This document shows, in pieces, positions 1 through 59,895 of a DNA stretch of 59,895 nt. The stretch is taken from the IMG/VR virus record IMGVR_UViG_3300044799_000410, positions 1-59,895 of that record, one strand, 5' to 3'. A program made the translations under genes and the position numbers. The notes under the pieces were generated by a model, which was not told where the DNA came from, searched no databases, and saw only the letters and a list, made by a program, of their open reading frames with translations. The stretch comes from a virus (Duplodnaviria; Caudoviricetes). Every line of letters starts with the position of its first letter. Position 1 is the stretch's first letter.

Positions 1-127
1 CGATTTTCTGGGTGGGGGCGTAGAGTATTCTGATTTGTTCCCCTTCTATGGAGAATGGCAACACGGCGGAGCACAAACTACCCACAATAATCCCTGCATA
101 CGCGACGCGCCGGCTGCTGCAGAATTC
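1..127. repeat. Terminal direct repeat, left copy (circular assembly overlap)
   Basis: Bases 1-127 are identical to 59769-59895; 127 is a common assembler k-mer length; a reading frame runs straight through the junction. Confidence 0.95.
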
Positions 128-214
128 GTGGTAACTGTTATAGCTTCCGATAGTATCCCTGTTCCATGGGTTGTGAGTCTCGGCCCGCTTGTTATATATA
201 ACGTGTGCCTATGA
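1..214 (+). CDS. 3' end of the large tail protein that starts at 57019 (wraps the junction)
   Basis: Frame continues ...AAAEF VVTVIASDSIPVPWVVSLGPLVIYNVCL to TGA at 212-214, overlapping the next ATG (ATGA). Confidence 0.85.
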   Translation, partial: DFLGGGVEYSDLFPFYGEWQHGGAQTTHNNPCIRDAPAAAEFVVTVIASDSIPVPWVVSLGPLVIYNVCL

Positions 215-2070
215 AGATAACCAGTGTTGTAGCCAAGCGGTTTGGGAACTACCAAACGAAGCCATCTGTTCTTTATGGCGTTATTGGTGACCTTTCAACT
301 AGCATTATAGAAGTGCCAAACAAAACATCAATGATTTATGTGACGCTTGAGCATTCTGGAATAGTTCTTCCTAACATTCTAAACGTTCGCGTACCTAATC
401 TATTAGGTACGCGAGTTAAGATCGGCTTTGACCCGATTACCTTCCCTGGTATCTTACAAGTTTTGGGGATACGGGATCTATATTATAAGGATGTTGATAA
501 CCCAGGGATTGGACCTGTCTGGCATCATAAGCAGCATGAATGGCCAAATCCAGATGCTGTCTACTCTCGGGGCGAACAACTTCTTCCGTCTATGTATTAT
601 CCTATCGCCGGTACGTTGACCGCAGGTATTTACCCTAACGCATACCGTCTAAGTACAGGCTGGAAGGTTGTTGACCAGATAACTATTGTCAGTCTAGCAG
701 CTAGTGTAGCATCCATTACCAGTGGGAACGCTATGTGTGCTCTTATCGTTGTAGATGATAGTGGTACTTTTGTGGCTCGGCCTGGTGCCCTTGTAGCAGA
801 ACAAGCATCCCCATTCATCTCAGCATATATGATGCTAACCGATGCCGATATTCCAGAGCCCGTGGCCGGAGACCATACAATCTGTGGAGTTAAATTATAC
901 TACGGCCAAACTACTCTACGCTGTAATGGCAACGTTAACGATTTCATCGACCTACGTTTTTCCGGTGCAAGTGGTGGTGGTAGTGGAGGACACATAATTA
1001 TGGACGAGGGGGAAGCACTTCCTGCCGAACCCAATCTTGACTTTGCTGGGGACGGGGTTACTGTTACAGATGTTCCAGGCGACAGTAAGTCTCTTGTGAC
1101 AATTCCAGGCAGTGCAGGAGATGTTACTGGCCCAGACACCAACACGGATAACTATATTCCGCAGTGGGATGGGGCAGATTCCAAGGCATTGAAGGATGGT
1201 CTGTTACTCGTCACCAGCGTAGGAAGTCCGGGAGATGATACGAGTATTGCCACCGAGAAAGCCATACGCACAGCGATTGCTGCAATCATTGCGGCTGCCG
1301 ATGCATGGGTTTTCGTAGGGGTAATAAATTGTTCTGGGAATCCTGACTATCCAGCGGCAGATTGTGGGCACACTTATCGAGTATCGGTGGCTGGGAAGAT
1401 TGGTGGAGTATCTGGCCCGAATGTTGAAGTTGCCGATATACTGCTATGCACTCATGATGGGACGGCCTCAGGGAATCACGCCACCGTAGGATCATATTGG
1501 GAAATCATCCAGGCAAATATCGATGGCGCAGTCATCGGACCGGTTTCTGCTACAGATGGTCATCTGGCTCTCTTTGATGGGGCATCGGGAAAACTTATCA
1601 AGGATGGGGGGGCGCCTAGTGGTGGGGACGTTGTTGGCCCTGCGGGTGCGACAAGTGGTCATCTTGCCACGTATGATGGAGCTACTGGTAAATTAATCAA
1701 GGATGGAGGCGCTATCCCATCAACGGTACGTATGCTCGTCTTTACCGTTGAGAACCTATTGACTATTGGTACTGGTGTAGTTCGTATCTACAACAAATCG
1801 GGGGCAGCGATAACTATTTCTCAGGTATTCATTGCAGTTAATACTGCGCCGACTGGATCGACAATTATCGTGGATATTGATAAGAATGGGACTACCATTT
1901 TCACAAACCAAGCGAACCGCCCGGTGATCAATGCTAGCGCTTTCACCGGTTTTTCGACAAGTATTGATGTTCCTGCTTTAGCCGATGGTGATTACCTGAC
2001 CTCAGATATAGATCAGATAGGAAGTACCATCGCTGGCGCTAATCTAACCGTTCATGTGATCTATAGTTAG
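211..2070 (+). CDS. Tail fibre / minor tail structural protein
   Basis: Gly/Ala/Thr-rich; three internal repeats of type V.GP..AT.GHLA.FDGA.GKLIKDGG; position in tail module; ATG 211 coupled to upstream stop. Confidence 0.75.
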   Translation: MKITSVVAKRFGNYQTKPSVLYGVIGDLSTSIIEVPNKTSMIYVTLEHSGIVLPNILNVRVPNLLGTRVKIGFDPITFPGILQVLGIRDLYYKDVDNPGIGPVWHHKQHEWPNPDAVYSRGEQLLPSMYYPIAGTLTAGIYPNAYRLSTGWKVVDQITIVSLAASVASITSGNAMCALIVVDDSGTFVARPGALVAEQASPFISAYMMLTDADIPEPVAGDHTICGVKLYYGQTTLRCNGNVNDFIDLRFSGASGGGSGGHIIMDEGEALPAEPNLDFAGDGVTVTDVPGDSKSLVTIPGSAGDVTGPDTNTDNYIPQWDGADSKALKDGLLLVTSVGSPGDDTSIATEKAIRTAIAAIIAAADAWVFVGVINCSGNPDYPAADCGHTYRVSVAGKIGGVSGPNVEVADILLCTHDGTASGNHATVGSYWEIIQANIDGAVIGPVSATDGHLALFDGASGKLIKDGGAPSGGDVVGPAGATSGHLATYDGATGKLIKDGGAIPSTVRMLVFTVENLLTIGTGVVRIYNKSGAAITISQVFIAVNTAPTGSTIIVDIDKNGTTIFTNQANRPVINASAFTGFSTSIDVPALADGDYLTSDIDQIGSTIAGANLTVHVIYS

Positions 2071-2079
2071 GAGAACAAA

Positions 2080-3090
2080 ATGACTCGATTGTATACAGAC
2101 GGTGCAGAGAGTGGCGATACTCTTAGATTAAATATTTCGTATACTACTGCTTCTACTGCTGCTAAACGGACTGGATCATATTCGTATCGTACAGATAATA
2201 TAACTCCGTCTGTCAAAGTCTTGCCATCTACGGCCTCGGAGTTATATATTCGGGTTGCCGGTCTTGTACCCACCAACGATACTGGAGACCGCGGTGAAAG
2301 ACAGCCCATCATTTGGAGAGCGGCAGACAATACACAACTTGGTGCGATCCGAATTATTAACGGTCTTTCTTCGATAAAAGCATATGTGGGAGGTACTGTG
2401 GTTGCCACGGCAACCGGTTGTTCAATTCTTGCAAATGAATGGCATGTTTATGAAGTACATATTCTATGTTCAACCAATCCGGCAGTTGGGAAAATTCAGA
2501 TAAAATTCGATGGTACGTTGGTTCTTGATTTCACCGGCAATACGGGTACTGCTGGTGTGACCATTGCACAGTTTGCTTTTACAACCGGCTATGGAGGCAG
2601 TGGTGCTGAAGATGATATTGCCGTCAATGATACGGTTGGCGCAGTTGATAATTCCTGGTGTGGGGATGGTGGCGTGCTGGCAGCTTTGGTGCCAATGACA
2701 GGGGCAGCCACATATTCAGATTTGATCGCCAGCACCGGAAATGCCTGGGCCTGTGTGGACGAGATCCCTGCCAATAGCACCGATTACGTCTACGAGTCTA
2801 CGGTGAATAAGAAATCTACTTATATCATGGTTGATTTAGTTGGATTGCCCTCAGGGGCTTCTATTCCAAGAGTATGGGTGGAGTTAGACGCTCTGGAGAC
2901 CTCGGCAGCCGGAGACAAGATCGCCACATTCCTGCGTAGTGGTGCGACAGATGCGCAGGGAGCAGACCAAAGTCTAACGATTGCCTATGCACGTTACATA
3001 TCTGCCGAATACCTGACGGATCCACAGGATGCGGCTGCCTGGACATTAGCCAAAGTAAATGCACTCGAAGCTGGAGCGATTGTGAGGTAG
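2080..3090 (+). CDS. Virion structural protein with beta-sandwich (LamG/ConA-like) N-terminal domain
   Basis: SD GGAG; beta-rich; NEWHVYEVH...GKIQIKFDG motif typical of lectin-like tail domains. Confidence 0.6.
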   Translation: MTRLYTDGAESGDTLRLNISYTTASTAAKRTGSYSYRTDNITPSVKVLPSTASELYIRVAGLVPTNDTGDRGERQPIIWRAADNTQLGAIRIINGLSSIKAYVGGTVVATATGCSILANEWHVYEVHILCSTNPAVGKIQIKFDGTLVLDFTGNTGTAGVTIAQFAFTTGYGGSGAEDDIAVNDTVGAVDNSWCGDGGVLAALVPMTGAATYSDLIASTGNAWACVDEIPANSTDYVYESTVNKKSTYIMVDLVGLPSGASIPRVWVELDALETSAAGDKIATFLRSGATDAQGADQSLTIAYARYISAEYLTDPQDAAAWTLAKVNALEAGAIVR

Positions 3091-3094
3091 AAGT

Positions 3095-3307
3095 ATGTCT
3101 GACCGTAGAGTTACTCAAGTTCTTACGGATGTTGAATATGCTACTCCTACCAACGTCAGACAAGCTACACAAGTGTTGGCGATGGTAGAATATAAAACTC
3201 CTACCAATTTCCGACAGATTACTCAAGTGCTGATTCAAGTTGAGTACTCCCGGCCATACTTTTCCACTACCCTCCGAAAACTCGGGCCTCCTGCGCAAAC
3301 TGTTTAG
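3095..3307 (+). CDS. Small tail-region protein with three 18-aa repeats
   Basis: SD GAGG; repeats RRVTQVLTDVEY / RQATQVLAMVEY / RQITQVLIQVEY. Confidence 0.7.
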   Translation: MSDRRVTQVLTDVEYATPTNVRQATQVLAMVEYKTPTNFRQITQVLIQVEYSRPYFSTTLRKLGPPAQTV

Positions 3308-3327
3308 AAATCGCTATAAGATAAACA

Positions 3328-4125
3328 ATGAAGATTACCAACGAAGGCATAAAGAGATTTATGCAGGCAGTCCGTGCCGAAATAGAATGCCACCGGAGGA
3401 CGGTCAATTTGTGGTTCCTGGCCAGTTTGATCGCCCTGATCGCGGTTTTGCTGATTGGCTCACTGCAATTGCGCGTTGCCAGTTTGCGGTTCCAGCCAGT
3501 TCCGGTCGTGGATTACCAAGCAACAATGAACCGGGAAGGCGTGTTAACTGCCGCCCCACAGATAGCAGAGACACTGCGAGCGGAATATAAAACCTCTACA
3601 CCCACATCAACACTTAGTCCTACCATCACGCCAACTCTGGTATCCACTGCCCCCGTCTCTGATGGATATTTCTGGCATGGCAAGTATTGGATCCCTGGTG
3701 TGATGTCCTACAAAACTTTGCGTTTATCAATGCCGGATTTAACAATTGGGATAGCGGTTTCTTATGCTCCCGGTGTGATGGAGGAAGTTGCACGTAACAC
3801 AGGCCGCCTCTACGACGGATATGCGGGGGCTGTGGCTTTGGAGTTATGCGCCGATGTTGAAGATTCGGTCTGGCTTCGACGTCCTGGGCATGATTGGGAA
3901 GGGCCGTTTCTGGTGATTGACTGCGCCAGACCCGAAGATCTATACGGCAATATAGTCTACGATGGAATTGTAGTAGAAGTAGACTACAATACAGCAGTCC
4001 GATGGGATTCTCTTATCACTCTCGGGATAGTGGTGTCCAAATTGCCACCGGGACAGATTGCTGGAGAACCAAGAGATTTCAGGCTGTGGTTCTTGCAGCA
4101 CGTGGAGTTTGAGGAGCAGCCATGA
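3328..4125 (+). CDS. Membrane-anchored protein with Thr/Pro linker and possible DPBB (RlpA/3D-like) domain
   Basis: Hydrophobic helix at about aa 28-48; TPTSTLSPTITPT linker; GPFLVIDCA and VEVDY motifs; directly upstream of the endolysin. Confidence 0.5.
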   Translation: MKITNEGIKRFMQAVRAEIECHRRTVNLWFLASLIALIAVLLIGSLQLRVASLRFQPVPVVDYQATMNREGVLTAAPQIAETLRAEYKTSTPTSTLSPTITPTLVSTAPVSDGYFWHGKYWIPGVMSYKTLRLSMPDLTIGIAVSYAPGVMEEVARNTGRLYDGYAGAVALELCADVEDSVWLRRPGHDWEGPFLVIDCARPEDLYGNIVYDGIVVEVDYNTAVRWDSLITLGIVVSKLPPGQIAGEPRDFRLWFLQHVEFEEQP

Positions 4126-5087
4126 ATTACATGCTAGACACATCTCTCTATGATTGTCGTCGGTATGTGTGGCCGACTGGTTATATCTATGATCTTCCCA
4201 TTAACTGGAAAGCTGGGGAAGCCATTGGCCTAACCTGTGCTATGATAAAGGCTGGGGAAGCGCTGCATGAGGATCCTGCCTTTCGGATGAATTGGAAAGG
4301 CGCGCAGGGACGGCCCAGGGAGGCGTACTGGTTCTTCCGCCAAAATGTCAATGCCATTGTTCAGGCGCAAAAATTTCTGTCCATCATCTTGGATGACTGG
4401 ACTGAAAGCGACTTGGCAACCGCAGATTGGGAAACAACGGATGGGATAGATCTCCCCAGTTGTCTCAGAAATGGCGGGTCATTTCTGTACGAAGTCGAGA
4501 AAATCCTGGGCAAACCTCCCGCAATCTGCACCTTCCCTGCCTACTGGAAAGCGATGGGCGGAGAAACTGCAACCAGTTTCAAGCATTACCCATTGCACGT
4601 ATCACAGTGGCCACTCGACAACTGGATCGCAAACCTCAAATTACCACCCTATTCTTTTAATAAACAAAGACTCGCCGACTTCAAAGCACGCATCGAGTCA
4701 GGCAATCTGAAACCGATGAATCTTCTTCCGTGGGGGAACGATATAACCGTCTGGCAATTCACCGCCAGAGCGTGGACGAAAGACATACCTGGTCATCCGG
4801 CAATCAAACTTGTCGCTGACATGAATGTGATACTCAAACCATGGTGGACTGGTATCGTTCCCCCACCTATTATTCCTCCTGTGATTCCCTCAAAGACATA
4901 TTTTGTCAACATTGGCGCGGCGAATGTACGCGCTGGGCCGAGTTCTGCAAACGTCATTCTGGGAACTATCGCAAAAAATACGAGGGTGATGGTGGATATA
5001 ACTACAGGCGAATACTCTCACTTCCTCCCTCAGCCACCGTACCTCGTGGGCGCATGGATATACAGTCGATTCCTGACACCAGTATAG
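4122..5087 (+). CDS. Endolysin, GH25 muramidase with C-terminal SH3b domain
   Basis: LDTSLY, IKAGE, AYWFF, ADWE, WQFT, DMN GH25 motifs; ANVRAGPS SH3b motif after a Pro-rich linker. Confidence 0.85.
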   Translation: MNYMLDTSLYDCRRYVWPTGYIYDLPINWKAGEAIGLTCAMIKAGEALHEDPAFRMNWKGAQGRPREAYWFFRQNVNAIVQAQKFLSIILDDWTESDLATADWETTDGIDLPSCLRNGGSFLYEVEKILGKPPAICTFPAYWKAMGGETATSFKHYPLHVSQWPLDNWIANLKLPPYSFNKQRLADFKARIESGNLKPMNLLPWGNDITVWQFTARAWTKDIPGHPAIKLVADMNVILKPWWTGIVPPPIIPPVIPSKTYFVNIGAANVRAGPSSANVILGTIAKNTRVMVDITTGEYSHFLPQPPYLVGAWIYSRFLTPV

Positions 5088-5096
5088 GAGCACATT

Positions 5097-5324
5097 ATGA
5101 CAACCCAATTATCAAGAATTGAAGGTTTACTAACAGAGAATCTCACGAAGATCGAGGCCAGAGTCACTGCTGTCGAAATAGACAATGGCAAGTTGGGGGT
5201 GACTGTTGCGTCGAACTGCGTTGAGATAATGGCTCTTAGGAAGGCTAACGTTGTATGGTCCTCCGTAAACTCAGTCCTTATCATCATAGGTGGAATCATC
5301 ATGTTGGTTTTGAGAGGAAGCTAG
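5097..5324 (+). CDS. Small lysis-module protein (coiled coil plus C-terminal TM; holin-like)
   Basis: SD AGGAG; C-terminal hydrophobic helix; follows endolysin. Confidence 0.55.
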   Translation: MTTQLSRIEGLLTENLTKIEARVTAVEIDNGKLGVTVASNCVEIMALRKANVVWSSVNSVLIIIGGIIMLVLRGS

Positions 5325-5379
5325 TTTATCAACCGGCGCTAGCACAGACCGGATTTAGGATTTAGAAAAGGAGTGTAAG

Positions 5380-5727
5380 ATGTTAGACACATTTGTTGCC
5401 CTCACTATCCAGTTCGTCTCCCTGTTGGGAGTGGCTGCGCTAGTCGCGGTCCTCGTGAACACGCTGAAGGTCGTCGGTGTGATCAAGGATGGTACTGCTG
5501 CCTACTGGGCCTCGGGCCTCGGTTTGGCCGCATTCGTAACCGTGGCCGTATTGGGCATCTTCCGGCCAGATCTGTCGTTGGTCTTTCTGGATCAGGCTGC
5601 CCTTAAGATTGCTACCGTTCTGACGTTCATCCTGGGGTTCATTACGCAAATTGCCGCAGCCCCCTTGTTCCACAGAGCCTTGAGCGCTGGTAGCATTCCC
5701 GTCATCGGCAAAACATTCAGTTCTTGA
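5380..5727 (+). CDS. Holin-like membrane protein
   Basis: SD AAGGAG; three hydrophobic helices; end of lysis module. Confidence 0.7.
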   Translation: MLDTFVALTIQFVSLLGVAALVAVLVNTLKVVGVIKDGTAAYWASGLGLAAFVTVAVLGIFRPDLSLVFLDQAALKIATVLTFILGFITQIAAAPLFHRALSAGSIPVIGKTFSS

Positions 5728-5749
5728 AGTAACCAATCCAGAGTATAAT
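5721..5749 (+). promoter_or_regulatory. Putative sigma70-type promoter pointing at the origin region
   Basis: TTCTTG-17 bp-TATAAT. Confidence 0.4.
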
Positions 5750-5788
5750 TGGCTTCTCCTCAGTTTGACCCTGGCTGGTCCCCAGGCC

Positions 5789-5821
5789 AAAGGTCCCTCA
5801 TTCCAGATGAGGGACCTTTTT
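5789..5821 (+). terminator. Rho-independent terminator ending the late/lysis transcript
   Basis: 13-bp stem AAAGGTCCCTCAT/ATGAGGGACCTTT ending in a T run. Confidence 0.85.
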
Positions 5822-5833
5822 GATCTTCGAGTC

Positions 5834-6105
5834 TATTCTTTATCATCATATTAAATGATATGTATATATAGTAGTCGTAGTAGGGCCTGTGGATAAGTGG
5901 AAAACTTTTTTGCGCCCACGAAAATTCCCAATATCTGGCTTCTCCTTTCTTTTGTCCCCCTTCTATGGCGGGGGTTTGGTTAGAAGTTCTCCACAGGCGA
6001 ACTGTGGAGGAAATTCTAATAACCTGTGTAAAGTATTGAAAAATGATATTTAATGATATTTCATTGATATATGTGTGGTAAACGTGTGGTGAACTATGTG
6101 GTAAA
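5834..6105 (-). other. oriC-like replication origin (AT-rich DUE, DnaA-trios, GC cluster, DnaA-box cluster)
   Basis: Minus strand has TTTTCCACT overlapping TTATCCACA by 1 nt, then GGCCC TAC TAC GAC TAC TA and an AT-rich tract; perfect box 5888-5896; weaker boxes at 5987, 6003, 6025, 6074, 6085, 6097. Confidence 0.8.
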
Positions 6106-6113
6106 ATTGTTAT

Positions 6114-6557
6114 ATGGACGAAACATCGATTGAGGCTCTTGTTTTTAAACGAGTAATAGGATTATTGCAAGAGTTGGGACCCGTAATTATGTCTCATCTC
6201 CAAACTATAGGCGTTCTTGGAGAGCTTTTAGTTTATCAACATCTTCTTAAAATAAAGAACGATTCTATTCATATTCAATATCCAACACAAGATTCAAGTT
6301 ATGACATTCTTTTTGGTGACGAAAGAATTGAAGTAAAAACAGCCTTACAAAACGATAATGAAAGTTATTGCATAATTATTAGAAAAAACAAAGATAAGTT
6401 TGATCATCCTTTGTTTGACAGGCTTATTGTTGTACTTTTGGAATCTCCAATGGCTAAACCCGTTTTTATAGAAATAGATCAAGATAGTGCTTTGAATCAC
6501 ACTGGGTTTAATTCTGATTTGGAGGGATTCAAGAAGAGGTTCAAGGTTCTGGACTAA
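6114..6557 (+). CDS. PD-(D/E)XK family nuclease-like protein
   Basis: GVLGE...SYDI...IEVK motif; AT-rich; extended -10 TGGTAAAAT 6 nt before ATG (leaderless). Confidence 0.65.
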   Translation: MDETSIEALVFKRVIGLLQELGPVIMSHLQTIGVLGELLVYQHLLKIKNDSIHIQYPTQDSSYDILFGDERIEVKTALQNDNESYCIIIRKNKDKFDHPLFDRLIVVLLESPMAKPVFIEIDQDSALNHTGFNSDLEGFKKRFKVLD

Positions 6558-6946
6558 TTTTTTCCCCTTCTTTCCGGTGAAATTTCTGCCGTTCTTTTCT
6601 GAAAGGCGTTCAATGATTGTCCTTGGGGATCTGGAAGTGATTCGAAGGCCTCCTTATATCTCTGCCAGCCAGTTTCGGTGATAAACCAGGGATTGAGCCA
6701 ATCCACGCAACGTATTTTATGATCCTTCGCCATTTGGTAGGCTATTTCTGGAGGCCAATCATAGGGCGGACCTCCAAAAACCGTCATGATACAAGGTGGC
6801 AATTTGTCTGAGAATTGTTCCAGCAACAGTCTCTTCTTGGTCGGGAGACTGGCCACCAATTGCCGCATCTCATACGCCCAGGCATACCAATTCCCTCGAA
6901 TGCGTTCCAGTTCTGCCTTGTCATGAATTATTCTGAGTCGAGGCAT
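6554..6946 (-). CDS. Hypothetical protein
   Basis: 130-aa ORF at the end of the leftward operon. Confidence 0.6.
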   Translation of the reverse strand: MPRLRIIHDKAELERIRGNWYAWAYEMRQLVASLPTKKRLLLEQFSDKLPPCIMTVFGGPPYDWPPEIAYQMAKDHKIRCVDWLNPWFITETGWQRYKEAFESLPDPQGQSLNAFQKRTAEISPERRGKN

Positions 6947-7397
6947 TTTTGATCCCAGTTATTTGTTTCGCCGCCAATTTTCCCATCCGGTTATAAGAGA
7001 GAGATTTAACCGGTTTGGTAATCTCGTGTGCCGCCAAAAATGCGACCACTTCATCCATCTGTCTTGGATCAAAATGCACCTGACGCCGTGATTGTGGCAC
7101 CTTCTGATGACAGGTCGGACAAATAGGAGAGAATCCTAAACGGATCCTGGTTGATCTTCTGGCTGGTTCGTAATTTTGATCAATAATTTTTTTCGCCAAT
7201 CCGGGAGATGGCGAACCATCCGGTCCAATAATCTTGGTTCTTTTGGCCACATCTTGCCATTTCAGTTTTAGGTCATAACGTAAATGCTGCCCTTCCGCAG
7301 CCCTTTTTGCAACTTCGGTTGATTGGAGTATGACCATAAAATTAGGTATTTTCGCAATTTTGGCGTTTTCAGGTAGTACGGGTCGCAATAATGACAT
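6921..7397 (-). CDS. Hypothetical DNA-binding protein (possible HTH plus CxxC)
   Basis: LKWQDVAKRT...PGLAKKII segment and CPTC. Confidence 0.5.
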   Translation of the reverse strand: MSLLRPVLPENAKIAKIPNFMVILQSTEVAKRAAEGQHLRYDLKLKWQDVAKRTKIIGPDGSPSPGLAKKIIDQNYEPARRSTRIRLGFSPICPTCHQKVPQSRRQVHFDPRQMDEVVAFLAAHEITKPVKSLSYNRMGKLAAKQITGIKNASTQNNS

Positions 7398-7438
7398 GGG
7401 TCTATCCTTGACCTTTTACAAGTCGTAAAGAGGTATTT

Positions 7439-7837
7439 TTAAGGTCTCGTGGAATTTTGATGAGAAACTTTTTGGTCGATTTTAGCCTGTTTTTCCATTG
7501 TAATTTTCCGAATTTCGACAATTGAAAAAACATGGATCCATTTTCCCCATCCATCATCTTCAATGAAAATAGAAGGCGTCGGTGCCCAATAAGGCCAACC
7601 ATCATACATTCCGATCTTGATAACTTTTCCCCATCCAGATCTGGGAGACCCTCCATAATCAGTCGCTTCATATTTTCCTGGGCTCGCTTCGAGGATATGC
7701 AAGTATTCGATATTCCTGGCCAGGATTTTGGGATTCATTGATCCTCCATGATCCCAATCGTGGATTTGGAAATTGTAGGTCCAGTCGATTTTTCCCAGAT
7801 ATTCTCCGACCCGACAGACTTGCATATAAGTTTTCAT
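7439..7837 (-). CDS. Hypothetical protein
   Basis: Start MKTYMQ coupled to upstream stop by ATGA overlap. Confidence 0.55.
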   Translation of the reverse strand: MKTYMQVCRVGEYLGKIDWTYNFQIHDWDHGGSMNPKILARNIEYLHILEASPGKYEATDYGGSPRSGWGKVIKIGMYDGWPYWAPTPSIFIEDDGWGKWIHVFSIVEIRKITMEKQAKIDQKVSHQNSTRP

Positions 7838-8250
7838 GGCTTTGCCTTTTCCGAAACGTCCGGTAAATCCGGGACCTTTTCTTCCCACACCTCCACCTCA
7901 TCTTCATATTCAGTGCCATCATAAGAGAATATCTCTTGATGGGGAACGAATCCTTTTGCTTCCAGAATGGCCTGCATCCTGGGAAGAGGTGTGGGGATGG
8001 CTATTCTGTAACCTTTCTCCTTGATAGCCCTGAATAAAGCCGACAAATTCCCTTGTCCCTGGTTAATAGAAATGATTGCAGAGATTAAGATCCGGTTTCC
8101 CTTCTTCCAGAGATAGGATCCAGGCAGATTAATATTATCGCTGCCGGCGAATTTATCGCTGGTAAATCCGATTGACTTACCGAAAGGACTATCCAATTTG
8201 ATCATCCCATTATTGAAGGAATGCCGGCCACGTGATGAAGTTCTAGTCAT
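7834..8250 (-). CDS. Hypothetical protein, possible GNAT-like fold
   Basis: ISAIIS..QGQG..SALF and ILEAKGF resemble GNAT acetyl-CoA motifs; ATGA coupling. Confidence 0.4.
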   Translation of the reverse strand: MTRTSSRGRHSFNNGMIKLDSPFGKSIGFTSDKFAGSDNINLPGSYLWKKGNRILISAIISINQGQGNLSALFRAIKEKGYRIAIPTPLPRMQAILEAKGFVPHQEIFSYDGTEYEDEVEVWEEKVPDLPDVSEKAKP

Positions 8251-9026
8251 TTGTACCAATCCGCCGGGAATTCCCGAATACGTAGATCTTCCGGGAAGTC
8301 ATCCAAATTTTCAAGTTTTGTCGGTCCTCCGAGTTGTTTAGAAAACCAACTAATACCGGAAACCTCTTGTTTTACCCGTCGCATGAGATCCACCGAGACC
8401 GGTTTCTTTCCGGCTCCAGATTGTCCACCAAAAACAACCCATGAAAAGTATCCTTTCACTCCTCTTAAATCAATATATTCTAAAGCTGGTTCATACGAAA
8501 TGAAAGGTAATTTGGGCCAACCCCAATATTTCATCATCTCAGCTAGGCGGATGCGCGTTATTCTGGATGTAATACTTATTCCTGGAACCAAGTTTTTCGG
8601 CCATAGACCCCGTGTCTCCAGATATTGAGCGAACTGAACCATGCGGTTTGCATGTTTCGTCGGCCATAAATACAGGTGGGGTGTGTCCCGCACGACGGTA
8701 ATCACCTCCTGGAGAAGATAATCGAAATCCGCCAAAATAGCATCGGACATATCCGATATAAAGACGATCCGCGGCAGTCTGTTAAGCCAGGGCTTGTCAA
8801 TCCGATTCTTTCCACGCAGATCAGGCCAATTTCTACAAACTTTCATCCGGCCAGGTTTCAGATCTACTTCTGGAGATTGGAAGGATATATCAGGGTGCCA
8901 GCGAGACCACATGATCCCAGCATAACATTCGTGTATGCCGGTCTTGTCATTCCAGAGTTCACAACCGATACATCGTTCGGTGGGATTTATTGAAGAATCA
9001 CACCAATTTACGCCGGAATCTTTCAT
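8247..9026 (-). CDS. DUF5131 (phage Gp37/Gp68) family three-Cys protein
   Basis: NWCDSSINP..C..C...CYA, VFISDMSD, ISYEPAL, WVVFGGQSG, KQLG, REFP. Confidence 0.85.
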   Translation of the reverse strand: MKDSGVNWCDSSINPTERCIGCELWNDKTGIHECYAGIMWSRWHPDISFQSPEVDLKPGRMKVCRNWPDLRGKNRIDKPWLNRLPRIVFISDMSDAILADFDYLLQEVITVVRDTPHLYLWPTKHANRMVQFAQYLETRGLWPKNLVPGISITSRITRIRLAEMMKYWGWPKLPFISYEPALEYIDLRGVKGYFSWVVFGGQSGAGKKPVSVDLMRRVKQEVSGISWFSKQLGGPTKLENLDDFPEDLRIREFPADWYK

Positions 9027-9029
9027 GGA

Positions 9030-9692
9030 CTATATTCTTCTTATGGTGATGGAGGGTTCGCCATACTTGCGAGCCTGTTCTAGTTGCGGGACAAGAGCGA
9101 TCATTCCGTCCAACATGTCGTTATTCCAAGAGACGCGGCCCTTGACATAGACGGCCATGTAATATTGACCTTTGACGGTAACCCCAACATCTTTAGTTGC
9201 GACCTTGATCTCCTCGGTCAATTTCTTGATATTATCGTCCACAACCTCGGCCTTGCCCGCAAATTCCGCTTCTATTTCGGCGCGGCGTTGCTGGAGGGCG
9301 TCATAAACGCCCTTTGTTTCCGCCTCCACTTTGGCTTGGATTTCGGCCTTTGCGGTCTGAATTTGCTGGCGGACTTCGGCGTCTTGTTCTGCCCGTTTTG
9401 CGTTCACTTCGGCCCGTTGCCGATCAATTTCTGCGAGCGCGACTTTGATTTCTTCTGGGACAACAATCTTCGCCAAGTTCACTTCGGCTTCTTTCTGCTG
9501 TGCTTCAAAGGCAGGAATAAACGACATCTCAGCTTCGCCCATTTGCTTCATCCCGTTTTTGACAATTGTTTCAACTTCGGCAGGGATTTTAACTTCTTCG
9601 AGCAAGGCGTGTTTTTCGGATTCCAGCAGGTCCCGCCGCGCTTGATAATCTGCAAGTGTATCGAGCATGGTTTTAATATCGGTTTCGTTCAT
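9030..9692 (-). CDS. Coiled-coil protein, possibly Gam-like/recombination accessory
   Basis: Long helical heptads; C-terminal KGRVSW...GEPSITIR; adjacent to recombination-like gene. Confidence 0.45.
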   Translation of the reverse strand: MNETDIKTMLDTLADYQARRDLLESEKHALLEEVKIPAEVETIVKNGMKQMGEAEMSFIPAFEAQQKEAEVNLAKIVVPEEIKVALAEIDRQRAEVNAKRAEQDAEVRQQIQTAKAEIQAKVEAETKGVYDALQQRRAEIEAEFAGKAEVVDDNIKKLTEEIKVATKDVGVTVKGQYYMAVYVKGRVSWNNDMLDGMIALVPQLEQARKYGEPSITIRRI

Positions 9693-9693
9693 C

Positions 9694-11121
9694 TTATTCT
9701 TCCATTCCTGGTAGAACGGTTTGTCCCTTGGCGATCTGTTCCGCTTCCCAGACGGCCTTGAGTTCCCGGACGGCCATAGGATCAGGAGTATAACTTCCTC
9801 CCGTATCTTTTACGGGCTTGAGCCAATCAAGCATGGCGAGAATCTGAGGTCCGGTCATCTTCTTCGAGCTATCTACACCCCACAGGAACATTAAACAGGA
9901 ACGGCGAATCTTGGCGGCATCCGGATCCGGTGCAAAAGTATACTCCATCATGGACACCATAAGACCGACTTGACCAGGATTCGCTTCGCCTTTTTTATTG
10001 GATGCCTTTCGGACCAACATGGAACGGAGGGTTAACGGGATAAGTGGACGTTCAATTTGGGTGCCTTCCGTTGGAGGTGGTGGTGGCTCCACTAGACCTG
10101 CCGGCTGCTTGGGGAGTTCTCCTGGGCCTGCTGATTGCTGGGGCGGCTCCCCAACCGGAATAGGAGTAGGAGTTTTGTCCCGGACCTGCACGTCATAAAC
10201 ACCTGTGGTCTCTGGAGGAGCAAATCTACCTTCGTCCTCATGTTCACCTTCCAGTTCATCTTGATCAGGATTGAAGACTCCTTCAACCGTGGCTGGTAGC
10301 ATTGCCCTTGAGAGAAATTCGCCGGTGAGAGCATTCTTCGACATGCGTGCGAAGGCGTGTTTTACCCAATCAGGATCTGCCTTGATGTTAATCAGCCATT
10401 GTTTGACCCGTGAGGCTGTCCCATCTTCATGATTCCAGGTAATCTCCTTTTGTGAGCGATAGATTACGAAAGGAACGCCGCCAGCATTGCCACCATTGAT
10501 GAGATCGGCAATTGTCTGGATGCCGGCCAACTGGAGTTTGATATTCTGGCAGTCATACCAGGAGGTTGTTTTCAGGATGAACTGAACAAGTTCTCCAGCA
10601 TTGACCATATCCTCCAAAACGAGACGGAGTCGCCCACTGCACCTTACGGTCAACTCAAAATGTTTATTGCCTCGCTCGTATTTTATGATCTCTTTCGGCA
10701 GGAATTTTTTGAATGGCTGTCCATCTTTCACCAGGAATTTATTGCCATCGAGTGGGTCTTTCAGATAAATGTAATGGTCATCGTCGGCCAATCCCAAACG
10801 CCGGCCGGATTGGTAAATTTCATTCCCGTAATCCCAGGCCGCCCAAACGGATGTGGCCGGAACTACGGCACGTAATTCAAGTACCTCATAACCGTCCCTG
10901 ACCAGGTACTTTTCAGGATAGTTGACAAGTTGTTTGGCATGGGTTACGTGGAATGCGGCTTTGACAGTATCCGTTCCAGGAAGGAAATGTACCCTCATCT
11001 TCTGGCCGAGATCCTTCCCCATTACTTCGATCTCCTTATCTCCCTTCATGATTCTGTATTTCGGGGTCCCTTTCCGAATGTTAGCCACTTCCGGGAAGGC
11101 CATATCTTGTTTGCGAGACAT
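9694..11121 (-). CDS. Putative recombination protein (Gp3-like recombination directionality factor family)
   Basis: N-terminal IRKG; GRLRLVL...KTTSW..., GVPF; acidic Pro-rich linker; SD AAGGAG. Confidence 0.5.
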   Translation of the reverse strand: MSRKQDMAFPEVANIRKGTPKYRIMKGDKEIEVMGKDLGQKMRVHFLPGTDTVKAAFHVTHAKQLVNYPEKYLVRDGYEVLELRAVVPATSVWAAWDYGNEIYQSGRRLGLADDDHYIYLKDPLDGNKFLVKDGQPFKKFLPKEIIKYERGNKHFELTVRCSGRLRLVLEDMVNAGELVQFILKTTSWYDCQNIKLQLAGIQTIADLINGGNAGGVPFVIYRSQKEITWNHEDGTASRVKQWLINIKADPDWVKHAFARMSKNALTGEFLSRAMLPATVEGVFNPDQDELEGEHEDEGRFAPPETTGVYDVQVRDKTPTPIPVGEPPQQSAGPGELPKQPAGLVEPPPPPTEGTQIERPLIPLTLRSMLVRKASNKKGEANPGQVGLMVSMMEYTFAPDPDAAKIRRSCLMFLWGVDSSKKMTGPQILAMLDWLKPVKDTGGSYTPDPMAVRELKAVWEAEQIAKGQTVLPGMEE

Positions 11122-11122
11122 A

Positions 11123-11458
11123 TTATTCTCCTTCTGCTTTTTTAATCCTGGCTCCAAATGATTTGAGCAATTCAGTCACAGTGAGTCCGGTGCGCTTTTC
11201 ATCGGGGTGCAGCCAGGGGAGTGCATCCCGAAGTGCGTCTAAAGCAAGTTGATATTGGTGATCATTATTCCAGATGTACCATTCGACAAATTTTCGCGAG
11301 ATGAAACCGGGACCGGTATTTTTGCATTCAATGCAGTAGACGTTCACGATCTGCGGATTTTCCTTATCTTCCTGCCTGTAATTCAATTCTCCCCAGCAAG
11401 CAGCACAAAGGTAATCCCGTTTCATGTCATGCGCAGACCAATAGCTCATTATAGTCAT
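11123..11458 (-). CDS. Zn-finger hypothetical protein
   Basis: CAAC and CIEC pairs. Confidence 0.6.
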   Translation of the reverse strand: MTIMSYWSAHDMKRDYLCAACWGELNYRQEDKENPQIVNVYCIECKNTGPGFISRKFVEWYIWNNDHQYQLALDALRDALPWLHPDEKRTGLTVTELLKSFGARIKKAEGE

Positions 11459-11473
11459 GGTTCATTTCCGAAA

Positions 11474-11797
11474 TCAGAAGTCATCGTTTTCTTTGGCTGT
11501 CTCCTCGGCTTTCTCCTCAGAATGTTCTTTGAGGGTAATTTCCCAAAAAGCCATCCACTTTTTAGCTTTCTCGTTTATGGGTTCAATATCCTTTTCAGTG
11601 ATGCGGACTCCACATGATCTACAATAGAGTTGGGAGATATTCAATCTTCCATGGCGCATTCGGAGGGTAGATAGGAAAACATAGTTTCCGCAGACCGTGT
11701 GCCGGATAATTGCATCTCCTTTGACCTTTTCAAGACCAGTTGCATCACCATCGGATTTTGGATTTTGATTATGATCATCCATTAATAAAACCATCAA
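11474..11797 (-). CDS. Zn-ribbon hypothetical protein
   Basis: HTVC and CRSC. Confidence 0.55.
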   Translation of the reverse strand: MMVLLMDDHNQNPKSDGDATGLEKVKGDAIIRHTVCGNYVFLSTLRMRHGRLNISQLYCRSCGVRITEKDIEPINEKAKKWMAFWEITLKEHSEEKAEETAKENDDF

Positions 11798-12898
11798 TCA
11801 AAAGAGGGTCGTCTGGATATTAGGAGATAACCACATACATTCTATGGTCGGCTTTGCATGTCCTGCTCGACTGCTCCTCGAGACAAAGCGCCAATCCTTA
11901 TATAACATCAAATAGAGATCTGATGAATAACCGCTGATGATGGCCATCCCCATAATATTATGCAGGGCATCGGCCAGCCTCACATGATCTTCTTCTGTTA
12001 TCTCATTCCGGTATTTGACACTCGAAGAACTGCGCGTTTTGATCAGGTAGGGAGGATCTGCATAGAATAATGTTGTGGATTTGTCAAAGTCACGGATGAG
12101 ATCGATGGCAGGTCTTTGTTCAATCGTCACTCCCTGCATTCGTTTTGAAAAGGCAGCAATATTTTCCGAGAAGTTCATCCAATCATTTGCGCCGGTGACT
12201 CCACTCTGGCTATTGCGCCTTATTCGGAAACCGGCGTGGGCTCTGGTGATCCCGTCGGATCCATGGCTGGCGAATGATCGGAAAATGATTCGTCTGGAGT
12301 TCTCTATCGGGTCCGGGCTGACTTCATAGGCCAAATCAAATTCTTTCCTGGAATAAGGTGTCAGAGCCAATAGTCTGGCTAATTCTGCGGCCTGCTGTGG
12401 GTCCCGCAGAACACGAAATACATCGCAAATCTCACCGTCAATATCATTATAAACCTCACCTTGTGAACGTGGTTTTGCCATGAGAACACTGCCGGCACCA
12501 CCATAAAGGTCTACGAAAAGCTGGTGAGCCGGAAAATGGGAAACAACCCAACGGCGGATGGCAAACTTTCCACCGGGGTAACGCATTATCGGACGCTTGA
12601 TCTTGGAAGTCTCTCCGTTTTTAGAACGGCATAATTTCTTCTTGAGCTGATTCTCATTTTCTTGGAATCGTTCAGTAATAATACGTTTTCCTATTTTGAT
12701 GCAATGACGACATTCCAGATATTCACTGATGATGTCATTGCCGCACCATTGGAAAACTGCCTGGGAAGATATTCTGGCCCCGCACATAGATCGTCCATCC
12801 ATGTGAAGATGCACAGGACCGCCTCGTTTTTCACCTGGAACGCCATAATAACCCGTGAAAATCTTGTTCCACTTTGCTATCTTGAATTGTGTTGTCAT
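11798..12898 (-). CDS. D12-class (Dam-like) N6-adenine DNA methyltransferase with N-terminal Cys/His domain
   Basis: RYPGGK, DLYGGAGSV, YNDID, FYADPPY motifs; likely start MTTQF at 12898 with SD GGAG. Confidence 0.9.
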   Translation of the reverse strand: MTTQFKIAKWNKIFTGYYGVPGEKRGGPVHLHMDGRSMCGARISSQAVFQWCGNDIISEYLECRHCIKIGKRIITERFQENENQLKKKLCRSKNGETSKIKRPIMRYPGGKFAIRRWVVSHFPAHQLFVDLYGGAGSVLMAKPRSQGEVYNDIDGEICDVFRVLRDPQQAAELARLLALTPYSRKEFDLAYEVSPDPIENSRRIIFRSFASHGSDGITRAHAGFRIRRNSQSGVTGANDWMNFSENIAAFSKRMQGVTIEQRPAIDLIRDFDKSTTLFYADPPYLIKTRSSSSVKYRNEITEEDHVRLADALHNIMGMAIISGYSSDLYLMLYKDWRFVSRSSRAGHAKPTIECMWLSPNIQTTLF

Positions 12899-12911
12899 CT
12901 GATTGCTCCGA

Positions 12912-13775
12912 TCAAAACATCTGTTCCTGTATAAGATCATCTGGGACGTTCTCCTCTTTGATGGCTGTTCGCATATCGCTGCGCTTCCTTCCTTTGACCA
13001 TTGCCCCACAGCCGGCACTGGTCAGCAGAGTGCGTTTCAGCATATCCGCGTCGCCAAAATTACCCTTTTCCAACATCTGGACAAATACGTCGAGTACGGG
13101 TAGGCCCTCAGGTGTAAGCATGTTGATTATACCGGGGACGTTTTCAAAGATTATTGTCCTGGGTTGAATTTCCAGCACGAGTCGGGCAAACTCGAATACC
13201 AGACTATTACGGGGATCCATCACATTGCGTTTACCAGCCATACTGAAACCCTGGCAGGGCGGTGAACCCATCACCACGTCAATCTCACCGACCTTCTTTC
13301 CGACTTCTTCCAGGATGCGTTTCCCGGTCAACTTGCGCACGTCGCCGACGATAAAAACGCCTACACCAGGCATGTCGGGATGACCCCGAATCCAGCCGCC
13401 CCCGGTGGTAAAGGCATGGCTGATCGTTTTCTTCTTGTCGTCTACCTTCATCTGTTTGCGCAGTTCCTTCTCCATTCTGGCTTTATCATCTGGCTCCAGA
13501 AATACAAAACGCATTGGGTAGGCACCGAGATTATGAGTATATGTGATTGCGGCAATTACATCATTATCCACGCCTGCCAGGATTTGAATCCCAGATTGCA
13601 TAGATCCCAAACTAAATCCGCCACAACCCGCAAATAGATCAATGCCTACCGGCCTGGGTTTGGGGATGGCGCTTTTGGGAATCAATATGCCATCTTTTAT
13701 TACCCAGTCAGAGGATGAAAATGTACCTTTAGTTTCTTGCTCCACTGGCAAGCGCAGGATAGGAGATATTAGCAT
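12912..13775 (-). CDS. C5-cytosine DNA methyltransferase, N-terminal half only
   Basis: Motif I DLFAGCGG, motif IV GSPPCQGFS, motif VI FENVPG; motifs VIII, IX, X and TRD not seen. Confidence 0.8.
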   Translation of the reverse strand: MLISPILRLPVEQETKGTFSSSDWVIKDGILIPKSAIPKPRPVGIDLFAGCGGFSLGSMQSGIQILAGVDNDVIAAITYTHNLGAYPMRFVFLEPDDKARMEKELRKQMKVDDKKKTISHAFTTGGGWIRGHPDMPGVGVFIVGDVRKLTGKRILEEVGKKVGEIDVVMGSPPCQGFSMAGKRNVMDPRNSLVFEFARLVLEIQPRTIIFENVPGIINMLTPEGLPVLDVFVQMLEKGNFGDADMLKRTLLTSAGCGAMVKGRKRSDMRTAIKEENVPDDLIQEQMF

Positions 13776-14117
13776 TTATGTTTTTGCCTTGTTCTTTTCG
13801 GGAATGTCAACTGTTTGGTCTGGTAGATGCAATTGTTGGTTTTGGGGCTTCTCGAAATCATAGACAATAGTGCAGTGGCCATCCTTTTCTTTTTTCTTAA
13901 TCATCTCCAGATGATACGCGAAATCGGTTTCAAAGTGTTCCCAGCATTCTTGCGAGAATCCAGATAAAACAACTGATCCGCAACCCGGACATTCCCAAGA
14001 ATCGGCGGACCAAATCTTATAGGGACGGGGTGGATCATTGAACATCTCTACCAAATAAACATCATTACTTTTGACGCGGAATTCTGTCTGACAATGAACA
14101 CAAATTAATTTATTCAT
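13776..14117 (-). CDS. Zn-ribbon hypothetical protein
   Basis: CVHC and CPGC; start MNKLIC. Confidence 0.65.
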   Translation of the reverse strand: MNKLICVHCQTEFRVKSNDVYLVEMFNDPPRPYKIWSADSWECPGCGSVVLSGFSQECWEHFETDFAYHLEMIKKKEKDGHCTIVYDFEKPQNQQLHLPDQTVDIPEKNKAKT

Positions 14118-14568
14118 GGTATTTCCTTCCACAGAATGGACAATATGTGACGAAAACAGTAATCGGTTTTCCTCGCTTCTTGGTTGTATCGTCTTTTGTT
14201 GTTGCAATGACCAACCGTGGTGGTAGAACTTGGCCTGTTTGCATATTTATAGTTACGGGAACCTCAAGAATAGTATTGGTATTGTTTTTGCGAAGTATCT
14301 CATTGGTTCTTTCGATGCAATTACAAGCGGGGATTTCTCCCAATCTCTTGGAAGCCTCCCCGATCTTCGCCAGCAAGTCACCAGCAAGGAATGGATATTC
14401 TTCCTTGCATGAAATTATATAAGCCTCAATGGCTGGAATAGCAAAAATATCATGAGTTAGATCTAAAACAAAATATTCGCAACCATCATGTTTTTCACCA
14501 GGCGCATCTCTACCGTCCCTGCGCTTCACGATAAACTTATCTATCAAACCTTTCGTTTTATCGCCCAT
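14110..14568 (-). CDS. Hypothetical phage protein
   Basis: YFVLDLTHD..A..A motif common in phage proteins; C-terminal CPFCG; SD AAGGAG. Confidence 0.7.
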   Translation of the reverse strand: MGDKTKGLIDKFIVKRRDGRDAPGEKHDGCEYFVLDLTHDIFAIPAIEAYIISCKEEYPFLAGDLLAKIGEASKRLGEIPACNCIERTNEILRKNNTNTILEVPVTINMQTGQVLPPRLVIATTKDDTTKKRGKPITVFVTYCPFCGRKYHE

Positions 14569-14592
14569 CGGAATCTCCTTTTGGAGCGGATA

Positions 14593-14868
14593 TTAGCCCG
14601 CCTCCTGTAATAATAGACTGGTTTCATTGACCATAACCCAATATTTGTGATTGGGGATGGTTGCACGCTTTAGAATATTGGCAACTTCCATACTCAACCC
14701 TAACATGGGAACATATTGCCGTAGGAGAGATTTGGGAATTCCCGATTTTAGGGCATTCCTACCTGTTTCCTGGCTATTCCAACCAAACGGATTACAATGC
14801 AGTCCATAGAGGCGGCGGTATGGATTTTTGCGCCAATCAAGGTTGACAAAAAATCTCATTTCCATCAT
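14593..14868 (-). CDS. Hypothetical protein
   Basis: ORF filling the gap in the leftward operon. Confidence 0.4.
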   Translation of the reverse strand: MMEMRFFVNLDWRKNPYRRLYGLHCNPFGWNSQETGRNALKSGIPKSLLRQYVPMLGLSMEVANILKRATIPNHKYWVMVNETSLLLQEAG

Positions 14869-14874
14869 TTTATC

Positions 14875-16623
14875 CTATCCAAACAAATTATCATTGGCCT
14901 TGACTCGTGAGGGGGCTGTGACTACCACCAATTTTCGCGCCGATAATCGTTGCAGGTAGGTATCCCGGCTGGAACGTGCATATCCTGTTTCATTGCTGAT
15001 ATTTTCCCGCTCGACCTCCTTCGGATATTCATTGCAAATCACCTGTAGGATCTTCGCCTCCCCGCCATGCAACTTGTTCAGCCAATATTCCCGGAGTTCA
15101 TCACCGGTCGGAAGTTGCTGAAAGTTCGGACCAAGAGCCTCGGTGCCGGCAACAGTGATATAAACCGGTCCCCCGAATGGAGTAAAGGTAACGAAACCTT
15201 TTGTCACCAGCCTCTGTAGATAGGTATCCCTACTGGACCGTTTGTAGCCGGTAAGGATTGTCAACTGTTCACGGGTGACGCCCTCTGGATATTGGGCGCA
15301 CGCCGTTAGGATCTTCACTTCGCCGACCGGCAACCTCCCATTCGCGGCATATTTCCAGTCATCTGTATCGGGTCGGACTGCATTCTCTCTCCTGATTGGA
15401 TCAGCCGGCAATCTGATCTGAATGTTTTGGGTGGGAGGAAGGGGTCTGGTCACTTTCCTGGCTTGGGAAATTTGTTCTAATAAAACTCGCGAGGCGGCTA
15501 TCCACTCTGTGCCTTTTTCTCCCATTGTGGCCAACAAAGCACGTGTGGTTGTCACCAATTCTGTACCTTTTTCTCCCATTACGGTGGCCACACTTTCCAG
15601 TCTATCCAGATCCGCTTGCTGAAATACGGGGATCTCGACCAATCTCTCCTCGACCTGTGGAACGGTAACGGTCGGGCGAATAGACAATTCTTTTTTTAGG
15701 ACGCCAATTTGTTTCCTCAATTCGGCCTCGTTCATGGCCTTCTGTTCGGCTTCCTTGGGGAGATCTGATAATTTGGGTAGTAGAGATCTGATCTTTTCTG
15801 GAGACGGCGGAGGTGTCAAGGCAGATTTTGTGTCTCCAGGTTCGGGATGAGTAGTCGTGATCGCTCCCACTTTTACCAAGATGCGTTCTTTGCTGATCGC
15901 ACGTCCGAGTGCGAAGAAGTTGCCTGGTTCAATCACTTTCACTTCATTATAGAATAATTTTGCCTCTGGTCCTGAAATGCCTAATGCGTCGGCTGCCCGT
16001 TTCAAGTCAATGTCAATGAATGTCTGGCCGATCAAAACATTAGTCAGTTCGGCCGCGGCATCCTTACGCAACTTACCAAGACGCTGGGTGGCAAGGATAG
16101 CGCAGAATCCACGTTTTCGCCCTCGTGTGCATAATGCAATAATGGACTCGCTGGATTCTGACTCTCCCGATCCTTTCTCCGGCGCGAAGGCATGTGCCTC
16201 ATCGACAATCACCAATAGGGGATGCCAAAGTTCTTTCGGGGAATCGATCAATGCTTCCAAGAATAGGCGAACCCAGCGGTGCCTCTCGGCACTTTTCATC
16301 TCATAAAGATCACAGACGGCTGAGGTATTCAACTCCAGCAGCCGATGAGCCAACATCTGTGCTGAACGCGTGTCGGCTGGCGTGTCACCGCCTTTTCCGA
16401 CCAGAATAAAATCGAATCTCTCCCGCAGCGTGGCAAATTCGCCTTCTGGGTCAATAATAATGGTCTGGATAGCGCCGGCAGCCTGCTCGACAATGCGCCG
16501 GATGGTGTAACTTTTTCCACCGCCCGAATTCGCCTGTATGAGTAGTCTGGTCTTGAGCAAGGTATCCAAGTCGATATAAATATCCGATGATCTGTTACTT
16601 TTCCCAAGATTTATTTTGGTCAT
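14875..16623 (-). CDS. HerA/DUF87-like P-loop ATPase with two C-terminal winged-helix repeats
   Basis: ANSGGGKS Walker A, IIDPEGE, VDEAH Walker B, RGRKRG, ATQR; duplicated GE.KIL...TGY.RSSRDTYLQRL. Confidence 0.85.
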   Translation of the reverse strand: MTKINLGKSNRSSDIYIDLDTLLKTRLLIQANSGGGKSYTIRRIVEQAAGAIQTIIIDPEGEFATLRERFDFILVGKGGDTPADTRSAQMLAHRLLELNTSAVCDLYEMKSAERHRWVRLFLEALIDSPKELWHPLLVIVDEAHAFAPEKGSGESESSESIIALCTRGRKRGFCAILATQRLGKLRKDAAAELTNVLIGQTFIDIDLKRAADALGISGPEAKLFYNEVKVIEPGNFFALGRAISKERILVKVGAITTTHPEPGDTKSALTPPPSPEKIRSLLPKLSDLPKEAEQKAMNEAELRKQIGVLKKELSIRPTVTVPQVEERLVEIPVFQQADLDRLESVATVMGEKGTELVTTTRALLATMGEKGTEWIAASRVLLEQISQARKVTRPLPPTQNIQIRLPADPIRRENAVRPDTDDWKYAANGRLPVGEVKILTACAQYPEGVTREQLTILTGYKRSSRDTYLQRLVTKGFVTFTPFGGPVYITVAGTEALGPNFQQLPTGDELREYWLNKLHGGEAKILQVICNEYPKEVERENISNETGYARSSRDTYLQRLSARKLVVVTAPSRVKANDNLFG

Positions 16624-16636
16624 TGCTCTATCCCTC

Positions 16637-17089
16637 TCAATTGATTTCGTCCATGCCGCTGGCCTGGACCTCATCTTTGAGTTTAACTTCCCATGTCTCA
16701 CCGCATGAACAGGTGATGGTGACCGTCCCCGTTATTTGGTACATGTGCTTCATGTAGCGCATTGACGTGATCGGATTCCCGTTCCGGTCAGTGTTCTTAT
16801 AATAATCTTCGGTTTCCCAGGAGCATTCCACGCTCAATTCATATTCCTCCCGATCTTCCTGTTTCTCATCTGATTCATGAGCGGCCAGATGTTCGACTGC
16901 CTCAGGGGAAGTTTCCTCGAGGAAATTGAAGGTGGTTTCTTTCATCTCGCCGGAGCATTCTGCGCAGACCAGGACCAGCCGGACTTCGGCCTCCACCAAT
17001 CCCTCATTGCTGACGCTGAGAGACTGTTCCTCGGGCTCCTGGACTTCCAGGCCAACGAATTTATTGCAATTAGGACATCGGTTACTCAT
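16637..17089 (-). CDS. Acidic Zn-binding hypothetical protein
   Basis: CPNC, CAEC and CSC motifs. Confidence 0.65.
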   Translation of the reverse strand: MSNRCPNCNKFVGLEVQEPEEQSLSVSNEGLVEAEVRLVLVCAECSGEMKETTFNFLEETSPEAVEHLAAHESDEKQEDREEYELSVECSWETEDYYKNTDRNGNPITSMRYMKHMYQITGTVTITCSCGETWEVKLKDEVQASGMDEIN

Positions 17090-17264
17090 TTTTATTTTCC
17101 CGTGTTATTAGATTGTGTCTTTCTAGGTATTCAATAAGTGCCTCCCGTTGTAACGCGGCAGCAGTCACCTTTACAAAACGATTGCTTTGGCGCTCCGCTT
17201 CTTTCTTGAATATCTCAAGAATTTCTTCTGGAACTTTGATGTTTATCAAACCCTTCATCGCCAT
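17082..17264 (-). CDS. Ribbon-helix-helix (Arc/CopG-like) transcriptional regulator
   Basis: INIKVPEEI...AAALQREALIEYL pattern; SD AGGAG; own promoter. Confidence 0.65.
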   Translation of the reverse strand: MAMKGLINIKVPEEILEIFKKEAERQSNRFVKVTAAALQREALIEYLERHNLITRENKNE

Positions 17265-17283
17265 ATCGTCTCCTATACTATGC

Positions 17284-17320
17284 TTGACGGCAGTATAGTA
17301 TGTCGCTATAATTTTGTCAA
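17284..17320. promoter_or_regulatory. Two fully overlapping divergent sigma70 promoters
   Basis: Plus: TTGACG(17284)-17 bp-TATAAT(17307); minus: TTGACA(17320)-17 bp-TATACT(17297). Confidence 0.85.
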
Positions 17321-17325
17321 GGATA

Positions 17326-18057
17326 ATGGCTATCATTTTCAAAAACTCGCAGATCAAGAAGGAAGATTTGGCTTTATGGTATGATTATCAAATCGAGATT
17401 GGCCAAAAATTAGGAATCAAAATGTTGCCCGATGATGATTATGTTATCCTTGACCAACTGTTCATGAACAGGGACAAGAACTCATTTTCGATAGGGTTCG
17501 AGGGAAATAAAATACTCAATCGTTGGATGCTGACAGATCGCTTTTCCCAAGAGAACGATAGAGTGCCATTGCGTACTGTGTTGACGGCTCTTCTGGATGA
17601 ATTGGCTGGCTATGATCTGGATGGGACTCCGCATCCAGGAAGATATACAAGATTTTATGCCTCGGTCGAATCGGCCCGTGACAGAATCGCCACCTATATT
17701 CGAGTCACTAGGTTCTTTGATGCTGACCGCTGCGCAGAATTGCCGCAATTCCCACAACCGGTCACATTTAGCGTGCTGTCAGCCTGCCTGGTGGGAGGAG
17801 AATGGCCGTATGCGGATGACGAAAAAACAATGGAACGGCTCTTGTGGTCTCTTGAAAACCGAGCCAATCCCACGCAGATTTATGACCACTTCCTCGGGCG
17901 CGAGGGGGAAACGGCTGAGACGAAAATCCTACGACGCCTGGTGAAGATATGCGAGAAATATCTTGCACTTTCCGAAAAAGTTCGGGGAGATTCTTCTGAA
18001 CTAGCCAAACAAATAAGGGCGATCCTGAGGTATATCCAGCATGGTGAAACAAGATAA
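17326..18057 (+). CDS. Hypothetical protein
   Basis: 243-aa ORF directly behind the plus-strand promoter. Confidence 0.7.
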   Translation: MAIIFKNSQIKKEDLALWYDYQIEIGQKLGIKMLPDDDYVILDQLFMNRDKNSFSIGFEGNKILNRWMLTDRFSQENDRVPLRTVLTALLDELAGYDLDGTPHPGRYTRFYASVESARDRIATYIRVTRFFDADRCAELPQFPQPVTFSVLSACLVGGEWPYADDEKTMERLLWSLENRANPTQIYDHFLGREGETAETKILRRLVKICEKYLALSEKVRGDSSELAKQIRAILRYIQHGETR

Positions 18058-18376
18058 AAAAGCGATTTTTCTCTATTACTGGCGCGCTGTCGCGCCTGGA
18101 GAAGCTGAACCAGTCCCTGAATATCGGTTTTCAACGCGCAGATGGAGGTTCGATTATGCCTGGCTGGACCAGAAGGTGGCCATAGAGATTGAAGGAGGGG
18201 TATTTGTTCGAGGCGCACATACACGAGGTGCCCATTACACCTCTGACCTCGAAAAGTATAATGCTGCCACGGCTCTGGATTGGCGAGTATTCCGGTTTAC
18301 CCCGGATATGTTACAGGATAATCCTGATCAGTGTATTGGTATGGTTCGGGATGCTCTCTACGGACGCTGCGAATAA
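18041..18376 (+). CDS. Vsr/DUF559-like endonuclease
   Basis: EYRF..RRWRFDYAW...VAIEIEGG...H...D.EKYN...WRVFRFT. Confidence 0.85.
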   Translation: MVKQDKKAIFLYYWRAVAPGEAEPVPEYRFSTRRWRFDYAWLDQKVAIEIEGGVFVRGAHTRGAHYTSDLEKYNAATALDWRVFRFTPDMLQDNPDQCIGMVRDALYGRCE

Positions 18377-18717
18377 TGGTTAATATCATGTCGGACGCTG
18401 TAATGATGTTTGATGACGAAGAACGCTTTTGTCCTTGCGGCGATCCTCTACCTCCCTCCAAAAAGGGAGGGCGGCGGAAGTGGTGTGATAAATGCCGGAA
18501 GGATGGAAGCGCAGAGGCGCACCGTCGCGCTGGGCGGGCATATTACCATAAGTGTAAGCGTCGAAAGAATAAGATCCAAGATTCCCGCGTCTTACTCTCT
18601 CGGATCAGTGATGAATATCTACGACTTAAACTGGCTGGTCGAATTAAAAAGCCCTCCAATGAATACAATATATTCCATGATAAACAGGTCTATGAAAGTG
18701 ATAATCATATTAAATAA
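18376..18717 (+). CDS. Basic Zn-finger protein
   Basis: CPCG and CDKC; TAATG coupling to upstream gene. Confidence 0.55.
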   Translation: MVNIMSDAVMMFDDEERFCPCGDPLPPSKKGGRRKWCDKCRKDGSAEAHRRAGRAYYHKCKRRKNKIQDSRVLLSRISDEYLRLKLAGRIKKPSNEYNIFHDKQVYESDNHIK

Positions 18718-18738
18718 AAAAACCGCCTTTCGGCAGTT
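18716..18738 (-). terminator. Rho-independent terminator after the tRNA
   Basis: Minus strand AACTGCC GAAA GGCGGTT followed by a T run. Confidence 0.8.
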
Positions 18739-18825
18739 ATTTCTATTGGTCTACTGGCCCCGAGGTTCTATGCAGTTTTACCCTATGAGCCTCGGCAACA
18801 GTCTCTTCGATTCTTTGGTTCAGAG

Positions 18826-18898
18826 TTGCGGGGATGAGATTCGAACTCACACCCTCCTGGTTATGAGCCAAGCGAGCGGCCATTCGCTCTGCCCCGCG
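18826..18898 (-). tRNA. tRNA-Met(CAT), initiator (fMet) type, CCA not encoded
   Basis: Cloverleaf CGCGGGG/CCCCGCA with C1:A72 mismatch, D stem GAGC/GCTC, anticodon loop CTCATAA, T loop TTCGAAT. Confidence 0.9.
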
Positions 18899-18904
18899 CA
18901 GAGG

Positions 18905-18913
18905 ATTATAACA
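18905..18913 (-). promoter_or_regulatory. Extended -10 promoter of the tRNA
   Basis: TGTTATAAT ending 6 nt before tRNA position 1. Confidence 0.65.
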
Positions 18914-18950
18914 TGATCTTATTAGGAAAATTGGGAAATTCCTAAAATTC

Positions 18951-19274
18951 CTAATCACGGGTAGTCTGGTAAACCGCGTTGAGTAGAGTGCGGGTCAAAT
19001 GGCTGGGATGATCTGTAGCCTCTAAACGGCCCATCAATGTAATATCCGCATGTTCGGAGGCTTCCAGGGCTTTCTGTACGGCATCCAGCAATATCGGAGC
19101 GGCTTTGATCAGACGAGCATTGGCCGTCAGTTCCTCTATGGTCGGCTCATTATTCTCGTCATATAAATTTTCTGCGATTGCACAGATCACATCATTGCGC
19201 TGTGCAGTGATAGAGATTTTGCCCGAATGCGCCTGGTCTACTTTCCACGGGCCGGGTGTATGCTTCGTTTCCAC
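18951..19274 (-). CDS. Hypothetical phage protein (HTPGPW...ANARLIAAAP family)
   Basis: HTPGPW and ANARLIKAAP; SD AGGAG. Confidence 0.8.
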   Translation of the reverse strand: METKHTPGPWKVDQAHSGKISITAQRNDVICAIAENLYDENNEPTIEELTANARLIKAAPILLDAVQKALEASEHADITLMGRLEATDHPSHLTRTLLNAVYQTTRD

Positions 19275-19341
19275 AATAATCTCCTATCGATGGTCTTACC
19301 GCCTACCAGCAGGGCAAAAAGGCGCGCTGAATCGGATGGAT

Positions 19342-19704
19342 TTACAATTTGACTTTACGGCGGTAGCGTTGGGTGTCCTGCCGAAAGAGTTCCTGAGCCC
19401 GTTTATCAGACTGGTTTGTTTGATCCTTCCAGGAACGTACCATTCCCGCTTCCAGATCGGCCCTGGTTGGGACATGCAGACTGTCCAGGATAGTACCAAA
19501 GTTACGGCGGCGGGTCGCGTCCTCGCGGGTGAACGTCATCAACTTGATTGCCAATTCAGCAATCAGACTACGCAGTTCTGCCTCATCCCATTCTTCGGGG
19601 AATTCCTCGTGGGCGATACCGTAGGAAATGGCATTGGATATCGCGCGACATAGGAAGGTCACCAGGAGGATTTTTTTGCCTTTTTCGTTGATTTTGTTTG
19701 TCAT
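19342..19704 (-). CDS. Hypothetical protein
   Basis: SD AAGGAG; operon context. Confidence 0.65.
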   Translation of the reverse strand: MTNKINEKGKKILLVTFLCRAISNAISYGIAHEEFPEEWDEAELRSLIAELAIKLMTFTREDATRRRNFGTILDSLHVPTRADLEAGMVRSWKDQTNQSDKRAQELFRQDTQRYRRKVKL

Positions 19705-19716
19705 TGGTAACTCCTT

Positions 19717-19974
19717 TCACAAGTCAAACTCTGTCTCGAATGGGCCATAGGGTAACCTGGCAATAACGCGCCACTTGAAGTCCTGATACCCATCTGCCTT
19801 TCCGGTTAGTTCCAATATGATCGCCAGGGCGAGTTGCGCTGGACCTGAACCACCATATCCCCAATTGAAACCATCCGGGGAATGGTTGCGAAGTTTTTGG
19901 CTTGGGCCGGGACTGAGGCGATTCCCGTCTAGCCATACGTTGCGGCTTTCGTCGCCTTTTAGGGTATGTTTCAT
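19717..19974 (-). CDS. DUF6166-like protein
   Basis: NHSPDGFNWGYGGSGPAQLALAIL signature. Confidence 0.8.
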   Translation of the reverse strand: MKHTLKGDESRNVWLDGNRLSPGPSQKLRNHSPDGFNWGYGGSGPAQLALAIILELTGKADGYQDFKWRVIARLPYGPFETEFDL

Positions 19975-20067
19975 TGAGATTCCTTTCCGTGGGCGGGAAT
20001 TTAACCCACCCACTAAATATTCAGATGCACACTTTCCCGGTAAGTGTGAAAGTGTGAAGTTGATTTC

Positions 20068-20334
20068 TTACTTTTTCTTACCGCTCGTGTCATCTTTGCC
20101 GCCAGATTGCTTTGTGTCACCCAATTCCTCCGGGCAGAGGTCAAAGATTTTCTTTCTCTGTTCATCAGATAATGGGGGATTTTGAGGGCCGACGATGATT
20201 TCTTCAAGGGCATCTGGCTTCGTTTGAGGTGTGGCCACCTCCGAGGAGGATACTTCGCCTATGGAGCCTCCACAAAAGCTACAGACGGTTTTCTCCTCCC
20301 CAAATTGTCCACAGAATGGGCATTTGATCGTCAT
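20068..20334 (-). CDS. Double Zn-ribbon hypothetical protein
   Basis: CPFC and CSFC; SD GGAGG. Confidence 0.5.
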   Translation of the reverse strand: MTIKCPFCGQFGEEKTVCSFCGGSIGEVSSSEVATPQTKPDALEEIIVGPQNPPLSDEQRKKIFDLCPEELGDTKQSGGKDDTSGKKK

Positions 20335-20347
20335 GGAGCCTCCAGGG

Positions 20348-21433
20348 TCACCCACTGGCAAGTTGCATCAACTTGCCAGCTTTCGTCTCAAGATCAACGC
20401 GGATGTCAGTGTGGGGGATGCTGCGGGCGTAGGCAGTGATGCCATTGATGATGTCCCAAATGGAGCGGACTTTACCTTCCTGAGCAACGGCAGTCTGGAT
20501 AGAGGCCGCTGCATCAGATTTGGTGAAACCACGCTCGCGCAGCCACTCCTCCACCGTCTGGTCTTGCTTGTTGGGGATTTCGGTGATTTGGGCTTTCTTG
20601 ACCGCATCCACGATCTTGGCCGTGCTCTCGTTTGCGTACCGTTCGAGGTAACGGCGGCCCTCATAGCCAAACCGGTCGGGAGCCCCGCCCGTGTGCCGGA
20701 TACGCAGTTCACGCACGTCCGTCATGCCCCAAATGATCCGGTTATCGCAAACATAGCGGTACAGGAAGGTACACAGGCCGAATACCGCCGAGCCGACTTC
20801 CGAGTTCCACGTGATGAAACCACGGAAGAGGATTTCATTGCCGACTTCAATCGGATTGGCCGGGTCAACCAGGAAAATAAACACATCCCGGTCGGAGGCG
20901 TACAGGGTGGTCGCGCGCAGAGGATTAGTCGCGCTGTAGGAGGCGACGGGCACTTTCCAGCGGTCGTCCTGATTGACACGTTCGACCGCTTCGACCACCT
21001 GGGCGTCCCAAATGCGGCCATAGGAAGCGGAGGTGATTGCTCGCAGGGCCTCGTTTCCATTTGATTGCGCCAGCATCAGCGCGTCCTCGCGGACAGGGGC
21101 GTGCTCCAGCCCCCACTGGAGATTGATCGCCGCCAGTTCCGGGGGCAATTTGCGCAGATAGGAAGCGGGGGCGCCGGCGTAGGAGGACAATTGTCCGAAT
21201 GCCCAATTCGTCGGGACCAGGTTGACTGTTTCACCCCGGATCGGGTCATACGTTTGTACTGCCAGACCCTCATTGAAGTTCATGGGCAGGACACGCAGAT
21301 CGCTCACCCGAGGCGTGCCAGTCCAAGACTGTACCCTACGGGTAGCGACTGCTTCTTTCAGGGCAGAAAGGGTCAGAAACCGCTGGTCGTCGGGCCTTGC
21401 GGCCCATTGTTGGGATACAATTGAGGAATTCAT
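20348..21433 (-). CDS. DUF932 family protein
   Basis: QWAARPDDQRF, TNWAFGQL, LYASDRDVFIFL, NSEVG, CDNRIIWG, IRH. Confidence 0.85.
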   Translation of the reverse strand: MNSSIVSQQWAARPDDQRFLTLSALKEAVATRRVQSWTGTPRVSDLRVLPMNFNEGLAVQTYDPIRGETVNLVPTNWAFGQLSSYAGAPASYLRKLPPELAAINLQWGLEHAPVREDALMLAQSNGNEALRAITSASYGRIWDAQVVEAVERVNQDDRWKVPVASYSATNPLRATTLYASDRDVFIFLVDPANPIEVGNEILFRGFITWNSEVGSAVFGLCTFLYRYVCDNRIIWGMTDVRELRIRHTGGAPDRFGYEGRRYLERYANESTAKIVDAVKKAQITEIPNKQDQTVEEWLRERGFTKSDAAASIQTAVAQEGKVRSIWDIINGITAYARSIPHTDIRVDLETKAGKLMQLASG

Positions 21434-21798
21434 TGTCTTGCTTTCCCTCCCATACGAGGCCTGGGAGCGGCGCATAGTTCCTGCTCTGGCGTTTTGGGAA
21501 CGTCCGAAATAACCAGGTCAGGATATTCGGCTAATACTTCTGCGGGTACATTCTTGCCCTGTTGCAGGGCTTTGATGACCTCGGCCCGGTGGTCGACGTC
21601 CATCAGATCGGGCAGGTCTGCTATGTATTCGAGTACGCCATAGACATGACCGACTGGGCATCCAATTTCGCGCGCGATGGCCCGCCTCTCTTTTTCCTCG
21701 GCGGTTATGAGATTCCTGCATTTCTTTCGGAAGCGTTTTTCCTTCTCAAATTCTTTCCTGGTCATTTGCCAGGTTTTCTTCTTGCCATAGGGTGACAT
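21430..21798 (-). CDS. Hypothetical protein
   Basis: SD AAGGAG; C-terminal H...I..ALQQGK.VP.EVLAEYPDL motif. Confidence 0.7.
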   Translation of the reverse strand: MSPYGKKKTWQMTRKEFEKEKRFRKKCRNLITAEEKERRAIAREIGCPVGHVYGVLEYIADLPDLMDVDHRAEVIKALQQGKNVPAEVLAEYPDLVISDVPKTPEQELCAAPRPRMGGKARQ

Positions 21799-21822
21799 GG
21801 ACGACTCCTTTCGAGATCAGGA

Positions 21823-22098
21823 TCATAGTTCGATCTGCAAATAATGTCTGCTCCACGGACAGGAGACAGATTTTGCCCCGTAAGGGCCACGGACGGTCAA
21901 GATGCCGACCAGAGTTCGTCCCCCATTGACAGCCATTGTCGCAGTCAGATCACCGCTTATAGTGTAACCTATTGGCTTGCCTCCCCACGGTTTCAGCCAG
22001 GTTACACGGATATGTTCTTTCAAGTAAGGATTGTTCGGCCCAATTGTCCATAGGCCGCCTCCTCCATTTGTGATTGCGGCTTGCTTCATCGCTCCCAT
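21823..22098 (-). CDS. Hypothetical protein
   Basis: SD AAGGTG; operon context. Confidence 0.55.
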   Translation of the reverse strand: MGAMKQAAITNGGGGLWTIGPNNPYLKEHIRVTWLKPWGGKPIGYTISGDLTATMAVNGGRTLVGILTVRGPYGAKSVSCPWSRHYLQIEL

Positions 22099-22101
22099 AA
22101 G

Positions 22102-22317
22102 TCACCTTCCTTTTTTGGGAATGGTTCTGATAACCTGCGCGGTCGGGATGATGCCGCCAGATCGCGCTGGGCCGTCCTTCTTCCGGCGATTCCCGGTCAT
22201 TCCGGGCGGGTCAGGGAAGCGATACGTCTCGATGATCTCCAGGGTCTCTCCTTGATCATGGACGGCACGTGAGACAAGTTCGCCTCTTCCATAGATTGGA
22301 TGGATATAAGTTTTCAT
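22102..22317 (-). CDS. Hypothetical protein
   Basis: Strong SD AAGGAGGT. Confidence 0.6.
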   Translation of the reverse strand: MKTYIHPIYGRGELVSRAVHDQGETLEIIETYRFPDPPGMTGNRRKKDGPARSGGIIPTAQVIRTIPKKGR

Positions 22318-22478
22318 GCGTTATTTACCTCCTTTACGCGCTGGAACGGCTCGCGAGCCGTCCCAGAAACGCGCTGATTCATGCTGGAAATCATAGCCTC
22401 AGCCCTCTCAAGGATGGCCGCTTTGCCTGGATCCTCGCCAAACAAGTAATTGGTTCGCGTCTGTAACCGTCTTACCAC
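22314..22478 (-). CDS. Possible 54-aa protein (not in ORF track)
   Basis: GTG start, MVRRLQTRTNYLFGEDPGK...EVNNA; stop overlaps next ATG (ATGA). Confidence 0.3.
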   Translation of the reverse strand: MVRRLQTRTNYLFGEDPGKAAILERAEAMISSMNQRVSGTAREPFQRVKEVNNA

Positions 22479-22494
22479 CTAGCCAGGATTGAAT

Positions 22495-22668
22495 CTATGG
22501 CAAGGCATGTTCAGGAGGGTTTGCTTCAAATGTCCGCCCGCAATTTGAGCAGGTCACCATATCCAGGGCTTCGATCTCCTTATTGAGCAGTTCGCAATGT
22601 GGGCATATCCATTCGTAGCCGGAAGCGACCAGGTCGACAAGTTCATTCTGTGCTGTTTTGCTGTTCAT
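22495..22668 (-). CDS. 57-aa Zn-ribbon protein (not in ORF track)
   Basis: MNSKTAQNELVDLVASGYEWICPHC...CSNCGRTFEANPPEHALP; SD GGAG. Confidence 0.75.
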   Translation of the reverse strand: MNSKTAQNELVDLVASGYEWICPHCELLNKEIEALDMVTCSNCGRTFEANPPEHALP

Positions 22669-22717
22669 GAAGTATTCTCCATTTTCTCTGCGTAACCATG
22701 CGCGTTATAATGTGGTT

Positions 22718-23302
22718 ATGGATATGAAAAAATGTTCTAAATGTGGTAATGTTTTGCCATTGACCTCCTTTTATAAAGCCAAAGAAATGAAGTCAGGTTA
22801 TCGTAGTAATTGCAAAAAATGTGATCTTGTCTACAACAGGACAAGACCAGTTCGTATTAAAACAGAACCTCAGCGACTTCGGAAAAATAAATATATGAGA
22901 TTGCATCTTGCCGAAAAGCGAGCTAATGATTCCAATTATCTTGAAAATAAAAGGGCGCGTGATCGGCAATATAGAATGACAGATAAAGGAAAGGCTTCTA
23001 GTATTCGTTCTAAAGCTAATCGAAGAAAGCATATAGGGCATCATATTCTTTCTGGTGGGGATTGGAACATTATTCTTAGAATCTTTGGCAATATGTGCGT
23101 ATATTGTGGAAGTGGCGAAGAAATTACTGCCGACCATTTCATTCCCATTTCTAAAGGCGGTCAAACCACATTGGATAATATTGTTCCGGCTTGTCATTCG
23201 TGTAATTCTAGTAAACAAGATAAAAATCCAAAAGAATGGTGTGATAATTATGACAGCATTTCCGGGTTACTTGATACCATGCGCAGCCCGGCTAAAAGCT
23301 AA
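22718..23302 (+). CDS. HNH homing endonuclease, antisense to the surrounding operon
   Basis: CSKC/CKKC N-terminus; CVYCG..DHFIPISKGG...NIVPACHSCNSSK; TATAAT 6 nt before ATG; AT-rich. Confidence 0.9.
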   Translation: MDMKKCSKCGNVLPLTSFYKAKEMKSGYRSNCKKCDLVYNRTRPVRIKTEPQRLRKNKYMRLHLAEKRANDSNYLENKRARDRQYRMTDKGKASSIRSKANRRKHIGHHILSGGDWNIILRIFGNMCVYCGSGEEITADHFIPISKGGQTTLDNIVPACHSCNSSKQDKNPKEWCDNYDSISGLLDTMRSPAKS

Positions 23303-24318
23303 TTTTGCTGGGCAATCAATGCTTCGCGGCATATCCCATCGGTCAGGTAGACGTATGATTTCCCCGCGCCGACGAGTATCCATGTTTTGTCCGTTGGCTT
23401 GTCTATTGCTTCCTCCAGATATTTTGGATTGAGAATTACATCAACGTCTGCCCCGGAGTGATAATAACCAGAGATAATCTTGCCGGTGGACATGGTTTCA
23501 TCATCACTATATTGTGATACTTCAAAGGCATATTCAATGTTGCCATTGAAAGACAGATGCAGGGAGGATTTCATCTTCTTTGCACGGTTACAGACCTTCA
23601 AGAGATCACGTAAAGCAGCCGCGCTGAGGTGGACGATTGTATTCTGTGCCCGCCGTGCTGAGGCGAGCAGGGTTTCAACCTGCTCCCGCCGCGGATACTC
23701 GCGCTGTTCCAAATCACGCCGGTAATGAATACGGTAGCCATCGGTGGCGATATTTCCTCCGACTTTCCCGAAGTCAGGCCGCACTGGGTCTTTGGATACG
23801 GCGCGCTGTAGCCAGGGATCAGGAATATATCGCGGCTCGACTGGTTCGGCCTGCCAGGCGGCGACTGTCTGTACATGAGCCACGCGTGGCACATGAGCCG
23901 CGCGCGCCACATCTTCAACCGGTTTGGCGCGTAGGAAGGCTTTCCAGGAGTCATGCGTGGTACAGGATGTGCCAGGTGCAGATTCCCACAGATAATATCC
24001 GGTGCAGATGATTGCTCTGCCCATGATCGCGCTGTTGGAATTATTCTGATATAGGGTATTCTTGCTGGGGGTGAGAATGAAAGAGGATTCCCCGCCATGA
24101 GCCGCGCGCGGCACCCGCAGACGAAGCAGGTCGATGAAAGTAGCCGCATGGACGGCAGAAATCCCGCCGTCGAAGCTGATACGGTCGGCCGGCTTTTCCT
24201 TGTCCGCCTTGAGCGCTTTATTGAGTGTCCCAATGGCGGCCAACATGGAGAGAGGTAGAAACTCAATTGCGCCTCCCTCACGCGGTCGGTATCCGGTGCT
24301 AAATGGAATGATGGTCAT
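23299..24318 (-). CDS. Protein with DNA polymerase III beta-clamp-like C-terminal domains
   Basis: ATDGYRIH and ILNPKYLEEA motifs typical of clamp domains; SD AAGGAAGG. Confidence 0.55.
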   Translation of the reverse strand: MTIIPFSTGYRPREGGAIEFLPLSMLAAIGTLNKALKADKEKPADRISFDGGISAVHAATFIDLLRLRVPRAAHGGESSFILTPSKNTLYQNNSNSAIMGRAIICTGYYLWESAPGTSCTTHDSWKAFLRAKPVEDVARAAHVPRVAHVQTVAAWQAEPVEPRYIPDPWLQRAVSKDPVRPDFGKVGGNIATDGYRIHYRRDLEQREYPRREQVETLLASARRAQNTIVHLSAAALRDLLKVCNRAKKMKSSLHLSFNGNIEYAFEVSQYSDDETMSTGKIISGYYHSGADVDVILNPKYLEEAIDKPTDKTWILVGAGKSYVYLTDGICREALIAQQN

Positions 24319-24459
24319 ACTATTCCTTCCTTTCTTGGAATTTTGAATCCCGAAGGACATCGGGACGATGAAACGGGGGATATATCGGTCTCTGCCGATT
24401 GTCACGCCTGGGGCAAAGGGGCGGCGTTCCTGGCCTTCAATTGTCGCGCTAGACAAGCG

Positions 24460-24768
24460 TCAAGCGTCTTTTACTTCGATACCGGGGAATGCCAGCTCGA
24501 ACGATACGGCGTCCACATCGTCGAGCTTTTCGTACAGTTCGATGGCCTCATCGCGGGAGAGGGATATAAGGGTATCGCGTTCCCCTTGCCATTGAGTCAA
24601 ATTGACCTCGAAGTATGCGCCGCCAGGCGTGCGATAGAGAAACGTATTACGCCCGGATCGCTCGAAGTTGTGACCGTCCCAGTACGCATTATCTGCGATT
24701 AGGGTAGCGGTTTTGACGGAGTAACGCTTCCTGTCGATGATTCTGACAAAATCTGATGGTGCTTTCAT
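24460..24768 (-). CDS. Hypothetical phage protein
   Basis: RIIDRKRYSVKTATLIA...LYRTPGGAYF motif; SD GAAAGG. Confidence 0.75.
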   Translation of the reverse strand: MKAPSDFVRIIDRKRYSVKTATLIADNAYWDGHNFERSGRNTFLYRTPGGAYFEVNLTQWQGERDTLISLSRDEAIELYEKLDDVDAVSFELAFPGIEVKDA

Positions 24769-24892
24769 GATGATAGTACCTTTCTGCTGGACTATGCCAA
24801 CGGCGAGAAGGCCCGGACTATGCCGGGGGGTGGAACTTGTGCCGCCCATTCTGCCCCCGTGCCACACAAGGGCACGGGGGCAGGCGGGGAAG

Positions 24893-25177
24893 TCAAATAT
24901 TGAGCCACCAGGGAACGTCATTATATCCCTCGTAAAGGTTGACCGGGTCCTCCAGGGGATCGCCCGGTTGCTTATCCTGTGGGACCTCCGGTAATTCTTC
25001 CCGTGAGCCGCGCGCGGCACCTGTCAGAATGGGAAGGGGCGCAACGGGTACACCTTGAGAGACTGCCAGCCTACGGCGGCGTTCTACTTTTGCCGCGTAG
25101 CGACTGCTCCCGGTCGGTATGCCGTCCGGGTTCTTGCCTTGCTTCTGTTCACGTGTGGGGCGTGGTTTCCGTGGCAT
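24893..25177 (-). CDS. Hypothetical basic protein
   Basis: SD GAAGGT; directly after upstream stop. Confidence 0.5.
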   Translation of the reverse strand: MPRKPRPTREQKQGKNPDGIPTGSSRYAAKVERRRRLAVSQGVPVAPLPILTGAARGSREELPEVPQDKQPGDPLEDPVNLYEGYNDVPWWLNI

Positions 25178-25180
25178 TGG

Positions 25181-25888
25181 TTACCTTCCTTCTACAAGGC
25201 GATTGTAAACGGCGCAGGCTTCAATATACTCTTGCGCAGCCTGCTCCGCGGCCGCCTCGGACTCGTCATCGTTCTTTGACTTTTCCAGGGCGTAGACTTC
25301 GGACTCGACATAGGGCAGGATTGCACCAAGTTTTTCCAGCAATTCCGGCGCGGCGGCGATCAGGCGGGCATTTGCGGCGAGTTCTTCAAGGGTAGGTTCG
25401 TTTTCCTCATCATACATCCCCGTCACGACGTTGCAGGGTTCGCCATTGCGTTGCGCTGTAATGTGAGTATCGCCGAATAAATCGTCAACATCCCACGGGC
25501 CGGGGGTGTGGGTGGGGACTTTCGAGGTATACACACACTTGACCGGCTGCCCGTCGATCACGTCCAGGGGATTCGCATCACAGCGAATCCAATACGCCCC
25601 GCTGCGTGAGGCGCGCGCGCCACCTTGTTCTAGCAGGGCGTAGACGCGACCGGGGAGACCAGTCAAACTCCGGGTGTGCATTTCGTCGGCTGTGTCCCTG
25701 TAGTGCTTTGCGCTGATGCGTGCCTGCTCGATTTCATCGGCGGTCGCATAGTGTGCCGCCGCGAGCTCATACCCGCCAACGACTCCCATCGATTCATCCC
25801 CATTGAAGTACGCCAACATTGCCATTGTGAGATTATTCAGGGCGGTGTTCTTGTCTGTGGCTTGTTCGTCGAATTCGGTTTGTGTCAT
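25181..25888 (-). CDS. Hypothetical protein with C-terminal HTPGPW...ANARLIAAAP domain
   Basis: Clear paralogue of 18951-19274. Confidence 0.8.
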   Translation of the reverse strand: MTQTEFDEQATDKNTALNNLTMAMLAYFNGDESMGVVGGYELAAAHYATADEIEQARISAKHYRDTADEMHTRSLTGLPGRVYALLEQGGARASRSGAYWIRCDANPLDVIDGQPVKCVYTSKVPTHTPGPWDVDDLFGDTHITAQRNGEPCNVVTGMYDEENEPTLEELAANARLIAAAPELLEKLGAILPYVESEVYALEKSKNDDESEAAAEQAAQEYIEACAVYNRLVEGR

Positions 25889-26097
25889 GGGTTTACCTTT
25901 CGAATCATCAGGTTATAGAATTCTGGACATGAAAGGGGCACTATCCCTTTCGTTTTACAATCTTTGAGGTACGGCCAATAATCCTCGACCAGGAAGGCTG
26001 TAGCCGGCCAAAAACCGCTACCCGTTGAAAGTAGCAGGGGTTGCTGTGTGCCTCGTGGGTGTCTCTTTGACCATTTCACGTGTTGATCGTAGGACAT
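25885..26097 (-). CDS. Hypothetical protein
   Basis: ATGA coupling to downstream gene. Confidence 0.6.
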   Translation of the reverse strand: MSYDQHVKWSKRHPRGTQQPLLLSTGSGFWPATAFLVEDYWPYLKDCKTKGIVPLSCPEFYNLMIRKVNP

Positions 26098-26429
26098 GAT
26101 GCCGCTTTCAGAATGTCACGCGCTGCGCTGATTTTCGGCGCTGCCTCCAGATAGTAAGCGGGGAGGCCGCGCGAGTTTAGTATTGAGGCCATAGCCTCGG
26201 CGTGGGTCGTCATTGCCTCCAGGGTCTCGACCAGGGCGGCGTGAGTGTTACAGGCACGAGTCATAAACTCCGCTGTCTCTCTGGTTTCCTTTCCGGTCAA
26301 ATGGTCTACCTCTCCGAGGGTTGCGACGTGACAATTACGCGCGTCTCGGATGTTGGCGGTAGTCCAGTCAGCGTATCCGTGGTAATTTTCCTGCATTGGT
26401 TGAATAGTATATGGGGTAGGACTGTGCAT
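26076..26429 (-). CDS. Hypothetical protein, distant HTPGPW-family member
   Basis: HSPTPY...AEFMTRACNTHAALVETL; SD AAGGAG. Confidence 0.7.
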   Translation of the reverse strand: MHSPTPYTIQPMQENYHGYADWTTANIRDARNCHVATLGEVDHLTGKETRETAEFMTRACNTHAALVETLEAMTTHAEAMASILNSRGLPAYYLEAAPKISAARDILKAASCPTINT

Positions 26430-26565
26430 AATTGACTCCTTCGTGTTACTCCACGATGGTTACCGTGGAGCGGATGAGCCCGGAAATGTGCCGCGCGCGG
26501 CTCCTGACCGGGACTAACATACTGGCGAAGAGGGCCGCCCATTCGATCACGATATAATATCGTTT

Positions 26566-27048
26566 TCATTGTGGCACATCCCCGGTCAAATACTTCTCAA
26601 GGACAAGAACGCTGTTATGGATGTGATTGTCTCGCGTGGCGTCCTCTTCACACGCCTCATAATCTTTTTCTTCATCGGCTCGCAGATAGGCAACCACGGC
26701 CTCCAGGGAGATTTCTTCTCGCGGAGTCGGAGGCGGGCGAAGGCCCGGCATGATTGCTTTGACTTGAGCAAGGAAGAAGTCGACCAATCCTTGCTTGTCA
26801 AGCCACCACTGGATAAACCCTTCGTTATTCACAACGGCCACCCGCTGAATTTGCTCATGATATAGCAAGTCAGCAGCCCAGTCTTTCGCGGCCTCGTGAA
26901 ATTCGGTCATCCCCTCGTTTTTCCAGCCCGTACCGTCATCATATACGACGCGGTATCGAAGGGGCGGTTCGGGGGGCAAGCATCCGATTTCTTTTACATT
27001 ATCGAAGGGCAATTCTGGTTTGCACGTTGGGGGATATGCTGTACTCAT
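26566..27048 (-). CDS. Hypothetical protein
   Basis: SD AGGAGG; operon context. Confidence 0.65.
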   Translation of the reverse strand: MSTAYPPTCKPELPFDNVKEIGCLPPEPPLRYRVVYDDGTGWKNEGMTEFHEAAKDWAADLLYHEQIQRVAVVNNEGFIQWWLDKQGLVDFFLAQVKAIMPGLRPPPTPREEISLEAVVAYLRADEEKDYEACEEDATRDNHIHNSVLVLEKYLTGDVPQ

Positions 27049-27050
27049 GG

Positions 27051-27833
27051 TCAAAAGCCTCCTGATAATTCCGGGGATAGACTCCCGGCTTCTTGGGGGA
27101 ATATCAGATTCAATACTTGGTCGATGTGGTGTCCCGCTTTCATGATGGACTTGAGAGGGTCATCTGAAAACATCTTAAGATATTGCCACGTTGTGCCCGT
27201 ATAGTCGTAACCGTAAAGAGTCGCTAATACACAAGCGGTAAATTCGGCGACAGTCTCTTTATATGAGGTCGACCGGGTTTTATAGTCCGGGTCTGTTTTC
27301 TCGTGCGCAGCGTGTGCGAGTTCGTGCCAGAATACCCGCGGGTCATCTGTACCCAGGTTTAGCTTATCCTTGCCATAATCCCCCAGGCGGTCAGGTGCGA
27401 CGGGCTCGAAAGAGACGGATATACCCAGGCGGGCGGCTACATCATACAGGGGCGGGAGTTCTCGCGGCGTCATATCATCCGGGAGGGGTTCGCCCTCGGT
27501 CGTGTCAATGGGGAATACTGCGACCGGAAAGAATCCGATTAACTTGCTTTTCCCCTCGATGCTTTTGTCATCCTTGACCATACGAGGGGCCCATATAAAG
27601 ATTCCATGTGTCCCGGTTTTGACTTGTCGTTTTACTTCCTGCCAGGCATGAAATCCGCGAGCGTTCAGCGTGCGAGCCTGGACATAGGCGAGCATTTTAT
27701 TGCCCATCGACCAAGAGGCGGAAGGCCATGAGGCCGGAATCTGGAAGGCGATTATCTTGACAAGTTCGGACAATTCGCCAGTCTCAAATTTACGGACAAC
27801 CTCCTGCATTGCCCTGTCTGCTTTTGGAGTCAT
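27051..27833 (-). CDS. ardC: ArdC-like antirestriction protein (ssDNA-binding plus zincin domain)
   Basis: WSMGN...RGFHAW...RQVK.G..I..P...VF...TEG N-domain; HELAH and ETVAE metalloprotease motifs; SD AGGAGG. Confidence 0.75.
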   Translation of the reverse strand: MTPKADRAMQEVVRKFETGELSELVKIIAFQIPASWPSASWSMGNKMLAYVQARTLNARGFHAWQEVKRQVKTGTHGIFIWAPRMVKDDKSIEGKSKLIGFFPVAVFPIDTTEGEPLPDDMTPRELPPLYDVAARLGISVSFEPVAPDRLGDYGKDKLNLGTDDPRVFWHELAHAAHEKTDPDYKTRSTSYKETVAEFTACVLATLYGYDYTGTTWQYLKMFSDDPLKSIMKAGHHIDQVLNLIFPQEAGSLSPELSGGF

Positions 27834-27881
27834 CGTTTGCTACCTCCTGAATGATTCCGGGGGTGGATTCCCGGCTTGCGG

Positions 27882-28106
27882 TTAGAACGTGTAATCGTTT
27901 TCAATGATAGGTACGCCGCATAACGAGGTAAAACGGCGCGTCGTTTTCTGAACTGCTAGCCGCTCGATTCTCACCAGGGAGGAATCGGTCAGGGTATACA
28001 CAGCTTGCGATTGTCTCCGGTCTGTAATGGTGATCGCTATTCGTTGTCCTGTTCTTTGTGCGCCCGTGGTTCGCTGTGTTCTGATTTTCCGTATCATGGG
28101 AATCAC
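27882..28106 (-). CDS. Hypothetical protein
   Basis: SD GGAGGTG near start. Confidence 0.55.
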   Translation of the reverse strand: MIPMIRKIRTQRTTGAQRTGQRIAITITDRRQSQAVYTLTDSSLVRIERLAVQKTTRRFTSLCGVPIIENDYTF

Positions 28107-28141
28107 CTCCAGTATAGTTCCGGGAACGGGTATGCACCCGA

Positions 28142-28342
28142 TTAGTAGTCTATCCCGGCCTCACGTGCATCAGCGCATGAGTCGCAGATATAACCGCTAC
28201 TATCCCCAGTCATAGGACGTTTGGCGTATCGCCACGCCCATACATTGCCACGGGTGGGTAATTTCCGCCTGCATTGCGCACACTTCCAAGCCGGGGGTAT
28301 AGTGTACTTAACATTATCGGAAATCTTCGGGTTGGTAGTCAT
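28142..28342 (-). CDS. Small Zn-finger protein, first gene of the leftward arm
   Basis: CAQC and CDSC; ATG 28342 with SD GGAG. Confidence 0.6.
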   Translation of the reverse strand: MTTNPKISDNVKYTIPPAWKCAQCRRKLPTRGNVWAWRYAKRPMTGDSSGYICDSCADAREAGIDY

Positions 28343-28349
28343 GGGGGAT

Positions 28350-28872
28350 GGTCTCCAGTCTAAAACCGTCTCACAGTGTCCCCGTCTAGGTCGTATGGGT
28401 ATCAGGGCACATGGGCGGATTGTCCTAGTCATGCCAGCCGGGGTAATCGTCCGTCACCGGCCAGCCTAAAGCATAGGCAGGCGGGGGATAGTCTCCCAGC
28501 CTGCCTGTATCATCCTTCTTTCAACCCCTCGGCGCGTCAGTCTCACATCCTGCCGCAACCGCTGATTATCTCATAGGTACACACTGTCGCCGCTCGTACT
28601 CTCGTGGCTCTATGAGCCACACCGGAAGTACGTGTCAGTACACTGCCCCCTGTCCGCCTGCCCACGGTATCCGGCTATCCCGTTACATCCATAGAGGGAT
28701 ATTTGCCGTCTGCGTACTCGTGTGTGCTACTAGTCCGTCACTAGCTCCGGGCCGTTCGCCGCCTGGTATCGTCATCCATCGTGCGGCGTAAGGTCTACGC
28801 GTCGCCCGGTCTACCCCCCGCCCGCTTCGCTTCGCTGGTCAGTTGTGCCGGGGCAGACTGCCCCGACCCCCG
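28350..28872 (-). ncRNA. Candidate long structured leader / ncRNA
   Basis: About 530 nt without a credible sense ORF; at least 8 nested inverted repeats; extended -10 TGCTACATT at 28878-28886. Confidence 0.5.
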
Positions 28873-28964
28873 CTTCCAATGTAGCACGCCAGGGGAGGCA
28901 GTAACATTGCATTATCGTTGCAAAAGCGGCGACAAAATGGAGGGCCTTTGTCATATCTTCCAGG

Positions 28965-28973
28965 TGGTATAAT
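28965..28973 (+). promoter_or_regulatory. Extended -10 promoter of terS (leaderless)
   Basis: TGGTATAAT 8 nt before ATG; no SD. Confidence 0.65.
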
Positions 28974-28981
28974 CCCGGTCA

Positions 28982-29731
28982 ATGACCTCTCTCTTACCTT
29001 CCCCCGCCGCTCTTGATCGACCAGTCGAGCAGACAATTACTATCCAGGACTTGCCCCCAAAACAAGCGGCGTTCCTTGTCGCTTATCTTGCTTGTCTCAA
29101 TGCGACCAGGGCTTACATGCAGGTATATCCAGATACCACATACGACGGCGCGCGCGCCTCGGCGGCTGCGCTCTTAGCAAATCTTAACATACGTGCCATA
29201 CTTCGGGCAGAACTCGACAAGCGGGCGATGGAGGTTGAAGAGATTATCGACCGGCTGGGAGAGATGGCAAGGGCGGACGCGTCCGAGTTCATCATCCTTG
29301 CCGAGGAACCAATCAGAGACAACAAGGGGGCAATAGTCATGAAGGATGGGCAGCCTCTCACGCATCAGGTTACACATATAGATGAGGAGATGCTAAAGAA
29401 GCGGGGGTATTTGGTCAAGGCGATCACCCCGGCTCGTGGTGGGGGGCTTCGTATCGAGATGTATAGCGCAAAGGATGCCCTCGATACCCTCGCCAGAATA
29501 AGGCGGCTTGTCCAGGACGCCCCACCTGGGCCTCCAGTCGAGGAGCATATACACATTTACCTGCCTGATAATCAACGTGACGCGCCCCAGGACGTGATCG
29601 AGGGGACGGTCAAGGACGCCCCGCCCGCTTTGCCTGCCAATAACAGCCCACAGGACGAGCCAGGAGAGGCGCAAGGGGAGGACAAGGGCATAGATACCCC
29701 CCCAATCAAGGGCGATATGCCTATTATATAG
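28982..29731 (+). CDS. terS: Terminase small subunit
   Basis: KQAAFL..YL..LNATRAY...ARASAAALL HTH; ARAD; IEMYSAKDALDTLAR. Confidence 0.85.
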   Translation: MTSLLPSPAALDRPVEQTITIQDLPPKQAAFLVAYLACLNATRAYMQVYPDTTYDGARASAAALLANLNIRAILRAELDKRAMEVEEIIDRLGEMARADASEFIILAEEPIRDNKGAIVMKDGQPLTHQVTHIDEEMLKKRGYLVKAITPARGGGLRIEMYSAKDALDTLARIRRLVQDAPPGPPVEEHIHIYLPDNQRDAPQDVIEGTVKDAPPALPANNSPQDEPGEAQGEDKGIDTPPIKGDMPII

Positions 29732-29925
29732 GCTTTGTTTGTGGTAAGTGCAATTACCGAAACCATACCGATTGCGTCCGATTAGCCAATTAGCCCCGGC
29801 GCATAGACGGCGGGCGGCGGCCCACCCCGAGGGGCATGTGCTAAAAGATATACTTTGGATCGAGTCCCTTCTCTCAAAATTAAAAAACAAGATTTGAACG
29901 AATTCTCTTGTGGTAAGATTGTCGC

Positions 29926-30696
29926 ATGAAAGTCTTATCACTTGGTTGGGGTGTGCAATCATTCACATTGGCAGCAATGGTTGCACTGGGAGATCTTGAA
30001 CCGATTGACGCGGCAATTCACGCAGACACTACCCATGAGAGCAGTTTGACTTACGCCTTCGCGAAACGATGGACGGACTGGCTGGAATCAAAGACACTCC
30101 TTACGCCTGGTGTAAAGGTTGTCACGGTAATCAGCAAGGATGCACAGACCATCAAACAAGTCGTTTCTCAGTGGACCGACATACCGGCTTTTACTTTCAA
30201 TGGGAGAACCAAAGGGCAACTGAGAAGGCAATGCACCCACCAGTGGAAGATTGTTGCTATTCGCCGCTGGTTGCAAGCGAACCGGAACGGGGAACCTATA
30301 GAGCAATGGATTGGGATAAGCACGGATGAAGTCGTGCGAATGAGACCGTCAGATGTGAAATATATCACTCACCGCTGGCCATTGATCGAAAAAGGGATGA
30401 GCCGGCATGATTGTGAATCCTGGCTGAAATCCCGCTGGCTTGAAATTCCGTCTAAATCTGCCTGCACGTTCTGCCCGTATCATAGTGTTGCAGAATGGCG
30501 CATGATAAAATCCATACCGCAAGATTGGGCAGAAGCCGTTGAGGTTGATTGCGCAATCCGTAAAGTTCGTCCCCCCTATGATTTGTTCGTCCACCCGGCC
30601 CGTGTCCCACTCACCCAGGTTGATTTGAGAACAGAGGAGCAAAAAGGTCAGATGAGACTATGGGATGAAGAATGTTCCGGTCTTTGTGGGTTGTAA
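29926..30696 (+). CDS. PAPS-reductase-like (PP-loop, Fe-S) protein
   Basis: SLGWGVQS, ADT.HE, RQCT..WK, WIGISTDE, KSAC.FCPY, EECSGLC; leaderless extended -10 TGGTAAGAT. Confidence 0.8.
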   Translation: MKVLSLGWGVQSFTLAAMVALGDLEPIDAAIHADTTHESSLTYAFAKRWTDWLESKTLLTPGVKVVTVISKDAQTIKQVVSQWTDIPAFTFNGRTKGQLRRQCTHQWKIVAIRRWLQANRNGEPIEQWIGISTDEVVRMRPSDVKYITHRWPLIEKGMSRHDCESWLKSRWLEIPSKSACTFCPYHSVAEWRMIKSIPQDWAEAVEVDCAIRKVRPPYDLFVHPARVPLTQVDLRTEEQKGQMRLWDEECSGLCGL

Positions 30697-30720
30697 GTCT
30701 GGAGTAAGTCTGACTTTCCC

Positions 30721-30748
30721 TTGACAGGTGGGCAATTTCGGGTATACT
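30721..30748 (+). promoter_or_regulatory. Near-consensus sigma70 promoter (leaderless)
   Basis: TTGACA-16 bp-TATACT, ATG 6 nt downstream. Confidence 0.8.
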
Positions 30749-30754
30749 GAAATC

Positions 30755-31012
30755 ATGGCCTGGTCGGGAGGTATTGCGGAATGGATAGAGGGAGACACGG
30801 CGTACTTGTCCGTTGTGTTTAGCTGGAATCTGCCAAGCGCCTACCAAAGGGCGGTCTGGTACAAAACGCAGGGGTATAAGGTTCGAGCGGGGGGACCGGG
30901 ACTGTTTGTAAAATCCAATCGAAAATACATGGAGGGGGTGGCCAGCGTGGAATGGCCGGACATGGTCGATTCGGGCAGGGAGCCTGAGCCGCGCGCGGCA
31001 CATGAAGCATAA
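30755..31012 (+). pseudogene. N-terminal fragment resembling phage B12-binding/radical SAM proteins
   Basis: AYLSVVFSW...KVRAGGP motif but no CxxxCxxC follows. Confidence 0.45.
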
Positions 31013-31259
31013 GAAGAAGATGAATGGCATGAGTCCGACCAAGAAACACTATCTGCACAAACATAAATCCACCTGGAAACCTCCCAAGTCGGATATGACA
31101 CCTGCTCAATTCCATCGTGACCAACGGGATAAGGTGCAGCGGGCATCGGCCAAACATTGGCTGCGTCTGGAGTTGTACGAGTGTCCTGACTGCCATGCAC
31201 CGAAGGGAAAATTCGGATACTGCACGAAGGACCGGCGCTGGGCGGTGCGCAAGATATGA
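31002..31259 (+). CDS. Basic hypothetical protein
   Basis: CPDC...C; coupled to downstream gene. Confidence 0.5.
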   Translation: MKHKKKMNGMSPTKKHYLHKHKSTWKPPKSDMTPAQFHRDQRDKVQRASAKHWLRLELYECPDCHAPKGKFGYCTKDRRWAVRKI

Positions 31260-31858
31260 AAAACGGACGAGCTATGAAAGGACATCGGAGAGCAATTATT
31301 GCCATTGACCCATCTCCAATTGCTAAACGCCCTCCTCGAGGAGGGTGGGATGTTAGTTGTATTTGTGGATGGCAAGGTGGTAACTGGAAAAATAGTTCCT
31401 TAGTACGAGTTGCCTACAGAAAGCATATTGATTATCAGATTGACCAATGCCTCATCCGGTGTAAACGTTGTGGCATCGAAAAACCCATCTCTCAAATGAG
31501 GCCAGATTACAGATATGTTTGCCTGAGTTGTTTTTCGAAATTGGGCGACGAATGGCAACAAAAGCATCCCATTGCAACAGCAAGGCACAAAAGAAATCAT
31601 CATCTCCTGAAAAAGTTTGGGATTACACTTGAGGAGGCGGAACAAATTCTATTTAAACAGGGTAATCTTTGTGCAATTTGTAAAGATCCAATTGAAGATA
31701 AACGTGGATTTTATCCCCATGTTGACCATGATCATTTGACTGGTAGGATACGCGGAATTTTATGCTTCAGATGTAATGCCGGTTTGGGTGCTTTCAAAGA
31801 CGATCCACGGCGACTTTTGGCAGCAATTCAATATTTGTCACAGGAGAAAATTCAATGA
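31256..31858 (+). CDS. Endonuclease VII-type HNH nuclease
   Basis: KFGIT...QGNLCAIC...HVDHDHLTGRIRGILCFRCNAGLG. Confidence 0.9.
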   Translation: MKNGRAMKGHRRAIIAIDPSPIAKRPPRGGWDVSCICGWQGGNWKNSSLVRVAYRKHIDYQIDQCLIRCKRCGIEKPISQMRPDYRYVCLSCFSKLGDEWQQKHPIATARHKRNHHLLKKFGITLEEAEQILFKQGNLCAICKDPIEDKRGFYPHVDHDHLTGRIRGILCFRCNAGLGAFKDDPRRLLAAIQYLSQEKIQ

Positions 31859-32340
31859 AGGCCCTAACCCTTACTCAACCGTGGGCAACATTAGTGGCAA
31901 TCGGCGCGAAAAAAATTGAGACTCGTTCCTGGCTTATCTCCTACCGGGGTCCACTGGCCATCCATGCGGCGAAAGGATTCCCGAAGTATGCTCGTGAGAT
32001 ATTTTTCAATCCCGTCTTTCAGGGAGTCCTGATACCTGCTGGCTACAGAAAGCTGGCCGACCTACCGCTGGGAGAGGTAGTTGCCACGTGTGAATTGACT
32101 GATGTGGCCAAGATTGTGCCAGGTGTAGATTTACCTCTTGGTAATGAATGGAACTTTGGAGATTATTCCTACGGACGGTTCATGTGGACTCTTGAAGATG
32201 TTTTTGCTTTGATCAGGCCGGTGCCGGCAAAGGGTGCCTTGAGGCTGTGGGAATGGGATGAGGCAAGTGTGGAATGGACCTGGCAACTCAAGAGTGATGG
32301 TGAGAAACATCGGACGGTCGTGCCGTTGATTGGAAAGTAG
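31855..32340 (+). CDS. ASCH domain protein
   Basis: KALTLTQPWATLVAIGAKKIETRSW...YRGPLAIHAA. Confidence 0.9.
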   Translation: MKALTLTQPWATLVAIGAKKIETRSWLISYRGPLAIHAAKGFPKYAREIFFNPVFQGVLIPAGYRKLADLPLGEVVATCELTDVAKIVPGVDLPLGNEWNFGDYSYGRFMWTLEDVFALIRPVPAKGALRLWEWDEASVEWTWQLKSDGEKHRTVVPLIGK

Positions 32341-32345
32341 GAAAA

Positions 32346-32810
32346 ATGACAGATTTAGGTTCATGGGATAGGAAGATCTCGACTCGTACAAAAAGGCGCA
32401 TAGATGATATTGCCAGGCTCGGAAAACAATTGGATGAATTGATCGTCGCCAATGCGGACCTGGGTGAGTTTGTCGTCCTCGCCGCAGAATACGATGCTTG
32501 CGGTTTACATCATCTTCCTGGACCATTGCGTGAGAAAATAGGAGTTGCCCGGGTTGTCTCTCTGAGGGTATCTGTTCCAGATGATGCGGATGTACGCATT
32601 CTGCGTTATCTTGATGAACGGCCTCATTCTAACCGAATAGATATTGCTGGGGACCTGGGTGGCATCTCAGAATCTACCTTGCGTCCCATTCTACAGAATC
32701 TTATTGACCGGTGGTTGGTCAAGGGATCGAAGGCGAGATATTCCTTGACCGAGTTGGGTAGGGACGTTCTGTCAAAGAGCGATGAACCAACGGACGCGAT
32801 TTTGAAGTGA
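32346..32810 (+). CDS. Protein with C-terminal winged HTH
   Basis: ILRYL...IAGDLGGISESTLRPILQNL...YSLTELG. Confidence 0.7.
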   Translation: MTDLGSWDRKISTRTKRRIDDIARLGKQLDELIVANADLGEFVVLAAEYDACGLHHLPGPLREKIGVARVVSLRVSVPDDADVRILRYLDERPHSNRIDIAGDLGGISESTLRPILQNLIDRWLVKGSKARYSLTELGRDVLSKSDEPTDAILK

Positions 32811-32844
32811 ATGCCGACATAACTATGCGCATTAGGTTAAAGCG

Positions 32845-33081
32845 ATGAATGATAAACGAGAAAAATTTCAAAAAATAATGCCAGAAATAGAAAAGTTTCT
32901 GGAAACATATATAACAACCATTCCATTCAATTTACAAACGGCAGAAATCATATTGAAAGCATTCTCAACGGAATTGGGAATAAAAGACCTGATCAATCAA
33001 GATGAATATTTTGGGATGATGATAGCCACTATCCTGATCGAAAAGATGGCGAAAATAATCACAGGACTTTCTGTACCATAA
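32845..33081 (+). CDS. AT-rich hypothetical protein
   Basis: 78-aa ORF. Confidence 0.5.
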   Translation: MNDKREKFQKIMPEIEKFLETYITTIPFNLQTAEIILKAFSTELGIKDLINQDEYFGMMIATILIEKMAKIITGLSVP

Positions 33082-33167
33082 TTGAGATAGAAATAAACGA
33101 GCACAAAATTTCGTCATTCCTCTGTGATACCATTCTCGAAAACATAGGAATCTAATCAGAGAAAATT

Positions 33168-33935
33168 ATGTTCGCTTTACATAATGGCGATTGCCTCGAA
33201 TATATGAAAACTCTACCTTGCGCAAGCATTGATTGCATTGCGACTGATCCTCCCTACAATGTCAGTGTTGAAGGTGCCAGAATTGTCCGTGGTTCTGGAA
33301 CAATTTATAAAGGTCCAGATATAAATTTGGATTTTGGAGAATGGGATAGAAATAAAATTGGTTGGAAGGACTTTATTGACCGGTTTGTAGAATTACTTAC
33401 TCCTAATGGCGTGTTAATTATGTTTTATGACAAACTTTATCTTGGGTCAATTGGAATCTATTTACAAGAAAAATATGGATTTCAAGTTAGGCATATTGGA
33501 GCAATGGTAAAGAAAAATCCTGCTCCTCAAGGACGCCGCGTGAAATGGCAAAATGGTCTTGAACAATTTTTGATCGCAACCAAAAATAAGGGCGAGGGGC
33601 ATCATTTTAATTATAGATTGGGTCAATCGCCTGACTATTTTATGACCGACGTGAATTATAAACACTCACACCCGACACAGAAACCTTTAGAAATTATGAG
33701 TTGGCTTATTCGATATTGGAGTTTTGAGGGTGATACTATTCTGGATCCTTTCATGGGAAGTGGTACAACAGGGGTAGCATGTATTAAATATAATCGCAAT
33801 TTTTTAGGTTGTGAAATCTCCCCCGAATATTTTGAGATCGCTAAAGATTATATAGAAAAGGCCAATTTACAACCACCACTTCATGAATATTCTAAGAAAA
33901 ATGGAGATTCTCCTTCACAACCGGATTTATGGTAA
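33168..33935 (+). CDS. Beta-class N6-adenine/N4-cytosine DNA methyltransferase
   Basis: GDCL, TDPPY, HPTQKP, LDPFMGSGTT. Confidence 0.92.
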   Translation: MFALHNGDCLEYMKTLPCASIDCIATDPPYNVSVEGARIVRGSGTIYKGPDINLDFGEWDRNKIGWKDFIDRFVELLTPNGVLIMFYDKLYLGSIGIYLQEKYGFQVRHIGAMVKKNPAPQGRRVKWQNGLEQFLIATKNKGEGHHFNYRLGQSPDYFMTDVNYKHSHPTQKPLEIMSWLIRYWSFEGDTILDPFMGSGTTGVACIKYNRNFLGCEISPEYFEIAKDYIEKANLQPPLHEYSKKNGDSPSQPDLW

Positions 33936-33981
33936 TGTCGAAAACCGATCTCGCAAAAACATATTCATTGAAAGGAAACTC

Positions 33982-34359
33982 ATGATGGGAAAGCGCCAAC
34001 ATTCCAGATGGGGCAATTGCCCTTCCTGTAGAAAGATGGTAAAGATTTATGATGACGGACATACGTCTGTGCATTATATACTTGGCAACGAGCCTTGCCG
34101 GAATGATAAATTGTCTTTTCCCAGGCTGAAACCGTTTAGCCAGATGACCCTCAAGGAATTGCAGAATTATCATGCCTTCGCCCGCTATGACATGTTTACA
34201 CATGGCGGCGAGAAATTCCCAGCCGGCACAGAGTTTGAAATCTTATTTAAGCACGGAACTCTTACCCTAATAGCTCTCGATGGAAGATGGATTAGACACG
34301 TGTCATTCTCCAGTCTGAATTTTGATCATATACCGGAATCAAAAGAGGTGAAATCATGA
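33982..34359 (+). CDS. Hypothetical protein
   Basis: SD AAAGGA before MMGKRQ; CPSC..H..C. Confidence 0.6.
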   Translation: MMGKRQHSRWGNCPSCRKMVKIYDDGHTSVHYILGNEPCRNDKLSFPRLKPFSQMTLKELQNYHAFARYDMFTHGGEKFPAGTEFEILFKHGTLTLIALDGRWIRHVSFSSLNFDHIPESKEVKS

Positions 34360-34535
34360 TGCCAATGAATACATCCAGTTTCGTAATCATGGGGATTGTT
34401 ATCTTGATATTGCTCATTCTTTGGGGAGCAATGATTTATGCAGACTGTTTGGCAAATGCAAAAACCCACTCTGTGGAGGAATGGGAAAGATCAGTCCGCA
34501 AAGCCGCGAAGGAATGGGATCGGTATTACAAATAA
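34356..34535 (+). CDS. 59-aa membrane protein (not in ORF track)
   Basis: SD GAGGTG; ATGA overlap; FVIMGIVILILLILWGAMIY helix. Confidence 0.6.
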   Translation: MMPMNTSSFVIMGIVILILLILWGAMIYADCLANAKTHSVEEWERSVRKAAKEWDRYYK

Positions 34536-34555
34536 TATAGAATAGAGAAAACACC

Positions 34556-34834
34556 ATGAAAAAAATCACCCCGCGACGCGGTCGACCTCCAGAAGAATAT
34601 CCGATCCATTTCAAGAAATTTCGCGCTTCTTTGCCAGAATGGAAAGAGTTCCTTTCCATGTTGACTGGGAACGCGCGGAGAGATTTCCTTTTATTACTGG
34701 ATGCACTACGGTTATTCAAAAAACCTTTGGCACCGGTGAACATCTATTGCACTTGTGATCCTCCCATGCCTATCGAGTTTGACGAACTTGGAAATAAAGT
34801 TTGCTCCTATTGCCGAAAGAGGTTGAAATGCTAA
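34556..34834 (+). CDS. Hypothetical protein with AT-hook-like RRGRP and C-terminal Zn site
   Basis: RRGRP; CTC...CSYC. Confidence 0.6.
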   Translation: MKKITPRRGRPPEEYPIHFKKFRASLPEWKEFLSMLTGNARRDFLLLLDALRLFKKPLAPVNIYCTCDPPMPIEFDELGNKVCSYCRKRLKC

Positions 34835-35106
34835 AAAGATTTAGAGGTGAACGAAAGAGAAGGTGGATCTGGCTTTGGTTGAGACGGATGATATCGCGTA
34901 TCCGCCGTTCTCTGATGACTGCCAATGATCGGATGATTGCCTGGTTGTTTGAGATCGAAAGATACTTTTTAGAACGGTATGCCGGTCAGGATATGGAACA
35001 GAAAAACCAAGAAGCTCGTGGAATATGCTCATGTAAGGGTTTCCATGGTTACAAAGTGGTAAAGGGCGAATTGGTCTGTAAGGTTTGTGGCAGGGTGCGA
35101 AAATGA
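34828..35106 (+). CDS. Hypothetical protein with C-terminal Zn site
   Basis: CSC...CKVC; SD GAGG. Confidence 0.55.
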   Translation: MLKRFRGERKRRWIWLWLRRMISRIRRSLMTANDRMIAWLFEIERYFLERYAGQDMEQKNQEARGICSCKGFHGYKVVKGELVCKVCGRVRK

Positions 35107-35585
35107 AAGTGACCGAAGCACATCTCCAGGCCGTCCTCATGCGCTGGTTGATGGTTAAGAAACATCATGTCGGTATCATCCCTAACAGCAACCAATTCTT
35201 TTTTTGGGAAGCTGATCTGATTTCGATTACTGCTTCTGGATTGGTTCATGAGTTTGAGATCAAGTTGAACATCTACGATTACAAGGCGGATGCGCAAAAG
35301 CGTAAACACAACTGGATTGGTGATGCGTCACATACACCGGCTTATTTCTGGTATGTGACCTATGACTTTGAGATCGAACCGCCCCCCAAAGCGGGTTGGA
35401 TTCTCATCAGTAGACTAGGAGATCAATGGCCTCTTGAAGTGAAGGTCCCGGCCCCACGCCTGAACTCATGGAAAATAGATGAATATCGTCAACGTCAGAT
35501 GACGCGGATTTTATCCTGGCATCTTTGTCGTTCGTATGTCAAACTATATTTGAAATGTGGCGAGGATGTAAATGCGTCTTTTTGA
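35103..35585 (+). CDS. PD-(D/E)XK (MmcB-like) nuclease-fold protein
   Basis: WEADL...HEFEIK...DYKAD..K; YFWYV. Confidence 0.7.
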   Translation: MKVTEAHLQAVLMRWLMVKKHHVGIIPNSNQFFFWEADLISITASGLVHEFEIKLNIYDYKADAQKRKHNWIGDASHTPAYFWYVTYDFEIEPPPKAGWILISRLGDQWPLEVKVPAPRLNSWKIDEYRQRQMTRILSWHLCRSYVKLYLKCGEDVNASF

Positions 35586-35898
35586 GATGGCCCAATTGAA
35601 AGAGGCGATCAAGTTTGCGGAGGAAGGTGGCCAGGCCCTGCACCTGCACACATTCAACTCCGGCCATTTCCTTTTCCGGCGCTATCCAGTCATATCCCAT
35701 CTGTTCGATATGGATAAAGATCGTCTGGTGGAGACTGCTAGGAGTCTTGGTGTGAACGTGATCAAGATCGAGCGCGAAGGTGAGCGTGGCCAACATATTG
35801 ACCTATGTGCGGGTCCGTTGGAACGGGCCAAAAAACTTGCAATCATTCACCCAGGACAAGAACATCTGGGAGATAATACTTTTCAAAAGGAGAAATAA
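35572..35898 (+). CDS. DUF4031-like protein
   Basis: SHLFD...L...ARSLGV...QHIDL. Confidence 0.55.
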   Translation: MRLFEMAQLKEAIKFAEEGGQALHLHTFNSGHFLFRRYPVISHLFDMDKDRLVETARSLGVNVIKIEREGERGQHIDLCAGPLERAKKLAIIHPGQEHLGDNTFQKEK

Positions 35899-35899
35899 A

Positions 35900-36352
35900 A
35901 TGTCTGACAAAAGATTTTTTCCCATCCAACACTTTTTCGACAAGCAAAAAGCGGCCGGCGGAACCATAAATCCTCTCGGTCCCGGAGATCTTGAACTTCT
36001 AAATATTTTAGAGGATGAATTAAAAGAATTTGCCTTTCATCCCGGCCTGGCGATCCCAAAGATTGATAAGATTATTTTTCGTGACCGGGTGACACTCGTG
36101 TTTTGGGCAGATGGTATGATGACGCGTTCGACCCGCGCACTCGAGGATAATACTTTCGATCCTCTCATTGGCATCGGGCAATGTCTACTCAAGAAGGCGT
36201 TCCGCAAAAAGTATATTCTGAGGATGATCAAGAAGGCCGATAAGCAAGGAACGAGTCCGGCCATGATTGCCACCTTTTTCCAGCGACTCAAAGACCAAGA
36301 AGATGAGAAACAGAGAAGGCTGGAAGTGAAGAAAAGGAAAAGTAAAAAGTGA
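35900..36352 (+). CDS. Hypothetical phage protein
   Basis: IIF....TLVFWADG..T......FDP..G...CLLKK motif; SD AAGGAG. Confidence 0.7.
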   Translation: MSDKRFFPIQHFFDKQKAAGGTINPLGPGDLELLNILEDELKEFAFHPGLAIPKIDKIIFRDRVTLVFWADGMMTRSTRALEDNTFDPLIGIGQCLLKKAFRKKYILRMIKKADKQGTSPAMIATFFQRLKDQEDEKQRRLEVKKRKSKK

Positions 36353-36519
36353 AAAGAATAAACCTAGACAACTTCATCGCCCCTTTGTTGCTTACCCTGG
36401 CGGCGCAAAAATATCATTGCATCGAAGAATGTGGTTTCAAGACGACCAATCGTTTTGAATTCTCCGGCCATTGATCAAAATGTCAGAAAAGGAAAACACA
36501 AAAAGAAGCGAATCTATGA
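36349..36519 (+). pseudogene. Small C2HC Zn-finger ORF interrupted by in-frame TGA
   Basis: GTGA coupling; CIEECGFKTTNRFEFSGH*SKC with TGA at 36472-36474. Confidence 0.4.
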
Positions 36520-37011
36520 AATGCCATGGTTGAGATTCGAACATTCTTTCCAAAATTTTTCGCATCGTTCAATATGTGCTTCTGAAAATCTGTATCGAGT
36601 AAATTCCATTTCTTTTCCCCATCTGTTACGCATTTTTGTTTTCACGGCCACTTTTTCTGGATTGTTTCTCATCTCTCTAAACGCCATCACTTTTTTGGCA
36701 ACAGGACTTTTTATTCTGAGATATGGAAGAAGAATTGTAAGGATTTTCACGGCTTTCTTATCGGATGCCTGATAGCAAAAAAGAGGACGACCCTTGTGAG
36801 AATGAGATTTCTCGGCATAATAATTTCCGCCAAGATTCTCTGCGATGAACTTTATCGCCGATTCGTCTACCATCCGAATTTGTATACGTTCTTGGTAGGT
36901 TGGATTAACTCGACCATTCTTGAGGGTTGTTATACGTTTTATGCCAATATAACTTTCACCATCAACAATTCCAGCGATGTAAGCTAATTCGATTTCATTC
37001 ATAACAAACAC
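36514..37011 (-). CDS. Single-motif LAGLIDADG homing endonuclease, antisense to the operon
   Basis: LAYIAGIVDGESYI motif; LLPYLRIK; own extended -10 at 37032-37040. Confidence 0.85.
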   Translation of the reverse strand: MFVMNEIELAYIAGIVDGESYIGIKRITTLKNGRVNPTYQERIQIRMVDESAIKFIAENLGGNYYAEKSHSHKGRPLFCYQASDKKAVKILTILLPYLRIKSPVAKKVMAFREMRNNPEKVAVKTKMRNRWGKEMEFTRYRFSEAHIERCEKFWKECSNLNHGIS

Positions 37012-37039
37012 CCATACAGTGAGATATAGTCATTATATC

Positions 37040-38047
37040 ATGAGTACCATAATAATCAGATCAAATGCTCTGAAAATACCAATAATGGATTGTTCGATTC
37101 AAAGTTGTATAACATCCCCTCCGTATTGGGGATTGAGATCATACGGCATAGGAATCGATAATGGCGAGTTGGGTATGGAACCAACGCCGCAGGAATATAT
37201 ATCTCACCTAGTGGAGGTATTTCGAGAAGTTCGACGAATTCTAAAAGACAATGGCACTCTTTGGCTCAATATCGGTGATAGTTATGCTGGATCTGGCGGG
37301 GCTGGAGATTGGTCCAGACGCAAGGCCGGTAAATACGCATACGCTGGACAACGTCCCAATGTAAATCGTGTCATTTCCAAAAAGAATTCAATGGGTGGTT
37401 TGAAACCAAAAGACATGGTGGGGATTCCATGGATGTTGGCCTTCGCGCTCCGCGACGATGGTTGGTATTTGCGTTCAGATATTATCTGGTACAAAACCAA
37501 TCCGAACCCCGAATCGGTAGAAGATAGACCAATAAAATCACATGAGTATGTGTTCTTGTTGTCTAAAACGCGGCGTTATTATTATGACAAGGATGCTGTG
37601 AAAGAACCCCATCAGGATAAGGCCGGACCTCCCGACCGTTTCAAAGGGCAGAGTGGAGTCAGTCGCGAAGAATATGAGGAAAGAAAATGGACAGATCGTA
37701 GTGATGGCCTGGCACGTCCACCGATGACCATGAAAAATCGCCAATATAACCCTCTCGGTCGTGACCTTCGTACCGTTTGGATTATTCCAACCCACCCATA
37801 TAGAGGCGCGCACTTTGCGACCTATCCCGAAGAGTTGGCCAGACGTTGCATTCTGGCCGGTAGTAAAATGGGAGATACAGTCTTAGATCCTTTCAATGGA
37901 GCCGGAACCACCGGTGTAGTGGCAATCAAATATGGCCGCAATTATATTGGTTGTGATCTCAATCCAGATTATATTCAGATGACCAAACGCCGATTTGCAA
38001 AGGTCCAGATCATTTTGCCGTTGCCAACTCCTGAGGTGAAGGAATGA
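37040..38047 (+). CDS. Beta-class N4-cytosine/N6-adenine DNA methyltransferase
   Basis: TSPPYWG, WLNIGDSY, DIIWYK, HFATYP, LDPFNGAGTT. Confidence 0.92.
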   Translation: MSTIIIRSNALKIPIMDCSIQSCITSPPYWGLRSYGIGIDNGELGMEPTPQEYISHLVEVFREVRRILKDNGTLWLNIGDSYAGSGGAGDWSRRKAGKYAYAGQRPNVNRVISKKNSMGGLKPKDMVGIPWMLAFALRDDGWYLRSDIIWYKTNPNPESVEDRPIKSHEYVFLLSKTRRYYYDKDAVKEPHQDKAGPPDRFKGQSGVSREEYEERKWTDRSDGLARPPMTMKNRQYNPLGRDLRTVWIIPTHPYRGAHFATYPEELARRCILAGSKMGDTVLDPFNGAGTTGVVAIKYGRNYIGCDLNPDYIQMTKRRFAKVQIILPLPTPEVKE

Positions 38048-39471
38048 ACGAACTTCGTCCTCAACCGAAACAAGTTCAATTTTTATCTTCGCCAGCCGAC
38101 ATAGCTGTCTTTGGCGGTGCAGCAGGTGGTGGAAAAAGTTGGGCTTTGTTGGCCGAACCTTGCCGGCACATTTCCAATAAGCGCTTTGGTGCAGTTCTCT
38201 TTCGTCGTACTACTCCAGAATTATTGAATGAAGGAGGTCTTTGGGATGAGGCGGGGAGAATATATCCATTCCTGGGGCTGGGGGCCACACCGAACGCCAA
38301 TAACTATTATTTTAAGTTTTCAAGTGGGGCAAAAATCAGTTTCCGTCATCTTCAATTTGAAGATGACGTGTATGCTTGGAGAAGTTCGCAGATCCCACTG
38401 ATCGAATTCGACCAGCTTGAAACCTTCACGGAAAATCAGTTTTTCTATATGCTAACCCGAAACAGGTCAACTTGCGGGGTAAAACCCTATGTGCGGGCCG
38501 CCTGTAACCCGCAGCCAGGTTGGTTGTGCGACTTCGAGCCGATCAAACACGGTTTCCTGGAATGGTGGATCGGGGATGATGGTTATGCCCTTCCAGAACG
38601 AAGTGGTGTCATCCGTTGGATGATCCGGCGCGACAACGAGATCTTATGGGCAGATTCCTATGATGAGAGTGTGAAATTATATGGTGTTCTCAATTTACCA
38701 AAGGACGATCCAAAACAGGTCCACCCTCTATCAGTCACTTTCATTCTATCTACTATTTTCGATAATCCAATCCTGCTGGAAAAAGATCCTCTTTATCTGG
38801 CCAAATTGATGGCGGAGGATTTCGTTACCCGTGAACGTTTGTTGGGTGATCCGGCTCGTGGGGGAAACTGGAGGGTGAAACCAGAGGCCGGCAAAATCTT
38901 CAACCGAGATTGGTTCAGTGTGATTAGTGAGGAGGAACTTCCTGCCTTCCCTTATTTTGAGGTCCGCTTTTGGGATCTGGCTGCCACAAAGAAAGAACTG
39001 AACAAAAAAGATCCAGACTTTACTGCCGGAATTAAGATGCGTTATTATCCGCATAATCATCTGTACATAATAATGGATTGTGTCGCAAAACAGATTGCTC
39101 CAGCAGATGCCGATAATTTGATGTATAAAACCGCTGAGGCGGATGGTCATCATTGCCGGGTAAGATGGGAGGAAGAAGGCGGGGCATCTGGGAAAAGAGA
39201 TTCCTATCATATCGTTACTATGTTGCGTGGATATGATGCTGAGGGCGTTCCTCCACACGGTGAAAAAACGGTAAGGGCCAAAGAACTTGCCTCCCAATCT
39301 AAAGCCGGGAATGTAAAACTTTTTTACAATCCTTTTTGGAATAATCTATGGCTCAACCACATGCACGGCCAACCCGATATGACACACGATGATATAATGG
39401 ACGCGTCAAGTGGCTCATTCAACGAACTTACAGCCAAGAAAAAGGTTGTAGGGACGTGGGGCTCAAGATAA
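38044..39471 (+). CDS. terL: Terminase large subunit
   Basis: GGAAGGGKS Walker A, FDQLE Walker B, ACNP motif III, WDLA and HDDIMDA nuclease motifs. Confidence 0.95.
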   Translation: MNELRPQPKQVQFLSSPADIAVFGGAAGGGKSWALLAEPCRHISNKRFGAVLFRRTTPELLNEGGLWDEAGRIYPFLGLGATPNANNYYFKFSSGAKISFRHLQFEDDVYAWRSSQIPLIEFDQLETFTENQFFYMLTRNRSTCGVKPYVRAACNPQPGWLCDFEPIKHGFLEWWIGDDGYALPERSGVIRWMIRRDNEILWADSYDESVKLYGVLNLPKDDPKQVHPLSVTFILSTIFDNPILLEKDPLYLAKLMAEDFVTRERLLGDPARGGNWRVKPEAGKIFNRDWFSVISEEELPAFPYFEVRFWDLAATKKELNKKDPDFTAGIKMRYYPHNHLYIIMDCVAKQIAPADADNLMYKTAEADGHHCRVRWEEEGGASGKRDSYHIVTMLRGYDAEGVPPHGEKTVRAKELASQSKAGNVKLFYNPFWNNLWLNHMHGQPDMTHDDIMDASSGSFNELTAKKKVVGTWGSR

Positions 39472-39478
39472 GGGCACC

Positions 39479-40948
39479 ATGAAAAAAACTGATAGTAATG
39501 CCAGTACCAAAGTCAAGACCAATGCCAAGGTTGAAACTAAAAAGCAACCTTCTCTAAAATCAACTATGAATAAAGAGCAAATGGCTCTTTTTCAAAATGC
39601 ATCTCTGGTAAGTCGAGCGATGTTGGCTTCCAGATTAGGGCAACAATTCAATGGGGATAGAAACTTATACGATTCATTTGGATATGAAAGAAATCCAAAT
39701 TATGATATTTATCGGACTTTCTTCGACCGGATGGGATTGGCCACCCGGTGCGTGGAAATCTTTCCTGATGATACCTGGAGAAAACCACCCATCCTTGTGG
39801 ATGGAAAGGAACGTTCAGATACACCCAAGGATTCGGCATTCTTGAAAGGATGGCAGGAATTAGCCGACAAACTAAAGATTTGGCAAATATTTCGCCAAGT
39901 CGATGTGATGTGCGGCCTGGGGAAGTTTGCGGTTCTATTTTTGGGGGCACCTGGAAATTATGATACGCCTGCCAATGATAGCGCACTGGCTTTCTTGTCC
40001 GCCTATGATGAAAGCCAGGTTGCAATTTCTTCTTGGGTCAGACAGAATACCGATCCCCATTACGGAATGCCAGAAAAATACTCGATCAAATTCCAGGACT
40101 TTGATGAGGGTACGGTAGAATCCAAATTTGTTCACTATACACGTGTGATTCATGTTTCCGAGAACCGTTTAGGGTCACGTGTTTATGGCCGACCGAGATT
40201 GCAAACTGTTCTAAATAGATTATTTGATTTTGAGAAGGTGACCGGAGGAGCCGCAGAAGCCGCCTGGTTGAGTCTATTCAAAGGAATTATCATCTCTGCA
40301 AAAGAAGGGGCAGAAATGCCTGCTGAGGGTTCTCCAGAAATGGCCAACCTTGAAGCCGAGATGACCGCCTTTGCAAACCGAATGCAAAGATACCTAAGAC
40401 TCACCGCTGCGGACGTGAAAGATTTGGGGACCGATACAATTACCGTGCGCGATACTTACGACGTGTTGGCGGATGATCTGGCTGCCAGCCTGGGAATTCC
40501 TAAACGAATCCTATACGGATCTGAGCGTGGTGAATTGGCCTCTACTCAGGATCTGCGCCAATGGGCTGGAAGGATTACCTCTCGTCAGACGAACTTCGCT
40601 GAACCGGAAATCTTGAGACCATTCATATATTGGTGCATTATACATAAAATTCTTCCACCGCCAACCTCTGGACATGTTGACATCCATTGGCCAGAACTTT
40701 ATGAGTTGACAATGGGAGAAAAAGCTAAAATTGCCTTGGATGTGGGTGATGGGGCGTTCCGTGCTACAAATGGTGCCCCGGAGTTGGTTATCAGTCCAGA
40801 TGAATGGAGATCAATTATCGGATTGCCTCCACGATCAGAAGAAACGATAGCTGGCACAGAGATTCTGCCCACTCCCACCGGAACAGTAGGAAATCGACCG
40901 GGAAAAGACGAAACAGATGGCACCGTCGAAGCCAAACCCAAAGTATGA
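39479..40948 (+). CDS. Portal protein (DUF1073-like)
   Basis: Follows terL; VHYTRVIH, GIPKRILYGSERGELASTQD, EPEILRP. Confidence 0.88.
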   Translation: MKKTDSNASTKVKTNAKVETKKQPSLKSTMNKEQMALFQNASLVSRAMLASRLGQQFNGDRNLYDSFGYERNPNYDIYRTFFDRMGLATRCVEIFPDDTWRKPPILVDGKERSDTPKDSAFLKGWQELADKLKIWQIFRQVDVMCGLGKFAVLFLGAPGNYDTPANDSALAFLSAYDESQVAISSWVRQNTDPHYGMPEKYSIKFQDFDEGTVESKFVHYTRVIHVSENRLGSRVYGRPRLQTVLNRLFDFEKVTGGAAEAAWLSLFKGIIISAKEGAEMPAEGSPEMANLEAEMTAFANRMQRYLRLTAADVKDLGTDTITVRDTYDVLADDLAASLGIPKRILYGSERGELASTQDLRQWAGRITSRQTNFAEPEILRPFIYWCIIHKILPPPTSGHVDIHWPELYELTMGEKAKIALDVGDGAFRATNGAPELVISPDEWRSIIGLPPRSEETIAGTEILPTPTGTVGNRPGKDETDGTVEAKPKV

Positions 40949-41720
40949 TTTGATATCTTCGGGTGAATCACCCACCACGCCATCACGCGACCAGGAAAGA
41001 AGGCCGTTACCATTGGCGAGGCCGCGTCGAAATAATCTAATTGCCCAGGGAGGAATCGTCACGGTACTATCACGTGACCAACTTGAGAATTGGTTGATCA
41101 CCCTCAGTGATGAAGAAAGACGGTCACTCAGGATACTTTGGGAGAAATACGTCCCCACAACCGGAACATTTGATCTATACCGTTTTACCAACGGAATACG
41201 AAATGAAATGCGCGAGCTCATGCAGAGATACATCACCAAACAGATCTCTTTGCAGGAATGGTATGACGAGTCTCGCCGTCTAATGAAACTCTCCTATATG
41301 GTAGCCATCGAAAAACAGGAAGAACCGGTCAATACAGAAATGATCCTGCTGGTCATCCTGGCTTTTTTCCTTTATCTGAACTCGACTGCGATTGGCATCA
41401 TGATGGGGACGACCGAAATCAATGGGAAACTTCTCACTCGTGCAAGCATGTACGGGGCAGCAATTTGGCCGATACAACACAATTACACTCTCACAGCAAG
41501 ACTTGCTCAGGCGTATGAATGTCGCCGAGTACTAGGACCAAACGAAAATCACTGTTATGCCGGCGAAAGACCGGGATGTATAGAACTGGCTCAGATGGGT
41601 TGGCTGCCGATAAGACAAATGTTGCCTCTAGGTTCTGCGCAATGCTTATCGAATTGCAGGTGTGATCTTCAATATCGAAAAACCCCGCCGATTACACTTT
41701 TATCTACACCAGAAGAATAG
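40917..41720 (+). CDS. Head morphogenesis (MuF/gp7-like) protein
   Basis: Follows portal; HC...C...C.SNCRC C-terminal motif. Confidence 0.65.
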   Translation: MAPSKPNPKYDLISSGESPTTPSRDQERRPLPLARPRRNNLIAQGGIVTVLSRDQLENWLITLSDEERRSLRILWEKYVPTTGTFDLYRFTNGIRNEMRELMQRYITKQISLQEWYDESRRLMKLSYMVAIEKQEEPVNTEMILLVILAFFLYLNSTAIGIMMGTTEINGKLLTRASMYGAAIWPIQHNYTLTARLAQAYECRRVLGPNENHCYAGERPGCIELAQMGWLPIRQMLPLGSAQCLSNCRCDLQYRKTPPITLLSTPEE

Positions 41721-41728
41721 AAAGGAAA

Positions 41729-42103
41729 ATGATAATGTCTTCAAAAAATGATCCGATGAAACTTAATAACATTGAGATCAAAATAGGCGAATGATTGGTT
41801 TATGTGACCAATATAAAGGATGCACCAGGATTTTCAGATATTCCATTTTCATTTCAGGCGACTATTCATAGAGTGATTTTTACGTCACGGGTCGCTAAAA
41901 GATATAGACTCGCTCTTGAGAGTACCCAAGATGGATTTTTGGGATTTGGATACGATCAGATAATCGGTTTAGGATATGGAGATTCTGTCAGGGAGTCGCT
42001 TAATAATTTGTCTGATGCGGTCGGACGATCAAAAACCCCCGATAAAACTACAGTTCTATTAGCCATTTCAAACGTTCTCGATCTTCTGGCAAATGAAACT
42101 TGA
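41729..42103 (+). CDS. Hypothetical protein with in-frame TGA at 41792 (or shorter TTG start at 41795)
   Basis: SD AGAAAGGA before ATG 41729, in frame with ORF 41795-42103 across one TGA. Confidence 0.45.
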
Positions 42104-43799
42104 TTTTTTTGCTACCCAAAAACATTACCTTGATCACCTCAAGAGCATTTGGGAGACTTTCCCTGCACGTAATCGTTTTTGGGTATCGCAGGAAATAGCC
42201 GAATATGCCGAAAAGGTATTGGGAGAAGTTTTTATCGGCCAACCTAAAGGAATCCGACCGGTTCTGGTAAGTTGTTATGGGGATATGGTTTCGATCATAA
42301 GAGATTCCCCGGAAGCAAAAGTTATTCTAATGGAACATGGTATTGGAATGACTTACGGAACGGCTGCCTACGCTGATGGTTATGGAAGGCGGGCGGCAGT
42401 TTCGATGTTCTTACTCCAGAGCCAATATGTGGCCAAGAAAATGGATTCGCGCCTGACGGCCCCCCGGTCCGTGATCGGGATCCCAAAATTGGATCCTTGG
42501 GTCGGAGAATTCAACCGGCCACATCCCATGCCCCAGCAACCAGTCCTGGGTCTGTCTTTTCACCATTCAAATTACTCGAACGTGCCAGAGGCACAAAATG
42601 CCTGGGAAATCTATGTAAAGATCCTACCAAAGTTAGCGAAAAAATATCACGTGATTGGGCATGGACATCCCCTCGAATTGAACAATTTCCGTCCGGTTTA
42701 TGAGAAAAACGGGATTGAATTCGTTGACAATTTTGAAGAAGTTATGAGGCGGGCAGATATATTGTTATTTGATTGCACATCCGCTGGATTTGAGTATCTT
42801 GTCACGGGTAAACCAGTCATCATTCTGAATTCCCCAAAATTCAGGAGAGACAAACAATGGGGAATCCGTTTTTGGGATTATTCTAATATTGGTCCAATGG
42901 TTGAAGGACCAGAGGAGTTATTGAAAACCATTGAAATGGTTATTCTGGACCCGGATAGATATAAGGAGCAACGCAAGAATGCAATTAAAAATCTCATCCC
43001 ATATATTGGAACATCTACACAAAAAGCGACAAAAGTTTTGATGGGTTTTTTGGCGATCATTCCTGACCCCGAACCAAAAATCAACATCTTAGATTGCAAC
43101 GACAGCGGGATTATTTATATATGTTTTGGGGAAAAGGCCAAAATGCAAGTATTGCAGAGCATCGTCTCGATGCGAGAACTTGGAATGAATTATCCGATCT
43201 GTGTCGTTGGAGATAGATATATTGATGGGACCTATCTCATTGAGTGGGATGGAGAGAATCCGTATGATAAATCCAGACCCAAGGGATTGCGATTTCTTGC
43301 CGGGAGAATAAAACCCTCTCTATATAAACTATCGCCCTTCAAAAAAACTCTTTATATCGATGCGGACACAAGATTTAGACAAAACATCCTTCCTGGTTTT
43401 GAATTTCTGAAAATATACGATATGGCAATGGCAGAAGAAAGGCAGACGTTAAGAGATTTGCATAACCCGGAAAGACATTCCGACTTTTTATGGTATCACG
43501 ATCCGGTCGAGGTAGAAGAAAGTATCAAAGAACTTGGGGATCCATCCATGGTATTTATGAACTCCGGGGTAATTTTCTTCCGAAAAAGCAGAAGATGCGA
43601 GAAACTATTTGAAGATTGGAAAACGGAGTGGTTGAGATACCAACAATGGGATGAGCAGATGGCATTATTGAGGGCGGCAAAGAGGAATTCAAATATAAAG
43701 ATCAAAAACCTTCCGGTTTCATGGAACTGTCCCTATGACAAGACGGATATTTTTATCTATCATCAATATGCAAGATGCTCCGCGAGGGAAAATGTCTAA
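42093..43799 (+). CDS. Two-domain transferase: GT-B glycerophosphotransferase (TagF-like) plus GT-A (GT8-like)
   Basis: EHG, GIPKLD, HGHP, DCTSAGFEY..GKPVI; then SPFKKTLYIDADT, MNSGVIFF, DEQMAL, WN. Confidence 0.75.
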   Translation: MKLDFFATQKHYLDHLKSIWETFPARNRFWVSQEIAEYAEKVLGEVFIGQPKGIRPVLVSCYGDMVSIIRDSPEAKVILMEHGIGMTYGTAAYADGYGRRAAVSMFLLQSQYVAKKMDSRLTAPRSVIGIPKLDPWVGEFNRPHPMPQQPVLGLSFHHSNYSNVPEAQNAWEIYVKILPKLAKKYHVIGHGHPLELNNFRPVYEKNGIEFVDNFEEVMRRADILLFDCTSAGFEYLVTGKPVIILNSPKFRRDKQWGIRFWDYSNIGPMVEGPEELLKTIEMVILDPDRYKEQRKNAIKNLIPYIGTSTQKATKVLMGFLAIIPDPEPKINILDCNDSGIIYICFGEKAKMQVLQSIVSMRELGMNYPICVVGDRYIDGTYLIEWDGENPYDKSRPKGLRFLAGRIKPSLYKLSPFKKTLYIDADTRFRQNILPGFEFLKIYDMAMAEERQTLRDLHNPERHSDFLWYHDPVEVEESIKELGDPSMVFMNSGVIFFRKSRRCEKLFEDWKTEWLRYQQWDEQMALLRAAKRNSNIKIKNLPVSWNCPYDKTDIFIYHQYARCSARENV

Positions 43800-44424
43800 C
43801 GAACTTGTAAATGATACCCTGATTCTCCAACACGTTTTTGGTAAACACGGAAGAATTATCGCGATGACAGTCCCACGAACCATTGAATATTGTCTCCAAC
43901 ATCATATTGACTATCAAATGGTTCTTTCGGATGTGGTAAGAGATGGAAATCATGTCCATTGGGCTCACACCTATTTGATACGCGATGCGATGATAAGAGG
44001 ATACAAAAACATCATTTATTGGGACGCGGATACCCTGATTGCCGACATGGGTATGGATATTAAAGAGGCAATTGTGGAAGATAAGATCGGTTCGGTATGG
44101 CACAACTTAAAAAAAGAGGACAAGGATCTCAGCCATTTCAATGTTGGAGCACTCTATTTTTCAAATACTCCTAAGACGCGAGAATTTATGGATAGATGGA
44201 TTGCCGGTTACCCTGGGACTTCCTGGTCTAGTTTTCCTCTTGTATTCGAGCAGGGAGTTTTTAATATTATTGGAGAGGAAATGGGAATAATCAACCGGCT
44301 TGATAATAAATGGAATGCGGAATGCGGAGTAAGTCCAAGCGATCATCCAGCAGTGTTTGGTTTTCATGGATTCCCCGATCTGTATAATAATATGAAGAAA
44401 AAACTGGAAAATTTGAATGATTGA
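43792..44424 (+). CDS. GT-A glycosyltransferase (GT34/GT77-like)
   Basis: YWDADT DxD, FNVGALYF, EQGVFN, KWN, HG. Confidence 0.75.
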   Translation: MSNELVNDTLILQHVFGKHGRIIAMTVPRTIEYCLQHHIDYQMVLSDVVRDGNHVHWAHTYLIRDAMIRGYKNIIYWDADTLIADMGMDIKEAIVEDKIGSVWHNLKKEDKDLSHFNVGALYFSNTPKTREFMDRWIAGYPGTSWSSFPLVFEQGVFNIIGEEMGIINRLDNKWNAECGVSPSDHPAVFGFHGFPDLYNNMKKKLENLND

Positions 44425-44998
44425 TGAATTGAAAGGTCTTTATCCAGGAGAAAAAATTTATATCGTTGGGAAAGGACCCAGTCTGGAATATCTCGATTCG
44501 TCTTATTTTGGGGTGGGTCCAATCATTACGATAAATGAATCGATATTATTGGTGCAGGAGTTCGGACTACAGAATCCTATTTACGCCATAAGAAAAGACC
44601 CGTGTTCAAGGGGAATTGGTTTAGGTCATGCCTGTCCGTTCATCTGTCCGCATAAAGATATTGTGCTTATTCTCCAATCCAACTGGTCAGAATGGTGTTT
44701 CCCAGAACACGAGAAGCGCGTTGTGGTCGATCCGGTCTTAGAATTGGGACTTAAATCTCAGAATGAAATGAGTATATTAATGTGTTTTGAGATAGCCAAA
44801 AGGATGGGTTGTGTTAAGTTCGGTTTTGTGTGTTGCGATTCTTTCATTGACGATAATAGAGTCTACGACATGCTATCCAGACAATCTATAGCTGATAGGC
44901 GATCTGGTTATTATGAATATGCAAGAAATAAATTATTGCCTTTATTAATCAATATTCCTCATGAGTTTATAATCCCGAAAGAATATGATGACAACTAG
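44417..44998 (+). CDS. Maf/DUF115-like (sialyltransferase-fold) transferase
   Basis: IYIVGKGPSL, ITINES, AKRMGC...CD pattern. Confidence 0.6.
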   Translation: MIDELKGLYPGEKIYIVGKGPSLEYLDSSYFGVGPIITINESILLVQEFGLQNPIYAIRKDPCSRGIGLGHACPFICPHKDIVLILQSNWSEWCFPEHEKRVVVDPVLELGLKSQNEMSILMCFEIAKRMGCVKFGFVCCDSFIDDNRVYDMLSRQSIADRRSGYYEYARNKLLPLLINIPHEFIIPKEYDDN

Positions 44999-45530
44999 AC
45001 TAACCTTAATCCGGGACATAGCACACATCAATTCCCGGATAAAGACCAATGAAATGTTATTACTATATGATCTTGCATCGAAGGTCCCGGAGGGCGGAGA
45101 GATTGTCGAAATTGGTTCATGTTATGGGGCCTCGTCAGCCTGTCTTGGATTGGGATCACAAGATAAGGCGCGCATGACGCTAATTGATAATTTTATTCAT
45201 CATCCGGCAGGCAAGGCATCAGCGATATTGCTGGATAGCAATCTAAAAAGTGTCGGCCTGCGCAATTTTACGATCTTTAAGGTTGATTGCATGATTTTGA
45301 AGAATTGGCCACGATCGATCGATCTACTCCATATTGACGGCGCACACGATTATGATCATGTCTGGCACGATCTAACCATACTGGGATCACGTGCTCGAAC
45401 CGTCATCTGTCATGACTATACTGCCATCCCCGACGTGATGCGGGCGGTAAGTCAATTTCTGGTCGACTTTCCTTATAAAATTGATCGCATTGCGGAGACG
45501 ACGATCATTTTGCGAAGGACATTCCAATGA
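44985..45530 (+). CDS. Class I SAM methyltransferase (Methyltransf_24-like)
   Basis: VEIGSCYGAS, IDNF, IDLLHIDGAHDY, HDY. Confidence 0.88.
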   Translation: MMTTRLTLIRDIAHINSRIKTNEMLLLYDLASKVPEGGEIVEIGSCYGASSACLGLGSQDKARMTLIDNFIHHPAGKASAILLDSNLKSVGLRNFTIFKVDCMILKNWPRSIDLLHIDGAHDYDHVWHDLTILGSRARTVICHDYTAIPDVMRAVSQFLVDFPYKIDRIAETTIILRRTFQ

Positions 45531-46123
45531 CAGATCCACGAGTAGCCGAGTATGATGCTTATTACACCAGGAACCCCAATCAATGGAAGGATAATAGGCG
45601 CAACTCATTCGCGTTTGAGATTCTGGAAAACTACCTCGAACATCCTCCGAAAACATTCCTGGATGTTGGTTGCGGAAATGGCCACTCGGTCGAGTTTTTT
45701 GCAAAACGATGGCCCAAAACTCAATGCTGGGGATTGGACTTATCAGGTGTGGCAATAGAACTGGCGAAACGTAGATGTCCAGACTCTACGTTTATTTGTG
45801 TCTCCTTGGAAGAAGCGGTCTTGCCTAAATTTGATGTGGTAATGGTCCTAGGTGTCTTGGAACATTTTGAAGATTATGTTGGGATATTCGCTAAACTTCG
45901 TATGATCATGAATGGGATTTTATATGTTGAAGTTCCAAATTGTATTGCCTATCCATCAAGCGAAAAGATTGAGGGATTCCGTAGATTGAATCAAGGTAGC
46001 CATCAGATGGAGTGGCATTTGTATCGAGAAACCTGGGAGAAAAGACTAATCAGTGAATTCAAAATCATAAAGTCAATCATTGGTCCGAACATTTATTCTG
46101 AATTTATCTGGTTATTGAAATAA
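45527..46123 (+). CDS. Class I SAM methyltransferase
   Basis: LDVGCGNG, GLDLS, FDVV...VLEH, EVPN. Confidence 0.88.
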   Translation: MTDPRVAEYDAYYTRNPNQWKDNRRNSFAFEILENYLEHPPKTFLDVGCGNGHSVEFFAKRWPKTQCWGLDLSGVAIELAKRRCPDSTFICVSLEEAVLPKFDVVMVLGVLEHFEDYVGIFAKLRMIMNGILYVEVPNCIAYPSSEKIEGFRRLNQGSHQMEWHLYRETWEKRLISEFKIIKSIIGPNIYSEFIWLLK

Positions 46124-46146
46124 GTTGGTGTTATAATTTTTTCGAC

Positions 46147-46341
46147 ATGCTCAATTCTCCTATTGTGACCACCGTCAATCCTTCCAAGACCACATTTCCT
46201 CCCATGGCGGTGGCCAAAGCCATACCACCGTTATTTTGCGAAGGCAACAGGCCGATATGGATGTTATTGCGACGTGGTTTTTTGATACCATTGCTGAGGA
46301 TGATCCGCGAGGCCTATACCCTTGATGAAACCAGAGTTTGA
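46147..46341 (+). CDS. Small hypothetical protein
   Basis: Extended -10 TGTTATAAT 9 nt upstream. Confidence 0.45.
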   Translation: MLNSPIVTTVNPSKTTFPPMAVAKAIPPLFCEGNRPIWMLLRRGFLIPLLRMIREAYTLDETRV

Positions 46342-46429
46342 GAAGTAAAAACGGTGTATAATGTAATTGATAACTGAATATTCCCTGGATAACCTGGTTT
46401 TCCCAGCACCCCACCCCAAGAGACTACGC

Positions 46430-46464
46430 AAAAGCCCGCCTTTTCCGGTGGGTTTTCGTTTTTT
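46430..46464 (+). terminator. Terminator-like hairpin immediately before the protease RBS
   Basis: AAAGCCCGCC/GGTGGGTTTT stem followed by CGTTTTTT. Confidence 0.6.
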
Positions 46465-46473
46465 AGGAGAGTT

Positions 46474-48171
46474 GTGCCATATCCATCAGAACATGCAGCA
46501 CGTGTAAAGAATCCTGACGATTTCGAGAAGGACTCTTTTCGTCGCAAGGATATTGCGCCCGGTATTGCCATCATTATTGGGAAAGAAAAGAATGGCAATG
46601 GTTCGATGGTTACTCAGGCTTATCGCTTTGAGAAAACCAAGTTTACCGAGGCCGAGGCTAAGAAATGGCTCGAGGATCATAAAGTTAAATATATATCTTT
46701 TGAGCCAGCCACTTCCAATGTGAATGAAAAATTGACGACCAATACAGCTCGAAAAGAGATCGAGAACGAAAAGGAATATCTGGTCGTGCCTGGTGTGATC
46801 CTCCAGGAACAAGTCATGAATGATTACTTCGTGCCTGAGGATGAGATTGTCAAGTCATACAAAGCCTGGAATGGCAGGCCGGTAGTGATTTACCATCCGA
46901 AGAAAAATGAAGGTTCAGCCAATGTCCCTCCCACAGAGAGAGATGTGGTCGAGATCGGACGTTTTTATAACGCTAAGTGGGACCAGACTACCAAACAAGT
47001 AACTGGTGAATACTGGATTGAAGTGGCCGAGGCTGACAAATTTATCGAGGGGAAAGATGTTTTGAATGCCATCCACGCGAATAAAATCCTTGAGACTTCG
47101 ACAGGATACTTCGCGTTCGAGGATATGACTGGTGGAACCTTCAAAGAACGCCCTTATAGACTCGTCCATCGCGATCTCCAACCCGATCATATTGCCATTC
47201 TCCCCGGTAAAGTCGGGGCATGTTCCATCAAGGACGGTTGTGGTTGTAATCGAAATGAGGTCACGGAGGATTGTATGACCAATTGTCCATTCATCGCAAA
47301 CGTTTTATCAACGGCTCGTCATCCCACCTATAGCGGGACCGAGACTACTTCATGGGATGGTGTCACCAAAACCATCGAAGCCTATGTCGCCGGTTATGAA
47401 AAGGCACATAAGGTAAAAGATGTTCCGAGGAAGGTGGCTGATCTGCCATCTGCCGTCAAAACCTGGATTGCCAGTAAGACATTGCTCGGTGATCCAAAGG
47501 CGGACAATGAACGAGATCTGACGATGTTTCCAGTGGTCAATCCTGGAACCGACAATTTGAATGCCGGAGCACTGCGCGCCGTTCTGAGTGGCCGAGGGTC
47601 TGCGGCCCAAATATCGGCGAGTGCCCGTGATAGCGCCCAGAATATGGCGCGCAATTTACTCGAAAAAGAATTCCACAAGGAGGCAGGCATGAAGAAAAAT
47701 GATTTTGTCCAGTGGCTCAAGGACAAACTTCACCTCGAGGTGAAGGTGAATGAAGCCACCGGCGAGCAGGAGGAAACCTTCGAGATTCTCAAGGAACCCT
47801 TGGCTGCTACTCCAACGCCGGCACAGTTCACCGAAAATGAAGCAACCGCCCTCAAGTCTTTGGCAGGATCTGCCACAGCAATCCTGGCTGCGCTCAAGGA
47901 TATTCCGAAGGCGATTGCACTTGCGCAAAATGCCGAGACCCAGGCGAATGCACGCAAGACCGAAATGGTGGCGCTTATCAAGGCTAACCAGTCAAACCAG
48001 TTGACCGAGGAAGAGTTGAAAACTCTTACCCTTCCGGTCCTGGAGAAGATGAACGCCCAACTCAATATTGACTACACGGGTGCAGGGGGTGCCGGCAGGG
48101 TCATCGAGAAGGGCAAGGGGCTTGAAGTCAAGCCCGTCCTTTTGGCTAAACCAGCAGGAGGTGCATCATGA
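46474..48171 (+). CDS. Prohead protease/scaffold fusion (DUF2213-like)
   Basis: PVVIYHP, ETSTGY, PDHIAILP..VGACS..DGCG; helical scaffold-like C-terminus; SD AGGAG. Confidence 0.8.
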   Translation: MPYPSEHAARVKNPDDFEKDSFRRKDIAPGIAIIIGKEKNGNGSMVTQAYRFEKTKFTEAEAKKWLEDHKVKYISFEPATSNVNEKLTTNTARKEIENEKEYLVVPGVILQEQVMNDYFVPEDEIVKSYKAWNGRPVVIYHPKKNEGSANVPPTERDVVEIGRFYNAKWDQTTKQVTGEYWIEVAEADKFIEGKDVLNAIHANKILETSTGYFAFEDMTGGTFKERPYRLVHRDLQPDHIAILPGKVGACSIKDGCGCNRNEVTEDCMTNCPFIANVLSTARHPTYSGTETTSWDGVTKTIEAYVAGYEKAHKVKDVPRKVADLPSAVKTWIASKTLLGDPKADNERDLTMFPVVNPGTDNLNAGALRAVLSGRGSAAQISASARDSAQNMARNLLEKEFHKEAGMKKNDFVQWLKDKLHLEVKVNEATGEQEETFEILKEPLAATPTPAQFTENEATALKSLAGSATAILAALKDIPKAIALAQNAETQANARKTEMVALIKANQSNQLTEEELKTLTLPVLEKMNAQLNIDYTGAGGAGRVIEKGKGLEVKPVLLAKPAGGAS

Positions 48172-48593
48172 GTAACACAATCCTGATTGGACCTGCCGGT
48201 ATCCGCAAGGAACGTAAACGCAGTACCGTCGTTGTCGAGCCAGGAATGCTTCTGGCATATACGACCGCCTTGGCGGTCCTGCCACACTCCAGCGCAGCGG
48301 GTATGGCAAAACCGATGATGGTGGCCATCGAGGAACCGGAGAATTCCGGCCGCGACATCGATGATGGTTACGATGTCACCGGTGAGATCGTTCAGTGCGA
48401 TTTCCCGCTTCCGGGCCAGGATCGTTATATGTGGCTGGCTGCTGGCGAAACTGCCAGCAAGGGCAGCGACCTCAATAGCGACGGGGCCGGCGCGCTGCAG
48501 GTTGGATCTACCAACAAAGTAGCCACGGCGCTTGAGGCGGTCAACAACAGCGCAGGTTATGTACCTGTCCGCATCAAAGTGGAGGTGTGCTGA
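48168..48593 (+). CDS. Capsid decoration/cement protein
   Basis: Between protease and capsid; L.SDGAGALQ...VATALEAV...RIKVEV. Confidence 0.7.
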   Translation: MSNTILIGPAGIRKERKRSTVVVEPGMLLAYTTALAVLPHSSAAGMAKPMMVAIEEPENSGRDIDDGYDVTGEIVQCDFPLPGQDRYMWLAAGETASKGSDLNSDGAGALQVGSTNKVATALEAVNNSAGYVPVRIKVEVC

Positions 48594-49633
48594 TGAACAA
48601 CCAACTTATTCTCCAACAGGGTTACATGAACCAGGGTGACATCCTGGACGTGTCTGCCCTACGCCCTTTCATCAATAAGAAGGGTGAAGCGGTTGTCCAT
48701 AACGGCGAGCGCGAGCGCGTCGTTCACAACGCCCTCCTGCGGCAATACGAATGGGAAACCATTGACGCTGCTGTTTTGGACGTAATGCGCCAACCCATCG
48801 TTGGCATTGCCGACCTGATCGCGGCCGGTCTGACCCGTCCTCTGGGCGGCTTGGGAACACTCACCTCGACCTATGAGCAGTTGAAAGACATGGATGATGC
48901 CGAAGTCACCATGAATATCACTGCCCAGAATGCTAACAAGGACAAGGTGGGCTTCGAGCCTCAATCCATTCCCGTTCCGATCATTTCGAAACCTTTCGAG
49001 ATCGACATCCGTATGCTGGAAGCCTCCCGGAAGATGGGCGAGACCCTGGATGTGACCATGACCCGCGTGGCTACGATCAAGGTACGGGACGCCCTGGAAA
49101 CCATTTTGTTCAATGGTTCGAGCCTCGTGGTCGGAACCATGTCCATCTATGGATACACCACGGCTCCCCACATCGATACCAAGACCGCCGCTGTCTATGG
49201 CGGTGGAGATTTTGGTACGGACACCAACGGTCACAAGACCCTCGTCGGAATGATGGCGGCTCTGGTGGCCAAGGGCTTCAATGGTCCATTCGGTGTCTAT
49301 GTTTCCACCACCCAATATTCTCAGTTGCAGGCATTGACCGGGACAAACAAGTCCGAAACGCAGTTGAGCGTCATCCTGCGCACCCTGGGCACCGCTCAAG
49401 GCGGTACCCTGCAATTCGTCAAGCGCGGTCCGAAACTGGCCGATGGGAAAACCGTCATGGTCCAGTTGACTTCCGAGGTGGTCGATCTGGCCGTTGGCCA
49501 GGATGTTGCAGCCATCTCCTGGGCTGAGTTCGGCGGGATGCTGACGCAGTTCCGGGTTCTGACCGCGGCTGTTCCTCGCATCAAGTTCGATAGCAACAAC
49601 GCCTGCGGCGTCGCCGTCGCGACCGCTTGCTAA
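48593..49633 (+). CDS. Major capsid protein (HK97 fold, encapsulin/Linocin M18-like)
   Basis: LRQYEWETIDAAV, PVPIISKPFEIDIRMLEASR, LFNG, IYGYTTAPH; SD GGAGG. Confidence 0.88.
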   Translation: MNNQLILQQGYMNQGDILDVSALRPFINKKGEAVVHNGERERVVHNALLRQYEWETIDAAVLDVMRQPIVGIADLIAAGLTRPLGGLGTLTSTYEQLKDMDDAEVTMNITAQNANKDKVGFEPQSIPVPIISKPFEIDIRMLEASRKMGETLDVTMTRVATIKVRDALETILFNGSSLVVGTMSIYGYTTAPHIDTKTAAVYGGGDFGTDTNGHKTLVGMMAALVAKGFNGPFGVYVSTTQYSQLQALTGTNKSETQLSVILRTLGTAQGGTLQFVKRGPKLADGKTVMVQLTSEVVDLAVGQDVAAISWAEFGGMLTQFRVLTAAVPRIKFDSNNACGVAVATAC

Positions 49634-49636
49634 TGG

Positions 49637-49666
49637 ATTGGGCGGGCGCAAGTCCGCCCAATTTCT
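49637..49666 (+). terminator. Hairpin after capsid gene (terminator/attenuator)
   Basis: 11-bp stem with GCAA tetraloop; weak pyrimidine tail. Confidence 0.55.
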
Positions 49667-49669
49667 CTC

Positions 49670-50128
49670 ATGCCTTACTGCACCGTTGCCCAAGTTGGAG
49701 ATTTTGCCAGGACATGGGCCAGGAATGGATTGTTCGTAAATCCATCGGGAACTGATCCCGGAACGAACCCGACTTTATCTGCTGTGACGAGTTGGGTTGC
49801 AAACATCTCACATCAGATGGATCTGGCCCTGGCGCAGCATTTTTTGCAGACGCCTATTCCTGTCACCAATCTGACGGCCTATGGAGCCGTATCAATCTAT
49901 GTGGCTCAGGTCGTGGCAGATTTGGTCGCCGCCCATAGGGGTGAGGGCCGTCTGATGGCCGATAAATTTGTTGGAAAAGGCGTCTCCAGGATGGCCGTCA
50001 TCAATGCAGAGATAAACGACTGGATTGAACAGAATGTTGATGGCCTTGTAGCCAGTGGAGTAGCACAGATAGTCAATATTGCCAAGAAATATTCGGTGTC
50101 GGCTGGCTCTTTGTGGAAGTCAACGTGA
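49670..50128 (+). CDS. Head-tail connector protein
   Basis: MPYCTVAQV N-terminal motif; position after capsid. Confidence 0.65.
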   Translation: MPYCTVAQVGDFARTWARNGLFVNPSGTDPGTNPTLSAVTSWVANISHQMDLALAQHFLQTPIPVTNLTAYGAVSIYVAQVVADLVAAHRGEGRLMADKFVGKGVSRMAVINAEINDWIEQNVDGLVASGVAQIVNIAKKYSVSAGSLWKST

Positions 50129-50571
50129 ACATCGTTTCCAATATCCAGGATGCCATTGCCAAGGTAGTCGGATTTGCAACTGCCATCCCGGAAGCATTCG
50201 AGGTTGTTGGCGAGACTGTTGGAATCATACATTCACGAATGGCGGAGGAAGGATCGCCAATCTCCTATCCAGTAGATTGGGATAGCGAGAAACAGAGGGA
50301 AGCCTTTTTCGCTACTGGTGGTTTCGGAAAAGGCATTCCATACCAGCGCCAAGGAGTATATGAGGCTGGATGGAAGGAAGGACAAACTTCTGCCGGTTAC
50401 GAACTGGCGAATGCTCATCCAGCCGGAGCAATCGGCGGGACGCCAGAAGGATGGCAATCTCGAATTCACCGTGGACGTTGGAACAATCTGGCCACGGTAC
50501 TGACAACAGAACTCGGATCCTTGATCGGAAAGTTACTCGATAGATTGGCGTTTGCCTGGAGTTCTGCATGA
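50113..50571 (+). CDS. Neck / tail-completion protein
   Basis: Position; SEKQR.AFFA, YQRQG, QSRIH.GRW. Confidence 0.55.
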   Translation: MEVNVNIVSNIQDAIAKVVGFATAIPEAFEVVGETVGIIHSRMAEEGSPISYPVDWDSEKQREAFFATGGFGKGIPYQRQGVYEAGWKEGQTSAGYELANAHPAGAIGGTPEGWQSRIHRGRWNNLATVLTTELGSLIGKLLDRLAFAWSSA

Positions 50572-51047
50572 CCACACCGATACCGAACTTTTACAAAGAA
50601 TGTGAGGATGGCGCAATTGCCCTACTCCAAACCTTGACCACTGACTTCATAAAAAAGTGGCAGGTTTCAAATAATAATGATGCCATTTTATTGGGTGGCG
50701 ATAAATTCGCCATCTTTACTCTAGGTGAATTTGACTTCACTCCTGAGGATAAAGAGGAAGGCAAAACAACCGAGTATGCAGATTGGATCCTCTATTTTGA
50801 TCTAATCCTCCGCTATGGCGAGGCAGATACGGCCAAAACAACTTTCAATGCACTGCGTAATGCCGTTATCTACTCATTCAAAACCAATCAGACACTAAAA
50901 AATACGCCTGGTGTCGAAAAAGTAAAAATCGGTACGAAAGGACCTCTCATGCAACTTCCAGGCAATGTCACCAAACCAGATTTTATTTATCAAACCATGC
51001 GCCTGGAAATCCACCAGTTGGTTTATTTCCTAGGAAGTGATGTATGA
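50568..51047 (+). CDS. Putative tail terminator
   Basis: Position before major tail protein; size 159 aa. Confidence 0.5.
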   Translation: MTTPIPNFYKECEDGAIALLQTLTTDFIKKWQVSNNNDAILLGGDKFAIFTLGEFDFTPEDKEEGKTTEYADWILYFDLILRYGEADTAKTTFNALRNAVIYSFKTNQTLKNTPGVEKVKIGTKGPLMQLPGNVTKPDFIYQTMRLEIHQLVYFLGSDV

Positions 51048-51268
51048 GTGGTCGTAAGAGAAGTTCAAAAGGAAAACTTCCGGTGGGAGCCGTCACAAAG
51101 ACGCTTACACCGATAAAAACAATGAAATGTCCGGTGCATGATTACCCAATCGAGGTGATCAGTGTGCCAGGTCGTCAATATGCAATCTGTAGTTGTCCCG
51201 TTCGAGATAAACATTCCGGGCGGGTAGTTTGGGAGCATTTGGATATTACTCCTCCCAAAAATAGTTGA
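51044..51268 (+). CDS. Small Zn-binding hypothetical protein
   Basis: CPVH...CSC...H; ATGA coupling. Confidence 0.55.
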   Translation: MSGRKRSSKGKLPVGAVTKTLTPIKTMKCPVHDYPIEVISVPGRQYAICSCPVRDKHSGRVVWEHLDITPPKNS

Positions 51269-51283
51269 AAAGGAGTGTGAATT

Positions 51284-52111
51284 ATGGGCGCAGTCTCTGG
51301 TTTGCAATATGGAGTTGGGGCGCGTTTTGCGGCGATTATCCCCCTGGACGTGGACGGGAAACCGGATTTCACCACCCTCGCGGCGACAAATGCTTATAAC
51401 GGTTTGAACTTCCAGGGTTTCCATAGTTGGGAAGTACCTTCATTGGCTCGCACGAAGATCACCCACATGGATAACGATGGACCTGCCGTGGTGGACTTCC
51501 TGCCTCCAAAGGAAGGTGCGTCGGCCACTCTGAAAATCGGCGTCGATAATCAAGTTGTCAATGCCTTTTTGCAGGGTGTCAAAAAGGTGACTATCGGTGA
51601 AGCGACCGGTGTCCCTTATATCACCGACAAGATGGGATTCGAGCCTACCATTAGTCTTTTCCTGTACCAGCAATCCAAGGACAAGGCTACCCGTCTGCGA
51701 AGGTGGCGTTATGCCACCATTCCTAGTGCCCTGTGCATCCCGGATCCGGGTCCCTTTAACGAGAATGCCCAGGAACGCACTTATCAGTGCGCACTGAACA
51801 AATCCACCAAACAAATCTGGGGCGTGGAACTAACCGAGGCGATTGATGGTTGTCTCGAGGCGGCCTTGTTCGACTGGATGGCCGAGGGAATCCCGACACT
51901 TTTGTTCTGGAACGCGGACGGCATCGAAGATGAATTCCTGTTCGAGGTGGGCGGTGCAGCGGTGGCAGCCCTCTCCACGGCGAAGATCACTGTATGGGAT
52001 TGGGACGCCGGCACGCCCATCACCAGTGGCATCACCAAGACGACTGCCAAGATTACCTTTTCCTATCCTCCCACGACCGGGCATGTAATCGTCGCCCTGA
52101 TTGAGCGATAA
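51284..52111 (+). CDS. Major tail (tube) protein
   Basis: SD AGGAG; directly before chaperone and tape measure; beta-rich. Confidence 0.7.
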   Translation: MGAVSGLQYGVGARFAAIIPLDVDGKPDFTTLAATNAYNGLNFQGFHSWEVPSLARTKITHMDNDGPAVVDFLPPKEGASATLKIGVDNQVVNAFLQGVKKVTIGEATGVPYITDKMGFEPTISLFLYQQSKDKATRLRRWRYATIPSALCIPDPGPFNENAQERTYQCALNKSTKQIWGVELTEAIDGCLEAALFDWMAEGIPTLLFWNADGIEDEFLFEVGGAAVAALSTAKITVWDWDAGTPITSGITKTTAKITFSYPPTTGHVIVALIER

Positions 52112-52128
52112 CAGAATCGAGATATTGA

Positions 52129-52518
52129 ATGGAACTAAAAACTGCCGTGGTTACCTTCCGTGATGGCAGGAAATTGACCATCACGGAAGAAAATTGGCCT
52201 ATTGCTGCAAGAAAAGCAGAATTGGAATCCCTGGCCGATAAAACGCCAAATCCAGATGCTCAACGTTATCTGTTCGACCGAATGGCCTATCCTATGTTGG
52301 CTGCGGCAGCCTCGGGCGATGTCCCAACCGCAGAAGAAGCCTATCTTATGCCGACTATAGAACTCGATAAATGGCACAAGGCGGTCGAGGAAATAAATCC
52401 GCAATGGATCGCACAATTCGACGCGCAGAAGGTAGCCTTGGAAAAGATGAACAAGGTAGAGGCTAAAAAAACACTCAAAAAAAAAGGGAAGAAGCGGATG
52501 AAGTCTACGACCGGCTAA
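52129..52518 (+). CDS. Tail assembly chaperone (G)
   Basis: Between tail tube and tape measure; A9 slippery run near 3' end. Confidence 0.75.
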   Translation: MELKTAVVTFRDGRKLTITEENWPIAARKAELESLADKTPNPDAQRYLFDRMAYPMLAAAASGDVPTAEEAYLMPTIELDKWHKAVEEINPQWIAQFDAQKVALEKMNKVEAKKTLKKKGKKRMKSTTG

Positions 52519-52772
52519 TCCGCATGGTCGAGGGCGGGGATGAGGAAAACCTGCCCGATACACTCGATCTTACACTTGGGGAGATAGATAAGTATTGGGG
52601 ACATTGGTTACTCTGGCGTGCAACTGGACGCCGGGTAGATTATGATCATGCCCTATCGAATTTTCCTAAAGCCCTGTGGGATGTCTTTTTCTTACTTGAC
52701 AAACTACTTGGCATCATCGAGAAACAGAAGTTGAAACAGGAACAGGAACAGGATCAGACAAGCGATGGGTGA
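52477..52772 (+). CDS. Tail assembly chaperone -1 frameshift extension (GT)
   Basis: A9 run 52477-52485; -1 frame is open: REEADEVYDRLIRMVEGG... to stop at 52772. Confidence 0.75.
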
Positions 52773-55548
52773 TAACTTCGATGTTCTCATCAGATTCCTG
52801 ACCAGTTATGAAGGCAAAGGCGCGCAACAGGCCATTGCCGATCTGAACGCTGTTAATCAGGCCCAGGGGGGCACAACTGCCAAATCAACCGATACTACTG
52901 CTGCATCCTTGCAGAATCTGCGTACACAGGTGCAAGGTGTTTCGACAGACACGAAAGTTGTTGTCGACCAATTCCAACAACTGAGAGACCTGGGATCAAC
53001 AATGGGGGCTGGAGGAGAAAAGGTAATCATCCCTCCGGTCGATTCTGCTTCATGGGAGAGATTCAATCAAATAACTGGACAAACTGTCGACCAACTCCAA
53101 TCATTACGACAGACTGGGGGTGAGTTCAAAGGTTTCACCGATGCAACCGAATTTGCTAATCAGAGTCTAGACGAACTCAACGCAAGATTTGAGAAGTTTG
53201 GACTGACTGGACAAGATGCGGGAGAAAAGGCAGCAAAAGGTCTGAACGTTATGGCCGAGACTTATCCCCATGCTGCCGCAGAAATAGATGCCCTAAATGA
53301 GGCCTTTCAACGCAGTCCAGCTCTGATCGAAAAACAGCAAAGGGCCGCTGTACAATCTGCCATCTCGCAACAGTGGGAATATCGCCGTCTGCAATATGCC
53401 GGACGTGCCATGACAGAAATCGCACAGACGTTCTTTGTGCCGTCTGTGGCGGTCCTTACAGGGGCGGTAGCATGGGCGCAGAACTATGTCAAGAACGCGA
53501 CAACGGCTAATCAGATTACAAGAGATTGGAAAAGCACGACAGACAGCCTGACATATTCGCAATCTCGCGTCGGAGCAGTCTTGGCAGAGGTCGAATTACC
53601 TGCCTTGCAGGAAATGGCCCGACTTTCAAACGCGGCGGCAGGATTTATCGAGAAGAATCCAGATCTTGTAAAAGGTGTGCTAACTGGTGCGGGAGTGGTA
53701 GCGGCGATTTCGGGAATGGCGCTTTTAGCAGCCAAGGGGATTAGATTGTATGCAGATGTTGGATATATTACGGCCACCAATGAGTTTTTCGCAGCACAGG
53801 CAGGATTTGGTATAAGTGTTCATGAATTCACCGCGGCTGTTGCGGCCAATAAGGGAATACCAACAGCCATACCGGTGGGGGGAACCGCGGCTGCGGTCGG
53901 CGGAGCAAGTCTAATATCGGTTCTCAGTACATTGCTGGCGGTTGTCGGTGGAATCGTTGCTGGCGGCGCAATCTATAATGCCATCAAGCCGACTGGTGCC
54001 CCAACTGCCCAACAAACTGCTGCTATGGCTGGAGTATTGTCGTCTGAGGGAGCCTATCAACTCATTCTAAAACATCTTGGGAAATTTGGCGAAGGAATAA
54101 ATGACGTTAATAAAATTATCAACAGTGTAGTTCTTGGCTGGACAGGAATAAAAGTTAATTGGGGGGCTGGGGCAGGAGCCGGAGCGATTCCCGCCGTTCC
54201 GTTTGAGCAAAAATCCTGGTTTCAAGATGCACTCAAGGCATGGCAGGATTATAGTACGCAAGTCACCTCTGCGACTACATCCTATAATAAACAACGTTTA
54301 TCGATAGAAATCAATTATGAAAAGCAACGCACGGAAACAGTTGCGAATTATGCCAAGCAAAGGGCTCAATCAGAGGCAAGTTACCAACTCGGTGTTTCAA
54401 GGTCATGGCGTGATTATTTGCAGAACGAAGGGGATATTGAACGGAAGTATTATGCAGATAGAACAAGGGCCGCCGCGGATACCGCCGAGGAACTTCTCAG
54501 AGCACAACAAGATAATCAACTCAGGTTGCAGCAAGCGTTAGAAGCCAATGCAACTGCCATGCAGGGATCACTGGAACAGCGCAATGCGCAAGCCTTGATA
54601 AAAGAGTACCAATTAAACGCTAGCCTGTTAGCCGCCGCCGCCGAGTATGGGACAGCGGCTTTGCGTGCTGAAGAAGATCACCAGATCGAAATGGCACGTG
54701 ATTTAGAGGACCACGAGAACAGGCAAAAAGATTTGCTGGAAACGCGCGACGGCCTAGCAATGATACGCGAGGACGAGCAGTACGAACTGGCACGAAAACG
54801 CAAAGAAGAAGATTATTTACTTGCATCAGAACGTCGCGACACAGACGCCGCAATAGCCGCACGAGATCGGGAGATTCAATTTGCCGAAGAGCGTGCTCAA
54901 CGTGCACGCGATTTCCAACAGAAAATGGCTGATAATGCAGTAGATCACGATACCGAGATGGCACAGGCTGCTGCTAACGAAGCAGATACCTTAGCAAAAC
55001 AACAAGCCGATTACAATGATCAAGAGAAGGCGCTCGCCGATTCTTATCACGAGCAACTTTCCACTTTGGAAAGATCTTTTAGGGACAGATTGAACACGAT
55101 TGATCAAGCCATCCTGGGCGATTATGCTGCGGTTCAGGCTACGGTAGCCAAAATGACTGCGGATTTCAGAGCATGGTTGATCACAATGGGATCTTCGCTT
55201 TTTACTAATGTACCTGTTCCAGCAAAGGATAGTGGCGGACCTATGTATCCTGGAAAAACCTACATCAATACCAGTGGAAAACTTGAATGGGCACTAAACC
55301 CCGCCGATACCGCCAGAATGATTTCGGGCGGTGGATCTGCCTACCGTTTTGCAGAACAATCTATCGGTGGCCAGTTATTTCAAGATCGCGTGCTCGCCGC
55401 CATGCTCAATATGAATAATCGAAGCAACCAATATTTAGACAATCGTATTCTCAAGTTTTATAATGTTCCTGAGGAATTGCGCGAAGCGATCAGACGTGAT
55501 GTGCATACTATCACACTGGAAGCTGTGAAAGAGGCGATGGAATCATGA
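52765..55548 (+). CDS. Tape measure protein
   Basis: 927 aa, Ala/Gln-rich helical, central hydrophobic segments, C-terminal GG motif. Confidence 0.88.
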   Translation: MGDNFDVLIRFLTSYEGKGAQQAIADLNAVNQAQGGTTAKSTDTTAASLQNLRTQVQGVSTDTKVVVDQFQQLRDLGSTMGAGGEKVIIPPVDSASWERFNQITGQTVDQLQSLRQTGGEFKGFTDATEFANQSLDELNARFEKFGLTGQDAGEKAAKGLNVMAETYPHAAAEIDALNEAFQRSPALIEKQQRAAVQSAISQQWEYRRLQYAGRAMTEIAQTFFVPSVAVLTGAVAWAQNYVKNATTANQITRDWKSTTDSLTYSQSRVGAVLAEVELPALQEMARLSNAAAGFIEKNPDLVKGVLTGAGVVAAISGMALLAAKGIRLYADVGYITATNEFFAAQAGFGISVHEFTAAVAANKGIPTAIPVGGTAAAVGGASLISVLSTLLAVVGGIVAGGAIYNAIKPTGAPTAQQTAAMAGVLSSEGAYQLILKHLGKFGEGINDVNKIINSVVLGWTGIKVNWGAGAGAGAIPAVPFEQKSWFQDALKAWQDYSTQVTSATTSYNKQRLSIEINYEKQRTETVANYAKQRAQSEASYQLGVSRSWRDYLQNEGDIERKYYADRTRAAADTAEELLRAQQDNQLRLQQALEANATAMQGSLEQRNAQALIKEYQLNASLLAAAAEYGTAALRAEEDHQIEMARDLEDHENRQKDLLETRDGLAMIREDEQYELARKRKEEDYLLASERRDTDAAIAARDREIQFAEERAQRARDFQQKMADNAVDHDTEMAQAAANEADTLAKQQADYNDQEKALADSYHEQLSTLERSFRDRLNTIDQAILGDYAAVQATVAKMTADFRAWLITMGSSLFTNVPVPAKDSGGPMYPGKTYINTSGKLEWALNPADTARMISGGGSAYRFAEQSIGGQLFQDRVLAAMLNMNNRSNQYLDNRILKFYNVPEELREAIRRDVHTITLEAVKEAMES

Positions 55549-56027
55549 CAACTCGGTTTGGTTTTGAGATAGGCACCACTATTGCCGGCATGATTAACTT
55601 GGAGGAACTCACAATCGATGGAGGAGATGAAGGAATTTTTGCCTCACCTGTTACACCACCCAAATCCACTTTCTCTCCCTATGTAGAAGTAATAGAATTG
55701 GCAGATGGCAGTATGAGAGGGCGAGGCGCAGCGATTGCTTCCTGGCATTGGGATGTGATCCCCCGGACACAACGTGATCGACTACGAATGTTCTGCCCTG
55801 CGCCGGCCGTTTCTTCATCCGTCTACATCCGCACCTACACCAAGGACAATGCCCAAGAACTGAAATTATTCCATTGTAAAATGATCTGGCCTGTCACTGA
55901 TGAGGAAAGAAATGCTACCAGGGCCGTTGATTTCACCATCGAATTCAAACAACTTACCGGGTGTGATGGTCTATTGGACGTGACTCTCGGTACGCTTACA
56001 TTGGTCGGCACCGGGACTGTCGTATAA
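55545..56027 (+). CDS. Distal tail-like protein
   Basis: Directly after tape measure; LADGS.RG.G...WHW...F.IEF. Confidence 0.55.
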   Translation: MTTRFGFEIGTTIAGMINLEELTIDGGDEGIFASPVTPPKSTFSPYVEVIELADGSMRGRGAAIASWHWDVIPRTQRDRLRMFCPAPAVSSSVYIRTYTKDNAQELKLFHCKMIWPVTDEERNATRAVDFTIEFKQLTGCDGLLDVTLGTLTLVGTGTVV

Positions 56028-56037
56028 GGAGTCTCAA

Positions 56038-56616
56038 ATGGCTATTCCTACAAGTTTTATTCCCGAATATCCTGGCACGCGTTACGGAAGACTTATTATT
56101 ATTCGACGCGCAGAAAATATTGCTAGAGATAAGAGTATTCAAGCTGCATGGTTGTGTCAATGTGATTGTGGTAATCAAACTATCGTACGCGGACGCCAAT
56201 TGCGGTCAGGAAAAACTAAAAGTTGTGGATGTTTGAGAGATGAACGAGCCAGAGAAATGAATTCATTACCAAAAGGAATTTGTGGCCGCAATAGAGCAAT
56301 TTCCGTAATGCGAGCCAATGCTAAGAAGCGTGGGCATAAATGGGAACTAACCGACGAGCAAGTAATAACACTGATGGTCAAAGATTGCTATTATTGTGGA
56401 GCCAAACCATCATCAGTATCAAAGGGTACGAATGGAAATTTTATTTATAATGGCCTTGATCGGGTAGATAATAATGGTGGTTATACAACCGACAATATAG
56501 TGCCTTGCTGCATTTCATGCAACGAATCTAAGCGTACAAAAAGTGTAGGAGAATTTTTGGATTTGGTTGAAAGAATTTATATCCATTCGATATTGAAACG
56601 CAAAAAGGAAATCTAA
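56038..56616 (+). CDS. HNH homing endonuclease
   Basis: RYGRL, WLCQCDCG, KSCGC N-domain; CYYCG...GLDRVDN..GY..DNIVPCCISCN..K. Confidence 0.88.
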   Translation: MAIPTSFIPEYPGTRYGRLIIIRRAENIARDKSIQAAWLCQCDCGNQTIVRGRQLRSGKTKSCGCLRDERAREMNSLPKGICGRNRAISVMRANAKKRGHKWELTDEQVITLMVKDCYYCGAKPSSVSKGTNGNFIYNGLDRVDNNGGYTTDNIVPCCISCNESKRTKSVGEFLDLVERIYIHSILKRKKEI

Positions 56617-56617
56617 A

Positions 56618-57022
56618 ATGACTTTACAACTCTCAACATTAGTACGAAATGCCAGGTTGAACGCAATCGAAACCGTCATCGGCGCTTCTGCCAAACTCGC
56701 TATCCGCACCGGTGCGCAACCGGCCAACTGTGCGGCTGCCAATTCGGGAAGTTTGCTAGCTACAATAACCCTTCCTGCCGATTGGATGGACGCAGCCGCA
56801 TCAGGCTCCAAAGCGAAATTAGGCACGTGGGAAGTGGTGGCAACAGGTGCTGGCATCGCTGCTCATTGGCGTCTATATGCCAACAATGGCACCACCTGCC
56901 ATGCACAGGGCACCGTCACGGTGACTGGTGGAGACGGAGACCTGACCCTGAACGACATTACCATCGAGATCGGTCAGACAGTCACGATTACTGGATCTAC
57001 TTTAACTGATTCGAACGCATGA
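56618..57022 (+). CDS. Virion structural protein
   Basis: RNARLNAI...IRTGAQP...LLATITLP...GTVT..GG.GDL motif common in phage tail modules. Confidence 0.7.
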   Translation: MTLQLSTLVRNARLNAIETVIGASAKLAIRTGAQPANCAAANSGSLLATITLPADWMDAAASGSKAKLGTWEVVATGAGIAAHWRLYANNGTTCHAQGTVTVTGGDGDLTLNDITIEIGQTVTITGSTLTDSNA

Positions 57023-59895
57023 TAATCAACGCGGCTACTGCTAAAGAACTAGAGTACTTTAGAACTGACGGTCAACATAGTCAGTTGTATCTGGCTTTCC
57101 CCCAACCAGCAATAGTATTCAAGGCTCTGGTCAATAATGTCGCTATTAAAAACGACATGATTACCTCCATCCCGTATGATACAGTCACATTTGGCCTTTA
57201 CTCAAATATAATCCCTGACATGACTTTGTTGGTAGGCTCCGATGATGGAGAGTGCGACTTAGGGATCGCACGGATACGCAAGGTTCCTGTTGCGGAAGGG
57301 GTATTATATATCGGTGAAACATCCGAAGTGAAGTTTGCGGACAACATGTATCTGACAGTTATTGATGAATATGGATTGTGGCCACGCCACAAATATGTTC
57401 AGTCAGGTCCCACACATGTTGATTTTATGGATTTTGACATAGCATACACCGACCAGCATTCGCTACTGGATCCAGTGCCTGTATTAGGGCCTGACGTGGT
57501 ACTAGATTACCATGGAATCTTGGGGGAGGGCAACACCATATCTATCACCAGAGATGGTTCAGGATCATATTGCTTAGGATCATCCATTAAACCCGATCCT
57601 GACGGCCACGCGTGGACTGCACCAACTGCATCAGCCACCAGTGGACTGAATACTGCAACTCCTTCTTTCACATTTAACACTCCTGGTACACACCGCATAA
57701 CCGACGACGTTACGGCAGCGAACGGTAAACATTTTGTTGGCCGTCGGATCGTTATGGTATTTGATGATACCTTCCGGCCTGTTAGCGACTTCAAACTCTC
57801 TTCCTGCAGCGGCGATTTTACAGACGGTGGCTGGGAATTCAAAGTAACCATGTATGACAACGCTGCGCGAGGTTTGATTCGTGATCGCGCACAAGTGATC
57901 CTGTTCGCACGTGATTGGTATGGTGATACTGAAAAGAGCATCGGGCCTGTGTCGGGAAGTGAAAATATCATGGCCAGTGGTTGGATAGACAAAGAGGACT
58001 TGAATCTGGATATCAAAGGAGGAACGGCTAAGTTTACTGTTCATGGTCCTCATTACTGGCTCGGCAAAATGGAGGGTTTTATATCCGGCTTGCGTCACAG
58101 TGAAACTGCTCCAACCGAATGGAACTACATGCTAGACTTGACAGTCGATAAGGGCCTGTGGGATCTGCTTCATTGGAAAACTACCGCCACTGTAATGATG
58201 GACATCATATTGACCGGCGTTGTTCAGTTGATACCTACTATGGAATCAGTATCAATAGGTTCTTTATGGGAACAATTAACGGGTATGGCATACAGCACAA
58301 TGTTGGCTACAGCATGTTGCGACCGATATGGACGATTATTTGTCGAGATTAACGGTCAGTATGTCCCGAGAGACGAAAGAAACTTTACTAATGTGATGAC
58401 TGTTGAGGCATACGACCGTACAGGTGAGATAGAACTTGAGCATGTGACCGTTCAACCAGTCAGTCTGATCGACCTTTCAGGTGTGTGGTATGACGGGGTA
58501 ACTGGACATGCGGTAAGGGCACTGGCTCCTGGCCATATCATGGGCAGGTACGGTCAAGAAGAACCAGTCGACAAACTGATCCTAGCAGACCAGGGTCGTT
58601 GTAATGAACTGGCCGCGCTTGTCCTAGCTCAACGTAACAACGAATATCCTAAGATGAGCATTGTGCTAGCCAGTAACATGAGGCTGATAGATATATGTCC
58701 TCAACAGCAATTATACGTGGTCACGTCTACCGATTTAAACCCACGCGAAGTTATTGTTAGTAATAATATATTTGTAAGAAGTATATCATTTGTATTCGAC
58801 GACAAAAGTCAAAGTATATCGGTTGAGGTTGATGGGCAACCTGAGACTGTTGAAATCGTCAATGTAGTTCCAGGCGATATTCCCATTCCTCTCTATCCAC
58901 CTCCAATCCCGCCAATCCCTTGGGTGCCTCCACCATTCCCGCCAATCCTCCCACCTGTTCCGCCGATCCCGCCAATTCCTCCGCCAATCCCTCCGCCTCC
59001 TGGAGACTGTGTAGATTCAACAGGTGTAAATGGCCCGTTCACAGTTAGCTGGGACAGAGTCTGGATTGACGGAAACCCGGCGACCCCCGAGACCCGTAGC
59101 GCTCGGGCATGGTTTTCTTGTACTATTCGTTCGACAAGCGGTGCACTCTGGCCAACACGTCTCGAAATTACTGTTGGGAGCACAGGACCTGGCTATCAAC
59201 ACCTGCATATCTACGGTATCGATAAAAGTGAGGCGCGGATTGCTACCGGAACCCTTACCTTAGTTACATACACAGAAGATTACAAAACATTCTTCTTTGA
59301 TGCCACCTTCGACCTTGCCGGCCCCCTCACTGTTGCAGGGTTTGAATTGACAATTGATGAAGGATATGATACGGTCGGCGCAGAATTTGATTTGGACAAA
59401 CTGGTTGAATACCAACCTGTATCGGGCGTTTATATTGGCGGTACCGGGCAAGCTGAGATCACCGACGTAATGTCCCATACAGTAATGGCTTCGAACCAAA
59501 TTGTTTTTCGTTGGGGCGGATGGTCATTATCTCCAAGTGCTGGATGGACAGGGGACAATCACGATGTCTACTATCAAACACGCATTTTTGGTCAAATCAA
59601 GTTATATCTCAAGGCTGGACAAAAGTCTAAAATTTGGGCTTTTGTTGGTTTACAACCCGGAACTGATATAACTGCCATGAATGGCCCCATTATTCCCCTG
59701 GGTCCAGACTATGGCCCTGGCGTTGGGAACTGGGCATATTACCCCCATTTCAGTAACGAGGCTTTTTGCGATTTTCTGGGTGGGGGCGTAGAGTATTCTG
59801 ATTTGTTCCCCTTCTATGGAGAATGGCAACACGGCGGAGCACAAACTACCCACAATAATCCCTGCATACGCGACGCGCCGGCTGCTGCAGAATTC
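57019..59895 (+). CDS. Large tail tip/hub protein, 987 aa across the junction (missing from ORF track)
   Basis: ATG 57019 (ATGA coupling), open to the window end and on to TGA 212-214; MIINAATAKELEYFR...; PKD-like segment; polyproline linker. Confidence 0.85.
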   Translation, partial: MIINAATAKELEYFRTDGQHSQLYLAFPQPAIVFKALVNNVAIKNDMITSIPYDTVTFGLYSNIIPDMTLLVGSDDGECDLGIARIRKVPVAEGVLYIGETSEVKFADNMYLTVIDEYGLWPRHKYVQSGPTHVDFMDFDIAYTDQHSLLDPVPVLGPDVVLDYHGILGEGNTISITRDGSGSYCLGSSIKPDPDGHAWTAPTASATSGLNTATPSFTFNTPGTHRITDDVTAANGKHFVGRRIVMVFDDTFRPVSDFKLSSCSGDFTDGGWEFKVTMYDNAARGLIRDRAQVILFARDWYGDTEKSIGPVSGSENIMASGWIDKEDLNLDIKGGTAKFTVHGPHYWLGKMEGFISGLRHSETAPTEWNYMLDLTVDKGLWDLLHWKTTATVMMDIILTGVVQLIPTMESVSIGSLWEQLTGMAYSTMLATACCDRYGRLFVEINGQYVPRDERNFTNVMTVEAYDRTGEIELEHVTVQPVSLIDLSGVWYDGVTGHAVRALAPGHIMGRYGQEEPVDKLILADQGRCNELAALVLAQRNNEYPKMSIVLASNMRLIDICPQQQLYVVTSTDLNPREVIVSNNIFVRSISFVFDDKSQSISVEVDGQPETVEIVNVVPGDIPIPLYPPPIPPIPWVPPPFPPILPPVPPIPPIPPPIPPPPGDCVDSTGVNGPFTVSWDRVWIDGNPATPETRSARAWFSCTIRSTSGALWPTRLEITVGSTGPGYQHLHIYGIDKSEARIATGTLTLVTYTEDYKTFFFDATFDLAGPLTVAGFELTIDEGYDTVGAEFDLDKLVEYQPVSGVYIGGTGQAEITDVMSHTVMASNQIVFRWGGWSLSPSAGWTGDNHDVYYQTRIFGQIKLYLKAGQKSKIWAFVGLQPGTDITAMNGPIIPLGPDYGPGVGNWAYYPHFSNEAFCDFLGGGVEYSDLFPFYGEWQHGGAQTTHNNPCIRDAPAAAEF
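59769..59895. repeat. Terminal direct repeat, right copy
   Basis: Identical to bases 1-127. Confidence 0.95.

Follow-up and report, generated by a model that had tools for sequence, protein, structure and literature searches.

A candidate chromosome-type replication origin, built like the DnaA-trio module of bacterial oriC, in a tailed phage without a detected initiator gene

By the usual account a bacteriophage supplies the protein that binds its origin, and the DnaA boxes found in phage and plasmid origins act as helpers. At P1 oriR, pSC101, F, RK2 and lambda pR, such boxes stand beside an initiator that belongs to the element itself, and host DnaA is thereby recruited to the control region of a mobile element. 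Outside the chromosomal origin, datA and other clusters of DnaA boxes titrate DnaA. Replication from a cloned chromosomal origin by host DnaA only is a property of laboratory constructs (the oriC minichromosomes or oriC plasmids).

The basal unwinding system (BUS) of bacterial origins was defined in Bacillus subtilis and is predicted in 85% of 2070 species, by a search rule that requires three or more NAN triplets in a row (‘DnaA-trios’) within 16 bp of a DnaA box; the spacer between box and trios averages 4 bp, a second tandem box with up to four mismatches is present in 57% of the predicted systems, and three trios are the reported minimum for origin activity in B. subtilis (PMC8287927). Two reports place comparable elements in phages. 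The injection-stop region of T5-like phages contains a DnaA-box cluster ‘reminiscent of oriC’, with the boxes in pairs 3 bp apart within inverted repeats of the terminal repeat; the accessible text of that report mentions neither trios nor an unwinding tract, and its author contends that the cluster has no part in replication, the origins of T5 having been mapped to other sites (10.1101/866236). For the 499-kb megaphage G, an ‘OriC’ with boxes, a spacer, a DnaA-trio and an A+T-rich region was predicted by Ori-Finder, a permissive tool, in sequence of 52-58% A+T and, in the accessible text, with no comparison to real origins (PMC12484599). In the titles and abstracts of the literature on DnaA boxes or trios in phages, no trio-bearing phage origin lacking an initiator was found.

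The DNA analysed here (‘the window’, 59,895 nucleotides) is a virus record with direct terminal repeats, and its 127-bp terminal overlap closes it into a complete, circular phage genome of about 59.8 kb. The phage is tailed, and its sample source is peat. In the left, early part of the genome no gap is longer than a non-coding stretch of 386 bp (5728-6113), and we put at about even the chance that this gap is a chromosome-type replication origin of the phage, which the DnaA of its presumed host would bind, unwind and fire. With the oriC minichromosomes it would share an oriC-type origin as the sole cis element and the lack of an initiator of its own, but the phage occurs in nature, measures 60 kb, travels in a tailed virion and has its own clamp and a gp3-like protein, and its autonomous replication is presumed. 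The elements of the P1 oriR, pSC101, F and RK2 type have iterons and an initiator of the Rep or O type, and no trio array has been described in them, whereas no initiator was detected in the phage. The datA-type clusters, which likewise lie outside a chromosomal origin, are not described with trios and an unwinding element, and the phage element has one strong box. T5-like phages share with it a phage-borne DnaA-box cluster (10.1101/866236), and megaphage G the computational report of boxes, spacer, DnaA-trio and A+T region in a phage genome (PMC12484599). The features of the locus, and the phage genes discussed below, are collected in Table 1.

Table 1. Features of the element and phage genes discussed in the text, by position in the window
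Feature	Position	Strand	Remarks
GH25 endolysin	4122-5087		Within the + strand tail-fibre/endolysin block
Intrinsic-terminator hairpin, 13-14 bp stem, then TTTTT	5789-5819	+	Left boundary of element; closes the + strand tail-fibre/endolysin block
A+T-rich tract, candidate DNA unwinding element	5834-5868		86% A+T vs 52% in the genome
Five DnaA-trio-like triplets TAG TAG TCG TAG TAG (TAGTAGTCGTAGTAG)	5869-5883	+	Read from sequence
GGCC spacer (GC cluster), box to first trio, 4 bp	5884-5887		
Perfect DnaA box TTATCCACA (+ strand TGTGGATAA)	5888-5896	-	Sole perfect box in the genome
Weak second box TTTTCCACT (+ strand AGTGGAAAA), 2 mismatches	5896-5904	-	Same orientation as the perfect box, 1-base overlap with it
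Convergent degenerate boxes TTCTCCACA (5987-5995, 1 mismatch) and TGTGGAGGA (6003-6011, 2 mismatches)	5987-6011		
A+T-rich direct repeats AATGATATTT(C), 2.7 copies	6042-6070	+	
Three degenerate boxes TTTACCACA, TTCACCACA, TTTACCACA	6072-6105	-	11-12-bp spacing; orientation as core boxes
147-aa ORF adjoining the element	6114-6557	+	Weak PD-(D/E)XK (DUF4420) match, E 1.5e-5, 24.8 bits, cut-off 27
phiC31-gp3-like protein (PF18897 family), extra C-terminal helical domain	9694-11157	-	
HerA/FtsK-superfamily ATPase, helicase-like	14875-16701	-	NF040819 helicase_HerA, 4.8e-10
Divergent beta sliding clamp (DnaN-like), putative	23299-24456	-	Profile and fold similarity
Endonuclease VII gene	31256-31858		

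The preliminary description had placed an A+T-rich tract, triplets, a GC cluster and overlapping boxes in 5834-5904, and a reading of the sequence finds every one of them at its position. Ranked by nearest-neighbour free energy, the least stable duplexes of 30 bp and 40 bp anywhere in the genome are found here (5841-5870 and 5834-5873, respectively). Four of the five triplets are the commonest trio, TAG, the third from the box has a central C, and the triplet outward of the array is ATA. The perfect box is the trio-proximal member of its pair. The overlapping pair TGTGGATAAGTGGAAAAC occurs in identical form in two bacterial loci (L044 and L049, the latter with dnaA about 680 bp away) and is a natural arrangement.

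The element is more than a chance assembly of short words. Across the genome, boxes with up to one mismatch are not enriched (16 against 15.4 expected), and TTATCCACA itself occurs exactly once. The composite TAGTAGSSSSTGTGGATAA, with up to three mismatches allowed, was found once against 0.04 expected and was matched in 4 of 100 shuffles; all three TGTGGWWAA words of the genome lie inside 5888-6105, on one strand; and the seven boxes with up to two mismatches within 230 bp are the maximum of any 230-bp stretch, the genome mean being 3.3 per kb.

A 20-mer spanning trios, spacer and box (GTAGTAGGGCCTGTGGATAA) is present in the genomes of 57 bacterial species. In 44 of these the 8-kb locus around it contains dnaA and/or dnaN (DnaA in 40, DnaN in 41), and among the flanking ORFs of six loci that were checked by Pfam, nine of ten are DnaA or DnaN. 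The register of the trios and their orientation relative to the box are those of the 57 loci; real chromosomal origins share both the order of the parts, which the earlier description had noted, and their relative orientation. The closest cores are those of Chloroflexota-type origins, some of them from the same kind of peat samples.

Set against the published description of the BUS, the phage element shares the box pair, a GC spacer of about 4 bp, TAG (3'-GAT-5') trios and an A+T tract, in the same order and orientation; it differs in being phage-borne and not beside dnaA or dnaN, in its TCG third trio, in having its strong box next to the trios and in its degenerate flanking cluster. The search rule tolerates two mismatches to TTATCCACA in the main box, which here has none, four in a tandem second box, where TTTTCCACT has two, and 0-16 bp between box and first trio, where GGCC takes up four; the A+T-rich region lies beyond the trios, as the rule expects. 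The trio array is the exception. TCG splits it into two runs of two, and a script applying the published rule, (.A.){3,}, does not accept it because the third trio is TCG; the earlier claim of a DnaA-trio array stands for four TAG trios, their register and their orientation, and falls short of the published definition at that triplet. Under the same rule 55 of the 57 bacterial loci pass, 52 of them with a box-proximal run of at least three. A pyrimidine-centred third trio is nonetheless found in five of the 57 (L003, L023, L034, L035 and L044), all titled Chloroflexota MAGs, and the interruption is also present in contigs L002, L144 and L172. The five bacterial loci are themselves putative origins, since none has dnaA or dnaN within the locus.

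The phage element is single-copy, as an oriC is in its replicon, but it is no chromosomal oriC in the sense of a locus: it lies in a circular phage, near neither dnaA nor a canonical dnaN, and does not sit at a skew minimum. Nor does it resemble an origin of the iteron type, with a Rep or O-type initiator of its own and repeats to bind it, no initiator family having been found in about 100 ORFs. Among the intergenic regions examined, repeats in arrays of about three copies or more occur in the gap 5728-6113 and are absent from those at 17090-17313, 28433-28611, 30697-31255, 34360-34800 and 36773-37018. No credible Rfam match was found in 5000-7000.

Nucleotide skew offers the origin reading no help. 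Transcription of the flanking genes converges on the element from either side, and AT skew mostly tracks the coding strand. Cumulative GC skew, which had been suggested as a check on an origin at this place, has a local maximum at the element (6-7 kb) instead of a minimum, and its minima lie at about 17.3 kb (raw) and 29.2 kb (detrended).

Beyond the core, the preliminary description had listed six further near-consensus boxes. Five are present, at 5987 (one mismatch) and at 6003, 6074, 6085 and 6097 (two each); the one at 6025 (TGTGTAAAG) has three mismatches and drops out. The boxes at 5987 and 6003 together make up a perfect inverted repeat of 8 bp around a 5-nt spacer; L047, L018 and L002 have convergent pairs of similar appearance downstream of their cores. 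The direct repeats that follow overlap a duplex (6033-6072) that ranks third in the genome for instability, and a related copy of AATGATATTT lies within the unwinding tract (5845-5861); we found no known binder for these AATGATAT repeats (2.7 copies). The three-box array at 6072-6105 aligns to an 11-bp-period array in L042. Further boxes with up to one mismatch number just one within 250 nt of the phage core, against two to nine in ten of the eleven other viral loci described below.

DnaA boxes regulate transcription at dnaA promoters and at lambda pR, and the boxes at 5987-6105 might likewise control the 147-aa ORF or a leftward transcript. The array of 11-bp-spaced boxes stops 9 nt short of the ATG of that ORF, and promoter-like hexamers on the minus strand overlap the array; the promoter scan, however, is not enriched (4 sites against 2.7 expected) and has no + strand site upstream of the ORF, and regulation of this kind would leave the trios, the spacer and the unwinding tract, 170-230 nt away, without explanation. 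As the purpose of the element such regulation is very unlikely, although it is compatible with an origin, since real origins also regulate neighbouring genes. The promoter region of the 147-aa ORF would overlap the DnaA-box array.

The same boxes could make the element a sink or a sensor, which would bind host DnaA without being an origin and either deprive the host origin of it by datA-like titration or couple a phage decision to the level of DnaA-ATP. A perfect box with six degenerate ones in 230 bp would suit that purpose, an interrupted trio array might bind DnaA yet unwind poorly, the GC skew does not point to an origin at the element, and T5-like phages keep eight DnaA boxes in a region thought to be unrelated to replication (10.1101/866236). 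A sink, however, needs boxes only, and not a phased GC spacer, trios and the genome's least stable duplex alongside them; a single strong box makes a weak titrator; and the trio plus A+T arrangement has been kept in other viral loci. We regard a sink or sensor as unlikely, while returning to it below.

The genes of the phage bear on the proposed origin more directly. The preliminary description had stated that the genome encodes no recognisable initiator, helicase, primase or polymerase. Searches of about 100 ORFs against Pfam, PHROGs and NCBIfam indeed detect no initiator, DnaB-type helicase, primase or polymerase, and no six-frame match to the DnaA ATPase domain or DnaB_C was obtained; the phage thus probably borrows the initiator protein of its host. 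A novel initiator could be hidden among the about 40 ORFs to which no function can be assigned, and phmmer searches of three unknown early proteins (ORFs 27051-27833, 25181-25888 and 24460-25020) against the PDB returned nothing useful. As a statement that replication genes are lacking, however, that account is just partly right, because it missed a clamp, a phiC31-gp3-like protein and a HerA-family ATPase.

The clamp went undetected by Pfam alone. A profile built from 34 sequences has 55 PDB matches, all of them beta clamps (best E 4.4e-10, C-terminal domain only), and the predicted structure (pLDDT 76) has beta clamps as all of its top Foldseek matches (E about 2e-9, probability 1.0, TM 0.33-0.40). 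An exhaustive search gave 41 relatives of this ORF, where an earlier homologue search had returned only the ORF itself; other gene callers give it later starts (a 241-aa form and a form from residue 33). By profile and modelled fold the product is a putative member of the beta sliding clamp family, and a clamp homologue makes sense only with a Pol III-type replisome.

The gp3-like ORF scores against PF18897 below the Pfam cut-off (E 0.0033, 17.7 bits against 23.6), reaches 0.95-0.96 to PF18897 clusters in the ESM Atlas, and has the phiC31 RDF chain 9teh_I as its top PDB match in Foldseek (E 4.7e-7, target TM 0.53); PF18897 is carried by 8 of the 50 homologues listed for it, and its sequence profile has no match in the PDB. 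A member of this family, the founders of which act as excision factors, could point to an attP site, in which the 30-60 nt that the phage shares with host origins would serve as the crossover for integration next to the host origin; phages commonly have attP behind their lysis genes, and origin cores are matched exactly over a short length. Such a role is extremely improbable, given that no tyrosine or serine recombinase is found in the approximately 100 ORFs, that the record is circular and not integrated, that the host origin would be put at risk by an insertion into its unwinding module, and that the gp3 family also has a role outside recombination, TG1 gp25 binding ssDNA (PMC11795197). By analogy with TG1 gp25, a close relative of gp3 (PMC11795197, PMC3836970), the phage protein is a putative ssDNA-binding protein. 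Neither an integrase nor a partition protein was found in the searches against Pfam, PHROGs and NCBIfam.

If the gap is the origin of the phage, the following course of events may be proposed. Host DnaA-ATP would bind the perfect box and the weak box that overlaps it, and a DnaA filament would extend over GGCC onto the TAG triplets of the + strand and melt the adjoining 35-bp A+T tract, with the degenerate boxes at 5987-6105 helping to recruit or hold more DnaA. Host helicase, loader, primase and Pol III would then copy the phage. The clamp homologue and the gp3-like protein, with its putative ssDNA binding, would assist, and the HerA-like ATPase may do so as well; later, before packaging, replication could turn branched or recombination-dependent, as the presence of an endonuclease VII gene suggests. 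In the BUS, DnaA-ATP separates the strands and needs boxes and trios alike to do so. Replicons of the oriC type are bound to the once-per-cycle control of the host and compete with its chromosome, an awkward fit for a lytic burst. This control, the interrupted trios, the GC-skew maximum and the poor outer boxes all weaken the case for an origin fired by host DnaA.

No close relative of the phage turned up in the collections searched. A megablast of 25 kb against the INPHARED phages gave no match, and neither the 147-aa ORF nor the gp3-like ORF has a relative in IMG/VR. The endolysin has a single one (L155), which shares the endolysin alone and lacks the core. TerL has 411 relatives at up to 58% identity, of which 80 were kept; no credible copy of the core occurs in the 37 records searched (the longer contigs among those 80), which were scanned together with L001 and L002. 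The best large TerL relative, G005, shares TerL alone with the phage, and a core match in it with two mismatches, the sole new one of that scan, was rejected, lying in a G+C-rich setting that lacks both an A+T tract and additional boxes. A distant blastn search of the element returned a single 48-nt match to Microviridae (E 3e-3), which was taken as chance. Several peat runs contain the element assembled at its position, where contigs of 59,798 nt and 3,473 nt bridge it with no differences, and the phage contigs of those runs are identical to the phage genome save for a low-depth difference at 7667; this assembly lends weak independent support, because the runs may be the record's own source.

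Phages often carry foreign DNA after their lysis genes, and the element might be a passenger, a fragment of a host origin gained there by illegitimate recombination and without a role, at least as yet. Its location after the lysis cassette and the terminator of that cassette fits this reading, as does a 16-nt direct repeat (88% identical, 5745-5760 and 5931-5946) with the terminator, the A+T tract and the core between its two copies; further out, the boxes look decayed. A metagenome scan gave four contigs with the core (three of them near-identical), in which tblastn and tblastx found no dnaA, dnaN or phage genes, and the best match (L172, 87% over 61 nt) would be in keeping with a passenger. 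L172 resembles unlike-flanked short contigs of the same peat runs. Against a passenger, similarity to every sampled genome ends at 40-70 nt, and no flanking host gene or longer origin segment is shared. Among 401 Chloroflexota genomes sampled, 21 match, all at query positions 12-91 and with at most 64 bits, and blastn-short of the element against the 57 bacterial and two viral loci gives matches of 20-46 nt only. The core, moreover, is intact and its A+T tract extreme. A functionless fragment is distinctly unlikely, the more so as the module recurs independently in other phages (about nine lineages), a recurrence that argues for selection.

The composite TAGTAGSSSSTGTGGATAA matches 11 other IMG/VR contigs from about nine lineages, against three for a reversed control pattern, and at least two further boxes with up to one mismatch lie within 250 nt of it in 10 of the 11, against none of the three controls. 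These contigs range from 33 to 62% G+C, and CheckV puts four of them at 96-100% completeness. One trio of related contigs apart, they share no genes with each other and essentially none with the phage; tblastx against all core-bearing loci finds no shared genes except a weak methyltransferase match in L144. In one of the contigs TerL lies 1.5 kb from the core. Six-frame searches find DnaA and DnaB_C encoded in none of the 12 records (the 11 contigs and the phage), which suggests that the phenomenon is not unique to this genome.

In one of these phage contigs (L148), a stand-alone DnaA DNA-binding domain of 76 aa is encoded directly beside the core. It shows that phages do interfere with DnaA-box recognition, and to that extent it favours a sink for DnaA. 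For the origin reading, the recurrence opens a wider proposal, tentative and with somewhat less than an even chance of being right: that there is a scattered, recurrent class of tailed phages which have lost, or never possessed, an initiator and replicate as natural minichromosomes, using a copy of the unwinding module of their host lineage (including the Chloroflexota-type quirk at trio 3) that host DnaA would fire, and that some of them bias the competition with the chromosome by supplying a clamp, an ssDNA-binding protein or even a DnaA DNA-binding domain on its own.

If the origin reading is correct, a phage with the unwinding module of its host as its sole recognisable origin would represent a different solution to the initiation of phage replication. 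Its replication would be tied directly to the initiator and the cell-cycle state of the host, and it would compete directly with the chromosome for DnaA. The origin core would also become a marker of host range, here pointing to Chloroflexota-type peat hosts, for which, to our knowledge, almost no phage biology exists. Finally, such elements would provide natural, compact substrates for the DnaA-trio model, among them a trio array that is naturally interrupted.

An element in the style of a bacterial chromosomal origin, as proposed in the preliminary description, is confirmed in the window, and its anatomy is beyond chance. Every letter reported for the origin-like region is present (a further box at 6025, listed as near-consensus, has three mismatches and is not counted), and the features of the element and of the surrounding genome are collected in the table. 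The perfect DnaA box occurs once in the genome, the composite pattern is found once in the window against 0.04 expected, all three of the genome’s TGTGGWWAA words fall in the element region on the same strand, and the seven boxes (with two mismatches or fewer) packed into 230 bp are the genome’s maximum. At both 30 bp and 40 bp, the genome’s least stable duplex is the tract adjoining the trios; the A+T repeats at 6033-6072 come third.

Features of the origin-like element and of the phage genome
Feature	Position	Strand or remark
Tail-fibre-like protein	205-2070	
GH25 endolysin	4122-5087	
Strong terminator hairpin, end of tail/lysis block	5789-5819	
A+T tract, 86% A+T	5834-5868	
TAG TAG TCG TAG TAG triplets	5869-5883	read on plus strand
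GGCC	5884-5887	
Perfect DnaA box, TGTGGATAA on plus strand	5888-5896	minus
Weak box AGTGGAAAA, one base in common with perfect box	5896-5904	
Spacer, 82 nt	5905-5986	
Convergent box pair TTCTCCACA / TGTGGAGGA	5987-6011	
A+T-rich AATGATATTT repeats	6042-6070	
Three TGTGGTAAA-type boxes, spacing 11-12 bp	6072-6105	
ATG of small ORF	6114	
Small terminase	28982-29731	
Large terminase	38044-39471	
Portal	39479-40948	
DNA methyltransferases, at least four (D12 N6-adenine, C5-cytosine, two N6/N4 type)	11798-13018, 12912-13775, 33168-33935, 37019-38047	

A 20-mer covering two of the trios plus spacer and box was searched in one genome per bacterial species and was present in 57 species from many phyla (including Chloroflexota, Nocardiopsis, Clostridia, Lactobacillaceae, Binatia, Bdellovibrionota and others), in 44 of which the 8-kb locus also contains dnaA, dnaN or both (by local tblastn, using Pfam-confirmed DnaA and DnaN queries). 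The core is thus a true origin module of wide conservation, and in the phage it has the orientation of its bacterial counterparts. TGTGGATAAGTGGATAA occurs in about one third of these loci, and the phage’s exact pair TGTGGATAAGTGGAAAAC in two, L044 (titled Chloroflexia) and L049 (titled Caldilineaceae), with dnaA about 680 bp from the pair in the latter; the one-base overlap of the boxes, odd at first sight, is thus a natural arrangement. Look-alikes of the convergent box pair lie downstream of the core in bacterial loci L047 and L018 and in viral contig L002, and the window’s 11-bp-period box array aligns to one downstream of the core in L042. The module is single-copy in each of five tested genomes. 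Ten Chloroflexota-titled loci (L003, L013, L021, L023, L027, L029, L034, L035, L038 and L044) carry an origin-like core and many DnaA boxes with no dnaA or dnaN in the 8-kb locus, unlike the 44 of 57 loci that have one or both. At a distance of about 300 nt from the core, L023, L034, L044 and the metagenome contig L172 have a conserved block in common that includes three strong boxes.

The search rule described in PMC8287927 calls for at least three consecutive central-adenine triplets no more than 16 bp from a box, and the same source gives three trios as the minimum for B. subtilis origin activity. The phage array consists of two such triplets, TCG and two more (the next triplet outward being ATA), and the window does not pass a scripted version of the rule, which is passed by 55 of the 57 bacterial loci (52 with a box-proximal run of at least three); the element is therefore a variant of the module rather than a member under the published rule. 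The third trio is TTG or ACG in five bacterial loci (L003, L023, L034, L035 and L044), all titled as Chloroflexota MAGs, and CCG or CGG in viral contigs L002 and L144 and in L172, and this interruption of the array points to a Chloroflexota-type lineage. Neither dnaA nor dnaN was found in those five loci, so that the case for their being origins is drawn from their box clusters and single copy. Outside the core the phage boxes are weak, with one further box of at most one mismatch within 250 nt, versus two to nine in 10 of 11 other viral loci; genome-wide, such boxes show no enrichment (16 found against 15.4 expected).

Similar cores recur in other viral records. The pattern TAGTAGSSSSTGTGGATAA matched 11 other IMG/VR contigs, against three for its reversed control, and at least two further good boxes lay within 250 nt in 10 of the 11, against none of the three controls. 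Except for three related contigs of 95-162 kb, the 11 share no genes with one another, and essentially none with the window; the G+C content of core-bearing viral contigs runs from 33 to 62%, CheckV completeness is 96-100% for four records, two more have terminal repeats, and six-frame searches found DnaA and DnaB_C in none of the 12 records, the window included. That about ten lineages carry the module independently of one another is an argument for its selection in phages.

Several of these records have features of their own. In a 37-kb phage contig (L148, 100% complete by CheckV, with TerL and a Rha regulator within 1.5 kb of the core), a stand-alone 76-aa DnaA domain IV (L148:3119-3349, minus; PF08299, E 1.1e-16, above cut-off) begins directly after the phage’s own origin-like core at L148:3426-3444, and is possibly a DnaA-box competitor or helper. 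A family of large phage-like records (L143, L146 and L150; 95, 159 and 162 kb, one with terminal repeats) carries a textbook module, in which three TAG trios stand nearest the box within a run of six NAN triplets, followed by GGGC and a tandem perfect box pair, with nine further boxes within 250 nt in each; six-frame searches detected neither dnaA nor DnaB_C in them. Two phage records that are unrelated to each other both have a gene for a PD-(D/E)XK-type nuclease as the neighbour of the core on its box side (L001:2981-3661, minus, a firm match at E 3e-10, and window 6114-6557, a weak one), which may be coincidence.

The similarity of the element to every sampled genome stops after 20-70 nt. 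Among 401 Chloroflexota genomes sampled, 21 match, all inside the segment from A+T tract to box with scores of 64 bits or less, and a metagenome scan with a 27-mer matched four contigs; one of them, L172, is 87% identical to window 5845-5905 and has the three-strong-box block of L023, L034 and L044, which is absent from the phage. Short contigs of other organisms in peat-metagenome runs that also contain the phage (X1, X4 and X5) match only window 5868-5907 (with three to four differences) before diverging into flanks that resemble L172, so organisms with an almost identical core live alongside the phage; these contigs are candidate host-lineage origins. No protein gene common to the phage and any core-bearing locus was found. 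The data fit a module modelled on, or anciently taken from, the origin of the host lineage, and do not fit a long capture of recent date. A 16-nt direct repeat (88% identical, 5745-5760 and 5931-5946) flanks the terminator, A+T tract and core, and could be a recombination scar of module acquisition, or chance.

The window is a tailed phage, its 59,895 bases being the entire virus record, classed by IMG/VR as having direct terminal repeats. Its ends are identical over 127 bp (1-127 and 59769-59895, leaving about 59,768 unique bases), so the genome is circular or terminally redundant; with the overlap taken out, the frame left open at the 3' end (57019-59895) carries on through 2-214. It also encodes an HNH endonuclease, endonuclease VII and one tRNA-Met, and its methyltransferases, together with a PAPS-reductase-like protein, DUF932, DUF5131 and a weak anti-restriction match, amount to a heavy anti-restriction load. 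Six peat-metagenome runs hold contigs nearly identical to the window, and in two, which may be the record’s own source, one contig bridges the element with no differences; no close relative for testing the element’s conservation was found in the phage and virus collections searched.

The preliminary description held that the genome has no recognisable initiator, helicase, primase or polymerase. Pfam scans of about 100 ORFs, PHROGs scans of about 40 of those and NCBIfam scans of 54 early or unknown ones found no initiator, DnaB-type or SF3 helicase, loader, primase, polymerase, integrase or partition protein (some 40 ORFs have no assigned function), six-frame searches of the window found no DnaA ATPase domain or DnaB_C, and tblastn with four DnaA proteins gave no match. 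The statement was nevertheless too strong, because three replication-related proteins are present: clamp, gp3-like and HerA-family. ORF 23299-24456 (minus) is a divergent beta sliding clamp homologue: missed by Pfam and PHROGs, it had a weak first lead from the ESM Atlas, and an exhaustive HMMER search of a 1.84-billion-protein library gave 41 relatives of about 300 aa, whose profile matched 55 PDB sequences, all beta clamps (best E 4.4e-10). Its AlphaFold model (pLDDT 76) has only beta clamps as top Foldseek matches (E ~2e-9, probability 1.0, but TM only 0.33-0.40); gene callers place its start differently (241, 353 or 385 aa). ORF 9694-11157 (minus) belongs to the phiC31-gp3 family, with ESM Atlas scores of 0.95-0.96, homologues carrying PF18897, and the phiC31 RDF chain as top Foldseek match (E 4.7e-7). 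TG1 gp25, described as 60-62% identical to gp3 proteins (PMC3836970), is reported to bind ssDNA and is proposed as the phage SSB (PMC11795197). The ORF comprises a gp3-like core (residues ~20-290), a disordered linker and a C-terminal helical domain; 23-36% of its length is common to proteins with RecT (PF03837) or AAA_24 (PF13479), which suggests an interaction domain that recombination and replication proteins can exchange. ORF 14875-16701 encodes a helicase-like ATPase of the HerA family. Having a clamp but no polymerase implies use of host Pol III, and fits a phage that also borrows the host initiator.

The cumulative GC skew, suggested earlier as a check, did not place an origin at the element: a local maximum lies at 6-7 kb, and the minima at about 17.3 kb (raw) and 29.2 kb (detrended). 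Phage skew often tracks transcription, and in the window AT skew clearly goes with the coding strand, GC skew only in part; the skew is therefore counted as unsupportive, not refuting. Genes on either side of the element are transcribed toward it.

We give about an even chance to the element being a chromosome-type origin fired by host DnaA, a variant in that its trio array is interrupted, and with a Chloroflexota-type host as its probable model. Of the rival readings, a sink or sensor for DnaA comes next but is clearly less likely, a passenger fragment and promoter control are each unlikely, and an attP core is highly improbable. The literature searched gave no description of a phage origin of this sort, the nearest cases being the DnaA-box arrays of T5 (10.1101/866236) and an Ori-Finder prediction in phage G (PMC12484599), as those sources present them. 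The element lends itself to direct tests, and appears to recur in phages.
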